Source of the DNA: Patescibacteria group bacterium
GTDB lineage: Bacteria > Patescibacteriota > Minisyncoccia > Phycocordibacterales > EsbW-18
Reading direction: 5' to 3'
Assembly: GCA_038064475.1 (NCBI GenBank)
Contig: JBBTTA010000003.1
Coordinates: forward strand, 24,985-88,984
Length of the DNA stretch: 64,000 nt
The translations under genes were made by a program, and so were the position numbers. Below the pieces are notes generated by a model. It was not told the origin of the DNA and made no database searches. It saw nothing but the letters and a program-made list of their open reading frames with translations. How positions within the stretch are numbered: position 1 is the stretch's first letter; each line of letters begins with the position of its first letter. Positions 1 through 64,000 of the stretch are shown here, piece after piece.

Positions 1-1201
1 TTTCTTTTTCTTCTTCGCCAATACAGATAATGTATGGAATTCCCTGCTTCTCTGCTGTCTTTATCTGTGCAGGAACCTTGCGCCCTGTGTAATCAACGGC
101 AACATTCACATCACTTGTGCGCAAATGATCTGCAACATCGTCAGCAAATGTGACAACATCTGCTTCGAGCACACATATATAGACATCAGTCGTTGAGGTA
201 AATGCGGGAAGTATTTTGTGAGTTTCTAGATAATCACGAATCGTCACATCTCCCATACCAAATCCAACACCTGATACTTTTTCAACATCAAAAATCGAGA
301 CGAGGTCGTCATAGCGTCCCCCACCGAAGAGTGCGCGGTTATTTTCATCACTCACATCAAACACTTCAAACACCATGCCGGTGTAGTAATCAAAACCACG
401 AACGATTGTTGGATCAAATGAGACGTTTGAAATACCTTTGCTTTTTAACATTTCCAAAAGTGCAACGAGCTCGCGCGCGCCGTCAGTGTTCAAAAGCGCT
501 TCCGGAAGTTTCGCGACGGCGCGCGCTTCCAAAATTGAAACTAACTCCCCTGTTCTATCTCCCACAATTTCTTCTGCGGCCTTTTCAAACGCATCTGCAT
601 CCATCTTCGCTCGCTTATCCATCAACTTCATGAGTTTTTGTGATGCATCGTCATCGAGAGCAAAAAATGTTCGCGCAATATCGTTGATGAGCTTGCGGTG
701 ATTCACATGAATTGTGAAATCAGAATTTTTTGCACCAAATGCATGCATAACAGCGTGTGCAACAGCGACAACTTCTGTATCTGCTTCAATTGTGTCACTT
801 CCAAACATGTCGACATTCAATTGCCAGTGTTCACGCAAACGTCCGCGCTGTGGTCGTTCATAACGGAAAAGGTTTGGAATCGAGTACCAACGAAGCGGTA
901 ATGGGAGATCGCGGCGTTTTGCAGCAACCATACGAGCAACGGTTGGCGTCATCTCTGGACGCATCGTCACATTACGCTCACCACGATCAATAAAGGAGTA
1001 TGTTTGTTCGTTAACGATTTCAGAACCCGTCTTTGCTTCGTAGAGAGCTGTTTCTTCGAGAATTGAAGCCCCATATTCAACGTAGCCATATCGCTCAACC
1101 GCCTTTCGCATTGTTGAGAATATGTAGTTCTGCACCGCCATGTCTTCTGGATAGAAGTCTCGCGTTCCTTTATAGGCTTCTGTCGATAGCCCCTTTTTCA
1201 T
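1..1201 (-). CDS. hisS: Histidyl-tRNA synthetase, C-terminal part cut by window edge
   Basis: Minus-strand ATG at 1201..1199 (RBS-like GGGG upstream) translates MKKGLSTEAYKGTRDFYPEDM... with class II HisRS-type motifs; frame open to position 1. Plus-strand ORFs 202..993 in the track are antisense artefacts. Confidence 0.8.
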   Translation of the reverse strand, partial: MKKGLSTEAYKGTRDFYPEDMAVQNYIFSTMRKAVERYGYVEYGASILEETALYEAKTGSEIVNEQTYSFIDRGERNVTMRPEMTPTVARMVAAKRRDLPLPLRWYSIPNLFRYERPQRGRLREHWQLNVDMFGSDTIEADTEVVAVAHAVMHAFGAKNSDFTIHVNHRKLINDIARTFFALDDDASQKLMKLMDKRAKMDADAFEKAAEEIVGDRTGELVSILEARAVAKLPEALLNTDGARELVALLEMLKSKGISNVSFDPTIVRGFDYYTGMVFEVFDVSDENNRALFGGGRYDDLVSIFDVEKVSGVGFGMGDVTIRDYLETHKILPAFTSTTDVYICVLEADVVTFADDVADHLRTSDVNVAVDYTGRKVPAQIKTAEKQGIPYIICIGEEEKE

Positions 1202-1272
1202 GGAAATACTATAGCATGACCAAAAACAAAACCGCCCATTTCGGGGCGGTTTTGTTAAACACGAGGGTTTGA

Positions 1273-1662
1273 TTACTTGAGAGTAACCTTACCACCTGCG
1301 TCTTCAATCTTCTTCTTGATTTCTTCTGCTTCTTCCTTCTTAACACCTTGCTTCACCATAGATGGTGCGCCGTCAACGATGTCCTTTGCCTCCTTGAGAC
1401 CGAGGGCCGCTACGTCCTTCACCACCTTGATAACAGCAATCTTGTTTTCACCTGCTGCGGTAAGTTCGATGTTGAATTCAGACTTTTCTTCTGCTGCTGG
1501 GCCTGCTGCTGGAGCTGCGGCTGCTGCAACTGCTGAAACGCCGAACTTTTCTTCGAATACCTTTACGAGTTCGTTCAAATCAAGAACGCTCATTTCTTCA
1601 ATCTTTGAAACGATGTCCTTGAACTTTGCAGGAACTGCTGCTGATTTTGTTTCTCCTTCCAT
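1273..1662 (-). CDS. rplL: 50S ribosomal protein L7/L12
   Basis: 129 aa, Ala-rich hinge [16 protein letters not shown]-terminal [22 protein letters not shown]...[24 protein letters not shown] typical of L7/L12. Confidence 0.95.
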
Positions 1663-1681
1663 AATATTTTCTAGAGTTTAA

Positions 1682-2185
1682 TTAATTTGACTTCTTATCT
1701 GCAACTGCCTGGAGCGCTATTGCGAAACGCTGCACAGGAGAGTTGATGATGTTCACAAACATTCCGAGAAGCACGTGTTGTGATGGGATTGTTGCGATCT
1801 CAAGCATCTTGGAACCCGTGAGGTATGCACCTTCAAAGATTCCGCCGACAATTGAAACGCGACCATCAAACTTCTTCTGGAATGCGTACACACCACGCGC
1901 TGGTGCTGTGATATCTGTTGTGTCTTTCTCAACTGGATATACAACAGCAATTTCGCCAGGCAATTCTGGTAACTCGCCCGCAACCTTCTTGTCTCCAAGA
2001 ACTTTACGAATGAGTGTCTTCTTGGCAACCATATACTTCACACCGTCATGACGAAGTGTTTTTCGCATCTCTGATGTGTTAGACACGGTAAGACCGTGGA
2101 AGTTTACGAATACCGCTCCCGGTTTGTCGAAGACCTCTTGAAGTTCTTTCAAGATGCCTCCTTTGATATCTCGTGTAATTGGCAT
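1682..2185 (-). CDS. rplJ: 50S ribosomal protein L10
   Basis: 167 aa directly upstream of rplL in the conserved rplJ-rplL order; L10-like sequence. Confidence 0.9.
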   Translation of the reverse strand: MPITRDIKGGILKELQEVFDKPGAVFVNFHGLTVSNTSEMRKTLRHDGVKYMVAKKTLIRKVLGDKKVAGELPELPGEIAVVYPVEKDTTDITAPARGVYAFQKKFDGRVSIVGGIFEGAYLTGSKMLEIATIPSQHVLLGMFVNIINSPVQRFAIALQAVADKKSN

Positions 2186-2345
2186 GTTTGTTAAATAAAA
2201 AAACGGCTAACAAAACCGTTTGGCCCTTTGACGGGACAGAGTAGATCGACCCCTCGGCCGGCTTGTGAATTAAGACCTTTCGATCGCCAGCTGTCTACGG
2301 TTCTGTAACGACTATACTACCCGAAAACCCGCCTAGGTCAAGGCA
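2186..2345 (-). promoter_or_regulatory. Possible rplJ 5' leader (L10-leader-like autoregulatory region), not structurally verified
   Basis: About 160 nt untranslated region upstream of rplJ containing hairpin-forming segments; only its position supports this. Confidence 0.2.
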
Positions 2346-2349
2346 TTTT

Positions 2350-2392
2350 GACTAGACGCTCAGCGTCTAGTCATTTTGGAGGCTTAGCCTCC
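2350..2392. repeat. Two adjacent perfect palindromes: gactagacgc-tca-gcgtctagtc and ggaggct-t-agcctcc
   Basis: Read directly; near-identical copy of the first at 39038..39060, and the second recurs twice inside the CDS at 27826..27868. Confidence 0.8.
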
Positions 2393-3385
2393 AAAAGTTG
2401 AGAGGAGTCCGCGTGAGTCAAGAAACGCTTGGCTTGTTGTAGCAGACATTGGGAACGGCTGACTTTGTTCGCTTGAAAGCGGAATGAGTTCGTAGGTGAC
2501 GTCTTCATCGATAGTTATTTTGATAGCAAGACCCGTCTGTACGTCGTCGTTCCAGTACTGATCGAAGATAAAATTACCTAATGAGTAGAAAATGGGTTTG
2601 TTGTTGTAGAGGCCGATGTCTTGCACAACGTGCGGATGTGCTCCGAAGATGACATCGACTCCGTTATCAATTAAGAAATGTGCAAATACCATTTGATCGT
2701 CGTTATGTGTCATCTCATACTCGTTGCCCCAGTGAATGACAACAGCGAGCGTAATTTCGGGAGGTACACTTTGCAACTCTTTTCTTAGTTCTTCTCTATC
2801 ATGTGACTGAATGGTTGTATCAAGTCCGATGAATGCAAGATTTGCGCGCGGCACAACATACACAGATCCCGTTTCTGTTGTGCCGCGCTTGCCGAACATC
2901 TCTACACCAGCGTCGGTAAGATATTTTTCTGTGTCTTTATATCCTTCTTTACCCTGATCAAACGCGTGATTGTTTGCAACACTTACGGTTTCAATGTTGT
3001 GTTGCGCAAGTGTTTCTGCAACTGACGGATCAAAACTAAATTGCATTGTGTTTGTGGCATCTCCATCACGTGTTGTGATAGGGCCTTCAAGATTTCCGAT
3101 GACCATATCAACAGAATTGAGAAGTTCCGTGATGTGTTCGAATGGGTGGTCATTGCCGTTTTTTCGCATGAGTGTGCGCACGTGACGACCAAGCATGATA
3201 TCGCCGACAACAAGAATCGTTGTCGGCTCTGGGTGAGGTGTGAGCGCTTCTCGAACAACTGTAATAGGAGCAGCCACAGCGGCAGGGATTTCAATTTCTT
3301 CCACATAAAATGAAAGAACCCTTGCGGCAATGCCAATAGCAACGAGAAATACCAACAGTATTTCAAACAATCGCCCAACCTTCAT
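2384..3385 (-). CDS. CapA/PgsA-like metallophosphatase (poly-gamma-glutamate synthesis family), membrane anchored
   Basis: Start chosen at MKVGRLFEILLVFLVAIGIAARV (TM anchor) at 3385; longer ORF to 3472 is possible. GDIMLGR, HWGNEY and FGAHPH calcineurin-like motifs. Confidence 0.7.
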   Translation of the reverse strand: MKVGRLFEILLVFLVAIGIAARVLSFYVEEIEIPAAVAAPITVVREALTPHPEPTTILVVGDIMLGRHVRTLMRKNGNDHPFEHITELLNSVDMVIGNLEGPITTRDGDATNTMQFSFDPSVAETLAQHNIETVSVANNHAFDQGKEGYKDTEKYLTDAGVEMFGKRGTTETGSVYVVPRANLAFIGLDTTIQSHDREELRKELQSVPPEITLAVVIHWGNEYEMTHNDDQMVFAHFLIDNGVDVIFGAHPHVVQDIGLYNNKPIFYSLGNFIFDQYWNDDVQTGLAIKITIDEDVTYELIPLSSEQSQPFPMSATTSQAFLDSRGLLSTFGG

Positions 3386-3484
3386 GAATGCATGATGACA
3401 TACTTTCAGAAAACAAAAACAGCTGCCGACGGCAACTGTTTTTGTTTGTGTTAAACACTCGGTGTTTAACATCTGGTATTGTCC

Positions 3485-3512
3485 TCTGTTCTCTGTTCTC
3501 TGTTCTCTGTTC
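3485..3512. repeat. Heptanucleotide tandem repeat (tctgttc)x4 between the surface-protein stop and capA start
   Basis: Four perfect units read directly, flanked by partial units. Confidence 0.9.
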
Positions 3513-6346
3513 TAGATTTCCCTGATGTCCGGTGATCCCTTCTCCGAATCATCGAGAACACTTGTGCAGTGAATATCCCCGCCGGCGCCTGGGGCATAGT
3601 CGATACCACCGTCACCGTCATTATCGAACCCGTCTGAACATTCAGTGACATCGCCCCCTGTGTCGTCATCCCCTTGTTCGTTATCGTCCAGCGCATCATC
3701 ACAGTGTGGATCATCGTCATTGTCTCCATCAATACCGTTTACACCATCCCAATCAACAAAGGTATCTGCATCATTGTCAGTACCGTCATTACACTGTGGT
3801 GCATTTACAAGAATCGTTACACTGTCACTCACATCGCCACTTTTATCTCCAGCTTCACACGTAATAGTGAATGTTGTATCACTTGAAAGCACTCCGGAAT
3901 CTTCTCCTTTCCCGCTATCATCACGACTTCCTGACCATGGAGGAATACCTTCGCTTGCTACACACGTTCCAGATGTAATTTCATTTGATTCCCATGTAAG
4001 TTCAACAACCGAATCAGTCCCTACAGGAGTTGGGTTGTCTGATCCATTGATCTTAAGATCAACTTCTGGTCCTCCAGGTGGAGGTGGTGGTGGCTCGGCA
4101 GTATAGGTAATCGTGTAGGAGATTGTTCCTCCACAATCAAGTGCTTGCGACGATGCTGGTGCAATTGATGGAGGAAGGTAGCCCTCGAGCGTTGGCACAT
4201 TTGAAAGAGTATAGTTACCTGCAAGTTGATCTGTGTATGTCTCTGAACTTTGGTTTATGTTTTCAGTAATCGTTCCACTTGGTCCAGACAATGACCATGT
4301 TGTTGGCACGTTTGATGACACAACAACTGTTCCCGCAGAACATGCTGGTTCTTCTTCTTCCACAGTAACGTAACAATTTGATGAGACGAGTGCATCACTA
4401 CCGACGTTCACTGTCTTCGTTCCTGTAGCAGAATATGAAACGGTAAATGAGGCCCCTGATCCGCTTGCAGGTGTTCCTCCAATTGCTGACCATGCATATG
4501 TGCTGTTTCCTCCTCGCGCCGTAAGCGTAACTGGTTGATTAACACCTACGGGTGGCTGACCGGCAGGCAAACATTCTGGACGAACACGTACCAGCACATT
4601 ATCGTTTACCCCCTGTACTGGTGGACCATTGCGTATGGCGTCACCAAAATAGTTGCGTCGAACAGTTGCTGCTGACACGTTTTGTGTTCCACTGTCTGCA
4701 ATTACTGCTACCCCCCAAAGTGTGTCGTTAGGGCTTGCTCCTTTACTTCGTGTTGTATCTGCACCCGAAGATGTCCACGATAGTGTTGGCACAACACCGT
4801 AGTTCACGAGAATTGATGTGCCATTGTACGCAACACCCGGAGCACTTGCACCAAGTTGGAATGTAAGAGGTGGTGGACCCGATGTAATGTTTATCGTACA
4901 TGCACCCGTCGCACCTGTGTCCGTGCGCGTAAAGGTGACCGTACGTGATCCTGTTGTTGTAAATGTTTTAGTGACAGATGATGCAGAACCGCTTGAGCCT
5001 GATGGTAAAATACCTGTCGTCGGAGAAATTGCCCATGTATGTGCCGCACCGCCGCTTGCTGTGAATGTCACACTATCTACATCTTCTTGTGCCGCTGTCG
5101 GGCCAGAGCATGTTACGTCTGTTGCGGGACAGGTGAGTGATTGTGGATTGTTCGAAAAAGCAACCCATTCATTCGTGTCTCCTTGTACTTCACCTGTAAT
5201 GCTATGAGCTACTCCTGTTGAAACAAGGCCAGCAAGGCTCGATGAGAATGTACATGATGCACCAACACAACCCGTTGCACCAGCTGTTGTTGATTTTACA
5301 AGTGTTCCATCAGAATAAATTCGAATCGGACGTGGTGCTGTTGTATCAACATCATCACCCCAACCAGTTACGGTACAATTTGCAAATGGTGGTGTGAATG
5401 CGCCTGTTGGCAAATCCCCCCCTCCAACCTCCACATTACACGTACTTGATTGTCCGTTCCGTGTCACTGTAACAACTTTTGTTCCTATTGTTGAATACGA
5501 AGTTGTACATGTTCCTCCTGTTGCACATGAACCTCCCCCCCCTGTATTCCATGTGTAGTACGGAGACGTTCCTCCGCTTCCTCCTGATGCTGTCACAACT
5601 GTATTTTGATCAGGGTTAACCAGAGAAGGGTTTGCTGAACATGATAGTGCTGATGGAGCCGTCACATTCACCGTAACGCTTTTATTCACCGTACCCCCAG
5701 GGCCTGTACATGACATTGAAAATGTCGTTGCGGTAGTGAGATCACTTGATGCATCGTTTCCTCCTGTTGCACTTCCTGTTGAAAACCCCGCACCCCCCGT
5801 TGCTGTACATGATGTTGTGTTTGTTGATGTCCACGTTAACGTTGTTGGTGTGTCTGATGTTACAGGGTTTGGAGACGCTGTAAGTGTTGCTGTTGGTGCG
5901 GGAGGGGCTGTAACAGTAACATTCACGGTCACTGAACCCCCTCCTTCAGGTGATGGATCTTCGACACAGTCACGATCAACACCGATAGCAAAGAGTGTGT
6001 CGGTTGTTAACACATCCGTTGTATACGAAAGCGTTCCAGGGTTTGTTGTGTACGTCAGTGTATGCCCAACAGGGTATGTGCGAGAGATATTGTATGGCGT
6101 AGCACCCGTACTCGAGTTGGTGAACGTGACAGGAAGTGTTGATCCTGATGATACGGCGATTGAATACACCGCATCGCGATTTCCTGCGCTGTTGGCATAC
6201 GTCGTCCCATTGATTGTCATACTCATGATAGGGACCGCCATTCCTGAACATACCTCTAGGGCACGTGCCGTGTTTGGGACCGCCATCCACACAAGTGCCA
6301 AAAGCGTACCGATACCAAGTAACGAATTTCGTACAATAGATTTCAT
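3512..6346 (-). CDS. Large secreted repetitive surface protein (944 aa), Thr/Ser/Gly-rich Ig-like repeats, C-terminal Asp-rich Cys-containing Ca-binding-like tail
   Basis: N-terminal signal peptide MKSIVRNSLLGIGTLLALVWMAVPNTARA; long low-complexity body; C-terminus CNDGTDNDADTFVDWDGVNGIDGDNDDD...CSDGFDNDGDGGIDY. Confidence 0.75.
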   Translation of the reverse strand: MKSIVRNSLLGIGTLLALVWMAVPNTARALEVCSGMAVPIMSMTINGTTYANSAGNRDAVYSIAVSSGSTLPVTFTNSSTGATPYNISRTYPVGHTLTYTTNPGTLSYTTDVLTTDTLFAIGVDRDCVEDPSPEGGGSVTVNVTVTAPPAPTATLTASPNPVTSDTPTTLTWTSTNTTSCTATGGAGFSTGSATGGNDASSDLTTATTFSMSCTGPGGTVNKSVTVNVTAPSALSCSANPSLVNPDQNTVVTASGGSGGTSPYYTWNTGGGGSCATGGTCTTSYSTIGTKVVTVTRNGQSSTCNVEVGGGDLPTGAFTPPFANCTVTGWGDDVDTTAPRPIRIYSDGTLVKSTTAGATGCVGASCTFSSSLAGLVSTGVAHSITGEVQGDTNEWVAFSNNPQSLTCPATDVTCSGPTAAQEDVDSVTFTASGGAAHTWAISPTTGILPSGSSGSASSVTKTFTTTGSRTVTFTRTDTGATGACTINITSGPPPLTFQLGASAPGVAYNGTSILVNYGVVPTLSWTSSGADTTRSKGASPNDTLWGVAVIADSGTQNVSAATVRRNYFGDAIRNGPPVQGVNDNVLVRVRPECLPAGQPPVGVNQPVTLTARGGNSTYAWSAIGGTPASGSGASFTVSYSATGTKTVNVGSDALVSSNCYVTVEEEEPACSAGTVVVSSNVPTTWSLSGPSGTITENINQSSETYTDQLAGNYTLSNVPTLEGYLPPSIAPASSQALDCGGTISYTITYTAEPPPPPPGGPEVDLKINGSDNPTPVGTDSVVELTWESNEITSGTCVASEGIPPWSGSRDDSGKGEDSGVLSSDTTFTITCEAGDKSGDVSDSVTILVNAPQCNDGTDNDADTFVDWDGVNGIDGDNDDDPHCDDALDDNEQGDDDTGGDVTECSDGFDNDGDGGIDYAPGAGGDIHCTSVLDDSEKGSPDIREI

Positions 6347-6536
6347 GGGACGTATAAATAGTTATAAACTCCTTTCAGTATAGTGCTAGACGAACCAAAA
6401 AATAAGAAGGTTATGCACATCCCATTGGAGGTGCAAAAAATTGCCCTACATTTTCGATGTCCTCTAACGGGACAGGGCAAAAAGAAAAGGCGCCCCGTGA
6501 AGAGACGCCTTGTATTGAAAAAAGAAGAGCTAGAGG

Positions 6537-7712
6537 TTAGTTGCAAGGAAATGCGGTGATGTCGCCGATCTGACCGAAGTTCAGGTCGAAGTTGGTGTAC
6601 CCCGTAACTTCCTGAGTCAGTGTATCGCGAATCGTAAGTGTGAAGCCAACGTTCGTGGTTGTTCCGTAGAACACCCAGAAGTAGCTGTTGAGTTCACACC
6701 CATTGATGATCTTCACCAACATCTCCTTATTGCTTTCCGTGAAGAAAGAGAAGAGACCGGATTCGGTCGAACCAGGAATAGCGCTCGGCGTTCCGAAGCC
6801 CGAACGACCGCCCCCCAACACTGTGTTGTACTCGACCTGGAGCTCAAAACGCTTGTCTAGAGAATTGTTGGAACTGTCGAGGCACATCACCGTATTGCTT
6901 GGAACGCAGGGCCCCAGAGGTGCGTCCATCTCGGCCGCAGCCAGAGGCGCTGCAACCTGAAGGACGAGCGTTGCCTGCTGGTTCGGACCAACGAGCTCAA
7001 TGTCGTTGTAGAAGACACCGGGCCCCGTAACTCGCTCCGCACTGTACCAACCGCACGGAGACGACTGCGTCATGTAGGCGGCAAAACCATCGCCACCACC
7101 GTCAGGGCACACATACATCGCGCGGTTGTTTTCGAGTCCTTCCGGCGGCGTCAGTGCTGTCTCTTCCTCGTGGTCGAGACAAACCGTGTGGAACAGTTCG
7201 TGAGCGTAAAGCCCTCCCAGAACAGCCCGACGAACTGTTGCATAAGGTCCACAGAGCATTGCACCACCACCGGTTGGGTATTCATCAACGACGAGTACTA
7301 CACGGTCAGCACCGTATTGGGCTCGAAGCGGATCCAGAATACTATAATCCATCGGAAACACGGGATCTTGCGACCAACGCACGACACCAACCTTCGGAAA
7401 GGTCAGCCAATTGTTGTTCGAGTTGTGGAGAATCTGATGCAGTCGCGCATCAGCGAGCTCAAGCTCGCCCATGAACGACGCCGTCGATTCAGCCGACCAC
7501 GAGTTCGGATACACCACGAGGGTGTCCACCCGAGTCGCTGTCGGAACCGTCATCTCGAAAACGCTGTTGTTCTCCTGGAGTCGCCGAAGCTCGACCAAGA
7601 GAGGAACGTTCTCGTCACGAATCACCTGATCCGTGAACTGGATGTTGGACGCCGCCAAAGGAGCGGCGAACAGGATGAGAGCCACGAGCGCAAAACGCTT
7701 GCTGATGTTCAT
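6537..7712 (-). CDS. Secreted zinc metalloprotease, metzincin-like (HELFHTVCLDH)
   Basis: Signal peptide MNISKRFALVALILFAAPLAAS; HExxHxxxxxH motif; GC content clearly higher than flanking genes. Confidence 0.7.
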   Translation of the reverse strand: MNISKRFALVALILFAAPLAASNIQFTDQVIRDENVPLLVELRRLQENNSVFEMTVPTATRVDTLVVYPNSWSAESTASFMGELELADARLHQILHNSNNNWLTFPKVGVVRWSQDPVFPMDYSILDPLRAQYGADRVVLVVDEYPTGGGAMLCGPYATVRRAVLGGLYAHELFHTVCLDHEEETALTPPEGLENNRAMYVCPDGGGDGFAAYMTQSSPCGWYSAERVTGPGVFYNDIELVGPNQQATLVLQVAAPLAAAEMDAPLGPCVPSNTVMCLDSSNNSLDKRFELQVEYNTVLGGGRSGFGTPSAIPGSTESGLFSFFTESNKEMLVKIINGCELNSYFWVFYGTTTNVGFTLTIRDTLTQEVTGYTNFDLNFGQIGDITAFPCN

Positions 7713-8090
7713 CGCTTTTCCTTTCTGCCGTCAATGTGGCGGCGCTTGTCCTCCGTAGCTTTACGCGTAGGAGGAATAGGTATTTCGGTTGAACAACTAT
7801 AATTGCATTTCAAGGTTTTGACCTTGAAAACTAAGCTCTTCTTGTAAAAGAACTACCCATACCTAGTATAGTCACTGGGCAGAAGAAAAGTACCTCCTGT
7901 CAAGGTTTTCTGTACTAACCTGTGGACAATTTCTACGGGTTAAAACAAGGCCTAGTAAAGAGCCAAAATGAGGCTCGAGGAGGAGAATCCCCTTCTATTC
8001 CCCAACGTACCACGTCTTCCCAACCCCGTCAATGAAAACCAGTCTCTTGGGGGGTCTCTTACCTATCTCCCATCTTCCATACTCTATCTT

Positions 8091-8669
8091 CTATTGAGTC
8101 ACCGGCATTGTGTATGCAACCTCAACAACTGCTTTACCGCTCTGTTGCAATGTAAGTGTTATGTTTACTGTCTCTCCATTACGCTGTGCAGAGAAGTTTG
8201 TGACAGGAAGTTCATCAATTGATCCGTCTTTCAATACAACCCATCCCCCGTCAACCAAAAGTCGGCGGTAGCCATCAACAACCTCATGAAATTCAAGTGT
8301 CGACATGTAGCGCGCGACGGGCATCTGTTCACCGCGACCTGTGTATGCGATTGAGTAGCTTGTTTCTATTGCTGCACTTGGTTCAAGGAGTAATTCTTGT
8401 GGAAATCCCGCAACAAGTGAGCCTGCAGGTGCATGCGTAATCGCATTCCCCTCCTCGTCATACGTTACCCCATCGTCTTTCCCTTTACCTAAAAACCAAA
8501 GGGCTCCGACAATGAGAAGAATAATGACAATAATACTCACTAATACAGATGAGCTTTTTCGATGAGACTCTGGAGCCATTCCCCCGCCCATTGGTGTCGT
8601 GGTATTCATGCCTCCGTCTGTAAGAGGTGTCGTCATTGGACTTGTGTGGCGCATGTCTTGCATTCCCAT
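8091..8669 (-). CDS. Hypothetical membrane-anchored protein
   Basis: 192 aa, TM segment VLVSIIVIILLIVGALWFL, no recognisable domain. Confidence 0.55.
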   Translation of the reverse strand: MGMQDMRHTSPMTTPLTDGGMNTTTPMGGGMAPESHRKSSSVLVSIIVIILLIVGALWFLGKGKDDGVTYDEEGNAITHAPAGSLVAGFPQELLLEPSAAIETSYSIAYTGRGEQMPVARYMSTLEFHEVVDGYRRLLVDGGWVVLKDGSIDELPVTNFSAQRNGETVNITLTLQQSGKAVVEVAYTMPVTQ

Positions 8670-8902
8670 ATATAAAAAGTGTTAGTAGTAGCTAGTATGA
8701 ATGGTAGCGGAATGTATCCCCCCAAACAACGCATTTTGTTGATAACTATTAGTACCGCAGTGTGACTTAAGTGGTTCATTGACAAAAAACTCTAGGGAAG
8801 TACTGTGGTTCTAGAAATGGTTCTCTGTCAGAAATCCTCATATTCGCGGGACATACTGTTTCGCGAAAAAGCGCCAACGGCGCAGAAGGAAGGAGTCCCA
8901 AA

Positions 8903-9124
8903 ATGAAGTTCGCACGACTGGAGTTCCGTGTCACCGACGAGCAGTTCAAGATCTCGTCCTACTCCGACCCGGGCGGCATCATCAAGACCTGTGTCGCGCT
9001 GGCCCGCACCCCCGAGGGCGTGGCGGTGCGTCACAGCACCGACCCCGACAAGAAGACGCTGTTCTTCAGCAACGACGAATGGACCGCCTTCACCCAGGGT
9101 GTCCGCGCCGGCGAGTTCGGCTGA
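8903..9124 (+). CDS. DUF397 domain protein (actinobacterial type)
   Basis: 73 aa; SSYSDPGG...CVALA...VRHSTDPDKKTLFFSNDEWTAFTQGVRAGEFG matches the DUF397 pattern; very GC-rich with a GGAAGGAG RBS 7 nt upstream. Confidence 0.75.
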   Translation: MKFARLEFRVTDEQFKISSYSDPGGIIKTCVALARTPEGVAVRHSTDPDKKTLFFSNDEWTAFTQGVRAGEFG

Positions 9125-9140
9125 TTTCGGCCCGAAGGCC

Positions 9141-9172
9141 CAGGGGGAAGCGCCCACACGCTCCCCCTTTTT
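9141..9172 (+). terminator. Rho-independent terminator after the DUF397 gene
   Basis: agggggaagcgcccacacgctccccc followed by ttttta. Confidence 0.6.
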
Positions 9173-9178
9173 ATTTTC

Positions 9179-9679
9179 ATGAAAAACATTGCATACATTA
9201 TTCCTGGATACGGAGAAAACTGTAACCTAAAACGCTACCAGGCTCTTTCGTCTATGCTCAAAACAAAAGGGTACACTGTAAAACCAGTAAATCCTGACTG
9301 GAAAAAACCACTTTCAAAACAATCTTTTCGAGTTCCAAAAAATGCCCTCGTAATCGGTTTTTCATTTGGTGCCATAATTGCATATCTTATTGCAGAAAAA
9401 TACACTTTCACAAAAGCAATCTTAGCTTCTCTATCCCCTCTCAATACCTACCCAAAGAAAACTATCATCAAGTATTTTTCAAAAGAGATTGGCCAAAAGA
9501 AAGCAATTGTATATGCCACAGACCTAAAAAAAATAAAAATCTCGCTAAAAAACCTATCCACCCCAACCATTACTCTTGCTGGAGAGTTAGAAAAAGGAAT
9601 GTCGGCCGACTTTCTCGTTCCAAAAACAAACCATATGATGACAAAGACGTATATCAACGCAATTGCAAAGCTAGTCTAA
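9179..9679 (+). CDS. Alpha/beta-hydrolase-like protein (GFSFG nucleophile elbow)
   Basis: 166 aa, GxSxG motif VIGFSFGAIIAY. Confidence 0.5.
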   Translation: MKNIAYIIPGYGENCNLKRYQALSSMLKTKGYTVKPVNPDWKKPLSKQSFRVPKNALVIGFSFGAIIAYLIAEKYTFTKAILASLSPLNTYPKKTIIKYFSKEIGQKKAIVYATDLKKIKISLKNLSTPTITLAGELEKGMSADFLVPKTNHMMTKTYINAIAKLV

Positions 9680-9807
9680 TCCTCAACTTGACATCTTCTC
9701 GTGCTTCGGTATACTTATAGTCACGAATACGGTTGATGAGAGGACTGCTCCGAAAGAGCGGTCCTCTTTCTTAAAAGCCCCAGCCGGTATCGATAACACA
9801 TACACCT

Positions 9808-11163
9808 ATGCCCTTCGATTTGAAAGCACTGAACGTTGTCTTGGAAGAACTCGAGAATGAACGCGGTATCTCAAAAGAAAAAACAATTGAAGCGATTGAA
9901 CACGCGCTTGCAACTGCATACAAAAAAGAATTTGGAAAACGCGATCAAGTTATTCGCGCGCATTTTGATATGAATGTCGGCACAACAGAATTCGAACAAG
10001 TAAAAACAGTTGTTGATGAAACAACAGTTCGCTTCAAAGAAGAAGGTGAGGAAGAAATCGAAACGAACGAAGGGCACATGCGACACAACGACACGATGTC
10101 AGAAGACGTTAGTGAAGATGGTGAAGTTCGTCTTCCACTCTTCTCTCCTGAAAAACACATGTTGCTTGCCGACGCACAAAAAATTAAGAAGGGTGCTGTT
10201 GTTGGAGATGAACTCATCTTCCCTCTCGACACAAAAGAAGATTTCGGACGCATTGCTGCGCAAACTGCAAAGCAGATGGTGATTCAAAAAATTCGCGAAG
10301 CAGAAAAAGAACACTTGTCGAAAGAATTCGGTGAGCGCGAAGGAGAAATTGTGTCAGGTACCGTGCAACGCATCGAGCGCGGAAATATTTTCGTTGACCT
10401 CGGACGTGCAGTTGGTGTGCTCGCATACGACGAACAAATCCCCGGCGAACGGTACCGTGCAGGTGAACGCATTCGCGCATACCTCTACCGCGTCGAAGAA
10501 TCTGCACGTGGCGTGTTCTTGCGTCTCTCACGATCACATCCAAACTTCCTCGTTCGTCTCTTTGAAAACGAATCCCCTGAAGTTGCACAAGGCACCGTTG
10601 AATTGAAAGCGATCGCACGTGAACCAGGTTCACGATCAAAAGTTGCGGTCTTCTCAAACGACTCACACGTTGATCCTGTTGGCGCACTCGTTGGTCAGCG
10701 TGGCGTACGCGTTTCAACCGTAATGTCAGAGTTGGGTGGAGAAAAAATTGACGTCATCGAATGGTCAGAAAATCCTGAACACTTTATTGAAGACGCACTC
10801 TCACCTGCAAAGATTATTTCTGTCGATATCACCGACGAAGAAGCACATCAAGCAGTCGTGCGCGTAACCGATGATCAGCAATCACTCGCAATCGGCCGCG
10901 GCGGACAAAACGTCCGCCTTGCCGCAAAACTCACCGGCTGGCGCATCGATATTCAGTCGACCAGCACAGCTGAAGGTGCTGAAAGTACACCCGTTGAGGC
11001 CTCTTCACCTGAAACAGAAATAGTGACAGAACCCGCCGAAGAAACTCCAACGGTATCAGCAGATCCAGAAACAGCTCCAGTGGCTGATGAAACACCAAAA
11101 GAAGAATCAACTCCTAGTGAAACAGGCAAACCAGCAACTTCAGAGGAGATAAAATTTAAATAA
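9808..11163 (+). CDS. nusA: Transcription termination/antitermination factor NusA
   Basis: 451 aa; N-terminal NusA domain, S1 domain (GEIVSGTVQRIERGNIFVDLG), KH domains (LVGQRGVRVS...IDVIEW), acidic C-terminal extension. Confidence 0.95.
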   Translation: MPFDLKALNVVLEELENERGISKEKTIEAIEHALATAYKKEFGKRDQVIRAHFDMNVGTTEFEQVKTVVDETTVRFKEEGEEEIETNEGHMRHNDTMSEDVSEDGEVRLPLFSPEKHMLLADAQKIKKGAVVGDELIFPLDTKEDFGRIAAQTAKQMVIQKIREAEKEHLSKEFGEREGEIVSGTVQRIERGNIFVDLGRAVGVLAYDEQIPGERYRAGERIRAYLYRVEESARGVFLRLSRSHPNFLVRLFENESPEVAQGTVELKAIAREPGSRSKVAVFSNDSHVDPVGALVGQRGVRVSTVMSELGGEKIDVIEWSENPEHFIEDALSPAKIISVDITDEEAHQAVVRVTDDQQSLAIGRGGQNVRLAAKLTGWRIDIQSTSTAEGAESTPVEASSPETEIVTEPAEETPTVSADPETAPVADETPKEESTPSETGKPATSEEIKFK

Positions 11164-11196
11164 AATCTTTCCTTGACTTACTAACTTCTACTTTAC

Positions 11197-11730
11197 ATGA
11201 ATTTGTGGCATGACGTCTCAACAGGAGACAATACACCGGACGAGGTGAACATTGTTGTTGAAATCAACAAAGGTTCAAAGAACAAATACGAAATCGACAA
11301 AACAACGGGACTCATCGCGCTTGATCGCGTGATGCACACGTCACAAGACTATCCTTTCGATTACGGTTTTGTTCCTCGCTCATACTGGCACGACAAAGAC
11401 CCTCTCGATGTGGTGGTGTTGACGACGCATCCATTGATGCCCGGTATCCTCGCTACGGTCCGTCCTGTCGCCATCATGAACATGCTCGACAACAATCAAG
11501 GCGACGACAAACTCATCTGCGTTCCTGTTGATGATCCTCGCTTTGAACACGTGCACGATCTCAAGGACATCCACAAACACACACTCAAAGAAATAGAGCA
11601 TTTCTTTTCAACGTATAAGAAAATTCAGAATAAGCCAGTTGAGGTGACTGGTTTCAAGGGTGTTATTGAGGCGAAGACCGCTCTCAACGAAGCGCTTGCG
11701 CTCTACAAAAAAGAATTTCCAAAAGCATAG
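11197..11730 (+). CDS. ppa: Inorganic pyrophosphatase (family I)
   Basis: 177 aa; VVEINKGSKNKYEID...DYGFVP...DPLDVVVL signature. Confidence 0.9.
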   Translation: MNLWHDVSTGDNTPDEVNIVVEINKGSKNKYEIDKTTGLIALDRVMHTSQDYPFDYGFVPRSYWHDKDPLDVVVLTTHPLMPGILATVRPVAIMNMLDNNQGDDKLICVPVDDPRFEHVHDLKDIHKHTLKEIEHFFSTYKKIQNKPVEVTGFKGVIEAKTALNEALALYKKEFPKA

Positions 11731-11866
11731 CTACAGAGCCACCGTGCACAAAAACACCCTGCATGAAGCGGGGTGTTTTTGTACTCCAGAGACATGCCTC
11801 ACGTAACCTTCACTTTTGCTACGTTCATATATACAATGTTTCCATACCAATATAATCATTACGTCT

Positions 11867-12469
11867 ATGAAAAAAGTATTACTTCTTATTGTCGGACTCG
11901 CACTTGTTACACCATTGGTGTTTGCTCGCGCGGAGGATGATGCAACAAGTTCATCAGTGTGGTCATCTGTTCGCAAAGCAAAAGATGTGAGCGCAGAAAT
12001 GCAAAAGCGTCAGGACCTCATGAAAGAAAACATAGAGGAACGCCGCGCAGAGTGGACAGAAAAGAAAGATGCAATACGAGAAGCCGCAGGTGTATTTATT
12101 TTCCGTATCAAAGCACACTTCGGTTGGGCAATTGAGTGGTTGCAAAACATTCACGACCGCATGCTTGCACAAGTTGAAAAGATTGAAGACGAAACAGATG
12201 CAGATCTCTCTATTGCAAAAGAACACCTCGATGATGCACAGACGCACATCAATGACGCCGCTGACGCCCTTGAAGATATTATCGTAATTGCTGATGAGGA
12301 CGATGAAGCAACAACAACCGTGAAAGACAAGGTTGCTGGCGTTCGTGCCCAATTTGCAACGGTAAAAGAGCACATCCAAGCTGCGCGCGAATCACTCCGC
12401 CTCGCAATGCAGGAGATTAAGGCAAACTGGCCAAAGAAAGATAGCGAAAGTGACGAAGATAGTGAATAA
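11867..12469 (+). CDS. Secreted coiled-coil hypothetical protein
   Basis: Start at MKKVLLLIVGLALVTPLVFARA signal peptide (ATG 11867); rest charged/helical. Confidence 0.55.
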   Translation: MKKVLLLIVGLALVTPLVFARAEDDATSSSVWSSVRKAKDVSAEMQKRQDLMKENIEERRAEWTEKKDAIREAAGVFIFRIKAHFGWAIEWLQNIHDRMLAQVEKIEDETDADLSIAKEHLDDAQTHINDAADALEDIIVIADEDDEATTTVKDKVAGVRAQFATVKEHIQAARESLRLAMQEIKANWPKKDSESDEDSE

Positions 12470-12503
12470 TACTAGTACCTTTACCCACTAATTAACTAGC
12501 AGT

Positions 12504-12743
12504 ATGGAAATGGAAACAAACATAATACAGCAACCAGCATCAAACAACGGTCCAGTTGTTGGAATCATTGTTGTGATTATCGTGCTTTTGGTTGGTGCAT
12601 TCTACTACTTCGGCGCACTCCGCCAGCCAATGTTGCCTGTTGAAGAAACAGCGACGACAACCGATGATTCTCTCGAGACAATCGAAGCTGATCTCGAATC
12701 AGGAGATCTCGACAATATCGACGCAGAGTTGAACGCGTACTAA
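12504..12743 (+). CDS. Small single-TM membrane protein
   Basis: 79 aa, TM VVGIIVVIIVLLVGAFYYFGAL, acidic tail. Confidence 0.5.
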   Translation: MEMETNIIQQPASNNGPVVGIIVVIIVLLVGAFYYFGALRQPMLPVEETATTTDDSLETIEADLESGDLDNIDAELNAY

Positions 12744-12762
12744 ACAAAAACGGTTCGCATCA

Positions 12763-12790
12763 AAAAATCCCGCCTCATGCGGGATTTTTT
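12763..12790 (+). terminator. Rho-independent (bidirectional) terminator
   Basis: aaaaaatcccgc-ctcat-gcgggatttttt. Confidence 0.75.
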
Positions 12791-12817
12791 GATGCTTATT
12801 TTCCAAACGCTTGTCGC

Positions 12818-13912
12818 ATGCTACACTCTCCGCACATGACAAAAGCAAACATCACCACAAACAACAATGCAACGGTAACTATTGAAGGCGAGCTCCCACA
12901 CGAAGCCCTCAAAAAGCACCGTGCCGCATCCCTAAAACACTTGGGAAGTAAGGTTAAAATCGATGGTTTTCGTGAAGGTCACATCCCTGAAAACATCCTT
13001 ATTGACCGCATTGGCGAATACACCCTCCTCCAAGAAATGGCCGAGCGAGCACTTTCTGAGCACTATCCCCTTCTTCTTGTTGAACATAAGATTGATGCAA
13101 TCGGCCGCCCTGATATTTCAGTAACAAAACTCGCAGCAGGAAATCCTCTTGGTTTCAAAATTACAACAGCAGTCATGCCTGTCGTTGAACTTCCCGACTA
13201 CGCAACGCTTGCAAAAGATGCAGCAAAGAAAATTGGAAATGAACCTGATCTCGTGACTGAAGAAGATATCGATAAAGTTGTCGGACAACTTCTAGCAGAG
13301 AAACAAAAAGCAGAATCAGAAAAAACAAATCCGCCAGCTGGCGGACAGAAAACAGAAAACAAAGAAGAACTTACAAAAATGACTGATGATGTCGCAAAAA
13401 CATTTGGTCCTTTTGAAAACGTTCAACAGCTTCGTGCAAAAATCCGCGAAGGAATGGAGGCCGACAAAAAACGTCAACACATTGAGAAAAAGCGCGTGGA
13501 AATCATGGAGGTAATCATGAATGAGACAAAAGTTGTCATTCCTGACGTTCTTATTGATGCGGAGTTAAACAAACTCATGGCACAAATCTCACACGACGTT
13601 GAACACATGGGTATGAAACATGAAGACTACCTCAAAGCGATCGGAAAAACTGATGAGGATTTGCGCAAAGAATTTCGTCCCGACGCAGAGAAGCGCGCGA
13701 AAAGTCAGCTTGTCTTGAATGCGATTGCGTCAAAAGAAAATATTAAACCAGATCAAAAAGAGTTGGACCACGAAGTTGAACACCTTTTGTCACACCACAT
13801 GCCAAAGGGCGCTTCCGTTGGTGAACGTGAACGACAATCAGCAACCATTTACGTTGAAACACTCATGACAAATCAGAAAGTCTTGGAATTTTTAGAAAAA
13901 CAAGGAATGTAA
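12818..13912 (+). CDS. tig: Trigger factor
   Basis: 364 aa, N-terminal ribosome-binding domain with GFREGHIPENIL; directly upstream of clpP (conserved tig-clpP synteny). True start may be the internal Met at 12836. Confidence 0.8.
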   Translation: MLHSPHMTKANITTNNNATVTIEGELPHEALKKHRAASLKHLGSKVKIDGFREGHIPENILIDRIGEYTLLQEMAERALSEHYPLLLVEHKIDAIGRPDISVTKLAAGNPLGFKITTAVMPVVELPDYATLAKDAAKKIGNEPDLVTEEDIDKVVGQLLAEKQKAESEKTNPPAGGQKTENKEELTKMTDDVAKTFGPFENVQQLRAKIREGMEADKKRQHIEKKRVEIMEVIMNETKVVIPDVLIDAELNKLMAQISHDVEHMGMKHEDYLKAIGKTDEDLRKEFRPDAEKRAKSQLVLNAIASKENIKPDQKELDHEVEHLLSHHMPKGASVGERERQSATIYVETLMTNQKVLEFLEKQGM

Positions 13913-13919
13913 GTCTCTC

Positions 13920-13980
13920 GTGTTAAACACTCAGTGTTTAACACGGTTGTTATTCTCTAATTCGTGCGAATTAGAGAATA
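13920..13980. repeat. Two adjacent perfect palindromes (gtgttaaacac-tca-gtgtttaacac; tattctctaattcg-tg-cgaattagagaata)
   Basis: Read directly; the first is a family member of the palindromes at 3450..3470 and 39065..39089 (shared core acactcNgtgt). Confidence 0.8.
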
Positions 13981-13989
13981 GTTGAGAAG

Positions 13990-14018
13990 TTGAAACTAAA
14001 GAAAATCTGGCGTACAAT
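13990..14018 (+). promoter_or_regulatory. Candidate sigma70-type promoter for clpP (TTGAAA-17nt-TACAAT)
   Basis: -35 ttgaaa at 13990..13995 and -10 tacaat at 14013..14018 with 17-nt spacing, about 50 nt before the clpP start. Confidence 0.4.
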
Positions 14019-14068
14019 GGTCTAAATTACAAGCTTGATTCGTGATTCTTAATTCTTGCTTCTATTCT

Positions 14069-14665
14069 ATGCTTATCCCAACAGTTATTGAGAAGTCCAC
14101 GTACGGAGAGCGCGCATATGACATTTACTCGCGCCTTTTGAAGGACCGCATTGTTTTCCTTGGCGGCTCAATTGATGACCACTCGGCAAATATCATCATT
14201 GCCCAGCTCCTTCACCTTGAATCACAAGACCCTGATAAAGATATTTCTCTCTACGTTAACTCTCCAGGTGGCTCTATTTCAGCAGGACTTGCCATTATTG
14301 ATGCAATGAACCACATCAAACCAGCTGTTTCTACGGTCTGTGTTGGTATTGCCGCTTCAATGGGTGCATGGATTTTGGCCGCAGGTGAGAAAGGAAAGCG
14401 TTTTGCCCTTCCCAATGCCGAGGTCATGATTCACCAACCTCTCGCATTCGGTGTTGAAGGTCAGGCAACAGATATTGCCATCAGCGCAGAGCACATCATC
14501 AAACTTAAGAAACAAATGGTTAAAATCTTGGCGGAGACAACAGGTCAGAGTGAAGAAAAGATCCAAAAAGACGTTGATCGAGACTTCTATCTCTCGGCTG
14601 AAGAAGCCAAGAAATACGGTGTCATTGACGAAGTAATGACGAAAAAGGGTCAAAAGAAGAAATAG
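14069..14665 (+). CDS. clpP: ATP-dependent Clp protease proteolytic subunit
   Basis: Start at [24 protein letters not shown] (canonical ClpP N-terminus); catalytic Ser (GIAASMGA) and His (IHQPL) motifs. Confidence 0.95.
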
Positions 14666-14668
14666 CAC

Positions 14669-14698
14669 AAAAAACCTCGCCGAAAGCGAGGTTTTTTG
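14669..14698 (+). terminator. Rho-independent terminator after clpP
   Basis: aaaaaacctcgc-cgaaa-gcgaggtttttt. Confidence 0.75.
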
Positions 14699-14898
14699 TG
14701 CGTTCCCTTGCCCTATTCTTCTCGAAAGCGTATGATGAGAACATTAGTACTTAGAGAACGCCGAACACTTGAACGAAACGAAAGGACACACCGTACTATG
14801 ATTTCCTCATCAACAATTGCTAAAACGCTTTTACACTCGCACGATTTTTGTCGTTTGGAACCATAGACATTTCAAGTGACGGCGGTTAATGAAACCGT

Positions 14899-16428
14899 AT
14901 GTCATTACAACTAGCATTCTTCCTCCTCGCAGTCACAGGAGTCGTTGGTGTTGGTTTGGGTTACTTCATCCGTTACCTCGTCGGACTTGGTAAGCGTGGA
15001 TCTGTCGAACTCGAAATCAAACGAAAACTTCTTGAGACACAGGAACAAGCAAATAAAATAATTCAGCAGGCAGAAGAAGAGGCGGCACAGACGATAGAGA
15101 TAGGTCGCGAAGAGTTGCGCGAACGCGAAGAGAAGGCCCTTAAGACAGAAGAACGCCTCATTAAAAAGGAGGAGCTTTTGGATAATCGTCAGCAAGACAT
15201 CGACGCGTCTGCAGAAGAACTGAAAGAAAAGGCTGAAGATATTGAAACACTTCGCGAAGATACCGAACACGTGAAGGCACAACACGAAGAGGCACTCGTG
15301 CGTGTTGCTCGTCTCACTGAAAACGAAGCACGTGAGATGTTGTTGCGTGAAATTGAAAAGAAACACGGAGAAGATCTCGTCATGCGCATGCGCAAACTTG
15401 AAGTTGGTGGCCGTGAACAACTTGAAAAGAAAGCGCAGGATATTCTGGTGACTTCAATTCACCGACTCGGCAACAATGTGTCATCAGACATCATGTCGTC
15501 GACAATCGAACTCCCTTCTGAAGACGTCAAAGGAAAGATCATCGGAAAGGAAGGACGCAACATCAAAGCGTTCGAGCGCGCATCAGGTGTTGAAGTGGTT
15601 ATCGACGATACACCAGGCTCAATTATTCTTTCCTCATTTGATCCTGTGCGTCGTGCAGTTGCCAAAATGGCCTTGGAGCGCCTCATAAAAGACGGGCGCA
15701 TCCAACCAGCGCGTATTGAAGAAGAAGTTGAAAAGTCACGTCAGGAAATCAATAACATCATTAAAGAAAAGGGTGAGCAAGCAGCGTACGAAGCTGGTGT
15801 GTTCAATCTTGATCCACGCATCATTTCAATTCTTGGACGACTTCACTTCCGTACAAGCTACGGACAAAACGTTCTCGCCCATTCGGTTGAGATGGCGCAT
15901 CTTGCCGGCATGCTTGCAGAAGAACTCGGAGGTGATGTTGCTATTGCGAAAGCAGGAGCACTCGTGCACGACATCGGAAAAGCAGTTGATCACGAAATTC
16001 AAGGCACACATGTTGAAATCGGACGTCGCATCTTGCAAAAGTTTGGTGCTGACGAGAGCATAGTGAAAGCGATGCAAGCGCATCACGAAGAATATCCGTA
16101 CGAAACAATTGAATCGATTATCGTGCAGGTTGCTGATGCTGTGTCAGGTTCTCGCCCCGGTGCACGACGTGACACCGTTGAAAACTACTTGAAACGCTTG
16201 GCTGACCTTGAAAATATTGCGAACTCATTTGAAGGCGTTGATAAGTCATACGCCATTCAAGCAGGACGTGAAATTCGTATCTTTGTTCGCCCAGAACAAG
16301 TGACTGACATCGAGGCACAAAAACTTGCGCGCGATATTGCAGGAAAGATTGAAGCGGAATTAAAATATCCGGGAGAAATAAAAGTAAACGTCATCAGAGA
16401 AAACAGAGTGATAGAGTACGCGCGATAA
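14899..16428 (+). CDS. rny: Ribonuclease Y
   Basis: 509 aa; N-terminal TM helix, coiled-coil, KH domain (GKIIGKEGRNIKAFE), HD domain (HSVEMAHLAG...LVHDIGKA). Confidence 0.9.
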   Translation: MSLQLAFFLLAVTGVVGVGLGYFIRYLVGLGKRGSVELEIKRKLLETQEQANKIIQQAEEEAAQTIEIGREELREREEKALKTEERLIKKEELLDNRQQDIDASAEELKEKAEDIETLREDTEHVKAQHEEALVRVARLTENEAREMLLREIEKKHGEDLVMRMRKLEVGGREQLEKKAQDILVTSIHRLGNNVSSDIMSSTIELPSEDVKGKIIGKEGRNIKAFERASGVEVVIDDTPGSIILSSFDPVRRAVAKMALERLIKDGRIQPARIEEEVEKSRQEINNIIKEKGEQAAYEAGVFNLDPRIISILGRLHFRTSYGQNVLAHSVEMAHLAGMLAEELGGDVAIAKAGALVHDIGKAVDHEIQGTHVEIGRRILQKFGADESIVKAMQAHHEEYPYETIESIIVQVADAVSGSRPGARRDTVENYLKRLADLENIANSFEGVDKSYAIQAGREIRIFVRPEQVTDIEAQKLARDIAGKIEAELKYPGEIKVNVIRENRVIEYAR

Positions 16429-16439
16429 AAAGAAAACCG

Positions 16440-16475
16440 CCCAGCTCCAGTTCAAAAACTAGGGCTGGACAGTTT
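16440..16475. terminator. Hairpin terminator; inverted copy of the dispersed element at 27541..27580
   Basis: cgcccagctccagttcaaaaactagggctggaca is approximately the reverse complement of the 27541 hairpin. Confidence 0.5.
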
Positions 16476-16488
16476 CGTTTTGAAAAGC

Positions 16489-16797
16489 TCAGAGACGATG
16501 TCGCTCTTTGTGGTACTTGAGCCACGCATCCGCCTGATGTTCGACACTCCCTGCGTCCTTGCACCGAACATTCATCTCCTCTGTCTTCGTATTGTCGAGA
16601 AGAAATGTATGGTCAGGAAGTGGGAAAATTCGAATATACTCGGTGGACATGTTCCCCAACTGCAATCGCCACTGCCCCGCAAGCCGTCTGTCCAAAAAGT
16701 CCTCGAAGGGCTGTACCCAGGTGAGCGCATGCTTGGTGATTGGCGGTGATGGCACAAGAGAAATCAAGTCTTCATTCCGTCTTGATGCTGGGCTCAT
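16489..16797 (-). CDS. Hypothetical protein
   Basis: 102 aa ORF, no recognisable domain. Confidence 0.4.
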   Translation of the reverse strand: MSPASRRNEDLISLVPSPPITKHALTWVQPFEDFLDRRLAGQWRLQLGNMSTEYIRIFPLPDHTFLLDNTKTEEMNVRCKDAGSVEHQADAWLKYHKERHRL

Positions 16798-16955
16798 ATA
16801 GCTCCTCTCTCGAAAAAGACCGTCTATCTAGGAACGTTGTACCTTATCCGCAGGTATTTTTCAATAGAGGGGCCAAAAATCACATTATTGAGCACACACA
16901 CTATATAAAAGAATTAAGCCGTTGGTCGCAGTGCGACCAACGGCTTTTCTTATTC

Positions 16956-17270
16956 TTATGCGCACGCATCCGCATGACTCTCAGCCTCAAATTCGGCATC
17001 GTTGTTTCTCTCGGATTCCCAACTCCGAATGATGCGCTCCACACCCTGAATTCCTCCAGTACAGAGCCAGACACTTCCCACATCACCTTCTCGTGTGCAA
17101 TCGTGGACTTCATGCATTCCACGGTTATCGACCTTCACGACTTGATAGATTTCTCTGCCGTAGTAGCTGTACGTCCATCCTCCATACCGACTCTGAGGAT
17201 TCCAAAGAAACAGCCTCCTTCCGTTCAGGGTTTCAACATAGAAGGCTTTTCCTTCTCTAATACTGGTCAT
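16956..17270 (-). CDS. Hypothetical protein
   Basis: 104 aa ORF followed (minus sense) by hairpin gccgttggtcgc-agt-gcgaccaacggc at 16921..16950. Confidence 0.45.
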   Translation of the reverse strand: MTSIREGKAFYVETLNGRRLFLWNPQSRYGGWTYSYYGREIYQVVKVDNRGMHEVHDCTREGDVGSVWLCTGGIQGVERIIRSWESERNNDAEFEAESHADACA

Positions 17271-17302
17271 TTAATCTCCCTCAATTGAAGATCACCTACT
17301 AA

Positions 17303-17482
17303 AAGTATACCCAGCACTAAAGCATTAACGAAATTGATGTTGGTAGTACACAACAGTTTAGTGCTGGGTATACATTGTACCCATATTTTAAGCCACAAAA
17401 TATGTGTTTTGGCGAAAAAACGGCCCTGTTAACGTATCCACACCTCCCTTGCGGCTCTATTTCAGGGTGGGTATACTTTTAC
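17303..17482. repeat. Three copies of an approximately 20-bp motif TTTAGTGCNGGGTATACTTT upstream of hup (one inverted, two direct), forming a 17-bp perfect inverted repeat
   Basis: aaagtatacccagcactaaa (17303..17322) versus tttagtgctgggtatac (17346..17362); partial copy agggtgggtatacttttac at 17462..17482. Confidence 0.7.
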
Positions 17483-17526
17483 TAGTCGAAAAAACAAGTA
17501 ATTTAAAGGTGTAATTCAATCATCGT

Positions 17527-17799
17527 ATGAACAAAGCAGCACTTGTAGAGAAGATTGCAGAATTCTGCAACACAAAAGCTGATGCAGAACGCGCAGTTGA
17601 AGCGCTCATCAGTGAAATTACTCGATCACTCAAGAGTGGTGAGGATGTTTCAATTGCAGGACTCGGTATTTTCAAAGTGAAGGATCGTGCAGCTCGCACA
17701 GCCCGCAACCCTCGCACAGGCGAAATGGTGAAGGTTCCTGCAACACGCGTTCCAAAGTTCAGCGCCGCAAAGGCATTGAAAGACGCAGTGAAGGGATAG
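17527..17799 (+). CDS. hup: DNA-binding protein HU
   Basis: 90 aa; MNKAALVEKIA...GLGIFKVKDRAARTARNPRTGEMVKVPATRVPKFSAAKALKDAV. Confidence 0.92.
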   Translation: MNKAALVEKIAEFCNTKADAERAVEALISEITRSLKSGEDVSIAGLGIFKVKDRAARTARNPRTGEMVKVPATRVPKFSAAKALKDAVKG

Positions 17800-17826
17800 G
17801 TTTAAGTTTTGTTTTTCTCACGCACA

Positions 17827-17862
17827 AAATCGCCCAAAGAAAATATTCGGGCGATTTTTTGT
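17827..17862 (+). terminator. Rho-independent terminator after hup
   Basis: aaaatcgccc-aaagaaaatattc-gggcgatttttt. Confidence 0.7.
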
Positions 17863-17917
17863 TTGAGAAAAATGCGCGCTTCCAGGGGCACGATTTCACT
17901 GCTATAATCACCAAATC

Positions 17918-17988
17918 GCGGGCATGGTTTAGTGGTAGAATGACTGCCTTCCAAGCAGTAGACGGGAGTTCGATTCTCCCTGCCCGCA
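17918..17988 (+). tRNA. tRNA-Gly (anticodon TCC), no encoded CCA
   Basis: Cloverleaf read by hand: acceptor gcgggca/tgcccgc, anticodon arm actgc-cttccaa-gcagt, T-loop gagttcgattctc. Confidence 0.85.
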
Positions 17989-18167
17989 CAAACAAAGAAA
18001 AGGCCGGCTACATGCCGGTCTTTTCTTATGTTTTGCGAGGCAGAGCAAGCAAACTACTTTGCTTGCGTGGAGAATCGAACGACGGAGCATGTTGCGAAGC
18101 AACAGCGAGTCGCGTCCAGCAGTACTTAGGAGCGAAGCGACTTAGTAACTGCGGGACATTCTCCCCC

Positions 18168-18563
18168 TTACCTAAACCATTCCCGCCCACCATGTGGCCA
18201 ACCGCGCATCAAGAGAAGCGCAAGCGGTGCACCCCAGTTTGCCCAGCGTTCAACGAAGTCCCATATAGGCTCGCCAACAATTGGTCGCATAAGCGCTGTC
18301 CAGAAGCCCCACAACACTGCCCACAAAAGAGCGATGCGAATCGGCTTCACAAGAACGAGAAGTGCAATCAATATATCCATGACACCAACAAGCGTCAAAA
18401 TAGTGAGTGCAGATTCACCTGTTGCACCAGTGAGTTGTGTGACCCATGGTATCCAAGACGCCTTGCCTTGGAGTGCAAACACACCGTGACCAAGAAATTC
18501 TCCAGCAACTGCGATACGAAGAACCCATTCAATTGCTTTTGTGTTCATTTTACGTCTATTCAA
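18168..18563 (-). CDS. Multi-pass membrane protein (DoxX/MauE-like, tentative)
   Basis: 131 aa, four hydrophobic helices. Confidence 0.45.
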   Translation of the reverse strand: MNRRKMNTKAIEWVLRIAVAGEFLGHGVFALQGKASWIPWVTQLTGATGESALTILTLVGVMDILIALLVLVKPIRIALLWAVLWGFWTALMRPIVGEPIWDFVERWANWGAPLALLLMRGWPHGGREWFR

Positions 18564-18598
18564 AATAATAAAAGACCACTTTTAGTGTACGCCGAATA

Positions 18599-18919
18599 TT
18601 ATTTTGAACGAGCGCTGATGTGTATAGCTTCTTCTGCCCATTTTTTAATTTCTTCTGTACTCTCTAAAACATCAGACGGCACTTCGTAATAATTTTTTAA
18701 TACTTGTTTTTCGTTTGGACGAAAACAATCCATATCCTTCGCAATATATTTCTCTCGTGTTTCTTCGTTTGTTTTAAAATACAAAACGCCATCAGCAATC
18801 ACCGCAAAAAAGATGCCTTCCGAATATATGCCATATCCCCCAAACATTTTACGCACGTGAATATCAGGAAGTCCTTCAAGTTGGTCAACAACAAAATCTT
18901 TAAATGAGTCGTCCGTCAT
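18599..18919 (-). CDS. TfoX N-terminal domain protein
   Basis: 106 aa, HVRKMFGGYGIYSEGIFFAVIADGVLYFK matches the TfoX_N pattern. Confidence 0.7.
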   Translation of the reverse strand: MTDDSFKDFVVDQLEGLPDIHVRKMFGGYGIYSEGIFFAVIADGVLYFKTNEETREKYIAKDMDCFRPNEKQVLKNYYEVPSDVLESTEEIKKWAEEAIHISARSK

Positions 18920-18955
18920 ATTTGGATATTAACTTAGTATTTTCCTCTCCATGTG

Positions 18956-19062
18956 AGTGAGCTTATCCTGTTGAAACGACTTGCGAGCGCGACGGCGCGA
19001 GCACGAGGAAAAATTCAGTAGAATTTTATCCGTGCGTTTCAAAAGGACTAAGCGAACAATTG
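18956..19062 (-). repeat. 107-nt structured element immediately 3' of tRNA-Pro; inverted copy of 20167..20274
   Basis: About 90 percent identical to the reverse complement of 20167..20274; 12-bp terminal inverted arms cctgttgaaacg/cgtttcaa(a/c)agg; internal hairpin with compensatory changes. Confidence 0.8.
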
Positions 19063-19133
19063 TCGGGGCGCCGAGAATCGAACTCGGGCTATTTGGTCCC
19101 AAACCAAACGTACTACCGCTATACTACGCCCCG
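19063..19133 (-). tRNA. tRNA-Pro (anticodon TGG), no encoded CCA
   Basis: Minus strand cggggcgtagtatagcggtagtacgtttggtttgggaccaaatagcccgagttcgattctcggcgccccga; anticodon loop tttggga. Confidence 0.85.
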
Positions 19134-19233
19134 AAAAACAACTACCGCACAAACGCGCATTGCCCTACCACTGGTCTCGACAACTATATCACCTGTGTTC
19201 CCATTTCTCCAGTTTTTAAAGCTATTTTCTACT

Positions 19234-19638
19234 TCAACTAAAATCCCCCACATTCTCCAATAGCTCAACCCGAGCTTTTTTTGAACTCTCATCAATCCAA
19301 ACAGCTATCACATCTATCTGATACGGTGTTTCAGGTGAAACGTTATGATCTAATAGGTATGTCTGAATGGCGCGCGCGAGTCTTTTAAGTTTTTCTTTGT
19401 GGACGTTCTCTTCTGGCCTAAATTCATCCATTTTCGTTTCACGTGAAACGAAGTCCTCTACCATTTCACATGAAACAGCTTTAACTTCAACAAATCTAAG
19501 TGTTTTTCCTTTCTTTGCAACAATATCTATTTCTCCCCATTTCCTTAGATAATTCCTATCCAAGATCTTAAAGCCTTGTTTCATGAGAAACGTTTTTGCT
19601 ATATTTTCCCCTAAAATACCTGTTTTTGACGATATCAT
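19234..19638 (-). CDS. YraN/UPF0102 family endonuclease-like protein
   Basis: 134 aa; GEIDIVAKKGKTLRFVEVKAV matches the YraN core (restriction-endonuclease-like fold). Confidence 0.7.
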   Translation of the reverse strand: MISSKTGILGENIAKTFLMKQGFKILDRNYLRKWGEIDIVAKKGKTLRFVEVKAVSCEMVEDFVSRETKMDEFRPEENVHKEKLKRLARAIQTYLLDHNVSPETPYQIDVIAVWIDESSKKARVELLENVGDFS

Positions 19639-20095
19639 TGTGTAAATAGGCTAGTTTCAACCCGTTAGAAGCTACTTCTATGGCGTTGAATGTTTAAATT
19701 TCATAAAAATAGGCATATTTTGGTGCTTCTAACGGGTTTCATGTGTAACGGTTTCACGTGAAACGTTTTTTATAAAAACCCTTATTTCCCAACGTATTAT
19801 TAAATATAAAGTTTTCATAAAGACATGTCTTTTACACATATCCCCGTACTTGTCCCCATTATACCCTTACAAAATAAAGTTTTTTTAAAGGACATGTCTT
19901 GACTAAGTCTTAATGTCCTTTTAGAGATTACAAAAACCTCTTCGAATATATTAAGGACATTCCTAACTCTACCCCCCAACACTTCAGACTCCTGCCATTG
20001 AATCAAAAATAGGGGACGCTACCTTTTTATATAAATGATTTTCTTCTCTTATATTAAATTTGTTGTATACTGGCCTTCGTGCAAAGAGTACTTTT

Positions 20096-20166
20096 GCGGG
20101 CATGGTTTAGTGGTAGAACACGTCCTTGCCAAGGACGAGACGGGAGTTCGATTCTCCCTGCCCGCA
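20096..20166 (+). tRNA. tRNA-Gly (anticodon GCC), no encoded CCA
   Basis: gcgggcatggtttagtggtagaacacgtccttgccaaggacgagacgggagttcgattctccctgcccgca; anticodon arm cgtcc-ttgccaa-ggacg. Confidence 0.88.
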
Positions 20167-20274
20167 CAAGACGTTCGCATGTTCCTGTTGAAACGCACGG
20201 ATAAAATGAAGCTTCATTTTTCCTCGTACTCGCGCCGTCGCGCTCGCAAGTCGTTTCAACAGGACAAGCTCACT
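20167..20274 (+). repeat. 108-nt structured element immediately 3' of tRNA-Gly(GCC); inverted copy of 18956..19062
   Basis: See 18956..19062. Confidence 0.8.
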
Positions 20275-20396
20275 CTACCGTTTAATACAAAAGGCAAAAC
20301 GGTAGATCCCCAGAACATTCGACTCTGTCTGTATAAGTTCTCCCTGCCCATGTACCTCGTGACCAGCTTCCTTGCGTAGTACACTTAGAATAGATT

Positions 20397-20471
20397 GCTC
20401 CCGTAGTGAAATGGATATCACGACAGGCTTCGAACCTGTTATTGGGGGTTCGAATCCCTCCGGGAGCACCA
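20397..20471 (+). tRNA. tRNA-Arg (anticodon TCG), CCA encoded
   Basis: gctcccgtagtgaaatggatatcacgacaggcttcgaacctgttattgggggttcgaatccctccgggagcacca; anticodon arm acagg-cttcgaa-cctgt. Track ORF 20275..20499 (minus) overlaps it and is rejected. Confidence 0.85.
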
Positions 20472-20511
20472 AAACAATTCTTGGCAGTTTACTCACCAAA
20501 CGCCAGTATCA

Positions 20512-21972
20512 ATGAAAGCAATCCCCAAAGAGGTTCGTGCAGTCGTCGCCCTTCTTCAACACAAGGGCTTTGAAGCATACCTCGTTGGAGGTTGTGTGCG
20601 TGACATCATTATGGATCGCACGCCAAAAGATTGGGATGTGACGACAAATGCAACACCTAAAGAAATTCAAGCAACGTTTCCACATACGTTTTATGAAAAT
20701 GAATTCGGTACTGTTGGTGTGGTGAATGATGACACAACAGACGAGACACTTAAAGTCGTTGAAGTAACGCCATATCGCAAAGAGGGGACATACACCGACA
20801 AACGTCATCCTGATTCTGTTGAGTTTGGAAAAGATCTTTCTGAAGACCTCAAGCGTCGTGACTTCACGATCAATGCAATTGCATACGATCCAATCGCTGA
20901 ACAACTCATTGATCCATTCAAAGGACACGCTGACATTGAACAGAAACTTATTCGCGCAGTGGGAAATGCAACAGAGCGTTTTGATGAAGACGCCTTGCGT
21001 ATGCTTCGCGCTGTACGCATCGCAACTGATCTTGATTTTGATTTGGAAAAGGAAACAGCGGCCGCTATCCAAAAAATGGCTAAAAATATAGCTCAAATCT
21101 CTGGTGAGCGTATTCGTGACGAGATAACAAAAATACTTCTTTCAAAACATCCTCGTCGTGGTTTCATCATGTTGCACGAGTTGGAACTCCTCACACATAT
21201 CATTCCTGAACTTGAAGCGGGTGTTGGTATCGAACAAAACCAAGCGCACTCGTTCCGTGTGTTCGAACACATCTTGGGAACGGTTGAAGCCTCGGCGACA
21301 AAAAATCTTTCACTTGAAGTGCGTCTCGCTGCGCTTTTTCATGACATTGCAAAACCACATACGCGCGCATTTGATGACAAGAAACAAGATTGGTCATTTC
21401 ACGGACACGAAGTTGAGGGATCAAAACTTGCAAAGAAACGCCTGCAAGAACTTCGCTATCCAAACACTGTCGTAGAAAAGGTGGTGAAGCTTGTGCGCTG
21501 GCACATGTTTTTCTCTGACACAGAATTGATTACGCATTCTGCAGTGCGTCGACTCATTCGAAATGTGGGAACAGAAAACGTTGAAGATCTTTTGATGCTT
21601 CGCGTCTGTGATCGTATCGGGACAGGTCGTCCAAAAGAACGACCATATCGACTTCGCAAATATCAGGCAATGATTGAAGAGGTGATGCGCGATCCAGTTT
21701 CTGTCGGCATGCTTAAAATAAATGGCACAACGTTGATGGGTATGGGAGAGAAGGCAGGACCACGTGTTGGGTGGATTTTGCACGCACTCCTTGAAGAAGT
21801 TCTTGAAGACCCGCAACTCAATACAGAAACGTGGCTTATGGAGAAGGCGGAAGAGTTCAGGAAGCTACCTCTAAGCGAATTAAAGCGTCTGGGTGAGGCG
21901 GGAAAGGACGCACGCGAACATGCAGAGGAAGGGGAGGTAAAGAAGGTTCGTTCGCGATATCACGTGGAATAA
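20512..21972 (+). CDS. cca: CCA-adding tRNA nucleotidyltransferase with HD domain
   Basis: 486 aa; N-terminal pol-beta NTase (GGCVRDIIMDRTPKDWDVTT), central HD motif (LFHDIAKP). Confidence 0.85.
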   Translation: MKAIPKEVRAVVALLQHKGFEAYLVGGCVRDIIMDRTPKDWDVTTNATPKEIQATFPHTFYENEFGTVGVVNDDTTDETLKVVEVTPYRKEGTYTDKRHPDSVEFGKDLSEDLKRRDFTINAIAYDPIAEQLIDPFKGHADIEQKLIRAVGNATERFDEDALRMLRAVRIATDLDFDLEKETAAAIQKMAKNIAQISGERIRDEITKILLSKHPRRGFIMLHELELLTHIIPELEAGVGIEQNQAHSFRVFEHILGTVEASATKNLSLEVRLAALFHDIAKPHTRAFDDKKQDWSFHGHEVEGSKLAKKRLQELRYPNTVVEKVVKLVRWHMFFSDTELITHSAVRRLIRNVGTENVEDLLMLRVCDRIGTGRPKERPYRLRKYQAMIEEVMRDPVSVGMLKINGTTLMGMGEKAGPRVGWILHALLEEVLEDPQLNTETWLMEKAEEFRKLPLSELKRLGEAGKDAREHAEEGEVKKVRSRYHVE

Positions 21973-22302
21973 CAAAACGCCCCAGACAAGCGTCCAGAGC
22001 GTGAGGTTTTTAGATGATTCCGTATGAGAAGCGAAAGCTCTCACAAAGCGCGTGAAATTAAATTCGAAACCGCGCCGGTTTCATCATATATGGCAAGGCG
22101 TTGCCTTGCCTAGTGAGCCGAAGCTCGGAAGTAAAGAACTATAGCGTTCTAAGGACATTGAGACCTGAGGTCCCAAGTAGGAGAAAAAGTAGTGGGGTAC
22201 TATATTTTGTTGTGCGAACATGTCCTTGAGAACTTCTGGTATCTATTCTAAAGGACACCCATACTCTGTGTAAAGGACATCTGTGGACATCCGAAAATAC
22301 CT

Positions 22303-23073
22303 TTATATACCAACCTCAATTTCTAAGGGACAATGGTCAGACCCAAAGACCAAGGGGAGTATTTCTGCCTTCTTCAGTTTTGGAACAAGATCTGGAGAAA
22401 CAAAAAAGTAGTCTATGCGCCATCCAACATTCCTATCTCGTGCGCGACTCTTCTGATCCCAATATGTGTACACTCCCGTTTTGTTCGGATAGAAGTGTCT
22501 GAAAGTATCTACGAAACCAGCGGCAATAACTTCATCAAGCCATGCTCGTTCTTCGGGCAAGAACCCCGTATTCTTTTCATTCTCTTTTGGACGAGCAAGA
22601 TCGATCTCTTCGTGGGCAGTATTGATGTCACCGCAGAAAATGACTGATTTTCCTTGTTTTACAAGGCTATTTACGTGTTTAAGGAAAGCATCATAGAAAC
22701 GAAGCTTATATTCGAGTCGTTCTGGGCCTTGGCCCCCGTTCGGGAAATAGCCATTGATAAGCACAAAATCCTCAAAAACGGCTTCAATAAGCCTTCCTTC
22801 TTCATCCAACCCATTCTCCAAGATGTCGTAGTGCACTTCGAGAGGCTTCTTCTTCGTGTACATTGCGACACCGCTGTAGCCCTTACGTCCTCGTGAGGAG
22901 TTAAAAAAGGGGAAATAACCTAGAGGCATTGCAACTTCGGGAGCAAGTTGCGCACTTTCGGCCTTTATCTCCTGTAAGCAGAGGATGTCTGGTTTTTCTG
23001 TTTCAAACCATTTCCAATAGCCTTGTTTATGGAGTGAGCGCAACCCGTTGATGTTCCACGAAACGATTCTCAT
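22303..23073 (-). CDS. xth: Exodeoxyribonuclease III
   Basis: 256 aa; MRIVSWNINGLRS...ILCLQEIK...GSDHCP ExoIII/AP endonuclease signature. Confidence 0.9.
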   Translation of the reverse strand: MRIVSWNINGLRSLHKQGYWKWFETEKPDILCLQEIKAESAQLAPEVAMPLGYFPFFNSSRGRKGYSGVAMYTKKKPLEVHYDILENGLDEEGRLIEAVFEDFVLINGYFPNGGQGPERLEYKLRFYDAFLKHVNSLVKQGKSVIFCGDINTAHEEIDLARPKENEKNTGFLPEERAWLDEVIAAGFVDTFRHFYPNKTGVYTYWDQKSRARDRNVGWRIDYFFVSPDLVPKLKKAEILPLVFGSDHCPLEIEVGI

Positions 23074-23228
23074 ACAGTAATTCTAACAGCATTCAGAGAC
23101 CGAGTCTCTAAATACACAGAGACTCGGTCTCTGGGTCTATCCCCAAACGTATTCGGTGTGGAAGTTGTTGAGGACTACAATGAATAGGTAGCTGAATTTG
23201 TAGTTTATTATCATTTTAGTGCACGGCT

Positions 23229-23501
23229 ATGAATATGCATATGTCAGGGAAGTGTTCGCACTCAAGAATTGCCGGAACTCTCGTTCTCATCGGTGCAATA
23301 AACTGGGGCCTTATCGGTCTCGGATATTTCTTCGGTGGCAATTGGAATGTGGTGAATCTTCTTTTGGGTAATTGGATGTGGCTTGAAGCAGTTGTCTACA
23401 TTCTCGTGGGTGTTGCAGGTGTCATCCGGCTTTTCGGATGTGTTTGCAAAGACCACAAGATGGCAGAAGGTGGTGCTCCAATGGGTGGAGGCCAGATGTA
23501 G
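23229..23501 (+). CDS. DUF378 family small membrane protein
   Basis: LVLIGAINWGLIGLGYFFGGNW...VVYILVGVAGVIRLF matches DUF378. Confidence 0.65.
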   Translation: MNMHMSGKCSHSRIAGTLVLIGAINWGLIGLGYFFGGNWNVVNLLLGNWMWLEAVVYILVGVAGVIRLFGCVCKDHKMAEGGAPMGGGQM

Positions 23502-23518
23502 AAAGTTTCAGCTCAAAG

Positions 23519-23554
23519 AAAAAATCCCGACGTCACGCCGTCGGGATTTTTTCG
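23519..23554. terminator. Bidirectional hairpin terminator
   Basis: aaaaaatcccgacg-tcacgc-cgtcgggatttttt, lying between convergent genes. Confidence 0.7.
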
Positions 23555-23562
23555 TATCTTTT

Positions 23563-24192
23563 TTAGTAGTAGATTCCGCGCAAAGCATTAATCCATGCAC
23601 TAATGAGCGATTGAAACGGCTCTGAAGGACCGTCATAAATGTCTCGAATCGGATCTCCAGTTCCTTGTATTCCTATTCCTCCACCACCTCCACCACCTCC
23701 ACCACCTCCACCACCTCCTTCTCCAGGGTCGGGGCCACCGTCTGCTGGTGGTTCCTCCGGTATCTCTTCACGCCATTCTTCTGTACATGTCCGATTCAAA
23801 AACCGGCTATTTGCACCAAAAAGATCGTGGGTTGGTCGAAGCTGTCCCCCTGTGCCATCTACTTCTGTACAAATACCTGTGTCTGCTTCACAAAGGTATG
23901 CATCCTCAAGAACGCCATTATCATTGCGTTTCAATGGACATACGGTTCCTCTCTGCCACACATACTCTCCTGACCGGTTCTTTGAACAGATGAAAGATGC
24001 CTCGAAACGCCCCGGGCCAACTGTCGTTGTTCCACACTGCACATCACAAAACTGTGCAGGCTCACACGAGTCTCCCACAAATGGGTTGGGGTATGGATAC
24101 CTACTGAAATCACCTGATGACTGAACTTCAATGGGCGCGGACGCAGCGAGAAACACGATAAGTGCAGAAATGGCGAGTAAGATTTGTTTCAT
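23563..24192 (-). CDS. Secreted Cys-rich protein with poly-Gly tract
   Basis: Signal peptide MKQILLAISALIVFLAASAP; 12 Cys; PGEGGGGGGGGGGGGGG run. Confidence 0.6.
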   Translation of the reverse strand: MKQILLAISALIVFLAASAPIEVQSSGDFSRYPYPNPFVGDSCEPAQFCDVQCGTTTVGPGRFEASFICSKNRSGEYVWQRGTVCPLKRNDNGVLEDAYLCEADTGICTEVDGTGGQLRPTHDLFGANSRFLNRTCTEEWREEIPEEPPADGGPDPGEGGGGGGGGGGGGGGIGIQGTGDPIRDIYDGPSEPFQSLISAWINALRGIYY

Positions 24193-24270
24193 AATGATGC
24201 GTTAGTGTTACCTCCTTATTCTACTTCCTATTTTCACCTGTGTGAAATGAGTTATGCCAATACACAAAGC

Positions 24271-25185
24271 TTAATTCGAACGCTTCCCGTGGAAATTCTT
24301 GTGTACTTCTTTCAAGTGCCTATCAGTCACGTGCGTATATATCTGTGTCGTGGCGATATTGGCATGTCCCAAAAGCGCCTGAACGCTTCTGATATCTGCA
24401 CCGTTGCCCAAAAGGTCGGTTGCGAACGAATGACGAATGATATGCGGTGTCACTTTTTTGCTGATACCTGCTTTAATCGCGTACTGCTTCACCAAGCGTT
24501 CAACCGAGCGGGGAGTGAGGCGCAAATCTGAGGAATTTTTCGCATTTTTGCCAAGTTGTGCGAATAACGCATCATCGGTATCCGCTCGTTTGTCCAGATA
24601 TTTCTTTACCGAAGTTTTAGCCACATCTGATACGAACACAACACGCACTTTGTCGCCCTTTCCGCGCACCGAAAACTCCCCGCGTGAGAAATCGATGTCG
24701 CGCGACAGAGACACAATCTCTGATACACGCATGCCTGTTGAGAAAAGAAGTTCGAGAAGCGCTTTGTCGCGAAGGGATTGAACATCTTCACCTGACGGCT
24801 GTGCGAGTAGTCGATCAAGGTCTGTGTGTGAGATAAGATCGAGATCTCGATCACCGGTTTTCGCGAGTTCAATAACTTCAGGTTGTACAGTCTTGATATT
24901 TTTTTTACGAAGATATTTGAGAAATGCTCGAAGCGCAATCAAATAATAGTTTTGTGTTTTCTTTTTGAGCGTATTGTCTGTTGTCTGTTGTCTGTTATTT
25001 GTTGTCTGTCTATTAAGCCACAAACGGTAGTCGCGAATAATTGATTCTGTAATGTCCGTTGGGGAAGAGATTTTCGCGTATTCAAAAAAGCGCGTAAGGT
25101 AGCGGTCGTAATTTTCGATCGTCTTAATCGAGCGTCCGCGTTCGATTTCGAGATATTCTAGAAACTCTCTTTTGTACTTTTCCAT
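24271..25185 (-). CDS. Tyrosine site-specific recombinase, XerC/XerD type
   Basis: Start at MEKYKREFLEYLEIERGRSIKTIENYDRYL; catalytic region RHSFATDLL...LLGHANIATTQIYTHV. Contains an in-frame heptamer repeat (see 24974..25008). Confidence 0.8.
   Translation of the reverse strand: MEKYKREFLEYLEIERGRSIKTIENYDRYLTRFFEYAKISSPTDITESIIRDYRLWLNRQTTNNRQQTTDNTLKKKTQNYYLIALRAFLKYLRKKNIKTVQPEVIELAKTGDRDLDLISHTDLDRLLAQPSGEDVQSLRDKALLELLFSTGMRVSEIVSLSRDIDFSRGEFSVRGKGDKVRVVFVSDVAKTSVKKYLDKRADTDDALFAQLGKNAKNSSDLRLTPRSVERLVKQYAIKAGISKKVTPHIIRHSFATDLLGNGADIRSVQALLGHANIATTQIYTHVTDRHLKEVHKNFHGKRSN
24974..25008. repeat. Heptanucleotide tandem repeat (ttgtctg x4 plus variant ttatttg) inside the recombinase CDS
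   Basis: Read directly; encodes QTTNNRQQTTDN linker on the minus strand. Confidence 0.9.
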
Positions 25186-25355
25186 GTTTGTTTGCCCGAG
25201 TGGCACTTGGAAGCTTCGCTTCCAAGTGTGTGCCGACACTACTTGCTTCGCAAGATCTGTCCGCACTATATATTGTGCGACGCTTCCTTTACTTTCACAA
25301 ACAATTCCTGTATAAAACCTACAGAAGGTCTACTCAGCCCGAAAAGGAGAAACGT

Positions 25356-25673
25356 ATGCCTATCTTGTCTTGGGTTCTCTTGGGAACCATTTACCTAGTC
25401 CTATACTTGCTCGTCGGAGGGGGTTTCGTTCACTTTGGCAGGTTTATACACCAGTCAGAGCCTGATAAAGATCCCTCTCTGCCGTGGCAAGACAAGTTGT
25501 TCTATGGACTGCTGAGGCCCGGACAATGCCTCGCGTGGACATGGCCTTTTTCAGTTGTAGGGCTGCTACTCATGCTGATTCTTTTCGTTTTCTATCGCCT
25601 GGCGCTAAGTATCGTGAGAGGGACTGTTGCTTCCTATCGATTCGTTGTCAACGGCTACGAGAAGCCGGCCTAA
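25356..25673 (+). CDS. Small 3-TM membrane protein (GC-elevated cassette)
   Basis: 106 aa from ATG 25356 with AAGGAG RBS; followed by terminator ccccgc-tatccat-gcgggg-cttcttttt at 25690..25716. Confidence 0.55.
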   Translation: MPILSWVLLGTIYLVLYLLVGGGFVHFGRFIHQSEPDKDPSLPWQDKLFYGLLRPGQCLAWTWPFSVVGLLLMLILFVFYRLALSIVRGTVASYRFVVNGYEKPA

Positions 25674-25841
25674 TCAACACCTACACCTACCCCCGCTATC
25701 CATGCGGGGCTTCTTTTTGTGCTACTTGCGTCCTGCATAAAAGTGTGCTAGTGTACTTACATGAGGCGTCGAGCCTCTATTTATACGAAAGGGTGGTATA
25801 CTCACCCGACGCAAGAGAGAAACGTTTTCAATACCAGCCAT

Positions 25842-26105
25842 ATGGCACTTACAAAGAAAAAGAAAGACGGCATCATAAAAGTCACACGACGCCACGACAC
25901 CGATACCGGTTCTCCGGAAGTTCAGGTGTCCCTTTTGTCACGTCGTATTGACGAGCTTTCAAAGCATTTGAAGAAGAATCGCAAAGACAAGCACTCACGT
26001 CGCGGCCTTTTGGGTCTTGTTGCAGACCGCCGTACACATCTTGAATATCTCAAGAAGAAGAATCCTGCCGTCTACGCAGATTTGGTAAAGAAAATTAAGG
26101 AATAA
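25842..26105 (+). CDS. rpsO: 30S ribosomal protein S15
   Basis: 88 aa MALTKKKKDGIIKV...DTGSPEVQVSLLSRRIDELSKHLKKNRKDKHSRRGLLGLVADRRTHLEYLKKK. Confidence 0.92.
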   Translation: MALTKKKKDGIIKVTRRHDTDTGSPEVQVSLLSRRIDELSKHLKKNRKDKHSRRGLLGLVADRRTHLEYLKKKNPAVYADLVKKIKE

Positions 26106-26172
26106 TCTCTCCTGTGCGTTTTTCATAATTATTTAGAATTCGAGTTGTATACTCGAGTTCGCCTCTATTTAT

Positions 26173-26736
26173 ATGAGTATCATTAAACACAAAGCACAGC
26201 GTGTCGCTGTCTATATCGACACACAAAACTTGTATCACAGTGCGCGCAATCTCTACGGAGCACGCGCAAACTTTGATGCAATCGTTAAAAATGCAATCGG
26301 AGATCGAAGTCTCGTGCGCGCAGTTGCGTACGTGATTTCAACAGAATCCGGTGAAGAAAAAACATTCTTTGAAGCACTTGAAAAAATGGGAATTGAAGCA
26401 AAGACAAAAGACCTTCAAATTTTTGCTGGTGGTGCAAAGAAAGCAGACTGGGATGTGGGGCTCGCAATCGATGCGGTGCAATTGGCACCAAAGCTTGATG
26501 CAGTCGTTCTTATTTCAGGCGACGGTGATTTTATCCCGCTTGTAAGGTATTTGCAGATTAATGAAGGTTGTCAGGTTGAAGTTGTCGCTTTCGGGCGCTC
26601 AACATCATCGAACCTTATTGAAGCAGCAGATCACTTTACTGACTTGGATGAAAATCCTCGCGAATACCTTATCGGTAATCGTTCACAACGTGGACGTGGT
26701 CGCGGCGGAAAACCAAAACAAAATCCGACCGAATAA
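26173..26736 (+). CDS. NYN-domain (LabA-like) predicted nuclease
   Basis: RVAVYIDTQNLYHSARNLYG...DWDVGLAIDAV...VLISGDGDFIPLV pattern. Confidence 0.7.
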   Translation: MSIIKHKAQRVAVYIDTQNLYHSARNLYGARANFDAIVKNAIGDRSLVRAVAYVISTESGEEKTFFEALEKMGIEAKTKDLQIFAGGAKKADWDVGLAIDAVQLAPKLDAVVLISGDGDFIPLVRYLQINEGCQVEVVAFGRSTSSNLIEAADHFTDLDENPREYLIGNRSQRGRGRGGKPKQNPTE

Positions 26737-26745
26737 TGTCGCATC

Positions 26746-26775
26746 AAAACCCCCTGTTACAAACAGGGGGTTTTG
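26746..26775 (+). terminator. Rho-independent terminator after the NYN gene
   Basis: aaaaccccctgtt-acaa-acagggggtttt. Confidence 0.7.
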
Positions 26776-26818
26776 ATGTATGGTAGATACGGAAGGTCTC
26801 TTACAGAAAGGGGAAGTG

Positions 26819-27205
26819 ATGGACAGCCCACAGCCCTTGGTACGACAGAGGGTGCGGAGGGTTATCGTATACATCCTTTGTTTTCTGGTGTTTCTGATTC
26901 TTGTGAAGATGCTTATCGCAAAACCAAAGGAGTCAAAGAAAGCCTTCAAGGCTCCAGCACCCATCGTGGAACCAGTGCTCCTCGAGAACGAAGCCGTCGC
27001 ATTCACATGTGGTGTCTACAGCAGAAAGCTTGGTAGCGGAAAGAAGTATGTCCAGTTCGGAATCCTCGAACGGCTCACTTCGATGCCCGTTATCCGAGAG
27101 ACTTCTCGCCGACCTCTCGTGGGAGAGCAGGTGAAGGTCGAGTGGCATTCAAACCCCACCAAGGTCTGGGTTTCCATCGACTTCGACGAGTGCCCGCCAT
27201 TATGA
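26819..27205 (+). CDS. Hypothetical N-terminally anchored membrane protein (GC-elevated)
   Basis: 128 aa from ATG 26819 (RBS AGGGGAAG); TM VIVYILCFLVFLILVKMLIA. Confidence 0.5.
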   Translation: MDSPQPLVRQRVRRVIVYILCFLVFLILVKMLIAKPKESKKAFKAPAPIVEPVLLENEAVAFTCGVYSRKLGSGKKYVQFGILERLTSMPVIRETSRRPLVGEQVKVEWHSNPTKVWVSIDFDECPPL

Positions 27206-27534
27206 TTTCCGTCTACGGAGATAACGGCAGCTTCACAAGAGAAGTCCCCTTCGGACGACACGGTTTCAAAAAAGTTGTGTACCGAAAGCGCTTGCTGCGC
27301 ATCATCGCTCCGGACGGGACAAAGTTCAAGATGGGGAGTGTCGTGCGACTTGTCATTAAGGAAAAACGCCGAAGCCATGGACTTGGAGAAATTCGCCTTG
27401 AGGCCCTTGGGCGAGTCGTCGACTTCGATGTACTGACCAAATCAACGATGGTTCTCCGTGTCTGTTTTTGGGAAAGCCGAAGGAAAAACATCCTTTCGGT
27501 AAGTCCTGCTGAGATTGTTCTTGTTTCGTATTGA
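27202..27534 (+). CDS. Hypothetical protein, ATGA-overlapped with preceding gene
   Basis: 110 aa; start ATG 27202 overlaps the TGA stop of the previous gene. Confidence 0.5.
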   Translation: MISVYGDNGSFTREVPFGRHGFKKVVYRKRLLRIIAPDGTKFKMGSVVRLVIKEKRRSHGLGEIRLEALGRVVDFDVLTKSTMVLRVCFWESRRKNILSVSPAEIVLVSY

Positions 27535-27540
27535 AGCGTC

Positions 27541-27580
27541 CAGCCCCAGTTCAAAAAACTGGAGCTGGACGCTTTTTTGT
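27541..27580 (+). terminator. Rho-independent terminator (dispersed hairpin family)
   Basis: cgtccagc-cccagtt-caaaaaa-ctgg-a-gctggacg-cttttttg. Confidence 0.7.
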
Positions 27581-27631
27581 TTTACATAGAAAAAGAACTG
27601 TAATTTGCTAAACTCAAAGGAGCACACCACC

Positions 27632-29155
27632 ATGGCTGATCAATCTTTTACACCACCATCATCAGGAGGAGCACAGGGAATGCCAACCGATCTTCCTTTC
27701 ACACCCACTCCATCTGCAGGTATCAAAACTATGCCGATGAGTCCATCTGAAGTACCTCAAAAACAAATTGAGGAAAAGCCAATTTTGCAAGAAATTACCT
27801 CTGCTCCACCTAACACAGCGCCCCTGGAGGCTAAGCCTCCAAGTCTTGGAGGCTTAGCCTCCAAGACTGAATTTGCTCCACTTCCACAAACACCTCAACC
27901 ACTTCAAACTCCTCCTCAACCACCAAACCGCATGACACACATCGTCATGCCACAGCCAATGCCGCCCATCCCAGCGCCTGTTCCTCAAGAACCTCAACAC
28001 CCCTCACAAATAGAGTCGTTCATTCCTGAACAAAGAAAACCTCAAATAGTTTCCCAACCAACACCTGTTCCACAAACACAACCTCGTGAAACAACAATTC
28101 CGATTCAAAAAATTCCTGACGTTCCTCGCACACCTGTGTCATACAGAGAACCAATTCTTGAAATAGACAAGGTACCGTTCGTTCCCGTGACACCACCGCC
28201 TCCACCTCCAAAACCCGCGCCACTTCCACCAAAAAACACAGCGATTCGCACACTGCAAAGCGACATTGCGGAAACAGTGCAAGGACGTGGTATATCTGTT
28301 GCCGATATTGCGCTTGCTGAACAAAAAAGATCAGCGGCGAGTGGCGAGCACACACACGAACCAAAACAACCAACCAACTGGTGGGCCGTTGGTGCGATGT
28401 TGTTTGTATTGTTGGGTGTCGGTGTCACTGCTTCTATTTTTCTCTTTGCACCAAAAACTCCTGTCGACATACTCGACACAGGATCTGGATCAAATTTTCC
28501 TGCAGACAAACAAACATCACTTGATGTGACCGAAATGACCTTTGATGGATTCACAAATACAGTGCGCGACACATTGTTTGCAGAATTTCGTTTGGGCACA
28601 TTGATGAGTGTCAGTCTTTTCGAACAGACAAACCTTGGAGAAAATATTTCAGTAAACACCGAACGGTTCTTTTCGATTACGAAAAGCCGTGCACCTGATC
28701 GGTTGATTCGCTCGCTTGAAAAAGAATTCGTGTTTGGTGTCGCAACCGTTGATACGCCGACAGGATTTCTTGTCTTCACCACACAAAACTTTGAGAATAC
28801 GTTCGCCGGAATGCTCGAATGGGAACCATTCATGGTTGATGACCTTCCTTTTATTGCACGCACGATTTTGCCTCCACCTATCATCACGCCTGAAGTCATC
28901 GTTGCAACAACAAGCACCTCGACACTCTCCGCTTCAACAACGCCGCCTATGGCGCCCGAGCCATTTGTCATACCTACTGCGGTCTTCAAAGATATTATTG
29001 TACAAAACGAAGATACACGTGCGGCTGTCTTGCCTGATGGCACCATTCGTTTGTTGTATTCATTCCCTGATAGAAACACACTCATCATTGCGCAAAGCAA
29101 AGAAACACTGACCCTTATTCTCGAGCGCATCAATACGGCACGCTTCACACGATAA
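27632..29155 (+). CDS. Pro-rich membrane-anchored hypothetical protein
   Basis: Start MADQSF at 27632 (RBS AAAGGA); long Pro/Gln-rich N-terminal region, one TM (WWAVGAMLFVLLGVGVTASIFLF), about 250 aa C-terminal domain. Antisense ORF 28105..29274 rejected. Confidence 0.6.
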   Translation: MADQSFTPPSSGGAQGMPTDLPFTPTPSAGIKTMPMSPSEVPQKQIEEKPILQEITSAPPNTAPLEAKPPSLGGLASKTEFAPLPQTPQPLQTPPQPPNRMTHIVMPQPMPPIPAPVPQEPQHPSQIESFIPEQRKPQIVSQPTPVPQTQPRETTIPIQKIPDVPRTPVSYREPILEIDKVPFVPVTPPPPPPKPAPLPPKNTAIRTLQSDIAETVQGRGISVADIALAEQKRSAASGEHTHEPKQPTNWWAVGAMLFVLLGVGVTASIFLFAPKTPVDILDTGSGSNFPADKQTSLDVTEMTFDGFTNTVRDTLFAEFRLGTLMSVSLFEQTNLGENISVNTERFFSITKSRAPDRLIRSLEKEFVFGVATVDTPTGFLVFTTQNFENTFAGMLEWEPFMVDDLPFIARTILPPPIITPEVIVATTSTSTLSASTTPPMAPEPFVIPTAVFKDIIVQNEDTRAAVLPDGTIRLLYSFPDRNTLIIAQSKETLTLILERINTARFTR

Positions 29156-29175
29156 GGTGTGCAAATATTACACCT

Positions 29176-29523
29176 ATGAATACCCCAATTACATTCGGCA
29201 ATATGGGCGAGGTAGCACCCCTGCATCGAGGCTGGGTTGTCGGACGCTTTATTGAAATGGAAAATCCATTGCACTCAACCGATGTTGAAATTAAATACCA
29301 CGTCGCAAAAAAGGGAGAGCACAATGAAGTTGTTGCTTCAAGTAAAGCACAAAGTCTCACTATTCTTATTCGCGGGGAGTTTAAAATTAGCTTTCCCGAA
29401 CAAAGCAAGGAGTTTATCCTCAAAAAAGAAGGTGATTTTATTTTTTGGAATCCCGGCATAGGACACGATTGGGAGGTGCGTGAGGATTCTTTGCTTATTA
29501 CCGTTCGCTGGCCTTCACTCTAA
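29176..29523 (+). CDS. Cupin-fold small protein
   Basis: 115 aa; GDFIFWNPGIGHDWEV cupin-like strand motif. Confidence 0.45.
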   Translation: MNTPITFGNMGEVAPLHRGWVVGRFIEMENPLHSTDVEIKYHVAKKGEHNEVVASSKAQSLTILIRGEFKISFPEQSKEFILKKEGDFIFWNPGIGHDWEVREDSLLITVRWPSL

Positions 29524-29715
29524 CTATAGGATGTACGTCCTACACTAAACGAGCCTTGCGCGAGAGGCGGTAATCATCTATCCTTGCTTGGTATGGATCC
29601 CGTTAGAGATATTCTTTTGAATGTTTCTCGGGCATACGAAATATAAGCATGGTAAGATAAACTGCTGTTACCAAATAATCAACGGAAACGCTCGGCGTTT
29701 CCTATCTCTAACGGG

Positions 29716-30060
29716 ATGGATACATCACATTTTAAACAAAAATTACTCGACGAAAAGATACGTCTCGAAAGCGAGTTGGGCTCAATTGCCAAAAAGGATC
29801 CCAATAACCCATCTGATTGGAGTGCGGTTACCGACGAGATTGATTCTGAACCATCTGCAGACAAAAACGATCGCGCAGATGCAATTGAGGATTTAGAGGA
29901 GAACACTGGCATCACGAACGAGCTTGAAGCACGCCTCAAAGATGTGAATGATGCGCTTGATCGTATTGAAAAGGGGACATTCGGCAAAGATGAGACTACA
30001 GGAGAAGACATTGCTCCAGACCGACTCGAGGCAAATCCCGCAGCACGAACGAATATCTAA
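29716..30060 (+). CDS. DksA/TraR-like protein lacking the Cys4 zinc finger
   Basis: Coiled-coil N-terminal part and C-terminal GKDETTGEDIAPDRLEANPAARTNI (DksA/TraR finger consensus with Cys replaced). Confidence 0.5.
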   Translation: MDTSHFKQKLLDEKIRLESELGSIAKKDPNNPSDWSAVTDEIDSEPSADKNDRADAIEDLEENTGITNELEARLKDVNDALDRIEKGTFGKDETTGEDIAPDRLEANPAARTNI

Positions 30061-30264
30061 ATACCAATATATAAAAGGCTTCCCCCGCGTCGCTAATCGC
30101 GAGTGCAGGTGTTTTTTGTTACTTCGAGGAAAGAAGCTCCATGAGAATCTGAGGAGCAAGCTTCTTTCCGAGATCGTCTTCCGTTCGTCTTAAAAACTAT
30201 CGGATGCTCGGCGTCCAATAGTTTTCTTTAATTTATTTTTATCTCGTGTGTGTATACTCCGCGC

Positions 30265-31809
30265 ATGTCATTCGCAAAAGTATACGGTGCGCAGGTGCAG
30301 ATGCTTTCTGCACACATTATTTCTGTTGAAATAGATCTTTCCCGCGGTTTGTATGCATTCACGGTTGTCGGACTACCCGACAAAGCGGTTGAGGAATCGA
30401 GAGATCGCGTAAGCGCAGCGATAAAAAACTCTGGATTCGATCCACCAAAGTCACGTAATCAAAAAATTGTGATTTCACTCGCACCTGCTGACATGAAAAA
30501 AGAAGGGCCGAACTTTGATGTTGCAATCGCGCTTGCATATCTTTTGGCGGAGGATGATATTCGTTTTAATCCTGAGAAAAAGTTATTCATAGGCGAGTTA
30601 TCACTCGACGGTGATGTGCGCGGTGTACCTGGAATCTTGCCTCTTGTGTTGAAAGCGCGAGAAAAAGGTTTTACCGAGGTGTTTGTACCGCACACAAACG
30701 CAGACGAAGCCGCTTTGGTTGAAAACGTTTCTGTCTACGCAATCACAACACTTAAAGAAGTCGTAGAACATCTGAATGAAAAAGAAAATGAAAAGATACA
30801 AAAGAAACTACTCCTACCCGTCACACCAAAACGGTACGAGCCACGTCACACAGAAACGCAGACCGATTTTCGAGATATCCGCGGACAAGAGTCCGCGAAG
30901 CGCGGTCTTATGATTGCCGCATCGGGCGGGCACAACATTGCATTGTGGGGCCCGCCTGGTACAGGAAAAACGTTATTGGCAAAAGCATTCGCTGGTATTT
31001 TGCCGCCACTAACATTCGAAGAAATGCTTGAGGTGACGAGTATTCACTCCGTCGCGGGGACGTTGCGCGAAGCGCTTGTTGCGTCCCCGCCATTTCGAAG
31101 TCCACACCACACGAGCTCATATGTCTCTCTTATCGGCGGCGGTTCAACACCAAAACCGGGTGAGATAACACTCGCACATCGTGGCGTATTATTTTTAGAC
31201 GAGTTTCCTGAGTTCGATAAACGAGTTATTGAAAGTTTGCGCCAACCACTTGAAGACCGTGTCATATCTGTGTCGCGCGCAAAAGGTTCGGCGCATTTTC
31301 CTGCAGACATTATTGTTGTTGCCGCACTCAACCCATGTCCGTGCGGTAATTGGGGAAGTAGTAGTCACACATGTATCTGCACACCACACTCACTCGCACG
31401 CTATGCGCGAAAATTGTCAAGCCCGATTATCGATCGCATCGATATGTGGATTGAAGTTGCATCTCTTGATCACGAGGTGTTGTCACGCAAAGCAGAAGGG
31501 GATACGACTGAAACAATTCGCGCACATGTTCTGTCTTCGCGAGAAAAAGCACAGAAACGTTTTTCAAAAACGCGGCTACGAAAAAATAGCGACATGTCGG
31601 TCAAAGATCTTGATTCCTTTGTTCCTCTTTCTCCTGAAACGAGAAGTGTGTTGAACGCGTCTGCAGCAAAACTTAATCTCTCTGCACGCGCATATCACCG
31701 CATCATCAAACTCGCACGTACGATTGCTGATATGGAAGATGCCGAGCATGTTGAGACACCTCACATTCTTGAGGCATTGCAGTACCGACCAAAAGCCTTC
31801 GGTGTATGA
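30265..31809 (+). CDS. comM: YifB/ComM family Mg-chelatase-like AAA+ ATPase
   Basis: N-terminal Lon-protease-like domain, Walker A GPPGTGKT, ChlI-type core, C-terminal helical domain; start taken at MSFAKVYGAQ. Confidence 0.85.
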   Translation: MSFAKVYGAQVQMLSAHIISVEIDLSRGLYAFTVVGLPDKAVEESRDRVSAAIKNSGFDPPKSRNQKIVISLAPADMKKEGPNFDVAIALAYLLAEDDIRFNPEKKLFIGELSLDGDVRGVPGILPLVLKAREKGFTEVFVPHTNADEAALVENVSVYAITTLKEVVEHLNEKENEKIQKKLLLPVTPKRYEPRHTETQTDFRDIRGQESAKRGLMIAASGGHNIALWGPPGTGKTLLAKAFAGILPPLTFEEMLEVTSIHSVAGTLREALVASPPFRSPHHTSSYVSLIGGGSTPKPGEITLAHRGVLFLDEFPEFDKRVIESLRQPLEDRVISVSRAKGSAHFPADIIVVAALNPCPCGNWGSSSHTCICTPHSLARYARKLSSPIIDRIDMWIEVASLDHEVLSRKAEGDTTETIRAHVLSSREKAQKRFSKTRLRKNSDMSVKDLDSFVPLSPETRSVLNASAAKLNLSARAYHRIIKLARTIADMEDAEHVETPHILEALQYRPKAFGV

Positions 31810-31867
31810 AAGCAATCACATTACAAACAGTATCCCAGCAAATTTACCTGATTCGCGGAAAACGTTC

Positions 31868-32374
31868 ATGATTGATAGTGATTTAGCAGAGTTGTATGGA
31901 ATATCAACTGGCCGTCTCAATGAGCAGGTTCGGCGCAATCATGAACGTTTTCCTTCCGATTTTATGTTTGAACTTACACCAGAAGAAACCCGCTGTTTGA
32001 AGTCACAATTTGTGACTTCAAAACCTTCCGTCTCTTTGATATTCCAAAGTGGAATATCAAAAGAGGAGGGTTTGATATCGCAATTTGCGATATCAAAGGG
32101 ACGTGGGGGCCGTCGAAAACCTCTATTTGCCTTTACCCAGGAAGGCGTTGCTATGCTTTCGAGTGTTTTGCGAAGTCCTCGTGCGGTTCAAGTAAACATT
32201 GCTATCATGCGAGCTTTTGTACGTCTCCACGAAATACTTTCAACACACAAAGAGCTTTCAAAACGGCTTAATGAACTTGAAAAGAAATACGATGATCGTT
32301 TCCGCATTGTCTTTGAAGCAATACGAAATATGATGCAACACCCCGAACCACCACAAAATAAAATTGGCTTTTGA
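31868..32374 (+). CDS. ORF6N-domain protein; the N-terminal 21 codons lie in another frame (31806..31871)
   Basis: MIDSDLAELYGISTGRLNEQVRRNHERFPSDFMFELT is the ORF6N core; upstream short ORF MKAITLQTVSQQIYLIRGKRS matches the ORF6N N-terminus and joins via a TCATGA overlap, implying a 1-nt frameshift or split gene. Confidence 0.6.
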   Translation: MIDSDLAELYGISTGRLNEQVRRNHERFPSDFMFELTPEETRCLKSQFVTSKPSVSLIFQSGISKEEGLISQFAISKGRGGRRKPLFAFTQEGVAMLSSVLRSPRAVQVNIAIMRAFVRLHEILSTHKELSKRLNELEKKYDDRFRIVFEAIRNMMQHPEPPQNKIGF

Positions 32375-32480
32375 TGTAACGCAAAACCCCGTCTACCGTA
32401 GGCAGACGGGGTTCCGGTCGTTTTGGATATTCTAGATCAAAACCTGTAGCACATGTACCCCACATGCTACTGGCTCCACC

Positions 32481-33506
32481 CTAGAATGGGTTTGTTGCAC
32501 CACGAACCTCAAAGTGCAGGTGCGTTCCTGTCGCTTTTCCTGTTGCACCCATGTACCCAACCACTTGTCCTTGTGTCACCGCATCACCAACTGAAACAGC
32601 GTTTGAGCTGTTGTGCGCATACAATGTTTGCGTACCGTTGCCGTGGCGAACTACCACATAGTTTCCATAGCCACCGTTCCAGCTTCCATCAGAACGACTG
32701 ATGATAACTTCACCAGCTGCAGCAGCGTAAATCGGTGCACCGTAGGCTGATGCAAGGTCAACACCGTTGTAGCCGTGAATACCCTGTGTACGCACACCTC
32801 CTGCAACTGGTCGCATGAAGTACCCCACATACGTTGGACCACTGTAGGTAAGTTTTGTTCCTGATGTTGGTGATATCTTTGGAGCAGCGACTTCACCGTT
32901 TGGAATGATAAGTTCCGTGCCAACAGCAAGCGCGTCGTCTGAGTGCAAACCGTTAAATTGTGCAATTTCGTCTATGTCACCACTATATTTCTTTGCAAGA
33001 GATGCCAATGTTTCACCTTTAACAACTACGTGTCGAACGCCCGTGATAGGAAGGATTACCAACTTATCACCTGGTTGAATAGCTTCTTTTGGACCAATGT
33101 CGTTTGCCCAGCGAATCGTATTCATCGTCACATCAAACATTGATGCAATCTGTGACAAGGTGTCCCCCTCGTGCACGACGTAGACTGAAATCTCACCTGG
33201 GTTCTCCGCAGAAATACCTTCGCCCTCTGGAATTGGGCTACCGTCAGCAGAAAGAGCTTCGCCGTCAACGATCGTAATATCACCACCACCGACAGCTACC
33301 TTTGGGTCTGGATTCTTTACGCCTTCCAGAAGAACTATTGTTTGAGAGTTGTATGTAGCACCAGCACCTTCGTCTGCGTCTGCGCGATGACCCAAAAAGT
33401 CAAAAAGGGCTGCGGTTGTTAAGCCTGGAGTAGCAATAAGGAGAATAGCGCCTATAGCCGTAAGATGCCGGGACGCATTCCAAACCGCATATTTTGTCCG
33501 ATCCAA
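32481..33506 (-). CDS. LysM-domain M23 family peptidase (secreted)
   Basis: TM/signal anchor, two LysM repeats (VVHEGDTLSQIASMF...; HVVVKGETLASLAKKY...), M23 motifs GVDLASAYGAPIYAAAAG...HLHFEV. Confidence 0.8.
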   Translation of the reverse strand: MDRTKYAVWNASRHLTAIGAILLIATPGLTTAALFDFLGHRADADEGAGATYNSQTIVLLEGVKNPDPKVAVGGGDITIVDGEALSADGSPIPEGEGISAENPGEISVYVVHEGDTLSQIASMFDVTMNTIRWANDIGPKEAIQPGDKLVILPITGVRHVVVKGETLASLAKKYSGDIDEIAQFNGLHSDDALAVGTELIIPNGEVAAPKISPTSGTKLTYSGPTYVGYFMRPVAGGVRTQGIHGYNGVDLASAYGAPIYAAAAGEVIISRSDGSWNGGYGNYVVVRHGNGTQTLYAHNSSNAVSVGDAVTQGQVVGYMGATGKATGTHLHFEVRGATNPF

Positions 33507-33901
33507 GAGCTTTTTCGCGGGATCGGAGTCTGGAGAAGAAAATCTTATATAGTATATCTAGATACTAAAGCCGCCGTTTCAATCATGCCCCCCGTGAAGG
33601 GCTACGCGTACAGTCATTCGGAATAGTATCCATTTTATAATTCATCTGCCATTCAGACAATGGACGTGGGAATTATCTGTGGGATAGTGGGGTACCCAGA
33701 AATGGCTCCGTTAAGCCACGTTTTTCAAAAATAAAGGTGGATTTTCTATTGACATAAATATTAAGAAATGGTGAAAAACGGGTTGGTTAGGCAAAAAGTA
33801 ACCTGAGGGAGGATTGACAGATGTGTATTTTGTGATATTATGGATACGAATGTTCCCAACCAAAGCGCTTTTGCTTTTGGTTCATCGAAACGGAGGATGG
33901 A

Positions 33902-34018
33902 ATGAGCAGATTCATCTTGTACTTCGCAATCGGATCCGCGCTGGCCTCGTTTTTCCTCATCAGCTACCGGCTCAGAGAGATTGGCGCCCACCTCAAGACA
34001 ATCGCCGAGAAGAAGTAG
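33902..34018 (+). CDS. Possible 38-aa single-TM peptide (GC-rich mini-cassette)
   Basis: MSRFILYFAIGSALASFFLISYRLREIGAHLKTIAEKK; GGAGGA 9 nt upstream; hairpin terminator cccacagaaagt-tccgcg-actttctgtggg at 34024..34060. Not in the ORF track (short). Confidence 0.35.
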   Translation: MSRFILYFAIGSALASFFLISYRLREIGAHLKTIAEKK

Positions 34019-34087
34019 CCTCGCCCACAGAAAGTTCCGCGACTTTCTGTGGGCTTTCTGTTTCTGAAGGTTTAACCTTCATTTTTT

Positions 34088-34122
34088 GTTTTCTGTTTTC
34101 TGTTCTTTGTTTTCTGTTCTTT
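34088..34122. repeat. Heptamer tandem repeat (gttttct/gttcttt, 5 units) upstream of the UvrD/PcrA gene
   Basis: Read directly. Confidence 0.85.
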
Positions 34123-34153
34123 GTTACATGCTACATGTTTCGCGTTTTCTGCT

Positions 34154-36109
34154 ATGATGCGCGAAACGATGTCGCCCAAACTCAATCCCGCACAACAAGA
34201 AGCTGTCGAACACAAAGATGGTCCGCTTATGATCATTGCTGGTGCTGGTACAGGAAAAACACGTGTCCTCACACACCGCATCGCACGTTTGATTGAAAAA
34301 GGTGTACTGCCAGAAAAAATTCTTGCAGTGACATTCACCAACAAAGCGGCGCGCGAAATGCGCGAACGTTTGCAAACATTGCTTGGCTATCCTCTTGAGA
34401 GATTTTCTTCACGCAATCCATCTCCATTCATCGGTACATTCCACTCACTTGGTATTTTGATTTTGCGCGAGAATGCAAAGTTGCTCGGCATGCCGGTTCA
34501 TTTTTCAATACTTGATCGTGATGATTCACTTTCAATTATCAAACGTGCGGCAAAAGGACTCTCACTTGACCCAAAACGATTTCCTCCTGCGGCAATTCTC
34601 AATACAATTTCAAAATACAAAGGAGAAACGGTGTCGTTTGAAGAGTTTAGAAATGAATATGCGCATGACACATTCACAAAAGCAGTTGCATCTGTGTGGG
34701 AGAGGTATGCATCCGAAGTGCACAAAGAAAAGGTATATGATTTTGATGATTTGTTGTCAGAAACTGTTTCACTTTTGAAAAAATATCCTGATGTGCTTTC
34801 GCAATACCATGAACGTTGGAATTATTTGCATGTTGATGAATACCAAGACACGAACACCGTGCAGTACGAACTCATTCGGCTCTTATCTGGGGCCGTAAAA
34901 AACGTTTGTATTGTCGGTGACCACGATCAGTGTATTTACACGTGGCGCTCAGCAGACATCAGAAATTTGGAGAAATTTGAGAAAGAATTTACGGGGACAA
35001 AAGTGGTAACGCTCGAAGAAAACTATCGATCAACACAAACCATTCTCACCGCAGCAAACGATGCAATTCGAGAAAACACCGTGCGCAAAGAAAAGAATTT
35101 GTTTACAAATGGACGCGATGGAGAAAAAATTGAAGTGTACATGGGAGCAAACGAAGTTGATGAGTCTGGTTGGATTGCATCTCGTGCACAGGAATTAATT
35201 GATAGTGGTGTGTCTGCACACGAAATTGCAGTATTGTTCCGTGCAAACTTTCTTTCACGCGCGCTCGAAGAAGGTTTTTTGAAAGCGCGCGTTGCATATC
35301 AGGTGCTGGGCGTACGATTTTTTGAGAGAAAAGAAGTGAAGGATGTGCTCTCATACATCGGCGCAGCGTTGAATCCTGAAAGCGCGACACATATTGCACG
35401 CATTATTAACACACCGGCACGTGGTATCGGAAAAGTAACGTTGTTAAAAATACTTTCACACGACACAAGTAGTATCCCTGCAAAAACACAAGAAAAAATC
35501 GCACACTTTAGATCTCTTCTCTTACGCATCGCGGAGTACGCACTCTCACACAAACCGTCAGAGACAATTGCATACACCATTAAAGAAAGCGGACTTGAAC
35601 ATGAACTCAAAGGAGAGGGGGACGATGGTGCAGAACGACTCGCAAACATTCGTGAACTTGTGTCTCTCGCAACACGGTACGACACCCTACCAAACGAAGA
35701 AGGTATTCGTGTATTTCTTGAAGAGGCAATGCTTGCGAGCGATCAAGATGCACTCAAAGAAAAGGAAGATACAGTCAAACTGATGACAATCCATGCCGCA
35801 AAAGGTCTTGAATTTGAACATGTGTTTGTTTCTGGGCTTGAAGAAGGCCTCTTTCCTAATGAACGAAGTGAAATGCGGGACAAACCCGAAGAACGTGAGG
35901 AAGAGCGCCGTCTTTTTTACGTTGCCCTTACACGCGCAAAGAAGCGTCTCCACCTTTCGTATGCGATGATACGTACGATATTCGGAAGTCCAACCGTAAA
36001 TACCCCTTCACGATTTTTGACAGAAATTTCTGAAGATTTGGTTGAAAATGCAACGCCTGATGATAGCGGATGGGGGCTCGGTGGACGCGAACTTCTCTCA
36101 AACTGGTAG
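34154..36109 (+). CDS. UvrD/PcrA-type ATP-dependent DNA helicase
   Basis: Walker A IIAGAGTGKTRVL, VTFTNKAAREM, DEYQDTN, helicase motifs through VALTRAKKRL; exact start uncertain (Met at 34121, 34154 or 34169). Confidence 0.9.
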   Translation: MMRETMSPKLNPAQQEAVEHKDGPLMIIAGAGTGKTRVLTHRIARLIEKGVLPEKILAVTFTNKAAREMRERLQTLLGYPLERFSSRNPSPFIGTFHSLGILILRENAKLLGMPVHFSILDRDDSLSIIKRAAKGLSLDPKRFPPAAILNTISKYKGETVSFEEFRNEYAHDTFTKAVASVWERYASEVHKEKVYDFDDLLSETVSLLKKYPDVLSQYHERWNYLHVDEYQDTNTVQYELIRLLSGAVKNVCIVGDHDQCIYTWRSADIRNLEKFEKEFTGTKVVTLEENYRSTQTILTAANDAIRENTVRKEKNLFTNGRDGEKIEVYMGANEVDESGWIASRAQELIDSGVSAHEIAVLFRANFLSRALEEGFLKARVAYQVLGVRFFERKEVKDVLSYIGAALNPESATHIARIINTPARGIGKVTLLKILSHDTSSIPAKTQEKIAHFRSLLLRIAEYALSHKPSETIAYTIKESGLEHELKGEGDDGAERLANIRELVSLATRYDTLPNEEGIRVFLEEAMLASDQDALKEKEDTVKLMTIHAAKGLEFEHVFVSGLEEGLFPNERSEMRDKPEEREEERRLFYVALTRAKKRLHLSYAMIRTIFGSPTVNTPSRFLTEISEDLVENATPDDSGWGLGGRELLSNW

Positions 36110-36233
36110 TTTCTTGCTTAAAGTGTGGCAGATTGGTAGTTTTTTGCTTGAAGTATGTTTAGTGTACCCACCCTTGCGATGTCGAGTGTCGAGCTACCTA
36201 TTGTAATCGATAGAACCCAGATATGGTGACTTC

Positions 36234-36269
36234 AACTTTCAATTTTGACGATCGTCAAAATTGAAAGTT
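36234..36269. repeat. 36-bp perfect palindrome aactttcaattttgacgatcgtcaaaattgaaagtt overlapping the stop of the PaaX-like gene
   Basis: Read directly; shares the ttcaat...gacgatcgtc...attgaa core with 36849..36878. Confidence 0.9.
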
Positions 36270-36828
36270 ACAGGGAAAACCTTTTCCTCAGGACTTCATC
36301 TGTGTCAATTTTTTCAATAACGATATAGGCAATTTGGTTTTCAATATTTAAGATCTCTCTGAGCGAAGCAATCACTTCGTCGCATGGAAAGGGCGTGATC
36401 CAAACGCTCCGTTGAAAATACACAAAACCACACCTTTTCAAAACATCTCGAACAAGCGTTCTCTTGCTCCTTTCTCCTTCTGATATATCAAATGCAACAG
36501 CCCGCCACTTGCCGTCCCAAGGAACTTTTTGACTTACTCGGATATCTTTTGTTTTGTACTTGCCCAACAAATCCCTGCCCGATTCGCTTAAAATCACCAT
36601 TGGTTTTCGGCCTTTCCGTGAAATAACAAGATGTCCTTTCTTTTCAAGACGTTGTATTGCTGTGGCAATTTGAATTTCTTGTTGTTTTGCTTTTCTTGCG
36701 TTCATTTTTCGAAGAGTTTTCAGAATCAATACAGCATTTGGAGCTAAGATGGCGAGGGCAACAATTCCCCCAAGAGCCACAAGGGAAAGGACTGTCTTTA
36801 CAACAACGCCTTTTTTAAATTTTTTCAT
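36268..36828 (-). CDS. PaaX-like regulator (N-terminal TM helix, winged-helix, C-terminal Cas2-like fold)
   Basis: 186 aa; AIQRLEKKGHLVISRKGRKPMVILSESGRDLL wHTH; WDGKWRAVAFDISEGERSKRTLVRDVLKRCGFVYFQRSVWITPFP resembles PaaX_C/Cas2-like. Confidence 0.5.
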   Translation of the reverse strand: MKKFKKGVVVKTVLSLVALGGIVALAILAPNAVLILKTLRKMNARKAKQQEIQIATAIQRLEKKGHLVISRKGRKPMVILSESGRDLLGKYKTKDIRVSQKVPWDGKWRAVAFDISEGERSKRTLVRDVLKRCGFVYFQRSVWITPFPCDEVIASLREILNIENQIAYIVIEKIDTDEVLRKRFSL

Positions 36829-36848
36829 GAACGGTATTAGATTTTTAA

Positions 36849-36878
36849 TTTCAATCTAGACGATCGTCTAGATTGAAA
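36849..36878. promoter_or_regulatory. 30-bp perfect palindrome tttcaatctagacgatcgtctagattgaaa, 21 bp upstream of the PaaX-like gene start (candidate operator)
   Basis: Read directly. Confidence 0.6.
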
Positions 36879-36969
36879 GTGTAGAGGAAAGAGATAAAAA
36901 AAATTTAAAGTTTTATTGGGGAAGAAAAATCAAAAAATTGAAATATAAAAGAGCGGTATACTATCTGAC

Positions 36970-37761
36970 ATGCAGCACCATCACGCAAAAAAACGACTCG
37001 GTCAGCACTTTTTGAAATCAACCAAAGCGCTCCATGCGATGTGTAACGCTGCGCACCTCTCACAGAATGATGTCGTACTTGAGATTGGTCCTGGGAAAGG
37101 AATTTTAACGCGCGAATTATTACAGAGCGGCGCACGTGTTGTTGCTGTTGAGAAAGATAGCGATCTTTTGCCGATCCTTACTGAAACATTTGTTGAAGAA
37201 ATAAAAAACAATCAGCTCACACTCATACATGGCGATGTGCGTTCGTTCGATCCAAACACACATGGGCTTGTTGAGGGAGAATACAAACTTGTCGCAAACA
37301 TTCCGTACTACATCACCGGAGAAATCATCTCCACATTTCTTGAACATGTTGCAGCTCCATCAACAATGATCTTGTTGGTACAAAAAGAAGTTGCTAATCG
37401 CATTGTTGCGCGAGATAAAAAAGAAAGTGTGCTTTCAATTGCAGTAAAAGCGTTCGGTACACCACGAAGTGTTGAGCGTGTTTCAAGAAAATATTTTTCT
37501 CCACCACCAAAAGTTGATTCTGCGATCATCGCAATCGAGAATATTTCACAAAAAAACTTCGCCTCTGTTTCGAAAAAAGAATTTTTCTCACTTCTTAAAC
37601 TTGGTTTTGCACAAAAACGAAAGAAGCTTGCGGGAAATATTTCGTCACGCATTTCAAAAGAAAAATTCGCAGCGTGGTGCGATGCGAATTCTGTTTCTCC
37701 CGATGTTCGTCCTGAAAATCTTTCAGTTAATCACTGGTTTTCTCTTGCGCAAATTCTCTAA
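36970..37761 (+). CDS. rsmA: 16S rRNA (adenine1518/1519-N6)-dimethyltransferase RsmA/KsgA
   Basis: GQHFL, VLEIGPGKGILTREL, NIPYYIT motifs. Confidence 0.9.
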   Translation: MQHHHAKKRLGQHFLKSTKALHAMCNAAHLSQNDVVLEIGPGKGILTRELLQSGARVVAVEKDSDLLPILTETFVEEIKNNQLTLIHGDVRSFDPNTHGLVEGEYKLVANIPYYITGEIISTFLEHVAAPSTMILLVQKEVANRIVARDKKESVLSIAVKAFGTPRSVERVSRKYFSPPPKVDSAIIAIENISQKNFASVSKKEFFSLLKLGFAQKRKKLAGNISSRISKEKFAAWCDANSVSPDVRPENLSVNHWFSLAQIL

Positions 37762-37773
37762 AACACGTTGATA

Positions 37774-38229
37774 TTACTGCATTCTTTGAAGAAGAGATGT
37801 TCCCATCCCGACGAGATATCCGTTCGCTCCCGGCGTCACTACTGAACATCCAGTTGAGCTAATTTCTGCACACACCGCATTTTGATACGGGAAGAAATTT
37901 CCGAGCACATTTACTTCATATCCCGGAATAATCATTCCGTATTCATACAAACGAGAAATAAATCCTGTGAGAAATCCAAAATCTACACCAAGACTTTCAA
38001 GCGCTTGCGCAAGATATGGCCAAATAATTGTGTACTGAACATTTTTACTAATGTCATGTACGGTAAAGATAATAAAACCACAACTACATGTGATGTAATC
38101 AACATCAACAAGATACCCGCCGAAGTTTGTAAGCAACTGTGCTTCACTCTTATGCACAGGAATCAAAAATGTCACAATAAAAAGAAAAGTGAGTGCAAGT
38201 GATTTGAAAATATGTTGTGTGCTGTGCAT
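37774..38229 (-). CDS. Secreted hypothetical protein
   Basis: Start taken at MHSTQHIFKSLALTFLFIVTFLIPVHKSEA signal peptide (38229); alternative upstream start at 38283. Confidence 0.5.
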   Translation of the reverse strand: MHSTQHIFKSLALTFLFIVTFLIPVHKSEAQLLTNFGGYLVDVDYITCSCGFIIFTVHDISKNVQYTIIWPYLAQALESLGVDFGFLTGFISRLYEYGMIIPGYEVNVLGNFFPYQNAVCAEISSTGCSVVTPGANGYLVGMGTSLLQRMQ

Positions 38230-38230
38230 A

Positions 38231-38968
38231 TTAATAAAATGTAAAAATAAATGGCATAAAGTTGCTTCGTCCCCCGACGGCATTCGTCACACCAATCTGA
38301 TATTCCATTTCAAACTGTTCTTCTTCATAAAAATCTGCGTTCTCTTCCAAAAATTCTTTTGGAAATGGTCCCTTGATCGTGACACGCATCGTCATGCCGT
38401 CAGCTGATGATACATTATTGAACTCCTCAAAGGCAGAGCCGACTTTGTTTCCTGTCGGAGAAAATCCGTACCCCTTGATTGTGACAACGGTGCCAACACC
38501 ACCTTTGCTCGGCGTAATCGACTGTATGGTTGGTGTGGTGCCCGTCGATCCCGTACTTCCACCACCAAATTTTGTACCTGTTGTGTTTGTGTACACCGTT
38601 ACACCTCCTGATGCCGAAGGTAGTGTTTCGCCTGACATGTGTGCTCGTGTGCGCTCTCCAAACACACCAGTACCAACCGTGAGTCCAATGGGGAAGAGAA
38701 TTTCTGTTGCGTGAAGTTCTTGATACTTCGAAACAGCCGCTGCAGTCAGAGGACCAAAATACGTACTTTCATATCCTGGAGAACCAATTCCTGATACAGA
38801 AACTTGTGTAAGTACGTTTGTATTCAGCACTTTTTGGAGTTCACGAACGTCTTCGCCCGTCGAACCAATCGTTAGTGTGCGCGAAAATACGGCCGCATGT
38901 GTGACTGAAATAGAAAAAAGAAGGATGAGTGCGAGAGAAAGAAGAGTTGTTGTACAAAATTTCTTCAT
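38231..38968 (-). CDS. Secreted protein with peptidoglycan-binding (PG_binding_1-like) and IPT/TIG-like domains
   Basis: Signal peptide MKKFCTTTLLSLALILLFSISVTHA; GSTGEDVRELQKVLN...GPLTAAAVSKYQ motif. Confidence 0.6.
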   Translation of the reverse strand: MKKFCTTTLLSLALILLFSISVTHAAVFSRTLTIGSTGEDVRELQKVLNTNVLTQVSVSGIGSPGYESTYFGPLTAAAVSKYQELHATEILFPIGLTVGTGVFGERTRAHMSGETLPSASGGVTVYTNTTGTKFGGGSTGSTGTTPTIQSITPSKGGVGTVVTIKGYGFSPTGNKVGSAFEEFNNVSSADGMTMRVTIKGPFPKEFLEENADFYEEEQFEMEYQIGVTNAVGGRSNFMPFIFTFY

Positions 38969-38977
38969 GTGGGGCTT

Positions 38978-39150
38978 ATTGTACTATACCCCGCACTAAA
39001 ATGGCTTATTTACTCGTCAAGGCGTTGCCTTGACGATGACTAGACGCCCAGCGTCTAGTCAAAATTGATAGACACTCGGTGTCTATCAAAAGAAGTCTTG
39101 TATTATCAACGCTTGCTCGTTGGAGATAGGTTTAGTGCGGGGTATACTTT
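38978..39150. repeat. Palindrome block: three consecutive 9-10 bp-arm palindromes with 3-nt spacers framed by an inverted pair of the 18-bp motif actataccccgcactaaa / tttagtgcggggtatact
   Basis: tcgtcaaggc-gtt-gccttgacga (39014..39036), gactagacgc-cca-gcgtctagtc (39038..39060), gatagacac-tcg-gtgtctatc (39065..39089), flanked by 38980..38998 and 39131..39150. Confidence 0.85.
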
Positions 39151-39155
39151 ACAGC

Positions 39156-40148
39156 ATGAATGGGGGTTCTCCGTCTTATTTTTTGCGAAGACACAGCAAA
39201 CCAATTGCACTTCTAATTTGTGTCGTTGCTCTTATCACCGCAACGGTTATTGCGCGCCAAACAGAGTCTTCAGGAGCTGGCTTTATTCTTAAAGCAGGCC
39301 CTCAGGCAACACGTGTTTCTGTCACTGAAGTAGATACTGACAAGGACGGCCTCAAAGATTGGGAAGAATCACTTTTAAAAACCAATCCAACCCTTATAGA
39401 CACCGATGGTGATGGCTTACATGACAAAGAAGATGTTGAAAAAGAAGAGGAGGAACGTCGTGAGGAAGAAGAAAGACGAATTTCTGAAAATGTGGCCGCG
39501 GTCCAAGAACCAGAAAATTGGAATGATTTAAGTTACTCTCAGCAAACATCCCGCCTCTTTCTTGCGCAGTATCTTTCGTACAAAGATCCGGGCGAACCTT
39601 TGGGGGATGATGAAATTACCTCGATTGTAGAAAATCTTCCTGAATACGAAGCGCCCGAACGAGTGTTTGTTCCATTTTCAGATGATGACATTGTCGTAAC
39701 AGAAGATAATTCAGAGAGTGCGCTTCGCGCATATGGAAATGCACTCGCACTTATTTTAGAAAAACCAGCAGATGGAGATACCCCGAACGAATTACTTGTG
39801 CTGCAATCATTTGCATCAAGTGAAAATGGAGACACATTCGTAGAACAAGTCGATGCTGTTGTAGCACAATATACGTATGTACTTGATCGTATGAAAGTAT
39901 TGCCAGTTCCTGACATGCTTGCTGATGAACATCTCTTGATCATGAATAGAATGGGAGTTGTTCGAAATGACTTTGAAGTGATGTTGAAACTTCAGAAAGA
40001 ACCTTTCGTCGCAATTGCTGCAATAAGCGCATACAGTCGAGACTCAAGCGACATGGCAAACGCCTTTGATGCACTGCGCGCTGCGTTTGATGAGAGCGGT
40101 GTCGAGTTTGAAGATTCAGAGCCAGGAATCTTGTTTGCACAAGAATAA
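39156..40148 (+). CDS. Membrane-anchored protein with Asp-rich Ca-binding-like repeats (first gene of the T4SS-like cluster)
   Basis: Start MNGGSPSYF at 39156; TM IALLICVVALITATVIA; DTDKDGLKDWEE / DTDGDGLHDKED repeats. Confidence 0.55.
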   Translation: MNGGSPSYFLRRHSKPIALLICVVALITATVIARQTESSGAGFILKAGPQATRVSVTEVDTDKDGLKDWEESLLKTNPTLIDTDGDGLHDKEDVEKEEEERREEEERRISENVAAVQEPENWNDLSYSQQTSRLFLAQYLSYKDPGEPLGDDEITSIVENLPEYEAPERVFVPFSDDDIVVTEDNSESALRAYGNALALILEKPADGDTPNELLVLQSFASSENGDTFVEQVDAVVAQYTYVLDRMKVLPVPDMLADEHLLIMNRMGVVRNDFEVMLKLQKEPFVAIAAISAYSRDSSDMANAFDALRAAFDESGVEFEDSEPGILFAQE

Positions 40149-40149
40149 T

Positions 40150-41922
40150 ATGTTGCGTTTCTCATCACAAAAAAGCCGCTCAACCCTCCTCACTATCATT
40201 GCGGGCTTTGCTATTTCGGTCTTTCTGCTTATACCGTTTGTACAAGTGTCAACGGTGAAGGCAGATTTTCAAGACAACCTCGAGGAGTGTGGTGAAGCCG
40301 CTCTCATTTCGCTTATCGGCATGCTCATTTCTGCCGCAGCAACACGTGTACCAATTGATGATTGGCCAAGTTGGATCAAAGAACAGGTGATGGACTGTGT
40401 CGCATGGGCAGCAAAGGCTTGGATCATCGAAGACATGACCGGACAAACCGTGGCGTATGTTCAAACTGGTATCAACGGAAATCCTGCATTCGTTCAAAAT
40501 CTTCGACAGCATCTCACACGACAAGCGGATGTCATTGCAGGATCATTCATCGAACAAACAGTTCCGTTTCTCTGTTCTCCATTCCAAGCTGACATCCAGT
40601 TAGCACTCATGAATTTGTATCGAAATGCAAAAGGTGTTGGATATTACCAATATGCAAGTTGTACACTCACCGAAGCAGTTGAAAATGTTGATGACTTTAT
40701 TGGCGGAGATTTTTCTGCGGGAGGATGGGAAGGATGGTTTGCGTTTGTTGGTGATCCGTACAACAACCCGATCGGCTCCTACATCGAAACATCAAACGAA
40801 CTTGCATCACGTTTGAATGCAGCAGCTGAGGAAGAAAGAACGGAGCTCGCATTTGCTAGTGGATTTTTGCGCAAAAAAACACAGACGTGTTATGCGTACC
40901 CTCCAGAAGGTCAGACTGGAGCTCCGCAACAATTTACAATACGAGATGGGCAATCTTTGGAAGAAGCTTTAGCAGAAGCTGGTATTGATAGTGCAGCTGA
41001 ATACGAGTGTGATCCTGCACAAACAATCACGCCAGGAGAGACGGTAAAATCTGGGCTTGAAAGTGTGTTCAAAACAAACCTTGACCAAGTTGTTGCTGCA
41101 GATGAGTTGAATGAAATTATTGCACTCTGGCTTGGGTATCTTCTCTCTGATGTATTGACTGGTGACGAAGGTCTTGCGGGATATACAAACGAAGACTTTC
41201 CTGAACACGAAGGTGTGACAGAAGACGGAGATCCGTACGAAGATGATTTGCCACCAATTCAAACAACATGTGGAACAGGAGGTTGGCTTGAAGCGGCTCC
41301 GGGCGTCACACAAGAGTTCGAACCATATCACTTCGAACGAAATGGTTTGGTACTTGATGCACAACCAGGCAATGCAAATATTGCATTTGAACTTGATACA
41401 CCAGCTGAAGCGGGTGAGTACTACACAAAAGTACAGGTAAGTATTGATGTAGAGATCGGACCTTGGTACGAACCAATGCCAACCGATTTTCACCAAATCA
41501 TGTATATCCAACGCGAAAGTAACCCAAACAATTACGACTGGCGTGAAAACAACCTTGGTATTTTGAACCTCCGTGGTCCTGGTCAAAATAAGTTTATTGC
41601 AGGACACAATTTGAATCTTACGATCGGTGATTGTACAAAATCAAAGAGCTCAAGCTTCTCGCCACAACAAGGTCAGCGTTACACATTCGTGTATGGATAC
41701 GACACAACACAAAGACTTGCGTGGGCAGAAGTAAAGCAAGGAAATCAGATTGTGACATCTGTTGGATTTAGCCCGACGGCAGAATTCATTGAAGCGATCC
41801 ACCCGTTGCATCGTGGCAATGAAGGGTTCTTCATCTCAATCGGTGGTCCAGACGGATACCACGCTCCTGAAGTGCCGATGTACGGATGGAAGTTCTACGA
41901 CCTCGTCGTCGACTTTGAATAG
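40150..41922 (+). CDS. Large secreted hypothetical protein (590 aa)
   Basis: Start MLRFSSQ at 40150 immediately after the previous stop; signal anchor LLTIIAGFAISVFLLIPFVQVSTVKA. Confidence 0.55.
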   Translation: MLRFSSQKSRSTLLTIIAGFAISVFLLIPFVQVSTVKADFQDNLEECGEAALISLIGMLISAAATRVPIDDWPSWIKEQVMDCVAWAAKAWIIEDMTGQTVAYVQTGINGNPAFVQNLRQHLTRQADVIAGSFIEQTVPFLCSPFQADIQLALMNLYRNAKGVGYYQYASCTLTEAVENVDDFIGGDFSAGGWEGWFAFVGDPYNNPIGSYIETSNELASRLNAAAEEERTELAFASGFLRKKTQTCYAYPPEGQTGAPQQFTIRDGQSLEEALAEAGIDSAAEYECDPAQTITPGETVKSGLESVFKTNLDQVVAADELNEIIALWLGYLLSDVLTGDEGLAGYTNEDFPEHEGVTEDGDPYEDDLPPIQTTCGTGGWLEAAPGVTQEFEPYHFERNGLVLDAQPGNANIAFELDTPAEAGEYYTKVQVSIDVEIGPWYEPMPTDFHQIMYIQRESNPNNYDWRENNLGILNLRGPGQNKFIAGHNLNLTIGDCTKSKSSSFSPQQGQRYTFVYGYDTTQRLAWAEVKQGNQIVTSVGFSPTAEFIEAIHPLHRGNEGFFISIGGPDGYHAPEVPMYGWKFYDLVVDFE

Positions 41923-41923
41923 T

Positions 41924-44107
41924 ATGAGTACAAACATTACAAAAATCCTTGGGGTGGTGATCGGAACATTCGCGATCTTTGTAATGTTTTTTGTTGTGGC
42001 TCCAGAGAAAGCAGAGGCCATTGAATGTCCTATTGGGCAAGTTGATGTTGGTGGAAGTTGCGTGGACTACGAAGAAAACCCCGAGGACGTCTCTTCTGCA
42101 AACTTAGACAACACAGAACAACCCCCAGAGTTTGGTTGTTCATTTAGTGCTTTTGATTTTTGGGGAGGTGTAAAAGGTTGTATGGCAGCCGTGTCTTACA
42201 CCATCATGTCCTTCTTTGCCATATTTCTTGGTGTTGCAGGACTCCTTCTTAACGGTGCGGTTGAGTTAACAGTTAGAAACATTGGTCCGTTTGTGAATGG
42301 TGTAGGGGATAGTGTTACTGGAATTGAACTTGCGTGGAAGTTGTTTAGAGATCTGGGCAATATCGTTATTCTTTTTGTGCTTTTGTTCTCTGCAATTGGA
42401 ATCATCTTCCGCACTGACAACATTGTTCCGCGCAAGACACTCGGAAAAGTAATTATTGCTGCGTTTCTTATTAATTTCAGCCTCTTCTTCACCAAAGCAA
42501 TTATCGATGTGTCGAACGTGTTTACGTTCACTATTCACAATGAAATTCAAAAAATCAGTGAAACAAATGACGATAATCTTGTCATTGGTGTTGCGGGCGC
42601 ATTCATGAATGGTCTAGATCCAATAACGATATACCGTAGTTTTCAAAAAGAGGCCGCTTTAGGAAAACCTGTTGAGAGCCATATTTTCCAACAAATGATT
42701 TTTGGGACCATCGTTCTGTTGGTAGCAACGTTTGTCTTTTTGGTCATGGCAGCGATGCTTTTGATTCGTTTTGTGATTCTTTTGTTCCTTTTGGTAACTT
42801 CTCCAATTGGTTTTGTGGGTGGTTTAATTCCTAAACTTCAAAAATATTCTACTGATTGGTGGAATGCTCTTCTTGGGCAAGCAATGTTCGCTCCAGTGTT
42901 GATGCTTTTTATACTTATTTCAATCTTGCTTATCAATAGCCCTGGTTTCAAAGACGCATTAAACTACAGTCCCGACTTAAAACTTGTTGATAGCAATGTT
43001 GGAAGTTTTCTTGGATTTGCTGGGAGTGGGGTAACAGGCATCATTCAATATGTTGTGGTGATTGGCCTTCTCATCACAGGACTCGTTGTTGCAAAGAAAA
43101 CAGCGGGAGATCTTGGAAAAGGCGCTGTCAGTTGGGTATCGAAGAAAGCAGGTTCATTGGCATTCGGTGCAACAGCAGCGGCAGGCTCGTATAGTATTGG
43201 AAGGTTTGGAGGAAAGCTCGCCGACTCACAATTTGCAAACACACTTCAGGGAAGCTCTAATTTTGCTGCGCGCCTAGTTGGTCGTGGTCTCATTAATACT
43301 GGAAAATGGACTGGGAAAAGAAGTTTCGATATTCGAGGAACATCTGCTGGAAAACAGTTGGATGCCGAAAAGGGTGCTTCTGGATTTATTGAGCGTGAAA
43401 AAGCAGAAAAGAAACGAATTGAGGAAGCGCGCAAAAAAATTAAACCTGATGACACAAGTGCAGCTGAACGTTTGGCTCTTAAGGCTGACCTTGAGTCGGG
43501 CAGCGTTGAGCGTGAAAAACTCAAGGCTGAGATCAAAAAACTTGAGGGTGTGGAAAAAAGCACTCTTACTACAGATGCTCAAAAAGCAGATGCTCGAGAA
43601 AAACGAGAGCGTCTTGAGAAAGAAAATGCAGTATGGCTTGCTCGCGAAGAGCGTTTGGACAAACTCGAAAAACAAAGTCCTGCTGTGCAAGAAGAGCGCC
43701 AGAAACAGGCACGAAAAGAAATTGCCGATTTGGCAAAAACACTTCAAAGCCATCAAATCCGTTTCGTTCAAGACATCATGAACGAAAAGAACGATGATAA
43801 ACGAAAGAAAATGCAGGATAGTCTAACTGGAAATGGGGCAAGGCTCGCAAAAGCAATTGAAAACCTTAGCGCTGCAAGTAAGAACATGGGTGATATCCAA
43901 AAAGCAGGTCAACTTGAATGGGCAAATCGTATGGCTAACGAAGGTGGTCCAATAAAGGCTGCTGCAGATAACATTAGAAAGGAGCTTAATAAATCAAAGG
44001 GTAAGAAAGCACTTGAGGATGCTATTGAGGGGATGGATAAAGAGGGCGGTGGAAAAGATAAGGGAGAAAAACCTGAAAGCGAAACACCTGCTCCAGATAA
44101 AAAATAA
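41924..44107 (+). CDS. VirB6/TrbL-like polytopic membrane protein with long charged coiled-coil C-terminal tail
   Basis: Start MSTNITK at 41924; at least 6 hydrophobic helices; about 330 aa Lys/Glu-rich C-terminal region. Confidence 0.55.
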   Translation: MSTNITKILGVVIGTFAIFVMFFVVAPEKAEAIECPIGQVDVGGSCVDYEENPEDVSSANLDNTEQPPEFGCSFSAFDFWGGVKGCMAAVSYTIMSFFAIFLGVAGLLLNGAVELTVRNIGPFVNGVGDSVTGIELAWKLFRDLGNIVILFVLLFSAIGIIFRTDNIVPRKTLGKVIIAAFLINFSLFFTKAIIDVSNVFTFTIHNEIQKISETNDDNLVIGVAGAFMNGLDPITIYRSFQKEAALGKPVESHIFQQMIFGTIVLLVATFVFLVMAAMLLIRFVILLFLLVTSPIGFVGGLIPKLQKYSTDWWNALLGQAMFAPVLMLFILISILLINSPGFKDALNYSPDLKLVDSNVGSFLGFAGSGVTGIIQYVVVIGLLITGLVVAKKTAGDLGKGAVSWVSKKAGSLAFGATAAAGSYSIGRFGGKLADSQFANTLQGSSNFAARLVGRGLINTGKWTGKRSFDIRGTSAGKQLDAEKGASGFIEREKAEKKRIEEARKKIKPDDTSAAERLALKADLESGSVEREKLKAEIKKLEGVEKSTLTTDAQKADAREKRERLEKENAVWLAREERLDKLEKQSPAVQEERQKQARKEIADLAKTLQSHQIRFVQDIMNEKNDDKRKKMQDSLTGNGARLAKAIENLSAASKNMGDIQKAGQLEWANRMANEGGPIKAAADNIRKELNKSKGKKALEDAIEGMDKEGGGKDKGEKPESETPAPDKK

Positions 44108-44115
44108 ATTTACGT

Positions 44116-44733
44116 ATGGATGAACAAGATTTTAATAAAGTAATACAAAACCGTTTAGCTGAACTACCAGAAAGTGTTCGGTCGGCAATTGCACATATAA
44201 ATTACCCTCAACAAGTTCAAAACCTGATGCAGCGCTTTCAGCTACGGCTCGATCAGGCGGGAATCGTTGATAGAGAAATTATGCTTGTTCTTCTAGGCAT
44301 GGAGCACCCCGACATACTCCTCAATAATCTTGTGCGTGAAGGCGGAATTGCGCGTGATGTTGCAACACAAATAGTTAATGATCTGAATGAAAATATTTTT
44401 AAAGCAATCAAACAAGATCTTGTGGAGACGTACACAAAAGATCAACTGGTTGAAGAAATTTTGGACCCAAATAAATCGAGAACGGTTTTGCCCGATAGAT
44501 CTGCCACACAAAGTACACCAAGCCAATCTCCTCAAGTGACGCTCGCACAACCAACCCCAACTCAACCAACCGGTATTGATCGTACGATGCCAAATGACAT
44601 TGCAAAAACAAAGCTTGAACAAAGCTTTCGTATTCCTCCTCAAACAACAACAGTTCCTCTGCATGGCGATATCCCAAAAATGACACCCCCCGCACGCCGC
44701 ACACTAGATCCCTATCGAGAACCCACGCAGTAG
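44116..44733 (+). CDS. Hypothetical protein
   Basis: 205 aa, Pro/Thr/Gln-rich C-terminus. Confidence 0.45.
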   Translation: MDEQDFNKVIQNRLAELPESVRSAIAHINYPQQVQNLMQRFQLRLDQAGIVDREIMLVLLGMEHPDILLNNLVREGGIARDVATQIVNDLNENIFKAIKQDLVETYTKDQLVEEILDPNKSRTVLPDRSATQSTPSQSPQVTLAQPTPTQPTGIDRTMPNDIAKTKLEQSFRIPPQTTTVPLHGDIPKMTPPARRTLDPYREPTQ

Positions 44734-44804
44734 GAGATGGAAGATAGAATATAGAAGATAGGAAAACTAAAATATATTTGATGTGTGTCGTGTAGAGTTT
44801 TTAG

Positions 44805-45182
44805 ATGGAAACTCCACTTAAGGATTTTACAAGCTTACGAGTGTGGCAACACTCTCGTCATTTTGCTGTAAAGATTTATAAAATTACCAGCGCATTTCCT
44901 CGAGATGAGATTTTTGGTTTAACGAGTCAACTTAGGCGTGCTTCCGTATCAATTGCTTCAAATATTGCGGAAGGTTTTGGCAGATTTTCGTTTAAAGAAA
45001 AAGTTCAATTCTACAATATTGCTCAATCCTCACTAATTGAAACGCAAAATCAGCTTATAATTTCAAAAGATGTCGACTATCTCCCTGAAAAAGAGTTTCA
45101 TATGGTATACAATGAGTCTGTGCTTATAGCGAAGATGTTATCTGCCCTCGTTAGGTCGTCTCGATCAAAATTTGGCTCTTAA
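44805..45182 (+). CDS. Four-helix-bundle protein (TIGR02436-like, the family often found in 23S rRNA intervening sequences)
   Basis: 125 aa; LRVWQHSRHFAVKIYKITSAFPRDEIFGLTSQLRRASVSIASNIAEGFGR pattern; flanked by inverted heptamer-repeat blocks 44735..44770 and 45186..45214. Confidence 0.7.
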   Translation: METPLKDFTSLRVWQHSRHFAVKIYKITSAFPRDEIFGLTSQLRRASVSIASNIAEGFGRFSFKEKVQFYNIAQSSLIETQNQLIISKDVDYLPEKEFHMVYNESVLIAKMLSALVRSSRSKFGS

Positions 45183-45217
45183 CCCATCTTCCATATTCCA
45201 TCTCCTATATCCAACTC

Positions 45218-45652
45218 ATGCGATTCGAAGTGCCACAATTTATTGAAGTCGAGGACAAAATATTTGGTCCTTTAACGTTCAAACAATTCGTCTACCTCGC
45301 CGGAGGTGGTGGTTTGTGTGTGATTATCTGGATTTTCGTTCCAAAAATCATCGGTATCTTTCTTATTCTCGCTGTTGCTGGTTTTGCGCTCGCACTTGCG
45401 TTCTACCAACCCAACAATAAGCCGTTTGTGGCTCTTCTTGAGGCCGCACTTCGCTATGGAACGGGAGGAAAGCTCTATATTTGGAAAAAAGAAGAGAAAA
45501 AGGCAGTGTCATCAGCAACTGCAGGTCAAAAGGCTCAAGATGCGGCCGCAAATCTCTCTGTCCCTCGTCTTTCAGACAGCCGTTTGCGCGATCTTGCATG
45601 GAGTCTCGATGTACATGACTCACTCTATAGCGATCAAGCAGAAAACAAATAA
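45218..45652 (+). CDS. PrgI/VirB3-like small membrane protein
   Basis: FIEVEDKIFGPLTFKQFVYLAGGGGLCVIIWIF matches the PrgI-family N-terminus; position before VirB4. Confidence 0.55.
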   Translation: MRFEVPQFIEVEDKIFGPLTFKQFVYLAGGGGLCVIIWIFVPKIIGIFLILAVAGFALALAFYQPNNKPFVALLEAALRYGTGGKLYIWKKEEKKAVSSATAGQKAQDAAANLSVPRLSDSRLRDLAWSLDVHDSLYSDQAENK

Positions 45653-45715
45653 TAGAAAGGTATTTCATACACAGAACGTGTTGTGGATGCTCATTCGTAG
45701 GTTAGAATAGAACTA

Positions 45716-46372
45716 ATGGCTCAAACAAAAGCCCAGTCGGCGCAGGCCTTTGTACCTGTGAAAGAAATTCGTAATGGTATTGTCGTTCTCAAAGACGGCT
45801 CTCTTCGCGCAATTTTGCTCGCTTCGTCATTGAATTTTGCCCTCAAGTCTGAAGACGAGCAATCGGCTATCATTTTGCAATTCCAAAATCTCCTCAACTC
45901 AGTTGAATTTCCAATACAAATCTTTATTCAGTCACGCGAACTCGATATTCGTCCGTACCTAGCACTCCTTGAAGCACAATTAAAAGAGCAGACCATCGAC
46001 CTCATTAAGGTACAGACACATGAGTACATCGACTTCATCAAAGGTTTCACTGAAAACGTTAATATTATGTCAAAGAGTTTCTTTATCGTGATTCCATACA
46101 GCTCCGCAATGATTAAAACTGCGGGTGGTATCAGTGGTGTCGTGGGCGGACTTGTTGGCACAAAAAAGAGTCGTGATCCAAAAGCAGCACTTGATCTCTT
46201 TGAGGAGGGGAGAAGTCAATTGGAGCAACGCGTCAGTGTTGTCTCACAAGGTCTCTCGCGCACAGGTATTCGCGTTGCACAACTTGGTACTGAAGAGTTG
46301 GTCGAGCTCTACTACAAATTATTTAATCCGGGTGATTCAGAAAAACCAATTAAACTTGGACCAACTTCATAA
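45716..46372 (+). CDS. VirB4-type ATPase, N-terminal segment (ends at in-frame TAA)
   Basis: VPVKEIRNGIVVLKDGSLRAILLASSLNFALKSEDEQ typical VirB4/TraC N-domain; same frame as the next ORF. Confidence 0.6.
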   Translation: MAQTKAQSAQAFVPVKEIRNGIVVLKDGSLRAILLASSLNFALKSEDEQSAIILQFQNLLNSVEFPIQIFIQSRELDIRPYLALLEAQLKEQTIDLIKVQTHEYIDFIKGFTENVNIMSKSFFIVIPYSSAMIKTAGGISGVVGGLVGTKKSRDPKAALDLFEEGRSQLEQRVSVVSQGLSRTGIRVAQLGTEELVELYYKLFNPGDSEKPIKLGPTS

Positions 46373-46375
46373 TCT

Positions 46376-48310
46376 ATGGCATTCCTCGATATTTTTAAAA
46401 AGAAAAAGAATGATGCGCTCGATATTGTTCCGGTGTTGCCGAAAGATATCTACGAAGCGGGTGTGCTGGAATTGCAAGATATAATTGCACCGTCAGCGTT
46501 GCGTATCACACCACGTGAACTATCACTCGGAGATAAAATAGTTCGCACGTTCTTTGTTATTTCATATCCGCGATTTCTTCCTGACAACTGGATTTCTCCA
46601 ATTATCAACCTCGACAAGGTGTTCGATATTTCTATTTCAATTATTCCTGTTGAAACATCGTCAGCGCTCAAAGATTTCCGAAAACGCGTTGCCGAAGTAC
46701 AAAGTCAGATTCACACACGTGAAGAAAAAGGTCTTGTGCGCGATCCGATTTTGGATGCTGCGTACCAAAACCTTGAGAACCTCCGTGATCAATTGCAGCA
46801 GGCAACAGAGAAACTTTTTGATGTTGGTCTCTACATCTCGATGTATGCAGATAGTGAGACAGAGCTTGATAAAATCGAGTCTGAAATCCGCTCAATTCTT
46901 GAATCTCGACTCGTGTATGTGAAGCCAGCACTCTTTCAACAGGAGCAGGGATTTAAGAGTGTGATGCCAATTGGAACGGATGAATTGGGTGTGCACTCAA
47001 AACTGAACACGTCTCCGTTGTCGAGTTTTTTTCCATTCGTCTCATTCGACCTCACGTCGGACAAAGGAATCCTGTATGGTGTCAATCGTCACAACTCAAG
47101 TTTGATTCTCTTCGATCGTTTTTCAATGCCGAACTACAACTCAGTGACATTCGCCACATCTGGTGCCGGAAAATCATACGCAACAAAATTGGAAATTCTT
47201 CGTACACTCATGTTCGACACTGAAGTGATTGTTCTCGACCCTGAACGTGAATACGAATACATGGCAGAAGCGATGGGTGGGCGTTACTTCAATATTTCTT
47301 TGACATCAGAACATCACATCAATCCATTTGATCTTCCTCCTGCACGTGAAGATGAAACTCCATCAAACGTATTGCGTTCACACATTGTGACGTTGGTTGG
47401 TCTTTTCCGCATCATGTTCGGCGGTCTCACACCTGAAGAAGATGCAATCATCGATCGCGCAATCACCGAAACGTACGCACTCAAAGACATCACCGGTGAA
47501 GCAGACTTCACCGGAACCGAACCACCACTTCTTTCTGACTTTGAATTGGTGCTTGCGGGTATGCAAGGAGCAGAATCACTCGTACAACGATTGTCGAAGT
47601 ACACGAAAGGAACGTGGGCAGGTTTCATCAACAAACCAAGTAACGTCGACATCAATAAAAAGTTCGTAGTGTTCTCGGTGCGTGACATGGAAGACGAATT
47701 GAAACCAGTTGCTATGTACCTCGTTGCAAACTACATCTGGAGCGCGGTGCGAAAGAATTTGAAAAAACGATTGCTCGTTATTGATGAGGCGTGGTGGATG
47801 ATGAAAGATGAAGATACTGCATCACTTCTCTTTGGTCTCGCAAAACGTGGACGAAAATATTACCTCGGTATTGCAACAATCACACAAGACGTCGGTGACT
47901 TCTTGCGCTCACCATATGGTTTGCCAATCATCACCAACTCTTCAATTCAGTTGCTCTTGAAGCAATCTCCATCATCTATTGATGTTGTGCAGCGCACCTT
48001 TAATCTCACTGACGAAGAGAAGTATTTGTTACTTGAGTCAGAGGTAGGAGAGGGAATCTTCTTTGCTGGTCTTAAACATGTGGCAATTAAGAGTATTGCC
48101 TCATATACCGAGGATCAAATCATTACATCCGATCCATCCCAAGTTTTGGCCCTCAAACAGGCTCGTACGGAATGGAAAAACACTAAGCGGGGTGCTGAAG
48201 CAGCAGGTGAAGTGGCTCCATTGCCTCCAATTCTTCCTCCAGCTCCAGCGGAACCCACAATTCCGCAAGCCCCAGGAACACCAAACACCGATCTTAAGGG
48301 TATTGTCTAA
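46376..48310 (+). CDS. VirB4-type ATPase, main segment with Walker A/B
   Basis: Walker A TSGAGKSYAT, Walker B RLLVIDEAWW, CagE/TrbE/VirB4 family architecture. Confidence 0.75.
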   Translation: MAFLDIFKKKKNDALDIVPVLPKDIYEAGVLELQDIIAPSALRITPRELSLGDKIVRTFFVISYPRFLPDNWISPIINLDKVFDISISIIPVETSSALKDFRKRVAEVQSQIHTREEKGLVRDPILDAAYQNLENLRDQLQQATEKLFDVGLYISMYADSETELDKIESEIRSILESRLVYVKPALFQQEQGFKSVMPIGTDELGVHSKLNTSPLSSFFPFVSFDLTSDKGILYGVNRHNSSLILFDRFSMPNYNSVTFATSGAGKSYATKLEILRTLMFDTEVIVLDPEREYEYMAEAMGGRYFNISLTSEHHINPFDLPPAREDETPSNVLRSHIVTLVGLFRIMFGGLTPEEDAIIDRAITETYALKDITGEADFTGTEPPLLSDFELVLAGMQGAESLVQRLSKYTKGTWAGFINKPSNVDINKKFVVFSVRDMEDELKPVAMYLVANYIWSAVRKNLKKRLLVIDEAWWMMKDEDTASLLFGLAKRGRKYYLGIATITQDVGDFLRSPYGLPIITNSSIQLLLKQSPSSIDVVQRTFNLTDEEKYLLLESEVGEGIFFAGLKHVAIKSIASYTEDQIITSDPSQVLALKQARTEWKNTKRGAEAAGEVAPLPPILPPAPAEPTIPQAPGTPNTDLKGIV

Positions 48311-48315
48311 ATACT

Positions 48316-48828
48316 ATGGACGAGGAACAGAAATCCCAAAGGCGAATATCGAACGTAACCGCCGTATTGATGGTTATTGTTGCGGTGGTTCTTGATCTTA
48401 TAAACCTCATTCCCGTTGTTGGTGTTTTGGTTGGTAATATCCTCGCTCTTTTAATATTCGGCTTGTGGTATCTCATGCTTGGAATCCCAATTATGGGGGC
48501 ACGGCAATTTGCACGGTGGGGAACAAGTTGGCTTATCGATACCATATCTGTTGGTTATCTCCCCGGCATTACGCTCGGTGCTATACTTATTATTGTAGTA
48601 ACACGTACCGAGGATAAGACCGGAATAAGCCTTATTGATAAGGTAAAGCCAACTTCGGCAGGAACGCTCAAAAACGCTCGGCGTGCGGCAAACCCAGAGA
48701 GAACATTACAAGCACGAGATCGATTGGAACGCCGATTGGCGCGCCGAGCACAAGAAAGTGAGGGTGCGGCAACAAAACCAAAAGAGCACCCCCAAATCAA
48801 AGACATTAATTACCCCAAGGCGGCATGA
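48316..48828 (+). CDS. Membrane protein, hypothetical (T4SS cluster)
   Basis: 170 aa, 3-4 TM helices, basic C-terminal tail. Confidence 0.5.
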   Translation: MDEEQKSQRRISNVTAVLMVIVAVVLDLINLIPVVGVLVGNILALLIFGLWYLMLGIPIMGARQFARWGTSWLIDTISVGYLPGITLGAILIIVVTRTEDKTGISLIDKVKPTSAGTLKNARRAANPERTLQARDRLERRLARRAQESEGAATKPKEHPQIKDINYPKAA

Positions 48829-49562
48829 CGTACGAATCAAGAATCAAGAATCAAGAATCAAGAATTTGCGTTTTGTTTTTAGCGTGCTTCTTGTTTCTTG
48901 CTTCTTGCTTCGTTTTCGCGCGGAGCGCGATAGCACAGAATACTGCAACAGTTGATTTGGTATGGGAAGCAAACTCCTACGTGCCACCGTTCTATAAAGG
49001 TAAAGCCTTAACAACAACCGATGGAGATGTTGATGTATATGCATTTGTTCCAAGTACGTTTGGCAATCCGCTACGCGCAACATATACATGGGAATTAAAC
49101 AGCCAAGTACTTGGCAGTCTCTCGGGTGTAGGTAGATCATCATTGCGTGTTTCAGGTTCTCCTTTTATTGATGATCGTGCAATTAGAGTGCGTGTTGTTG
49201 GAGAGAATGGTCGTGAGGGTTTTGGATATGTACGCATTCCGGCGGTAAAACCAACTATCATGGTCTATGTTGATTCACCACTTGCTGGTGTGCAATTTGG
49301 AAACGCTGTGGTTACTCGTTTAGAAGCACAAACAGAGACCGATCTTACACTAACCGCATACCCATACTTCTTTTCAACATCAGATCGCAATGAAAATCTT
49401 TCATATACATGGAATGTAAACGGTGTTGCGTCAGAAACACGAGGACCAACACTTGTTGCGCGCTCTGAAACAACAGGGACGTCAACGGTAAGTGTTGAGA
49501 TAAACAATGTTTCTAAGATTCTTGAGCGTGCTTCGAAGATATTCTCTGTCGTTCTACAATAG
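48825..49562 (+). CDS. Secreted hypothetical protein with heptamer repeat in its 5' coding end
   Basis: ATGA overlap with the previous gene; n-region MTYESRIKNQESRI followed by h-region CVLFLACFLFLASCFVFA. Confidence 0.55.
   Translation: MTYESRIKNQESRICVLFLACFLFLASCFVFARSAIAQNTATVDLVWEANSYVPPFYKGKALTTTDGDVDVYAFVPSTFGNPLRATYTWELNSQVLGSLSGVGRSSLRVSGSPFIDDRAIRVRVVGENGREGFGYVRIPAVKPTIMVYVDSPLAGVQFGNAVVTRLEAQTETDLTLTAYPYFFSTSDRNENLSYTWNVNGVASETRGPTLVARSETTGTSTVSVEINNVSKILERASKIFSVVLQ
48834..48868. repeat. Heptanucleotide tandem repeat (gaatcaa)x4 plus variant, inside CDS codons 4-14
   Basis: Read directly; the ATG is at 48825. Confidence 0.9.
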
Positions 49563-49601
49563 AGTTATAAGAATAGAAAACAGAGAACAGTATATACTCA
49601 A

Positions 49602-50486
49602 ATGATAAATTTCAAATTTCAAATTTCAAAAAAAGCTCCTTCTTTCTTTTTGTTATTTGTTATTTGTTATTTGTTATTTGTGATTACGCTCCCTGTGTTT
49701 GCACAACAAAACCCACCAACGGTAGATCTCCTTGTTAAGGATTTACCGGGAATTGGCCCTGCTACAGATCTTAAGGGCTTTCTTCAGGGAATATTTAAAC
49801 TCACACTTGGTATTGCGGTCACCGCCGCTATAGCAATCATTGTGTGGAATGGTATTCGCTACATGGTGAGCGATGCGGTTGGTGGAAAAGAGGATGCAAG
49901 GAAATGGATTGGAGAAGCGTTGTGGGGATTGGTACTCGCATTTTCTGCTGTGCTTATTCTTTCAACAATAAACCCACAGCTTACACAATTTGATTTTCTT
50001 ACAACACTGCAAGAAGTGCGTGAAGCTGCTGGTGGTCCGCCGGGGGGTCCTCCCCCTCCTCCACCTCCACCAGGAGATACTCCTCCGGACGGACAATTTA
50101 CCTATCAACCTAGAGTAGCTCCACAACGACTACATGCGTCTTCTCAACTAGAAACATTATTAAGTTGTATTGCAAACAGGGTTCCGGGAAATGTTGGAGA
50201 GATTTCGTCAATATCAGACGAAATGATTACGTCGGGTCAAAGAACCTTTGAGGAATGTGCCGCCGGTGGACAATCTGTTGGATGTGCCCACAGAGCGGGT
50301 TCGCTTCACTATGGTGGATTATTTTGTGTTGGACAGTCATATGCTGTCGACTTTGGAGACGAACAAAATATGAATGTTCTTGGTGATGCGGCCGTATTGT
50401 GTAACCCAAACGTTGCAGTAATAAACGAAGGAAATCATGTGCACATAAGTTTAGGAGATAGTGCGGGTTGTGGACCAGGAAACTAG
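49602..50486 (+). CDS. VirB2/TrbC-like pilin-type membrane domain fused to a C-terminal LAS/M15-like zinc-peptidase-like domain
   Basis: Signal peptide, two hydrophobic helices (LTLGIAVTAAIAIIVW; ALWGLVLAFSAVLILS), Pro-rich linker, C-terminal CAHRAGSLHYGG...AVDFGD...NEGNHVHISLGD (SxHxxG / AxD / HxH pattern). Confidence 0.45.
   Translation: MINFKFQISKKAPSFFLLFVICYLLFVITLPVFAQQNPPTVDLLVKDLPGIGPATDLKGFLQGIFKLTLGIAVTAAIAIIVWNGIRYMVSDAVGGKEDARKWIGEALWGLVLAFSAVLILSTINPQLTQFDFLTTLQEVREAAGGPPGGPPPPPPPPGDTPPDGQFTYQPRVAPQRLHASSQLETLLSCIANRVPGNVGEISSISDEMITSGQRTFEECAAGGQSVGCAHRAGSLHYGGLFCVGQSYAVDFGDEQNMNVLGDAAVLCNPNVAVINEGNHVHISLGDSAGCGPGN
49641..49675. repeat. Heptanucleotide tandem repeat (ttgttat)x4 plus variant ttgtgat inside the signal-peptide coding region
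   Basis: Read directly; encodes LLFVICYLLFVI. Confidence 0.9.
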
Positions 50487-50488
50487 CC

Positions 50489-51778
50489 ATGAAAAAAGCA
50501 CTCATCATCACGGGTATATTGTGTGTCATCATCGCAGGGGTGCTTGCGTTTTTGTGGTATTCATCAATCAAACCTTCTGCAACAACATCATCTGACGCCG
50601 GTTCGTCTGATAGAACCTTTTCACCATTCAGTTCATTTGTAGATTTTCTTACGGGAGACGACAGTGAAACAGAAAACACGGAACAGATAACAGATAACGG
50701 AGGGGAGTCGACAGCTCGTTCTGTGTATGATTTGTTGTCTATTACACCTGCGTACGAAGTAACTGACGCACTTGTTGCAAACGCAGTTATTGTATTCACA
50801 GGAACAACAACAGGAAATATACTTCGCTATGTGGAGCGCGAAACAGGACATATTTATGAACTATCACTTCTTTCTGGTGTCCTGCGACGCCTTTCAAATA
50901 CAACCGTGCCTCGTATTCAGGAAGCATATTTTGGAAATAACGGTTCTTTAATTGCACTGCAGTACTTGGGCGAGGATGGAGAAACAATAGAAACATTTGT
51001 GGGAAGCGTCACAACAACTTCTATTGAATCGTCGAGTGAGTTCACGGGAGATTTTCTTGCACAAAATATTCAAACCATAACACTCCATCCAACACAACCT
51101 GGTGTTTTCTACACTCTAAAAGCAGGTGGTGGTACTGCGGGGCGGTTGTTTGATCCCGTATCAAAACAGATTGCTTCTTTATTCTCGTCTCCGTTGTCTG
51201 AATGGACGGCTTTGTGGAATAGCGGCACAAACATTTATCTCCATACAAAACCCTCTTCGTCAGCTCAAGGTTTTGCATATGCAATCGCGCCTGGAAGCGC
51301 TACACCAGCGCGTGTTTTTACAAACACGTTCGGCATAACCCTTCTTCCAAACCCTTTTAATAAAAACATCCTAGTTGGATCCTCAAAAGACACACCAAAA
51401 ATGTCTCTTTTTAATAACACCGATGGTTCCACGGTGTCACTTGTGGGCACAACGTTCCCTGAAAAGTGTGTGTGGAAAACGGCAACGGTCCTTGTGTGTG
51501 CAATTCCAGAGTCGGCTTCTTCAATTGATTCATGGTACAACGGCAGTGTTTCATTTTCTGATAGTGTTTGGAAAATAAATGTTGAAACGGGGCTTACTGA
51601 TTTCTTGTTCGATAGCGAACAAACCCAAAAAGAATTTGATGCAACACATCTCTCAGTAAGTTCTGATGGGACAATACTTTCTTTTATAAACAAAAAAAAC
51701 TCACACCTTTGGGTTGCAAGTCTTTTACCTCGAACCGATACAATTGATGTTAATGCTGAATTTGAAGAAAATTACTAA
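50489..51778 (+). CDS. Membrane-anchored/secreted hypothetical protein (430 aa)
   Basis: Start MKKALIITGILCVIIAGVLAFLWY at 50489. Confidence 0.5.
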   Translation: MKKALIITGILCVIIAGVLAFLWYSSIKPSATTSSDAGSSDRTFSPFSSFVDFLTGDDSETENTEQITDNGGESTARSVYDLLSITPAYEVTDALVANAVIVFTGTTTGNILRYVERETGHIYELSLLSGVLRRLSNTTVPRIQEAYFGNNGSLIALQYLGEDGETIETFVGSVTTTSIESSSEFTGDFLAQNIQTITLHPTQPGVFYTLKAGGGTAGRLFDPVSKQIASLFSSPLSEWTALWNSGTNIYLHTKPSSSAQGFAYAIAPGSATPARVFTNTFGITLLPNPFNKNILVGSSKDTPKMSLFNNTDGSTVSLVGTTFPEKCVWKTATVLVCAIPESASSIDSWYNGSVSFSDSVWKINVETGLTDFLFDSEQTQKEFDATHLSVSSDGTILSFINKKNSHLWVASLLPRTDTIDVNAEFEENY

Positions 51779-51779
51779 A

Positions 51780-52505
51780 CTACTTTTTTTCCTCGAGTCG
51801 TTTACGAATTACATACTCTTGTCCAATAGAGAAGATGTTGCTTGTTGTCCAGTAGAGCGCGATCGATGCGGGAAGTGATGCGGAAATAAAAACAATAATG
51901 AGAGGAAAAATATATTTCATTTGGAAATGCATTCCTTTCATAAAATCTGCACCGAATGTTCCTTTCGCACCCGCTTGCGGTTGCACCGACTTCATCAAGA
52001 GTGCTTGAATAAATTGTGTAACACCAGCAAGGATTGCAATCGGAATACTTTTTATTGTCACATCAACAATTCCAAGAAAGAGTGTGCTTGCATGTGTTGG
52101 ACCTGACACAAATGAGTAAAGAAAATCAGGATTCACTACAGGTAGCCCTGATTTCAAGAACATAAAATAAAGGCCAAAAATAATAGGAATTTGGATACCA
52201 AGGAAGAAGATACTTGCAAAAGGATTAATCTTTTCGCGGCGATATACCTCCATTATTTTCATCGCCTGCTGTTGTGAATCGTTTTTGTATTGTGCACGAA
52301 GTGCATCAATTTCTGGTTGCACTTTCTGTGCGACCATCTGCGTTCGGAGTGATTTTTGAGCGAGTGGAAAAAGAACACAACGAATAAGAATCGTAAAGAA
52401 AATAACTGCAATACCAAGATCAGCCCAAGGAAACAGCTGCATTAAAAAGACGAGTCCGTTGTAGAGAGGTGTGGTGACAAGTGTTCCAAAAATTCCTGTA
52501 GACAT
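51780..52505 (-). CDS. yidC: Membrane protein insertase YidC (short form)
   Basis: 241 aa; FFTILIRCVLFPL...conserved YidC/Oxa1 core; rnpA-yidC synteny. Confidence 0.85.
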   Translation of the reverse strand: MSTGIFGTLVTTPLYNGLVFLMQLFPWADLGIAVIFFTILIRCVLFPLAQKSLRTQMVAQKVQPEIDALRAQYKNDSQQQAMKIMEVYRREKINPFASIFFLGIQIPIIFGLYFMFLKSGLPVVNPDFLYSFVSGPTHASTLFLGIVDVTIKSIPIAILAGVTQFIQALLMKSVQPQAGAKGTFGADFMKGMHFQMKYIFPLIIVFISASLPASIALYWTTSNIFSIGQEYVIRKRLEEKK

Positions 52506-52524
52506 ATGTATGATTTTACACCAA

Positions 52525-52845
52525 TTATGAGAGAAGGGAAGTTAGTTCTTTTTGAAGTGTTGTGTGTGTTTGTTCGTCTGTTTTTTTCTTCGCAAAGACC
52601 ACATATGTGTGTCCGGTGTCTTTTTTGAGAAGCGTGTGGAGTATGTGATACACACGACGACGAATAAGATTTCGTGTAACTGCTTTTGCTGCAACTTTTT
52701 TTAAAACAACAACAGCAAAACGTGATGGTTCGTTTTGTTGTATGTTGTTTTTTGTTACGGTGAGATACGTTCCTGTAACCCGTCGTCCGTTTTGTGTTGT
52801 TTTTGCAAACGTTCCCTTCGAAATTCGTTGTCGTTTGGGGAACAT
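52525..52845 (-). CDS. rnpA: Ribonuclease P protein component
   Basis: Basic protein between rpmH and yidC; start taken at MFPKRQRISKG (52845); longer ORF to 52884 would overlap rpmH. Confidence 0.75.
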   Translation of the reverse strand: MFPKRQRISKGTFAKTTQNGRRVTGTYLTVTKNNIQQNEPSRFAVVVLKKVAAKAVTRNLIRRRVYHILHTLLKKDTGHTYVVFAKKKTDEQTHTTLQKELTSLLS

Positions 52846-52852
52846 GAGGAGA

Positions 52853-52987
52853 TTACGCTGAAATTCGCTTGCGGCCTTTTGCACGACGACGCTTCAACAT
52901 ATTTTTTCCTGTCGAAGACTTCATGCGCTTACGAAATCCGTGTGTTTTTGCTCGTTTCTTCTTTTTTGGTTGATAGGTTCGTTTCAT
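52853..52987 (-). CDS. rpmH: 50S ribosomal protein L34
   Basis: Minus-strand [44 protein letters not shown]; not in the ORF track (short). Confidence 0.9.
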
Positions 52988-53106
52988 TGTGGTCTTATGT
53001 TGTTCTTTTTGAACGGTTACCCCCACATTATTAACATAGTTATCTCCCTTTCACAAGTTCCTGAAATGAATCTCACAGTTATAATAGTCTTCGTATTCTC
53101 ACCTAT

Positions 53107-54474
53107 ATGCATCAAGGACCAGAAACAATTGATATCCGTACCCTTTGGAAAGAAGTTCTTGATGGTATCGAACCTACCATCTCAAAAGCTATCTTCAAGA
53201 CATGGTTTAAAGACACCCATATCGTCAAAATAGAGGATGGTACGGTGTTTGTGGGTGTACCTCACATGATGAGTAAGGATTGGCTTTCTACGAAGCTGCA
53301 TAAGCCTATTTTGAAGGGTTTACGGGAACATTCTGATAGTATTCGGGCCGCAGAATACATTATTTCCACAAAAGCCCCTGATGCTTCCCAGTCATCGGTT
53401 ATTATTCCTTCATACTCAAATGGCGTAGGGGAACTACCTCTCAAAGATCTCTATATCAATAAACTTGATAACCTCAATCCTCGCTACACATTTGACTCTT
53501 TTATTGTTGGATCATTCAACGAACTCGCACACGCAGCGGCACAAGCAATCCTTGAGCGTCCCGGAGCTCGCTACAATCCATTTTTTGTCTACGGACAAAC
53601 AGGCCACGGAAAAACACACCTTATTCAAGCTCTGGGAAATGAAATAAAGAAGCGAAATCCTGAAAAAAGAGTGTACTACGTTTCGTCAGAGCGCTTTGCA
53701 CAGGATTTAGTGAATGCAATTCAACTCAACACGGTGGGTGCCTTCAAAGAAAAGTACCGAAAGTATGATGTCTTCATTATGGACGACGTACAATTCATTT
53801 CAAATAAAGAAAAAACACAAGAAGAGCTTTTTCATTTGTTTAATGAGATTTACGATAGGAACGGTCAGATTATTTTTTCTTCAGATAGACACCCAAACTA
53901 CATTCCAAGCATCGCAGATCGTCTTAAGTCGCGTTTTAACGCAGGTATGACAGTTGATATTCCTGCTCCTGACTCTGAATCTCGTGTTGCAATTATTCGT
54001 TCAAAAGCAGCGGAAAACAATGTAGTTCTTTCAGATGAGGTTATTCAACAAATTTCAACAACAATCGATGGCAATATTCGTGAGTTGGAAGGAATTGTGA
54101 ACTCGTTGATTGCTCATATGATTTTGAAGAAGAAAGATTTGACGGTGTCTGAAGTAAAAGAGGCAATAAAGAACAATATCAAACCAAAACGTCTTGTCTC
54201 TGTGAAGGATGTGGTAAAAATTGTGTCTGGTTTCTATAACCTCGATGAGGAAAGTATCTATAAAAAGAGCCGTAAAAAGGAGGTTGTGAAGCCTCGTCAA
54301 GTAATTATGTATCTCCTTCGTGAAGACTATAGTCTTCCGTATCCTGCAATTGGTGAGAAGCTTGGTGGTCGCGATCATACCACAGTGATTCACTCATACG
54401 AGAAGGTGTGTGAGGATTTAAAAACAGATCATCAGTTGGAACAAGAGATCACACAGCTCCGTGGAATGCTGTGA
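53107..54474 (+). CDS. dnaA: Chromosomal replication initiator DnaA
   Basis: 455 aa; Walker A GQTGHGKTHL, sensor/box VII motifs, C-terminal DNA-binding domain HTTVIHSYEKV. Confidence 0.95.
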   Translation: MHQGPETIDIRTLWKEVLDGIEPTISKAIFKTWFKDTHIVKIEDGTVFVGVPHMMSKDWLSTKLHKPILKGLREHSDSIRAAEYIISTKAPDASQSSVIIPSYSNGVGELPLKDLYINKLDNLNPRYTFDSFIVGSFNELAHAAAQAILERPGARYNPFFVYGQTGHGKTHLIQALGNEIKKRNPEKRVYYVSSERFAQDLVNAIQLNTVGAFKEKYRKYDVFIMDDVQFISNKEKTQEELFHLFNEIYDRNGQIIFSSDRHPNYIPSIADRLKSRFNAGMTVDIPAPDSESRVAIIRSKAAENNVVLSDEVIQQISTTIDGNIRELEGIVNSLIAHMILKKKDLTVSEVKEAIKNNIKPKRLVSVKDVVKIVSGFYNLDEESIYKKSRKKEVVKPRQVIMYLLREDYSLPYPAIGEKLGGRDHTTVIHSYEKVCEDLKTDHQLEQEITQLRGML

Positions 54475-54697
54475 GTTCACAGTGGAGATTATAATGAAAA
54501 ACCTGTGTATATGAATGGAGAAAAAATAACAAAACAATCCTATATGAAAAGTTATCCAAGTTTCTCTCACATACAAACAGATGTTGTTCTTTTTGTCAGT
54601 AGAGAAAAAAGTATTATGGTGTCACATATAAAAGACTTGTACACATATCCGACACCTTAATAGTAATAATAATTTTCTTATATATAAAATAATACGT
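54475..54697. other. Candidate oriC (dnaA-dnaN intergenic) with DnaA-box-like sites and AT-rich unwinding element
   Basis: ttatccaag (54553..54561, 7/9 to TTATCCACA), tgtgtatat; AT-rich tagtaataataattttcttatatataaaataata at 54661..54694; rpmH-rnpA-yidC / dnaA-dnaN synteny. Confidence 0.45.
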
Positions 54698-55798
54698 ATG
54701 AAATTCAGTGTGAATAAAGACAGTTTTCAAACAGCAGTACTTAAAGCAGAGCGAATGACAGGAAAAAACCTTTCGCTCCCAGTACTTCGTTGTGTACTCT
54801 TGAGTGCAGAAAAAGATTCTGTTGTTATTCGCGCTACAAACCTTGATTTGGGAATTGAAGTAACTGTACCTGCACAAGTACAGCAGACCGGTGTTGTTGC
54901 TGTGCCTGCAGATATTCTCGGAAGTCTTCTGTCGTCATCAGGAAACGGCGGTACACTCACTGTTGAGCAAGAAGGTAGTCATATTACAGTTACCACAACA
55001 CACAGCACCACAAACATAAGTACCTATCCTAGAGAAGATTTTCCACTTCTTCCGAAAGTAAACGATACAGAGATGTTTATTGTTGTAGGAAAAGAGTTTG
55101 CAACAGCTCTCAGATCGGTTGTGTGGGCCGCATCAATGGCAAGTATTAAACCAGAACTTTCGAGTGTGTATGTGTATGGAAACGGGGATGAGCTTGTATG
55201 TGTTGCTACAGACTCCTTTAGACTTGCTGAGAAGCGTGTGCGAGCAAAGACAGGAAAAGAATTTGAATCTGTTCTTATACCACTTAAAAACAGTATAGAA
55301 CTTATTCGTTATACTGAAGGACTCTCTGGAGATATAGCGTTTTTTGGAGATACACATCAAATTGCTTCAAAAACAGAAGACACATACATTACATCACGTG
55401 TTATTGATGGGGTGTTTCCTGATTACAAACAAATTATTCCAAAAGAACACAGTACAGAAGCTGTTGTATTAAAACAAGATCTCTCTGACACACTTAAACA
55501 ACTTCGTATTTTTTCTGATCAATTTAATAAACTCACTCTCACTATTAATCCAAAACTAAAAGAGTGTGTTTTAAAAACAACAAATAATGATGTTGGAGAC
55601 AGTACCGTAACACTTGATGCCGCGCTTACAGGAGAATCAGCAGAAATGCACTTTAACCACGCATATATTCTCGACGCACTCCAAGCAATTCATACAGACA
55701 GTGCAGCACTAAATTTAAGTGGTGTTGGAAAACCACTTACAATTCGTTCAGTAGGAGATACGTCGTTTTTGTACATTGTGATGCCAATGAATCGCTAA
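54698..55798 (+). CDS. dnaN: DNA polymerase III beta sliding clamp
   Basis: 366 aa, three-domain clamp. Confidence 0.9.
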   Translation: MKFSVNKDSFQTAVLKAERMTGKNLSLPVLRCVLLSAEKDSVVIRATNLDLGIEVTVPAQVQQTGVVAVPADILGSLLSSSGNGGTLTVEQEGSHITVTTTHSTTNISTYPREDFPLLPKVNDTEMFIVVGKEFATALRSVVWAASMASIKPELSSVYVYGNGDELVCVATDSFRLAEKRVRAKTGKEFESVLIPLKNSIELIRYTEGLSGDIAFFGDTHQIASKTEDTYITSRVIDGVFPDYKQIIPKEHSTEAVVLKQDLSDTLKQLRIFSDQFNKLTLTINPKLKECVLKTTNNDVGDSTVTLDAALTGESAEMHFNHAYILDALQAIHTDSAALNLSGVGKPLTIRSVGDTSFLYIVMPMNR

Positions 55799-55799
55799 T

Positions 55800-56057
55800 A
55801 TGTTTCACATCAAAGAACTTTTTGATCGGTACAAACATATAACCCCTCCAGATGCCTCTATACGCTCCGCTGTTGTGAAGGCACTAGCACCTTGGAACAT
55901 CCATACACAAGAGCGTTCTGTGCGCGTTATACACACTGTGGTGTACCTCGATATAGATTCAGTATCAAAGAATGTTGTTTTTTTAAATAAAAACAAAATA
56001 CTCTCTGTAATTGCAGAGAGTATTGGAAAAGAAGGTGTTGTTAAAGATATTCGTTAG
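55800..56057 (+). CDS. Small DUF721-like protein downstream of dnaN
   Basis: 85 aa; position and size typical of DUF721 proteins after dnaN. Confidence 0.4.
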   Translation: MFHIKELFDRYKHITPPDASIRSAVVKALAPWNIHTQERSVRVIHTVVYLDIDSVSKNVVFLNKNKILSVIAESIGKEGVVKDIR

Positions 56058-58219
56058 TTGTTTTTCTCCTCGTCATAAGAATCATTAGATGTTTGGATAG
56101 GAATAAGAGCATCTCCACCGAAACCTTGCGAGATGGCCCATGTGCGCACAGGAGCTTCCCAATACTTAAATTGAGGATCTGAAGAGGGGGTTGATGGTAC
56201 TGGTCCATCAGGATTATCTTTATCTACCCAATACAAAATTGAGTGTACATCTTGCTCGACATACCACTTTCCGTTTTTACGAGTTGTGTCTCCTCCCTGC
56301 CAAATACCTTGCAGTATTAGTTTTGAAGCATCTGATGGTTCAGGTGGAATAAACACACCACCAGGATATTTTTCAATCGCCAACTCCATCACACGATGCC
56401 ACATCGGTGCAATGATAAAACCAGCAACTTTCTTCTCCATTGGTGTGTTGTCATTATTTCCCGCCCACGCACCAACAGAAACACCTTTGGTGTATCCAAT
56501 AACCCACGCATCACGATAGTCGTTTGTTGTACCTGTTTTTACGGCGACACCATACCCAGGGAAGTTAAGTGCTGATGTTCCACCGAACGCAGGCGCACGC
56601 GCCACGTTATCAGAAAGAATATCAGAGATAGTACGCGCGATGTTTGGAGTTAACACCGTTGCACCAACTTCTTTAAACTCTTCAAGTACAGCACCTGTAG
56701 TATCTTCAACTTTTAAAATTCCTGTTATTGGAAAACGTACACCGTCGTTTGCAAATACACCATACGCCGCAGTCATTTCGAGAAGTGTTACTTCACCACC
56801 ACCAAGCACAAGAGTAAGACCGTAGCGAGATGCGTCGGTGAGGGTGGTGATACCCATATTGCGAGCAGTCTTGATTGATTCATTAATTCCAGCAAGGTAT
56901 AAGGCTTTTACCGCAGGAATGTTTACTGATTGTGCGAGCGCGTTGCGGATAGTCATAGGTCCTCGATACACACTGTCGTAGTTTCCGGGGCTGTAACATT
57001 CTCCGTCGCTTGTGAGATCGGATACAGGACACGCTGTTGAAAATTGTGTAGGAAGATCAAAGAGGATTGTGTCTGGTGTAAAACCTTTTTTAAATGCTGT
57101 TGCATATACAAACGGTTTGAACGAAGAACCTGGTTGTCGGTGGGCTAACGTTATATTTACATTTCCATCGATAGTTTTATCAAAATAATCACGTGAACCA
57201 ACCATGGCGAGAATCTGACCTGTTTTTGGGTCAGTTGCCACAAGACCGGCGTTTGATGCATTAAAATTCTTTTCATTCTCTAATGCACCTTCTAAAAATA
57301 TTTTTTGTGCTTCTGTTTGAAGTTCAAAATCAAGTGTGGTAATTACACGCAATCCCTGTTCTTCAATGACACGCTGACCGTATTTGCGTTCAAGATATTC
57401 ACGAATATAAAATACGAAGTGGGGTGCTTGGAGACGTGTATCTGGACGAGCTAAAAATTCAACTTCTTCAGCGACTGCCACATCATGTTCTTCTTCGTTG
57501 ATAAAACCGTACTCAAGCATTTTTGCAAGCACGAGGTTTTTTCGATCAGATAAAGCGTCCACATGATTACCATACGGAGAGTAGTACGTAGGCGACTGTG
57601 GAAGTGCGGCAAGGTATGCAGACTCGGCGAGGGTTAACTCACCTGCGTTTTTATTGAAAAAAGTTCGACTGGCCTCCTCGATACCGTACATGGTGCCACC
57701 ATAGGGTGCTTCGTTAAGATAGAGTGCCAAAATTTCTTCTTTTGAAAGTACTTGTTCGAGTTTGAGCGACAACACCCACTCTTTTATTTTTCGAGAAATT
57801 GTTTTTTCTTGAGTAAGGAGTGCGTTCTTTACCACTTGTTGTGTGATGGTTGAACCACCTTGGCTGTAGCCGATTGACGTGAGGTTTACTAAAACTGCAC
57901 GAATGATTGAAGAAATTTTAAGACCGTTGTGTTCGTAAAAATCAGCATCCTCAATTGCTACCGCGGCGTTTTTTGCATGGCGTGAAATGTCTTCAAAGGG
58001 AACAACAGTTCGTTGAATGTTTTCGTGAAGGTCGTAGAGAAGGTGTTCACCGGTTCGATCATAAATCTTTGTTGACTGTTCGATTTTTCGTTCTTCAAAC
58101 ACATCAAAGTCGGGGAGGCGGAGTGATGCGGCCCATAACAATAAACCACCAACAAAAAAGACTGCTACTGAGCCAACAAGCCAGAGCAAGGTTATATGTT
58201 TTTTGGTGAGTCGCGGCAT
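56054..58219 (-). CDS. Class A penicillin-binding protein (transglycosylase + transpeptidase)
   Basis: N-terminal TM, GT51 motifs EDADFYEHNG, GGSTITQQ; transpeptidase SxxK/SxN/KTG (KTGTTND). Confidence 0.9.
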   Translation of the reverse strand: MPRLTKKHITLLWLVGSVAVFFVGGLLLWAASLRLPDFDVFEERKIEQSTKIYDRTGEHLLYDLHENIQRTVVPFEDISRHAKNAAVAIEDADFYEHNGLKISSIIRAVLVNLTSIGYSQGGSTITQQVVKNALLTQEKTISRKIKEWVLSLKLEQVLSKEEILALYLNEAPYGGTMYGIEEASRTFFNKNAGELTLAESAYLAALPQSPTYYSPYGNHVDALSDRKNLVLAKMLEYGFINEEEHDVAVAEEVEFLARPDTRLQAPHFVFYIREYLERKYGQRVIEEQGLRVITTLDFELQTEAQKIFLEGALENEKNFNASNAGLVATDPKTGQILAMVGSRDYFDKTIDGNVNITLAHRQPGSSFKPFVYATAFKKGFTPDTILFDLPTQFSTACPVSDLTSDGECYSPGNYDSVYRGPMTIRNALAQSVNIPAVKALYLAGINESIKTARNMGITTLTDASRYGLTLVLGGGEVTLLEMTAAYGVFANDGVRFPITGILKVEDTTGAVLEEFKEVGATVLTPNIARTISDILSDNVARAPAFGGTSALNFPGYGVAVKTGTTNDYRDAWVIGYTKGVSVGAWAGNNDNTPMEKKVAGFIIAPMWHRVMELAIEKYPGGVFIPPEPSDASKLILQGIWQGGDTTRKNGKWYVEQDVHSILYWVDKDNPDGPVPSTPSSDPQFKYWEAPVRTWAISQGFGGDALIPIQTSNDSYDEEKNN

Positions 58220-58268
58220 CTAGATTTCGAGTATACCCCGTTGAGAGACCTTTTTCTATAGAAAAACA

Positions 58269-58303
58269 CCCCGCAGCACTTTGTGCTGCAAAGTGCTGCG
58301 GGG
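58269..58303. terminator. Strong hairpin (15-bp arms) between the acidic-protein gene and the PBP gene
   Basis: ccccgcagcactttg-tgctg-caaagtgctgcgggg. Confidence 0.6.
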
Positions 58304-58321
58304 TGAAACCCTTAGGTTTTA

Positions 58322-58531
58322 CTACTCATCAAGACCTCCCTCATCCATTTCGTCGGGGTCGTCCATTTCTGGATCTTCAACATCTTCGCTGGGCTCAACA
58401 GGGCGAGCCTTGTGAGGGGGTTCTTCAACCTCGTCCTCTACAGGAAGTGTATATGTGGCTGTGTCGTCATCGTCTCCAACTACCACGTCGTCATCAAGTG
58501 TAATACCTTGATTCAAAATATCATCAGGCAT
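58322..58531 (-). CDS. Small highly acidic protein
   Basis: Asp/Glu-rich; start ambiguous (58531 or 58576). Confidence 0.4.
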   Translation of the reverse strand: MPDDILNQGITLDDDVVVGDDDDTATYTLPVEDEVEEPPHKARPVEPSEDVEDPEMDDPDEMDEGGLDE

Positions 58532-58651
58532 GGTACAAAAATTCGTATTAGATAAGTAACAATTTTGTTTCCCCACAAGGGAACGTCATCTTTTTACCAA
58601 AACTACAGGGTGAGTCAATACCCTAAACAACACGAAGTGGATAAGTCAACT

Positions 58652-59128
58652 TTAGCGAGAATGAGAAACAAGTGCGGTAAGTGCCACTGCAATCGCATCA
58701 TATTCATCATCGCGCATTTTTTTATCGGGAATTTCAATAAGATGATGGAGCATTGCTGCGACATCTTCTTTTGATCCACGACCACTTCCTGCGACAGCAC
58801 TTTTTACTTGTTGTGGAGCAAATTCTTGTATCTGACAGTTTGCATTTTGTGCAACATACAAAAGAGCACCACGAACTTCAGCAACATGCATTGCTGTTTT
58901 TTGATTGTTACTGAAAAAAAGTGTTTCGAGTGCAATCACGTCGGGTGAAAATTGATCAATAACAGACACAATACGTTCAATGCCGGCATGAAGACGTTCT
59001 GCAAACGGAAGGTTCTTACCCGTTTCAAAACATTCTGAATGGAGGAGGGCATGTGTTTCTCGAGTACCTTCAAGAATTGCGATACCAAGTCTGTCGTATC
59101 CGGGATCTATACCAAGGACTCGAATCAT
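58652..59128 (-). CDS. ruvC: Crossover junction endodeoxyribonuclease RuvC
   Basis: Start MIRVLGIDPGYDRLGIAILE; catalytic Asp/Glu pattern. Confidence 0.9.
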   Translation of the reverse strand: MIRVLGIDPGYDRLGIAILEGTRETHALLHSECFETGKNLPFAERLHAGIERIVSVIDQFSPDVIALETLFFSNNQKTAMHVAEVRGALLYVAQNANCQIQEFAPQQVKSAVAGSGRGSKEDVAAMLHHLIEIPDKKMRDDEYDAIAVALTALVSHSR

Positions 59129-59144
59129 AAAGAAATAACAGATA

Positions 59145-59225
59145 ACAAAGAACAGATAACAAAAAACAAGGAACAAGACAGATTTTTCTGTTCTTTATTC
59201 TCTATTCTCTGTTTTTTGTTTTCTG
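59145..59225. repeat. Imperfect inverted block of heptamer-like repeats (aacagat/aacaaag ... tctgttc/tctattc) between yebC and ruvC
   Basis: Read directly; the two halves are approximate reverse complements. Confidence 0.7.
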
Positions 59226-59227
59226 TT

Positions 59228-59755
59228 TTAGGCTGCATTGGTGTAGATGTCTTGAATATCGTCGTGGTCGTGAAGGTCTTCCATAAGTGCACCAAGCTTT
59301 TCTTCGTCATCTTCCGAAAGTGTAACGGTGTTGTTTGGTGTGTACCCACCCTCGGCGTTTTTAGTGAAGGCCCACATGACAGATCCTTGTGTACCAAGTG
59401 ATGTGTTGTGTTCTGACAAGAGATGTTTTATTTCTTGCACCGTACGATTGTTGTTGTCGGTGAGTCCGGTGATGATGAGGGCACAGCCTCCGGGTCCGTA
59501 TGCTTCATACAGTACTTTTTCATCTGCCTGTGCACCCATGGCGGACGCAACAGCACGTTCAATATTTTCTTTTGGCATGTATGCCGCTTTTGCGTTTTCA
59601 ATTGCAGCACGAAGCATGGGGGAGTTTATGTCGCCTTTTGCAAGACGAGCCTCAACACGAATAAGTTTTGCGTATTTGGTGAAAAGCTTACTACGTTTTG
59701 CATCAGTCGCACCCTTCTTTTCTTTAATTTGTTTCCACTTATTGTGACCTGCCAT
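59228..59755 (-). CDS. YebC/PmpR family DNA-binding regulator
   Basis: MAGHNKWKQIKEKKGATDAKRSKLFTKYAKLI canonical N-terminus. Confidence 0.85.
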   Translation of the reverse strand: MAGHNKWKQIKEKKGATDAKRSKLFTKYAKLIRVEARLAKGDINSPMLRAAIENAKAAYMPKENIERAVASAMGAQADEKVLYEAYGPGGCALIITGLTDNNNRTVQEIKHLLSEHNTSLGTQGSVMWAFTKNAEGGYTPNNTVTLSEDDEEKLGALMEDLHDHDDIQDIYTNAA

Positions 59756-59941
59756 AAAAATGAGAATTAGGAATTAAGAATCATGAATCAAGGAAAATCC
59801 CATACCGTCATTCCGCCCTCTAGGCAGGTAAAGTATATCAAAATACACAAAAGGCGGAGAGGGCGGGGTTGCAAAAATATAGTCGTTTCACTCCTTATTT
59901 TTGGTAAGACGAAGGCCCGCTTGAGGCGGGCCCACTGAACA

Positions 59942-60295
59942 CTAGGAAGGTTTTAAAATTTTTCCTCGCATGTATCGCACGTGTTTGTGCAGGAAGCGTG
60001 CAACGACAACTCCCATGACGTTGCCACACACATAACCACCAAAAACTCCGAGAAGATAAACAAGCCAGTTTGTGTCCCGAATCGGACCAGGGTGGAACGC
60101 TGTTGCTGGGAAGATCGGAGCGATGAGGACAATCAGTGTGAAAAACATGCCAGAAATCTTTCTGATCCTGAGTTCGTCGATACAGACGGCGACGCTCGTT
60201 GCCAACACAGGCAACCAGAGATACTTGAGGGCAAGAAACAATCCCCACAAGATCCACTCTACGATGAACCAGCACGTCCCAGGCACGTCCTGCAT
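59942..60295 (-). CDS. Small membrane protein, hypothetical
   Basis: 117 aa, 3-4 TM helices; hairpin ggcccgc-ttgag-gcgggcc at 59913..59933 downstream. Confidence 0.5.
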   Translation of the reverse strand: MQDVPGTCWFIVEWILWGLFLALKYLWLPVLATSVAVCIDELRIRKISGMFFTLIVLIAPIFPATAFHPGPIRDTNWLVYLLGVFGGYVCGNVMGVVVARFLHKHVRYMRGKILKPS

Positions 60296-60343
60296 ACTTA
60301 CCCCCTTAGGTGTGAAGAGAACACGTCCTACAGTATTGTACCA

Positions 60344-61363
60344 CTACAGAAGTGTTCCTTGATTCTTTCCACGTACATGTAACTTTCCTTTTTCAGTGAT
60401 TGCACGACCACGGGGTGTGCGCTCAAGAAAACCTAATTGCATCAAATAGGGTTCCAATACTTCCTCAATTGTTGCGATGTCTTCAGAAAGGGAAGCAGAG
60501 AGTGTTGAAAGTCCGGCAGGACCACCATTAAAGTTTTCAATCAACACCGACAAGAGTTTTCGATCTGCTGTTGTGAGACCAACATGATCCACTCCAAGCA
60601 AATCAAACGCTTTTAAGGCAACATCAAGCGACAAAGGCTCTTTCGTGACCTGTGCAAAATCACGCGCACGCTTCAACAGATGATTTGCGGTGCGCGGGGT
60701 GAAGCGACTGCGTCGTGCAATTTCCCTGAATGCATCTTCCGACGCCTCAATACCCAACAAATGTGCAGAACGTCGTACGATGTCAAGAATTTCATCTTCA
60801 GTATAAAAAGCCAAACGGAATGTGCCTCCAGAAAATCGTGAACGAAGCGGTGACGACAACATTGCAACGCGTGTTGTCGCTGCAACAAGTGTGAATGGAG
60901 GAAGTTCAAGTTGCACGGTGCGCGCTGACGGACCCTTACCGATGATGATGTCGAGTCGCCCCGACTCCATGGCAGGGTAGAGCACTTCTTCAATCGCGCG
61001 ATTCAAGCGATGAACCTCATCGATGAATAAAATATCACCAGGAGAAAGATTAGTGAGGAGTGCGGCGAGATCACCCACTTTTTCAATTGCAGGGCCTGAG
61101 GTCACCTTCATGGTGCCACCTAATTCTGTTGCAATAAGATGTGCGAGGGTTGTTTTTCCGAGTCCGGCAGGGCCGTAGAGAAGCACGTGCTCAGGTGATT
61201 GGCCGCGTTCTTTGGCAGCTGCAAGTAAAATACGGAGGTTTTCTTTTATGTGAGGCTGGCCAATATATTCTTCCCAAACATTGGGACGCAATGCGGCGTC
61301 TAACGATGTGTCAGATGATGAAAAAGGGGGAGTCTTGGGGGTGCGTGGCGAGGGTCTTGACAT
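60344..61363 (-). CDS. ruvB: Holliday junction branch-migration helicase RuvB
   Basis: Walker A LLYGPAGLGKTTLA, Walker B ILFIDEVHRL, sensor motifs. Confidence 0.95.
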   Translation of the reverse strand: MSRPSPRTPKTPPFSSSDTSLDAALRPNVWEEYIGQPHIKENLRILLAAAKERGQSPEHVLLYGPAGLGKTTLAHLIATELGGTMKVTSGPAIEKVGDLAALLTNLSPGDILFIDEVHRLNRAIEEVLYPAMESGRLDIIIGKGPSARTVQLELPPFTLVAATTRVAMLSSPLRSRFSGGTFRLAFYTEDEILDIVRRSAHLLGIEASEDAFREIARRSRFTPRTANHLLKRARDFAQVTKEPLSLDVALKAFDLLGVDHVGLTTADRKLLSVLIENFNGGPAGLSTLSASLSEDIATIEEVLEPYLMQLGFLERTPRGRAITEKGKLHVRGKNQGTLL

Positions 61364-61429
61364 ATAAACTGGAACATGCTAAGATGCTCCATAGCGTTTC
61401 CCAAGGATTGGAAGAGACAAGCGACGCAA

Positions 61430-61600
61430 AAAGCGCGCAGTGTCGTAGGTTCCAGGTGAGAAATCTCTAAGTGAACATCATGCCTTCCCGCATGCGTGTG
61501 GTCCGTGAGGATCTGTTGGTTTTCCCGATTTATCGAGAAAGCGAACAGTCTCCTTAACAGACGGCGCGGCTTTGCTTAGAGATTTCTACTCTGCGAACAA
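61430..61600. ncRNA. Possible structured ncRNA in the 330-bp ruvB-pilB spacer (long closing stem); identity unknown
   Basis: gagaaatctctaag (61453..61466) pairs with cttagagatttct-c (61578..61592), enclosing about 110 nt containing further short stems; no ORF. Confidence 0.2.
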
Positions 61601-61693
61601 CTCACACTCCTCACTATACACCTTTCGAAATGTTTGCAAAGGGCTCCGCGCAATGCGGAGCCCTTTGTGTATCCTGTCAAACCTTCAAAATTT

Positions 61694-63373
61694 TTAATCA
61701 GTGATATCAATCACACGAATTACTTCTTCGAGAGATGTCTGTCCTTCCAAAATTTTTATGATGCCGTCTTGAGCCATCGTGAAGAATCCTTGCTCGGCGG
61801 AAACCTTCTTAATTTCGCGCTCACTTGGACTCATTTCAATCACGTCTTCGATTTTTGCATCCATAAATACGGCCTCAAATAAGCCCATACGGCCTTTGTA
61901 ACCCATACCACCACATGCAGGACACCCACCGCCAGACACCCACATATGATCGCGCTGAAGTCCTGTAATTTTTTCTTGTTTTGTTACTGTTTGAAGCACC
62001 GTATCAATTTGAATTTTTGTTTCTGCATCAATCGAAACTTCTTTTTTACATTTTTCACACAACTTACGCACAAGACGTTGTGCGAGTGCAACACTCACTG
62101 CAGAACCGAGCACGCGTGGATTAATTCCAAGATCAATCAATCGTGTGAATGCGCCCGCAGCAGAGTTGGTGTGCAATGTTGAGAACACCAAGTGTCCCGT
62201 AAGTGCGGCGTGAATTGCAATCTCTGCAGTTTCGTTATCACGAATTTCACCAACCATGATGACGTCAGGGTCTTGTCGAAGTGCCGCGCGAAGTCCTGAA
62301 GAAAATGTATATTCTTTTTCTGCATCAACTTGTGTTTGTACAACACCAGGAAGGTGGTACTCGATTGGGTCTTCAATTGTCAAAATTTTAATTTCTGGCG
62401 TGTGCACTTTGCGCAAAAAGGCGTAGAGGGTTGTCGTCTTACCAGATCCAGTCGGACCAGTGTTCAAAATAAGTCCATTTGGCTTTGCTATTTCTCGTAT
62501 AAGAACATCAAGGAGTTCTTTACGCATACCCAACACTTCAATAGATGCACTGATAGTGTCGGGGTTCAACACACGCATCACGATTGATTCGCCGTACTGT
62601 CCCGGAAGGATAGAGGTACGAATTTCAATATCTGCCTTACCCATGCGAATACTGAAACGACCATCCTGTGCTTCTTGTTGTACGTTCAACTTCAAACCGG
62701 AAAGCAATTTGATACGAGAAAGGAGAAGGCGATACGTTTCATGATCGAAGAAAATAACATCAGTCAAAATACCATCGAGACGCATACGCAAACGAACACT
62801 CGCTTCCTCTGGTTCGATATGGATGTCTGATGAATGTGTTGCAAGTGCACCTGCAACCAACACTTCAGCGATACGTGAGGTACGAAAGGCTTTTTTCAGT
62901 GTGAGTGTTTCTTCAATATGTTTTTTTACAGTCTCGATGTCATGTACATCAGCGACAAACTTTTCAATTTCGTCACTTGAAATATCGAGCATGCCGCGGC
63001 GGCTTGCTGTGGTTGATGCAAAGTCTTTGTATCGTTCCCATGCAAAGACAAGACTCTTTGTAGAGGTGAGAAAAACAGAAGGGGTAAAACCCTTATTTGT
63101 AAGGGCATCGAGCGCTTTTTGTGTTTCTGGATCGTTCGGAGAGTGAACGGCTACATCGAGTGCTTTTTCAGCAACATTAAACGCTGCAATGTGTGCTGCG
63201 CGCGCAACATCTTCATGAATGAGCACAAGGGCGTCGGGGCTAATTGAAATACTTGTCAGATCAACGTACGGAATACCGTACTTTTCCGACAACGTTTTCA
63301 TGACATCCTCTTCTTCTTGTTCGCGGAGTTGTTTATATTTTCGCTCCTGTTTTGATTCATTGAACTCGGGCAT
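61694..63373 (-). CDS. pilB: Type IV pilus assembly / T2SS-family ATPase (PilB/GspE-like)
   Basis: N-terminal GSPII-like domain, Walker A GPTGSGKTTT, Asp box, Walker B DPDVIMVGEIRD, His box, tetracysteine CEKCKK...CPACGG. Confidence 0.85.
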   Translation of the reverse strand: MPEFNESKQERKYKQLREQEEEDVMKTLSEKYGIPYVDLTSISISPDALVLIHEDVARAAHIAAFNVAEKALDVAVHSPNDPETQKALDALTNKGFTPSVFLTSTKSLVFAWERYKDFASTTASRRGMLDISSDEIEKFVADVHDIETVKKHIEETLTLKKAFRTSRIAEVLVAGALATHSSDIHIEPEEASVRLRMRLDGILTDVIFFDHETYRLLLSRIKLLSGLKLNVQQEAQDGRFSIRMGKADIEIRTSILPGQYGESIVMRVLNPDTISASIEVLGMRKELLDVLIREIAKPNGLILNTGPTGSGKTTTLYAFLRKVHTPEIKILTIEDPIEYHLPGVVQTQVDAEKEYTFSSGLRAALRQDPDVIMVGEIRDNETAEIAIHAALTGHLVFSTLHTNSAAGAFTRLIDLGINPRVLGSAVSVALAQRLVRKLCEKCKKEVSIDAETKIQIDTVLQTVTKQEKITGLQRDHMWVSGGGCPACGGMGYKGRMGLFEAVFMDAKIEDVIEMSPSEREIKKVSAEQGFFTMAQDGIIKILEGQTSLEEVIRVIDITD

Positions 63374-63451
63374 ACTCGTTCTAGTGTACCACTTTGTGTA
63401 TGAAAAAGATGAAGCCGCAGGCGCGTGGCGCGCCTGCGGCGGTGAAGGGAA

Positions 63452-63688
63452 TCAGATGTTGTACTCGTGACAGATCGTCTCGAGTTTCCTCGCGAGTGCG
63501 GGGAGATTAGAGCGACCCATGGCACTGGCGAACTCCACATCATTCCGAGCGTTGAGGATGTTGGCGTATGCCCTGTGATTCCTAGCTCTTGCGATCTTTT
63601 GTAGGACACCCGTCGCGAGATCCAGAACCAGCTTGACGTGAAGGCCAGCGACATCGAGCCCCGGCGCCTGTCGTACCAGCGCTTCCAT
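63452..63688 (-). CDS. Hypothetical small protein encoded by a GC-rich patch
   Basis: 78-aa ORF with AGGGGG 5 nt upstream; local GC clearly above flanks; no recognisable domain. Confidence 0.3.
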   Translation of the reverse strand: MEALVRQAPGLDVAGLHVKLVLDLATGVLQKIARARNHRAYANILNARNDVEFASAMGRSNLPALARKLETICHEYNI

Positions 63689-63793
63689 GAGACCCCCTTT
63701 CGGTTAGAACTGCGTTGTATGTAAAACAAGACCACCTACCGAAATTTGTACCATGTGCCGAAAGAGCGGTCAACATAATACGAGGTGTACAAT

Positions 63794-64000
63794 ATGTGGA
63801 TGACGACGGTTTCTATTACATCGCTTCCCGTGATGGATCAGTTTGCAAAAGATTTTTTGCTACGCATTTCTCCAACTGATACTGCGCGCGTCATTTGTTT
63901 ACAAGGGGACTTAGGTGCGGGTAAAACGGCATTTGTAAAAAGTATTGCGAAGGCATTTGGCATATCTGAGCACATCACAAGTCCGACGTTTGTTATTCAA
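63794..64000 (+). CDS. tsaE: tRNA threonylcarbamoyladenosine biosynthesis ATPase TsaE (N-terminal part, continues past the window)
   Basis: GDLGAGKTAFVKSIAKAFGI...TSPTFV matches the TsaE/YjeE P-loop region; RBS GAGGTG. Confidence 0.7.
   Translation, partial: MWMTTVSITSLPVMDQFAKDFLLRISPTDTARVICLQGDLGAGKTAFVKSIAKAFGISEHITSPTFVIQ

Follow-up and report, generated by a model that had tools for sequence, protein, structure and literature searches.

Patescibacteria account for a large share of bacterial diversity, and the locus described here bears on how the peptidoglycan of an ultrasmall monoderm is crossed, be it by a secretion machine or by a filament that pierces a host. In the sole species tested, the type IV secretion system (T4SS) of these bacteria proved essential to epibiotic growth, and its function has been called 'completely unknown' (PMC11665869, PMC12857230). 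Most Patescibacteria possessing VirB2 have no detectable VirB1, and thus pilus biogenesis seems to be independent of a VirB1 homologue (PMC12102498).

The window, that is, the whole 64-kb stretch of DNA analysed, belongs to an ultrasmall groundwater bacterium, and the gene considered here lies within its type IV secretion cluster. An earlier note, made from the sequence alone, had read this gene as a fusion of a pilin with a peptidoglycan hydrolase, and this reading is largely supported by Pfam pilin matches, predicted fold, profile comparisons and conserved residues. With a probability of roughly 0.6, we take the product to be a membrane-tethered, extracytoplasmic LAS zinc peptidase that cuts peptidoglycan and is anchored by a VirB2/TrbC-type pilin module of the T4SS. 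No published description of a pilin fused to a LAS domain was found in the literature.

Protein layout and the pilin-like module

The open reading frame claimed in the earlier note was found exactly there, at 49602-50486 on the plus strand, starting with ATG, ending with TAG at 50484-50486 and encoding 294 aa (Table 1). Independent gene callers predict the same product on nine public contigs, one of them from groundwater (106,649 bp, ENA ERZ1292619, 'Hain_H41_01um'), which rules out an assembly or frameshift artefact. The motifs that had been quoted from the translation are all present: the Pro-rich segment at residues 144-164, CAHRAGSLHYGG at 228-239, AVDFGD at 248-253 and NEGNHVHISLGD at 275-286.

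Table 1. Features of the fusion gene, its product and its neighbours in the window.
Feature	Position	Strand	Basis or remark
VirB6/TrbL-like polytopic membrane protein	41762..44107	+	Pfam TrbL E 0.003, below gathering score; start codon uncertain
PrgI family (VirB3-like) protein	45218..45652	+	Pfam PrgI E 6.5e-11
VirB4-type ATPase	46376..48310	+	Pfam P-loop_TraG E 3e-22, plus AAA_10 and DUF87
Pair of conserved genes upstream of the fusion (170 and 245 aa; latter PKD-like, secreted)	48316..49562	+	Synteny, weak PKD match
Fusion gene, pilin module plus LAS-like domain, 294 aa	49602..50486	+	ORF listing and translation
Predicted Sec signal peptide, residues 1-34	49602..49703	+	Read from sequence; cleavage site inferred, not computed
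VirB2/TrbC-type hydrophobic helical hairpin, residues 57-123	49770..49970	+	Pfam, AlphaFold2
Pro/Gly-rich linker GGPPGGPPPPPPPPGDTPPDG, residues 144-164 (21 aa)	50031..50093	+	Read from sequence
Hedgehog/DD-peptidase-like (LAS-fold) C-terminal domain, residues 165-294	50094..50483	+	Family, AlphaFold2, Foldseek, hhalign
H230 (50289-50291)-S234-H236 (50307-50309), motif H-R-A-G-S-L-H	50289..50309	+	Conservation, Shh alignment
D250 in S-Y-A-V-D-F-G-D	50349..50351	+	Conservation, alignment to Shh and MepK
E276-G-N-H279-V-H281	50427..50444	+	Conservation, alignment to Shh and MepK
Conserved gene downstream of the fusion (429 aa, with a membrane anchor at its N-terminus)	50489..51778	+	Gene call on L040

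The N-terminal ~140 residues had been likened to a T4SS pilin/TrbC, and two Pfam models agree with this: TrbC (PF04956) matches residues 8-123 with 30.8 bits against a gathering cut-off of 27.9, and T4SS_pilin (PF18895) matches residues 57-122 with 28.9 bits against 26.6. The predicted signal peptide has a Lys-rich n-region followed by a hydrophobic core that terminates in LPVFA, with QQ after the putative cleavage site. AlphaFold2 places one helix at residues 13-33, within this signal peptide, and a hairpin formed by helices 57-89 and 93-123 (pLDDT 84-98), joined by the short loop SDAVGGKEDARK, while a hydrophobicity scan marks segments at residues 8, 60 and 102. Thus, both the sequence and the model display the signal peptide and the two hydrophobic hairpin helices expected of VirB2/TrbC. 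When a pilin HMM built from the family was used, the fusion ORF was recovered with an E-value of 6e-21 as the sole pilin-like ORF within the 64-kb window, no second pilin being found there.

The protein departs from VirB2/TrbC in its size, since those pilins are small and consist essentially of the hairpin alone, whereas here the hairpin is followed by ~170 residues, made up of a folded 130-aa domain preceded by a short helix and the linker. The linker has a pLDDT of ~50-60 in the full-length AlphaFold2 model and, across homologues, this segment ranges from 21 to 205 aa and is rich in P, G, S and T. The pilin hairpin is poorly conserved in homologues, with 26% identity versus 47% for the C-terminal domain, a comparison that is biased because the homologues were collected via the latter.

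Fold and predicted active site of the C-terminal domain

Modelled alone with AlphaFold2, the C-terminal domain, which is Cys-rich and contains six Cys, reached a pLDDT of 95.3 and a pTM of 0.89, and its predicted fold is of the Hedgehog/DD-peptidase type, which is defined by a central antiparallel sheet packed by helices. This domain-only model was used for Foldseek, the full-length one having returned helical-hairpin matches to the pilin half. Against the PDB, the only whole-domain matches were to Hedgehog-N (probability 0.96-0.99, TM 0.47-0.56), among them 2wg4_A (probability 0.99, TM 0.53) and 6rmg_B (TM 0.56); against BFVD, the matches were phage proteins annotated 'Murein endopeptidase K' or 'peptidase' (probability 0.99, TM 0.57). 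When all PDB sequences were searched with the family profile (hmmsearch), the relevant matches ranking highest were Desert, Sonic and Indian hedgehog (E 0.049-2.4). By hhalign, P was 6.8e-4 against Shh-N alone and 1.6e-4 against a Hedgehog profile, and comparison of a 112-sequence family profile with the Hedgehog-N profile resulted in a probability of 88% (P 2.9e-6), the extended alignment also matching the preceding helix and strand to their Shh counterparts. E. coli MepK alone was matched weakly by hhalign (P 0.027). The Foldseek (E 0.03-0.1) and PDB hmmsearch (E ~0.05) values are singly not significant; the LAS assignment rests on the agreement among Foldseek and hmmsearch and on the hhalign result.

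The fold of LAS/M15 type proposed in the earlier note is therefore upheld by the resemblance of the domain model to Hedgehog-N and to phage MepK-like proteins and by the hhalign probability. What has to be changed is the branch, because the nearest relatives are of the Hedgehog/DD-peptidase (M15A-like) type and not VanX/VanY, and a bacterial branch would in this way be added to the Hedgehog/DD-peptidase lineage.

Curated clan-MD models (Peptidase_M15, M15_2/3/4, VanY, HH_signal, M74) gave no match to the window protein in Pfam at E<=1, and none of 26 family C-terminal domains was matched by Pfam clan-MD models in a per-sequence scan, even at E<=10. Likewise, the domain had no direct match in Pfam, NCBIfam or PHROGs, nor by phmmer against the PDB. 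This silence of Pfam, NCBIfam and PHROG, together with the weak single E-values against solved structures, is what would be expected if the LAS likeness were a chance motif in a domain of unrelated fold and function. However, four independent lines (Foldseek-PDB, Foldseek-BFVD, hmmsearch-PDB and hhalign at 88%) point to one family and to identical residue pairs, the hhalign pairing extending to the preceding helix and strand of Shh, and coincidence must be considered extremely improbable.

Conservation was counted in 123 aligned homologues with a mean identity of ~47%. H230 and S234 are each present in 122 of them and H236 in all 123; hhalign pairs H230 and H236 with Shh H135 and H141. From this alignment, H236 is predicted to be the first zinc ligand and H230 is the counterpart of the second-shell/catalytic His of Shh. 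The predicted second ligand, D250, is invariant (123/123) and aligns with Shh D148 and E. coli MepK D140. E276 (103/123, 84%), H279 (121/123) and H281 (122/122) align with Shh E177, H181 and H183 in the 112-sequence hhalign comparison, and H281 also with MepK H173, such that E276 would be the general base and H281 the third zinc ligand. In one subfamily, an N occupies the E276 position and a His lies one residue earlier. The H-x-H motif of LAS peptidases is found as H279-V-H281, matching Shh H181-I-H183, and the Glu equivalent to Shh E177 is found upstream of it as E276. All these sites correspond to residues named for Shh and DD-peptidases (PMC6027127).

The His/Asp/His motif that had been suspected is thus conserved and aligned to Shh, and the conservation of its putative Zn ligands H236, D250 and H281, which the earlier note had set beforehand as a test, is complete or nearly so. 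Its spacing is not the canonical one: LAS peptidases have H-x(3-6)-D, whereas H236 and D250, although both present, form an H-x13-D, because a Cys/Gly-rich insertion of seven residues relative to Hedgehog lies between them. A chance H/D/H motif is ruled out by conservation of 84-100% in the 123 homologues and by the hhalign pairing with Shh. Between six and eight Cys are conserved in the family, which is read as an extracytoplasmic signature; C292 almost never occurs without C235, and the window protein lacks both.

Taking into account that in structure the domain comes closest to Hedgehog signalling domains, for which protease activity is contested and a pseudo-protease nature debated (PMC6027127), that the H-D spacing is atypical and that no peptidase HMM matches the domain, it could be argued that this is a non-catalytic, Hedgehog-like pseudo-active site binding peptidoglycan or a host-surface ligand, the whole protein being an adhesin-pilin. 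Nevertheless, all six positions of the catalytic site, the Glu and the two His that are not ligands among them, show 84-100% conservation in a family with ~47% identity, while Drosophila Hh, which lost the activity, also lost the D, H and E (PMC6027127). Furthermore, repeated fusions to SLT or glucosaminidase domains point to enzymatic wall degradation, and a purely binding function is considered improbable.

Family, gene neighbourhood and proposed function

The family of the C-terminal domain comprises at least 301 clusters at 50% identity with E<=1e-3, and 184 with E<=1e-10, nearly all of them from Patescibacteria (CPR). The domain is almost always placed at the extreme C-terminus, and a T4SS_pilin module accompanies it in 100 of 109 homologues. 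A genome scan seeded with a trimmed 26-sequence alignment yielded 38 loci, every one from a MAG and almost all labelled Patescibacteria, with a few other bin labels. A word-indexed protein search with the domain returned solely a truncated copy of the same protein, and with the family alignment 35 short 'hypothetical proteins' carrying no domain annotation. The family was not matched by tblastn in phage and plasmid collections and, thus, does not look like mobile-element cargo. This defined and well-conserved domain, which escapes current HMM libraries and is carried as 'hypothetical protein' in its sources, merits a family model of its own.

The gene order VirB6-like, PrgI, VirB4, fusion gene and dnaA, with other genes intervening, is found in the window and in seven related loci (L001, L009, L014, L018, L025, L029 and L038). 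The fusion gene is therefore encoded beside VirB4, VirB3 and VirB6 homologues, as is typical of VirB2/TrbC, in a synteny kept in 7-9 related loci. Taken singly, the VirB6/TrbL-like gene is syntenic in L001, L002 and L030, PrgI in eight loci, and virB4 with the pilin-LAS gene in L001, L014, L018, L025, L029 and L038. The two upstream genes have homologues in the same order in L001, L009 and L025 and travel with the fusion gene. The ATG of the downstream gene lies 3 bases past the fusion-gene stop codon, and its homologues adjoin the fusion gene in L001, L009, L018 and L025; its 429-aa product is unmatched in Pfam. In about two thirds of the related loci (~25 of 38), the family gene is surrounded by housekeeping genes and lacks a virB4 within 10 kb. 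A neighbouring gene with a PG_binding_1 match (38231-38968) was considered as a hydrolase candidate and set aside, no catalytic domain being seen in it.

Neither the cluster nor the rest of the 64-kb window contains a recognisable VirB1 or other wall hydrolase, and no second LAS domain was found in the window. No ORF of the window has an SLT domain, as judged by an HMM built from the SLT segments of relatives, and Pfam finds none in the fusion protein, which lacks the SLT/lysozyme-like domain with its E-S motif that defines the VirB1 type. Therefore, the protein may be a functional analogue of VirB1, but it is not a member of the VirB1 family. Among relatives, the pilin module, SLT and the C-terminal domain are fused in four cases (P0011, P0106, P0142 and L029), a glucosaminidase is joined to the C-terminal domain in P0104, and in L018 a pilin+SLT gene lies immediately downstream of the pilin-LAS gene. 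This co-occurrence, and the fact that no further wall hydrolase is recognisable in cluster and window, favour the earlier suggestion that the fusion takes the place of a separate VirB1. The pilin-LAS protein is probably the 'missing' cell-wall-cutting enzyme of Patescibacteria T4SSs.

A sequence of events can be proposed for the zinc peptidase. After cleavage of the Sec signal peptide, the hairpin of two hydrophobic helices would insert into the membrane with its short charged loop in the cytoplasm, which is the standard VirB2 topology, and the Pro-rich linker would keep the catalytic domain, with its disulfide bonds, on the outer side of the membrane, within the wall layer or close to it. There, H236, D250 and H281 would bind Zn2+, and E276, with H230 and H279, would activate a water molecule, leading to the hydrolysis of a murein peptide bond. 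The target of this MEROPS M15-like peptidase would be the peptide stems or cross-links of the cell's own peptidoglycan, resulting in a local opening of the wall at the assembly site of the VirB4/VirB6/VirB3 machine, a job equivalent to that of the VirB1, PrgK or TraG hydrolases elsewhere. In relatives, the glycan-cutting partner (SLT) is either part of a fusion with this pilin module or the product of an adjacent gene. Wall-cutting activity may thus be part of the pilin-like subunit itself, in a divergent domain of Hedgehog/DD-peptidase type, which offers a concrete hypothesis for the passage of the machine through the wall.

How far the N-terminal module behaves as a pilin is a separate matter. 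It may be a pilin-derived membrane anchor or T4SS-docking hairpin that builds no pilus, making the protein an anchored hydrolase like PrgK or TraG (pIP501), since the module lies mid-protein (residues 300-470) in the homologues P0110, P0131 and P0146, many family members reside among housekeeping genes unlinked to virB4, the hairpin evolves fast, and the T4SS hydrolases of Gram-positive bacteria are themselves membrane anchored. On the other hand, the hairpin still scores above the curated TrbC and T4SS_pilin cut-offs, and the cluster has no other pilin candidate. We regard this as a real possibility, to be held tentatively; it touches the 'pilin' label alone and is compatible with the zinc-peptidase explanation.

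The same enzyme might instead act on a host wall: were the pilin module to polymerise, or to ride on a T4SS filament, LAS domains, and in relatives SLT domains, would be displayed on a pilus as an offensive or feeding tool that digests the wall of the host in episymbiosis. In support of this, the T4SS and a pilin array are essential for the epibiotic growth of Southlakia epibionticum (PMC10633639, PMC12857230, PMC11665869), and it has been suggested that lytic transglycosylases impair the envelope of the host (PMC11665869). Moreover, both Pfam pilin models are passed by what is the sole pilin-like gene of the cluster and window, the linkers of homologues reach 205 aa, and in L014, L016, L030 and L038 neighbouring pilin-module genes bear other large C-terminal extensions. 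Against it, the linker has just 21 residues here and the hairpin is weakly conserved (26% identity). In addition, polymerisation is not known for any VirB2 pilin that bears a folded C-terminal domain of 130 aa. A host-directed role is, thus, unlikely.

A broader proposal is that the VirB2-like module of Patescibacteria is a general carrier that brings folded enzymes (LAS, SLT and others) into a filament or surface array assembled by the T4SS, and that an enzyme-studded pilus bores through the host wall. If true, this would explain the essentiality of the T4SS and pilin for epibiotic growth, and also why no separate VirB1, relaxase or coupling protein is present, yet we consider it rather more doubtful still.

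Comparison with known systems

Canonical VirB2/TrbC pilins are ~70-120 aa when mature, have a C-terminal tail that is at most short and often removed and, unlike the fusion protein, carry no Pro-rich linker and 130-aa enzyme-like domain after the hairpin. The signal peptide followed by a hydrophobic helical hairpin is common to these pilins, the VirB2-like pilins of Patescibacteria and the fusion protein. The Patescibacteria pilins are likewise encoded beside VirB4, VirB3 and VirB6 homologues, near dnaA (PMC12102498).

Hedgehog-N is the best match of the C-terminal domain both in structure (TM 0.5-0.56 over ~130 aligned columns) and in sequence profile, and shares with it the order helix, strand, H...H, D, helix, strand, H-x-H. 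However, identity is only ~17-20%, the acidic cluster of the Hedgehog calcium site, EGWDEDGHH, is not kept (SISDE/SISDS), and the 6-8 conserved cysteines and the fusion to a pilin module are found on the bacterial side. In the case of MepK (YcbK) and phage MepK-like proteins (Peptidase_M15_3), the top BFVD structural match carries the 'Murein endopeptidase K' label, and the Asp of A-M-D-F and the His of V-H-I-D in E. coli MepK align with D250 and H281. MepK hydrolyses wall peptides outside the cytoplasmic membrane, the site of action proposed for the fusion protein, but sequence similarity is marginal (P 0.027) and its substrate specificity is not transferable. Besides, MepK is soluble and periplasmic, carries a Tat/Sec signal but lacks a membrane hairpin, and has just one His ahead of the final ligand where the C-terminal domain has H-x-H.

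VirB1, PrgK (pCF10), TraG (pIP501) and TcpG are also encoded inside T4SS gene clusters, and it is outside the membrane that their catalytic domains attack the wall, as would that of the fusion protein. They use SLT/lysozyme-like, CHAP or LytM (M23) domains, whereas the fusion protein has one of M15/Hedgehog type, and their anchors are ordinary TM helices instead of a VirB2-type pilin module. The protein of the window differs from its pilin+SLT relatives in having no SLT domain. In those relatives, the assembly of pilin, SLT and LAS follows the same logic as the membrane-anchored T4SS hydrolases of Gram-positive bacteria, which combine glycan-cutting and peptide-cutting domains (PMC12102498).

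Pilin module and genomic setting

The 294-aa ORF (ATG to TAG) coincides exactly with the position given in an earlier note, where it had been read as a fusion of a T4SS pilin with a LAS-type peptidase, and every motif quoted there is found in its translation. The fusion is real, and this reading is supported by Pfam, fold, profile and conservation evidence. An assembly or frameshift artefact is ruled out, since independent pipelines call an identical product on nine public contigs, one of them (106.6 kb; ENA ERZ1292619, 'Hain_H41_01um') from a 0.1-µm-filtered groundwater sample.

The pilin/TrbC-like character proposed for the N-terminal half is borne out by two Pfam models above their curated thresholds, TrbC/VirB2 (PF04956, 30.8 bits over residues 8-123; cut-off 27.9) and T4SS_pilin (PF18895, 28.9 bits over residues 57-122; cut-off 26.6). 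The N-terminus, a Lys-rich n-region followed by a hydrophobic core and ending LPVFA/QQ, resembles a typical Sec signal with a putative cleavage site at that point. AlphaFold2 (109-sequence alignment) places helices at 13-33, 57-89 and 93-123, and the pLDDT of the hairpin is 84-98. In the established topology of VirB2 the loop is cytoplasmic and both ends are outside; thus, if this topology is applied here, everything beyond residue 123 would be extracytoplasmic, a location that the six cysteines of the C-terminal domain fit. In three family members of 590-740 aa (P0110, P0131 and P0146) the T4SS_pilin module lies mid-protein (residues ~300-470), after a long N-terminal region, an arrangement that fits poorly with a simple pilin that polymerises.

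The gene belongs to a T4SS cluster adjoining the origin region, and the ATG of the next gene lies 3 bases past its stop codon, a spacing as tight as within an operon. Several cluster genes without an informative Pfam match have strongly conserved, syntenic homologues in relatives, and are candidate unrecognised T4SS components. No catalytic domain or PDB sequence match was found for the PG_binding_1 protein. Family-built HMMs detected no second pilin, second LAS domain or SLT domain in the 64-kb window, and neither a relaxase nor a coupling protein was seen in its T4SS cluster.

Features of the window around the pilin-LAS gene
Feature	Position	Strand	Remarks
Secreted 245-aa protein	38231-38968	-	PG_binding_1, Gly/Thr-rich linker, C-terminal region without Pfam match; just upstream of T4SS cluster
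Conserved syntenic stretch	39120-41922	+	No informative Pfam match
TSP3-repeat protein			Upstream of pilin-LAS gene
618-aa protein			Upstream; no Pfam match
VirB6/TrbL-like protein			Upstream; weak match
205-aa ORF			Upstream; 5' of 23S-rRNA-IVP gene
23S rRNA-intervening-sequence protein (IVP)	44805-45182	+	PF05635, E 4e-38; four-helix-bundle family; between 205-aa ORF and PrgI
PrgI (VirB3-like)			Upstream
218-aa ORF45716	45716-46372	+	Conserved, syntenic, no informative Pfam match; L001 homologue E 3e-95
VirB4-type ATPase			Upstream
Two small secreted or PKD-like proteins	48316-49562	+	Upstream; conserved, syntenic, no informative Pfam match
Pilin-LAS gene	49602-50486	+	294 aa
429-aa anchored protein	50489-51778	+	Downstream; conserved, syntenic, no informative Pfam match
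yidC, rnpA			Downstream, opposite strand; then dnaA, dnaN
Origin region (rnpA, yidC, dnaA, dnaN)	51780-55798		Adjoins T4SS cluster
Class A penicillin-binding protein	56054-58219	-	
PilB/T2SSE-type ATPase	61694-63373	-	

The C-terminal domain and its family

Residues 158-294 have no direct match in Pfam, NCBIfam, PHROGs or PDB sequences. An exhaustive phmmer search over 1.84 billion cluster representatives recovered 301 homologues of the domain at E<=1e-3 (184 at E<=1e-10), in which it nearly always occupies the extreme C-terminus of proteins of 250-400 aa. These are called 'hypothetical protein' where sources name them, and none has a precomputed Pfam domain on the C-terminal part. T4SS_pilin is present in 100 of 109 full-length homologues and TrbC in nine, so that members of the family normally have the pilin fusion. 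Among GTDB representative genomes a scan located 38 loci, virtually all of them in Patescibacteria MAGs (including Paceibacterota, Kaiserbacteria, Falkowbacteria and Komeilibacteria, with a few bins labelled otherwise), and tblastn against 50,697 phage and 72,556 plasmid records found no match.

The domain-only AlphaFold2 model (123-sequence alignment) reached a mean pLDDT of 95.3 and pTM of 0.89. A Foldseek comparison with LAS folds, as the earlier note had proposed, gave Hedgehog N-terminal signalling domains as the only whole-domain alignments (~130 columns) in the PDB (2wg4_A, probability 0.99, TM 0.53; 6rmg_B, TM 0.56; also Dhh, Ihh and Drosophila Hh), the other matches being 40-residue fragments. 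In BFVD the best match was a 'Murein endopeptidase K' of Sinorhizobium phage phiM12 (probability 0.99, TM 0.57, 138 columns); next came phage entries named 'peptidase' and a Microviridae protein labelled 'Sonic hedgehog'. Profile searches agree: hmmsearch of the family profile against 177,635 distinct PDB sequences ranked Desert hedgehog first (E 0.049) and then Sonic hedgehog, and when the full-length profile was used, the non-membrane-protein matches were limited to Dhh, Shh and Ihh. With hhalign, the 26-sequence family profile aligned to human Shh-N (query 100% identical to database SHH) at P 6.8e-4 and to a 20-sequence Hedgehog-N profile with 50% probability (P 1.6e-4), and a 112-sequence family profile to Hedgehog-N with 88% (P 2.9e-6).

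Residue pairing was identical in every Hedgehog profile alignment: H230, H236, D250, E276, H279 and H281 correspond to Shh H135, H141, D148, E177, H181 and H183, respectively (mouse numbering, after PMC6027127). A relaxed alignment also paired helix L183-M190 with Shh 'LNALAISVMN' and strand I201-D206 with 'LRVTEGWD'. E. coli MepK (annotated K-12 record) aligns weakly (P 0.027) yet consistently, D140 falling on D250 and H173 on H281. It is very probable that the domain is of LAS/Hedgehog type by fold and homology. However, its His-Asp spacing is x13 instead of the canonical x3-6, the seven extra residues forming a Gly/Cys-rich loop; the calcium-site acidic cluster of Hedgehog is missing; and Pfam clan-MD models detect none of 26 family members even at E<=10. 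It is thus a branch of the LAS/Hedgehog-DD-peptidase superfamily that has diverged, has no model of its own and falls outside every existing Pfam family.

Across 123 aligned sequences, the putative Zn ligands singled out earlier prove conserved: H236 and D250 are invariant, as are G238 and C267, and H281 reaches 98-99%, together with H230, S234, Y237 and H279. C189, C219 and C228 are Cys wherever a residue aligns (121-122 of 123), Q175, S180, D206 and C290 exceed 90%, and E276 stands at 84%. In one subfamily (motif C-S-V-H-N-G-N-H-V-H, with an extra Cys) E276 is replaced by Asn and a His lies one residue earlier, possibly as an alternative general base. Most family members have eight cysteines. 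C292 almost never occurs without C235 (both in 59, C292 only in 2, neither in 19), and the window protein lacks both, which suggests, from these patterns, that a fourth disulfide (C235/C292) may be dispensable.

Proposed action at the cell wall

Judging by its class A penicillin-binding protein gene, the source organism makes peptidoglycan. In the proposed mechanism, the hairpin would serve as a membrane anchor at or close to the T4SS, and the Pro-rich linker (21 residues here, 21-205 in relatives; ~6 nm if polyproline-II) would position the domain, stabilised by disulfides, within the wall layer. There, H236, D250 and H281, the predicted ligands, would hold Zn2+, and E276, with H230 and H279, would drive hydrolysis of a murein peptide bond, opening the wall for the secretion apparatus. 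Catalytic activity of the domain is likely; the full reading, a zinc wall peptidase anchored by a T4SS pilin module, is given a probability of roughly 0.6.

Relatives and known systems

The window gene order is repeated in L001, a Paceibacterota locus (VirB4 E=0, DnaA 4e-221), and partly in L009, L014, L018, L025, L029 and L038. In L001, the closest syntenic relative, the ORF44116 homologue leads directly to PrgI, without the 23S-rRNA-IVP gene. About 25 of 38 related loci have no virB4 within 10 kb, and the neighbours are housekeeping genes: miaA, peroxiredoxin, pyrE/pyrF-like genes, parB and relA in one clade, and in Falkowbacteria PFOR subunit genes on both sides, near a DsbA-like gene, recJ, lepA and murJ. 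It follows that the family's gene is a stable part of the chromosome and that physical linkage to a T4SS is not universal. Two pilin-module genes lie interspersed among pyruvate:ferredoxin oxidoreductase subunit genes in Falkowbacteria CP066698.1 (L033, 4181-10372), just downstream of a DsbA-like thioredoxin gene.

In some relatives an SLT lytic-transglycosylase lies between the pilin module and the LAS-like domain (P0011, P0106, P0142 and L029 8669-10348), and P0104 (1,496 aa) combines glucosaminidase and LAS-like domains. In a T4SS cluster of another (L018), a pilin-LAS gene (9236-10384) is immediately followed by a pilin+SLT fusion gene (10400-11551). SLT segments of relatives retain the E-S catalytic motif. 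The adjacent fusions of L018 and the three-domain proteins elsewhere suggest that pilin modules are general carriers of wall hydrolases. Other T4SS_pilin neighbour genes of 330-708 aa (L014 10347-12470, L016 10355-11467, L030 2000-4482, L038 8651-9643) have big C-terminal extensions without Pfam match, hence further 'cargo' domains on pilin modules.

A full-text search for a pilin-enzyme combination returned just a Patescibacteria T4SS survey (PMC12102498), a 2025 T4SS review and a study of Southlakia epibionticum. The latter two describe essential VirB2-like pilins and no enzyme fusion. The survey, which relied on these two Pfam models in its own VirB2 searches, reports pilin arrays, most VirB2-bearing genomes being without VirB1; in its text, additional domains come up for VirB1 homologues only, and the sole fusions discussed are of VirB3 with VirB4 (PMC12102498). 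Thus, the openly searchable full-text literature contains no description of the pilin-LAS (or pilin-SLT) architecture. For the 'missing VirB1' of a secretion system in a major bacterial radiation, the family provides a concrete answer that can be tested.

Patescibacteria T4SS clusters often adjoin dnaA (PMC12102498), and the window cluster agrees. Gram-positive T4SS hydrolases such as PrgK and TraG carry glycan-cutting and peptide-cutting domains on a membrane anchor (PMC12102498), the same design as the SLT and LAS-like pairing of the relatives. The pilin-LAS protein represents a new combination rather than a new category of system: its elements, a VirB2-type module, a peptidase fold of LAS type and a wall hydrolase associated with T4SSs, are each of a known kind.
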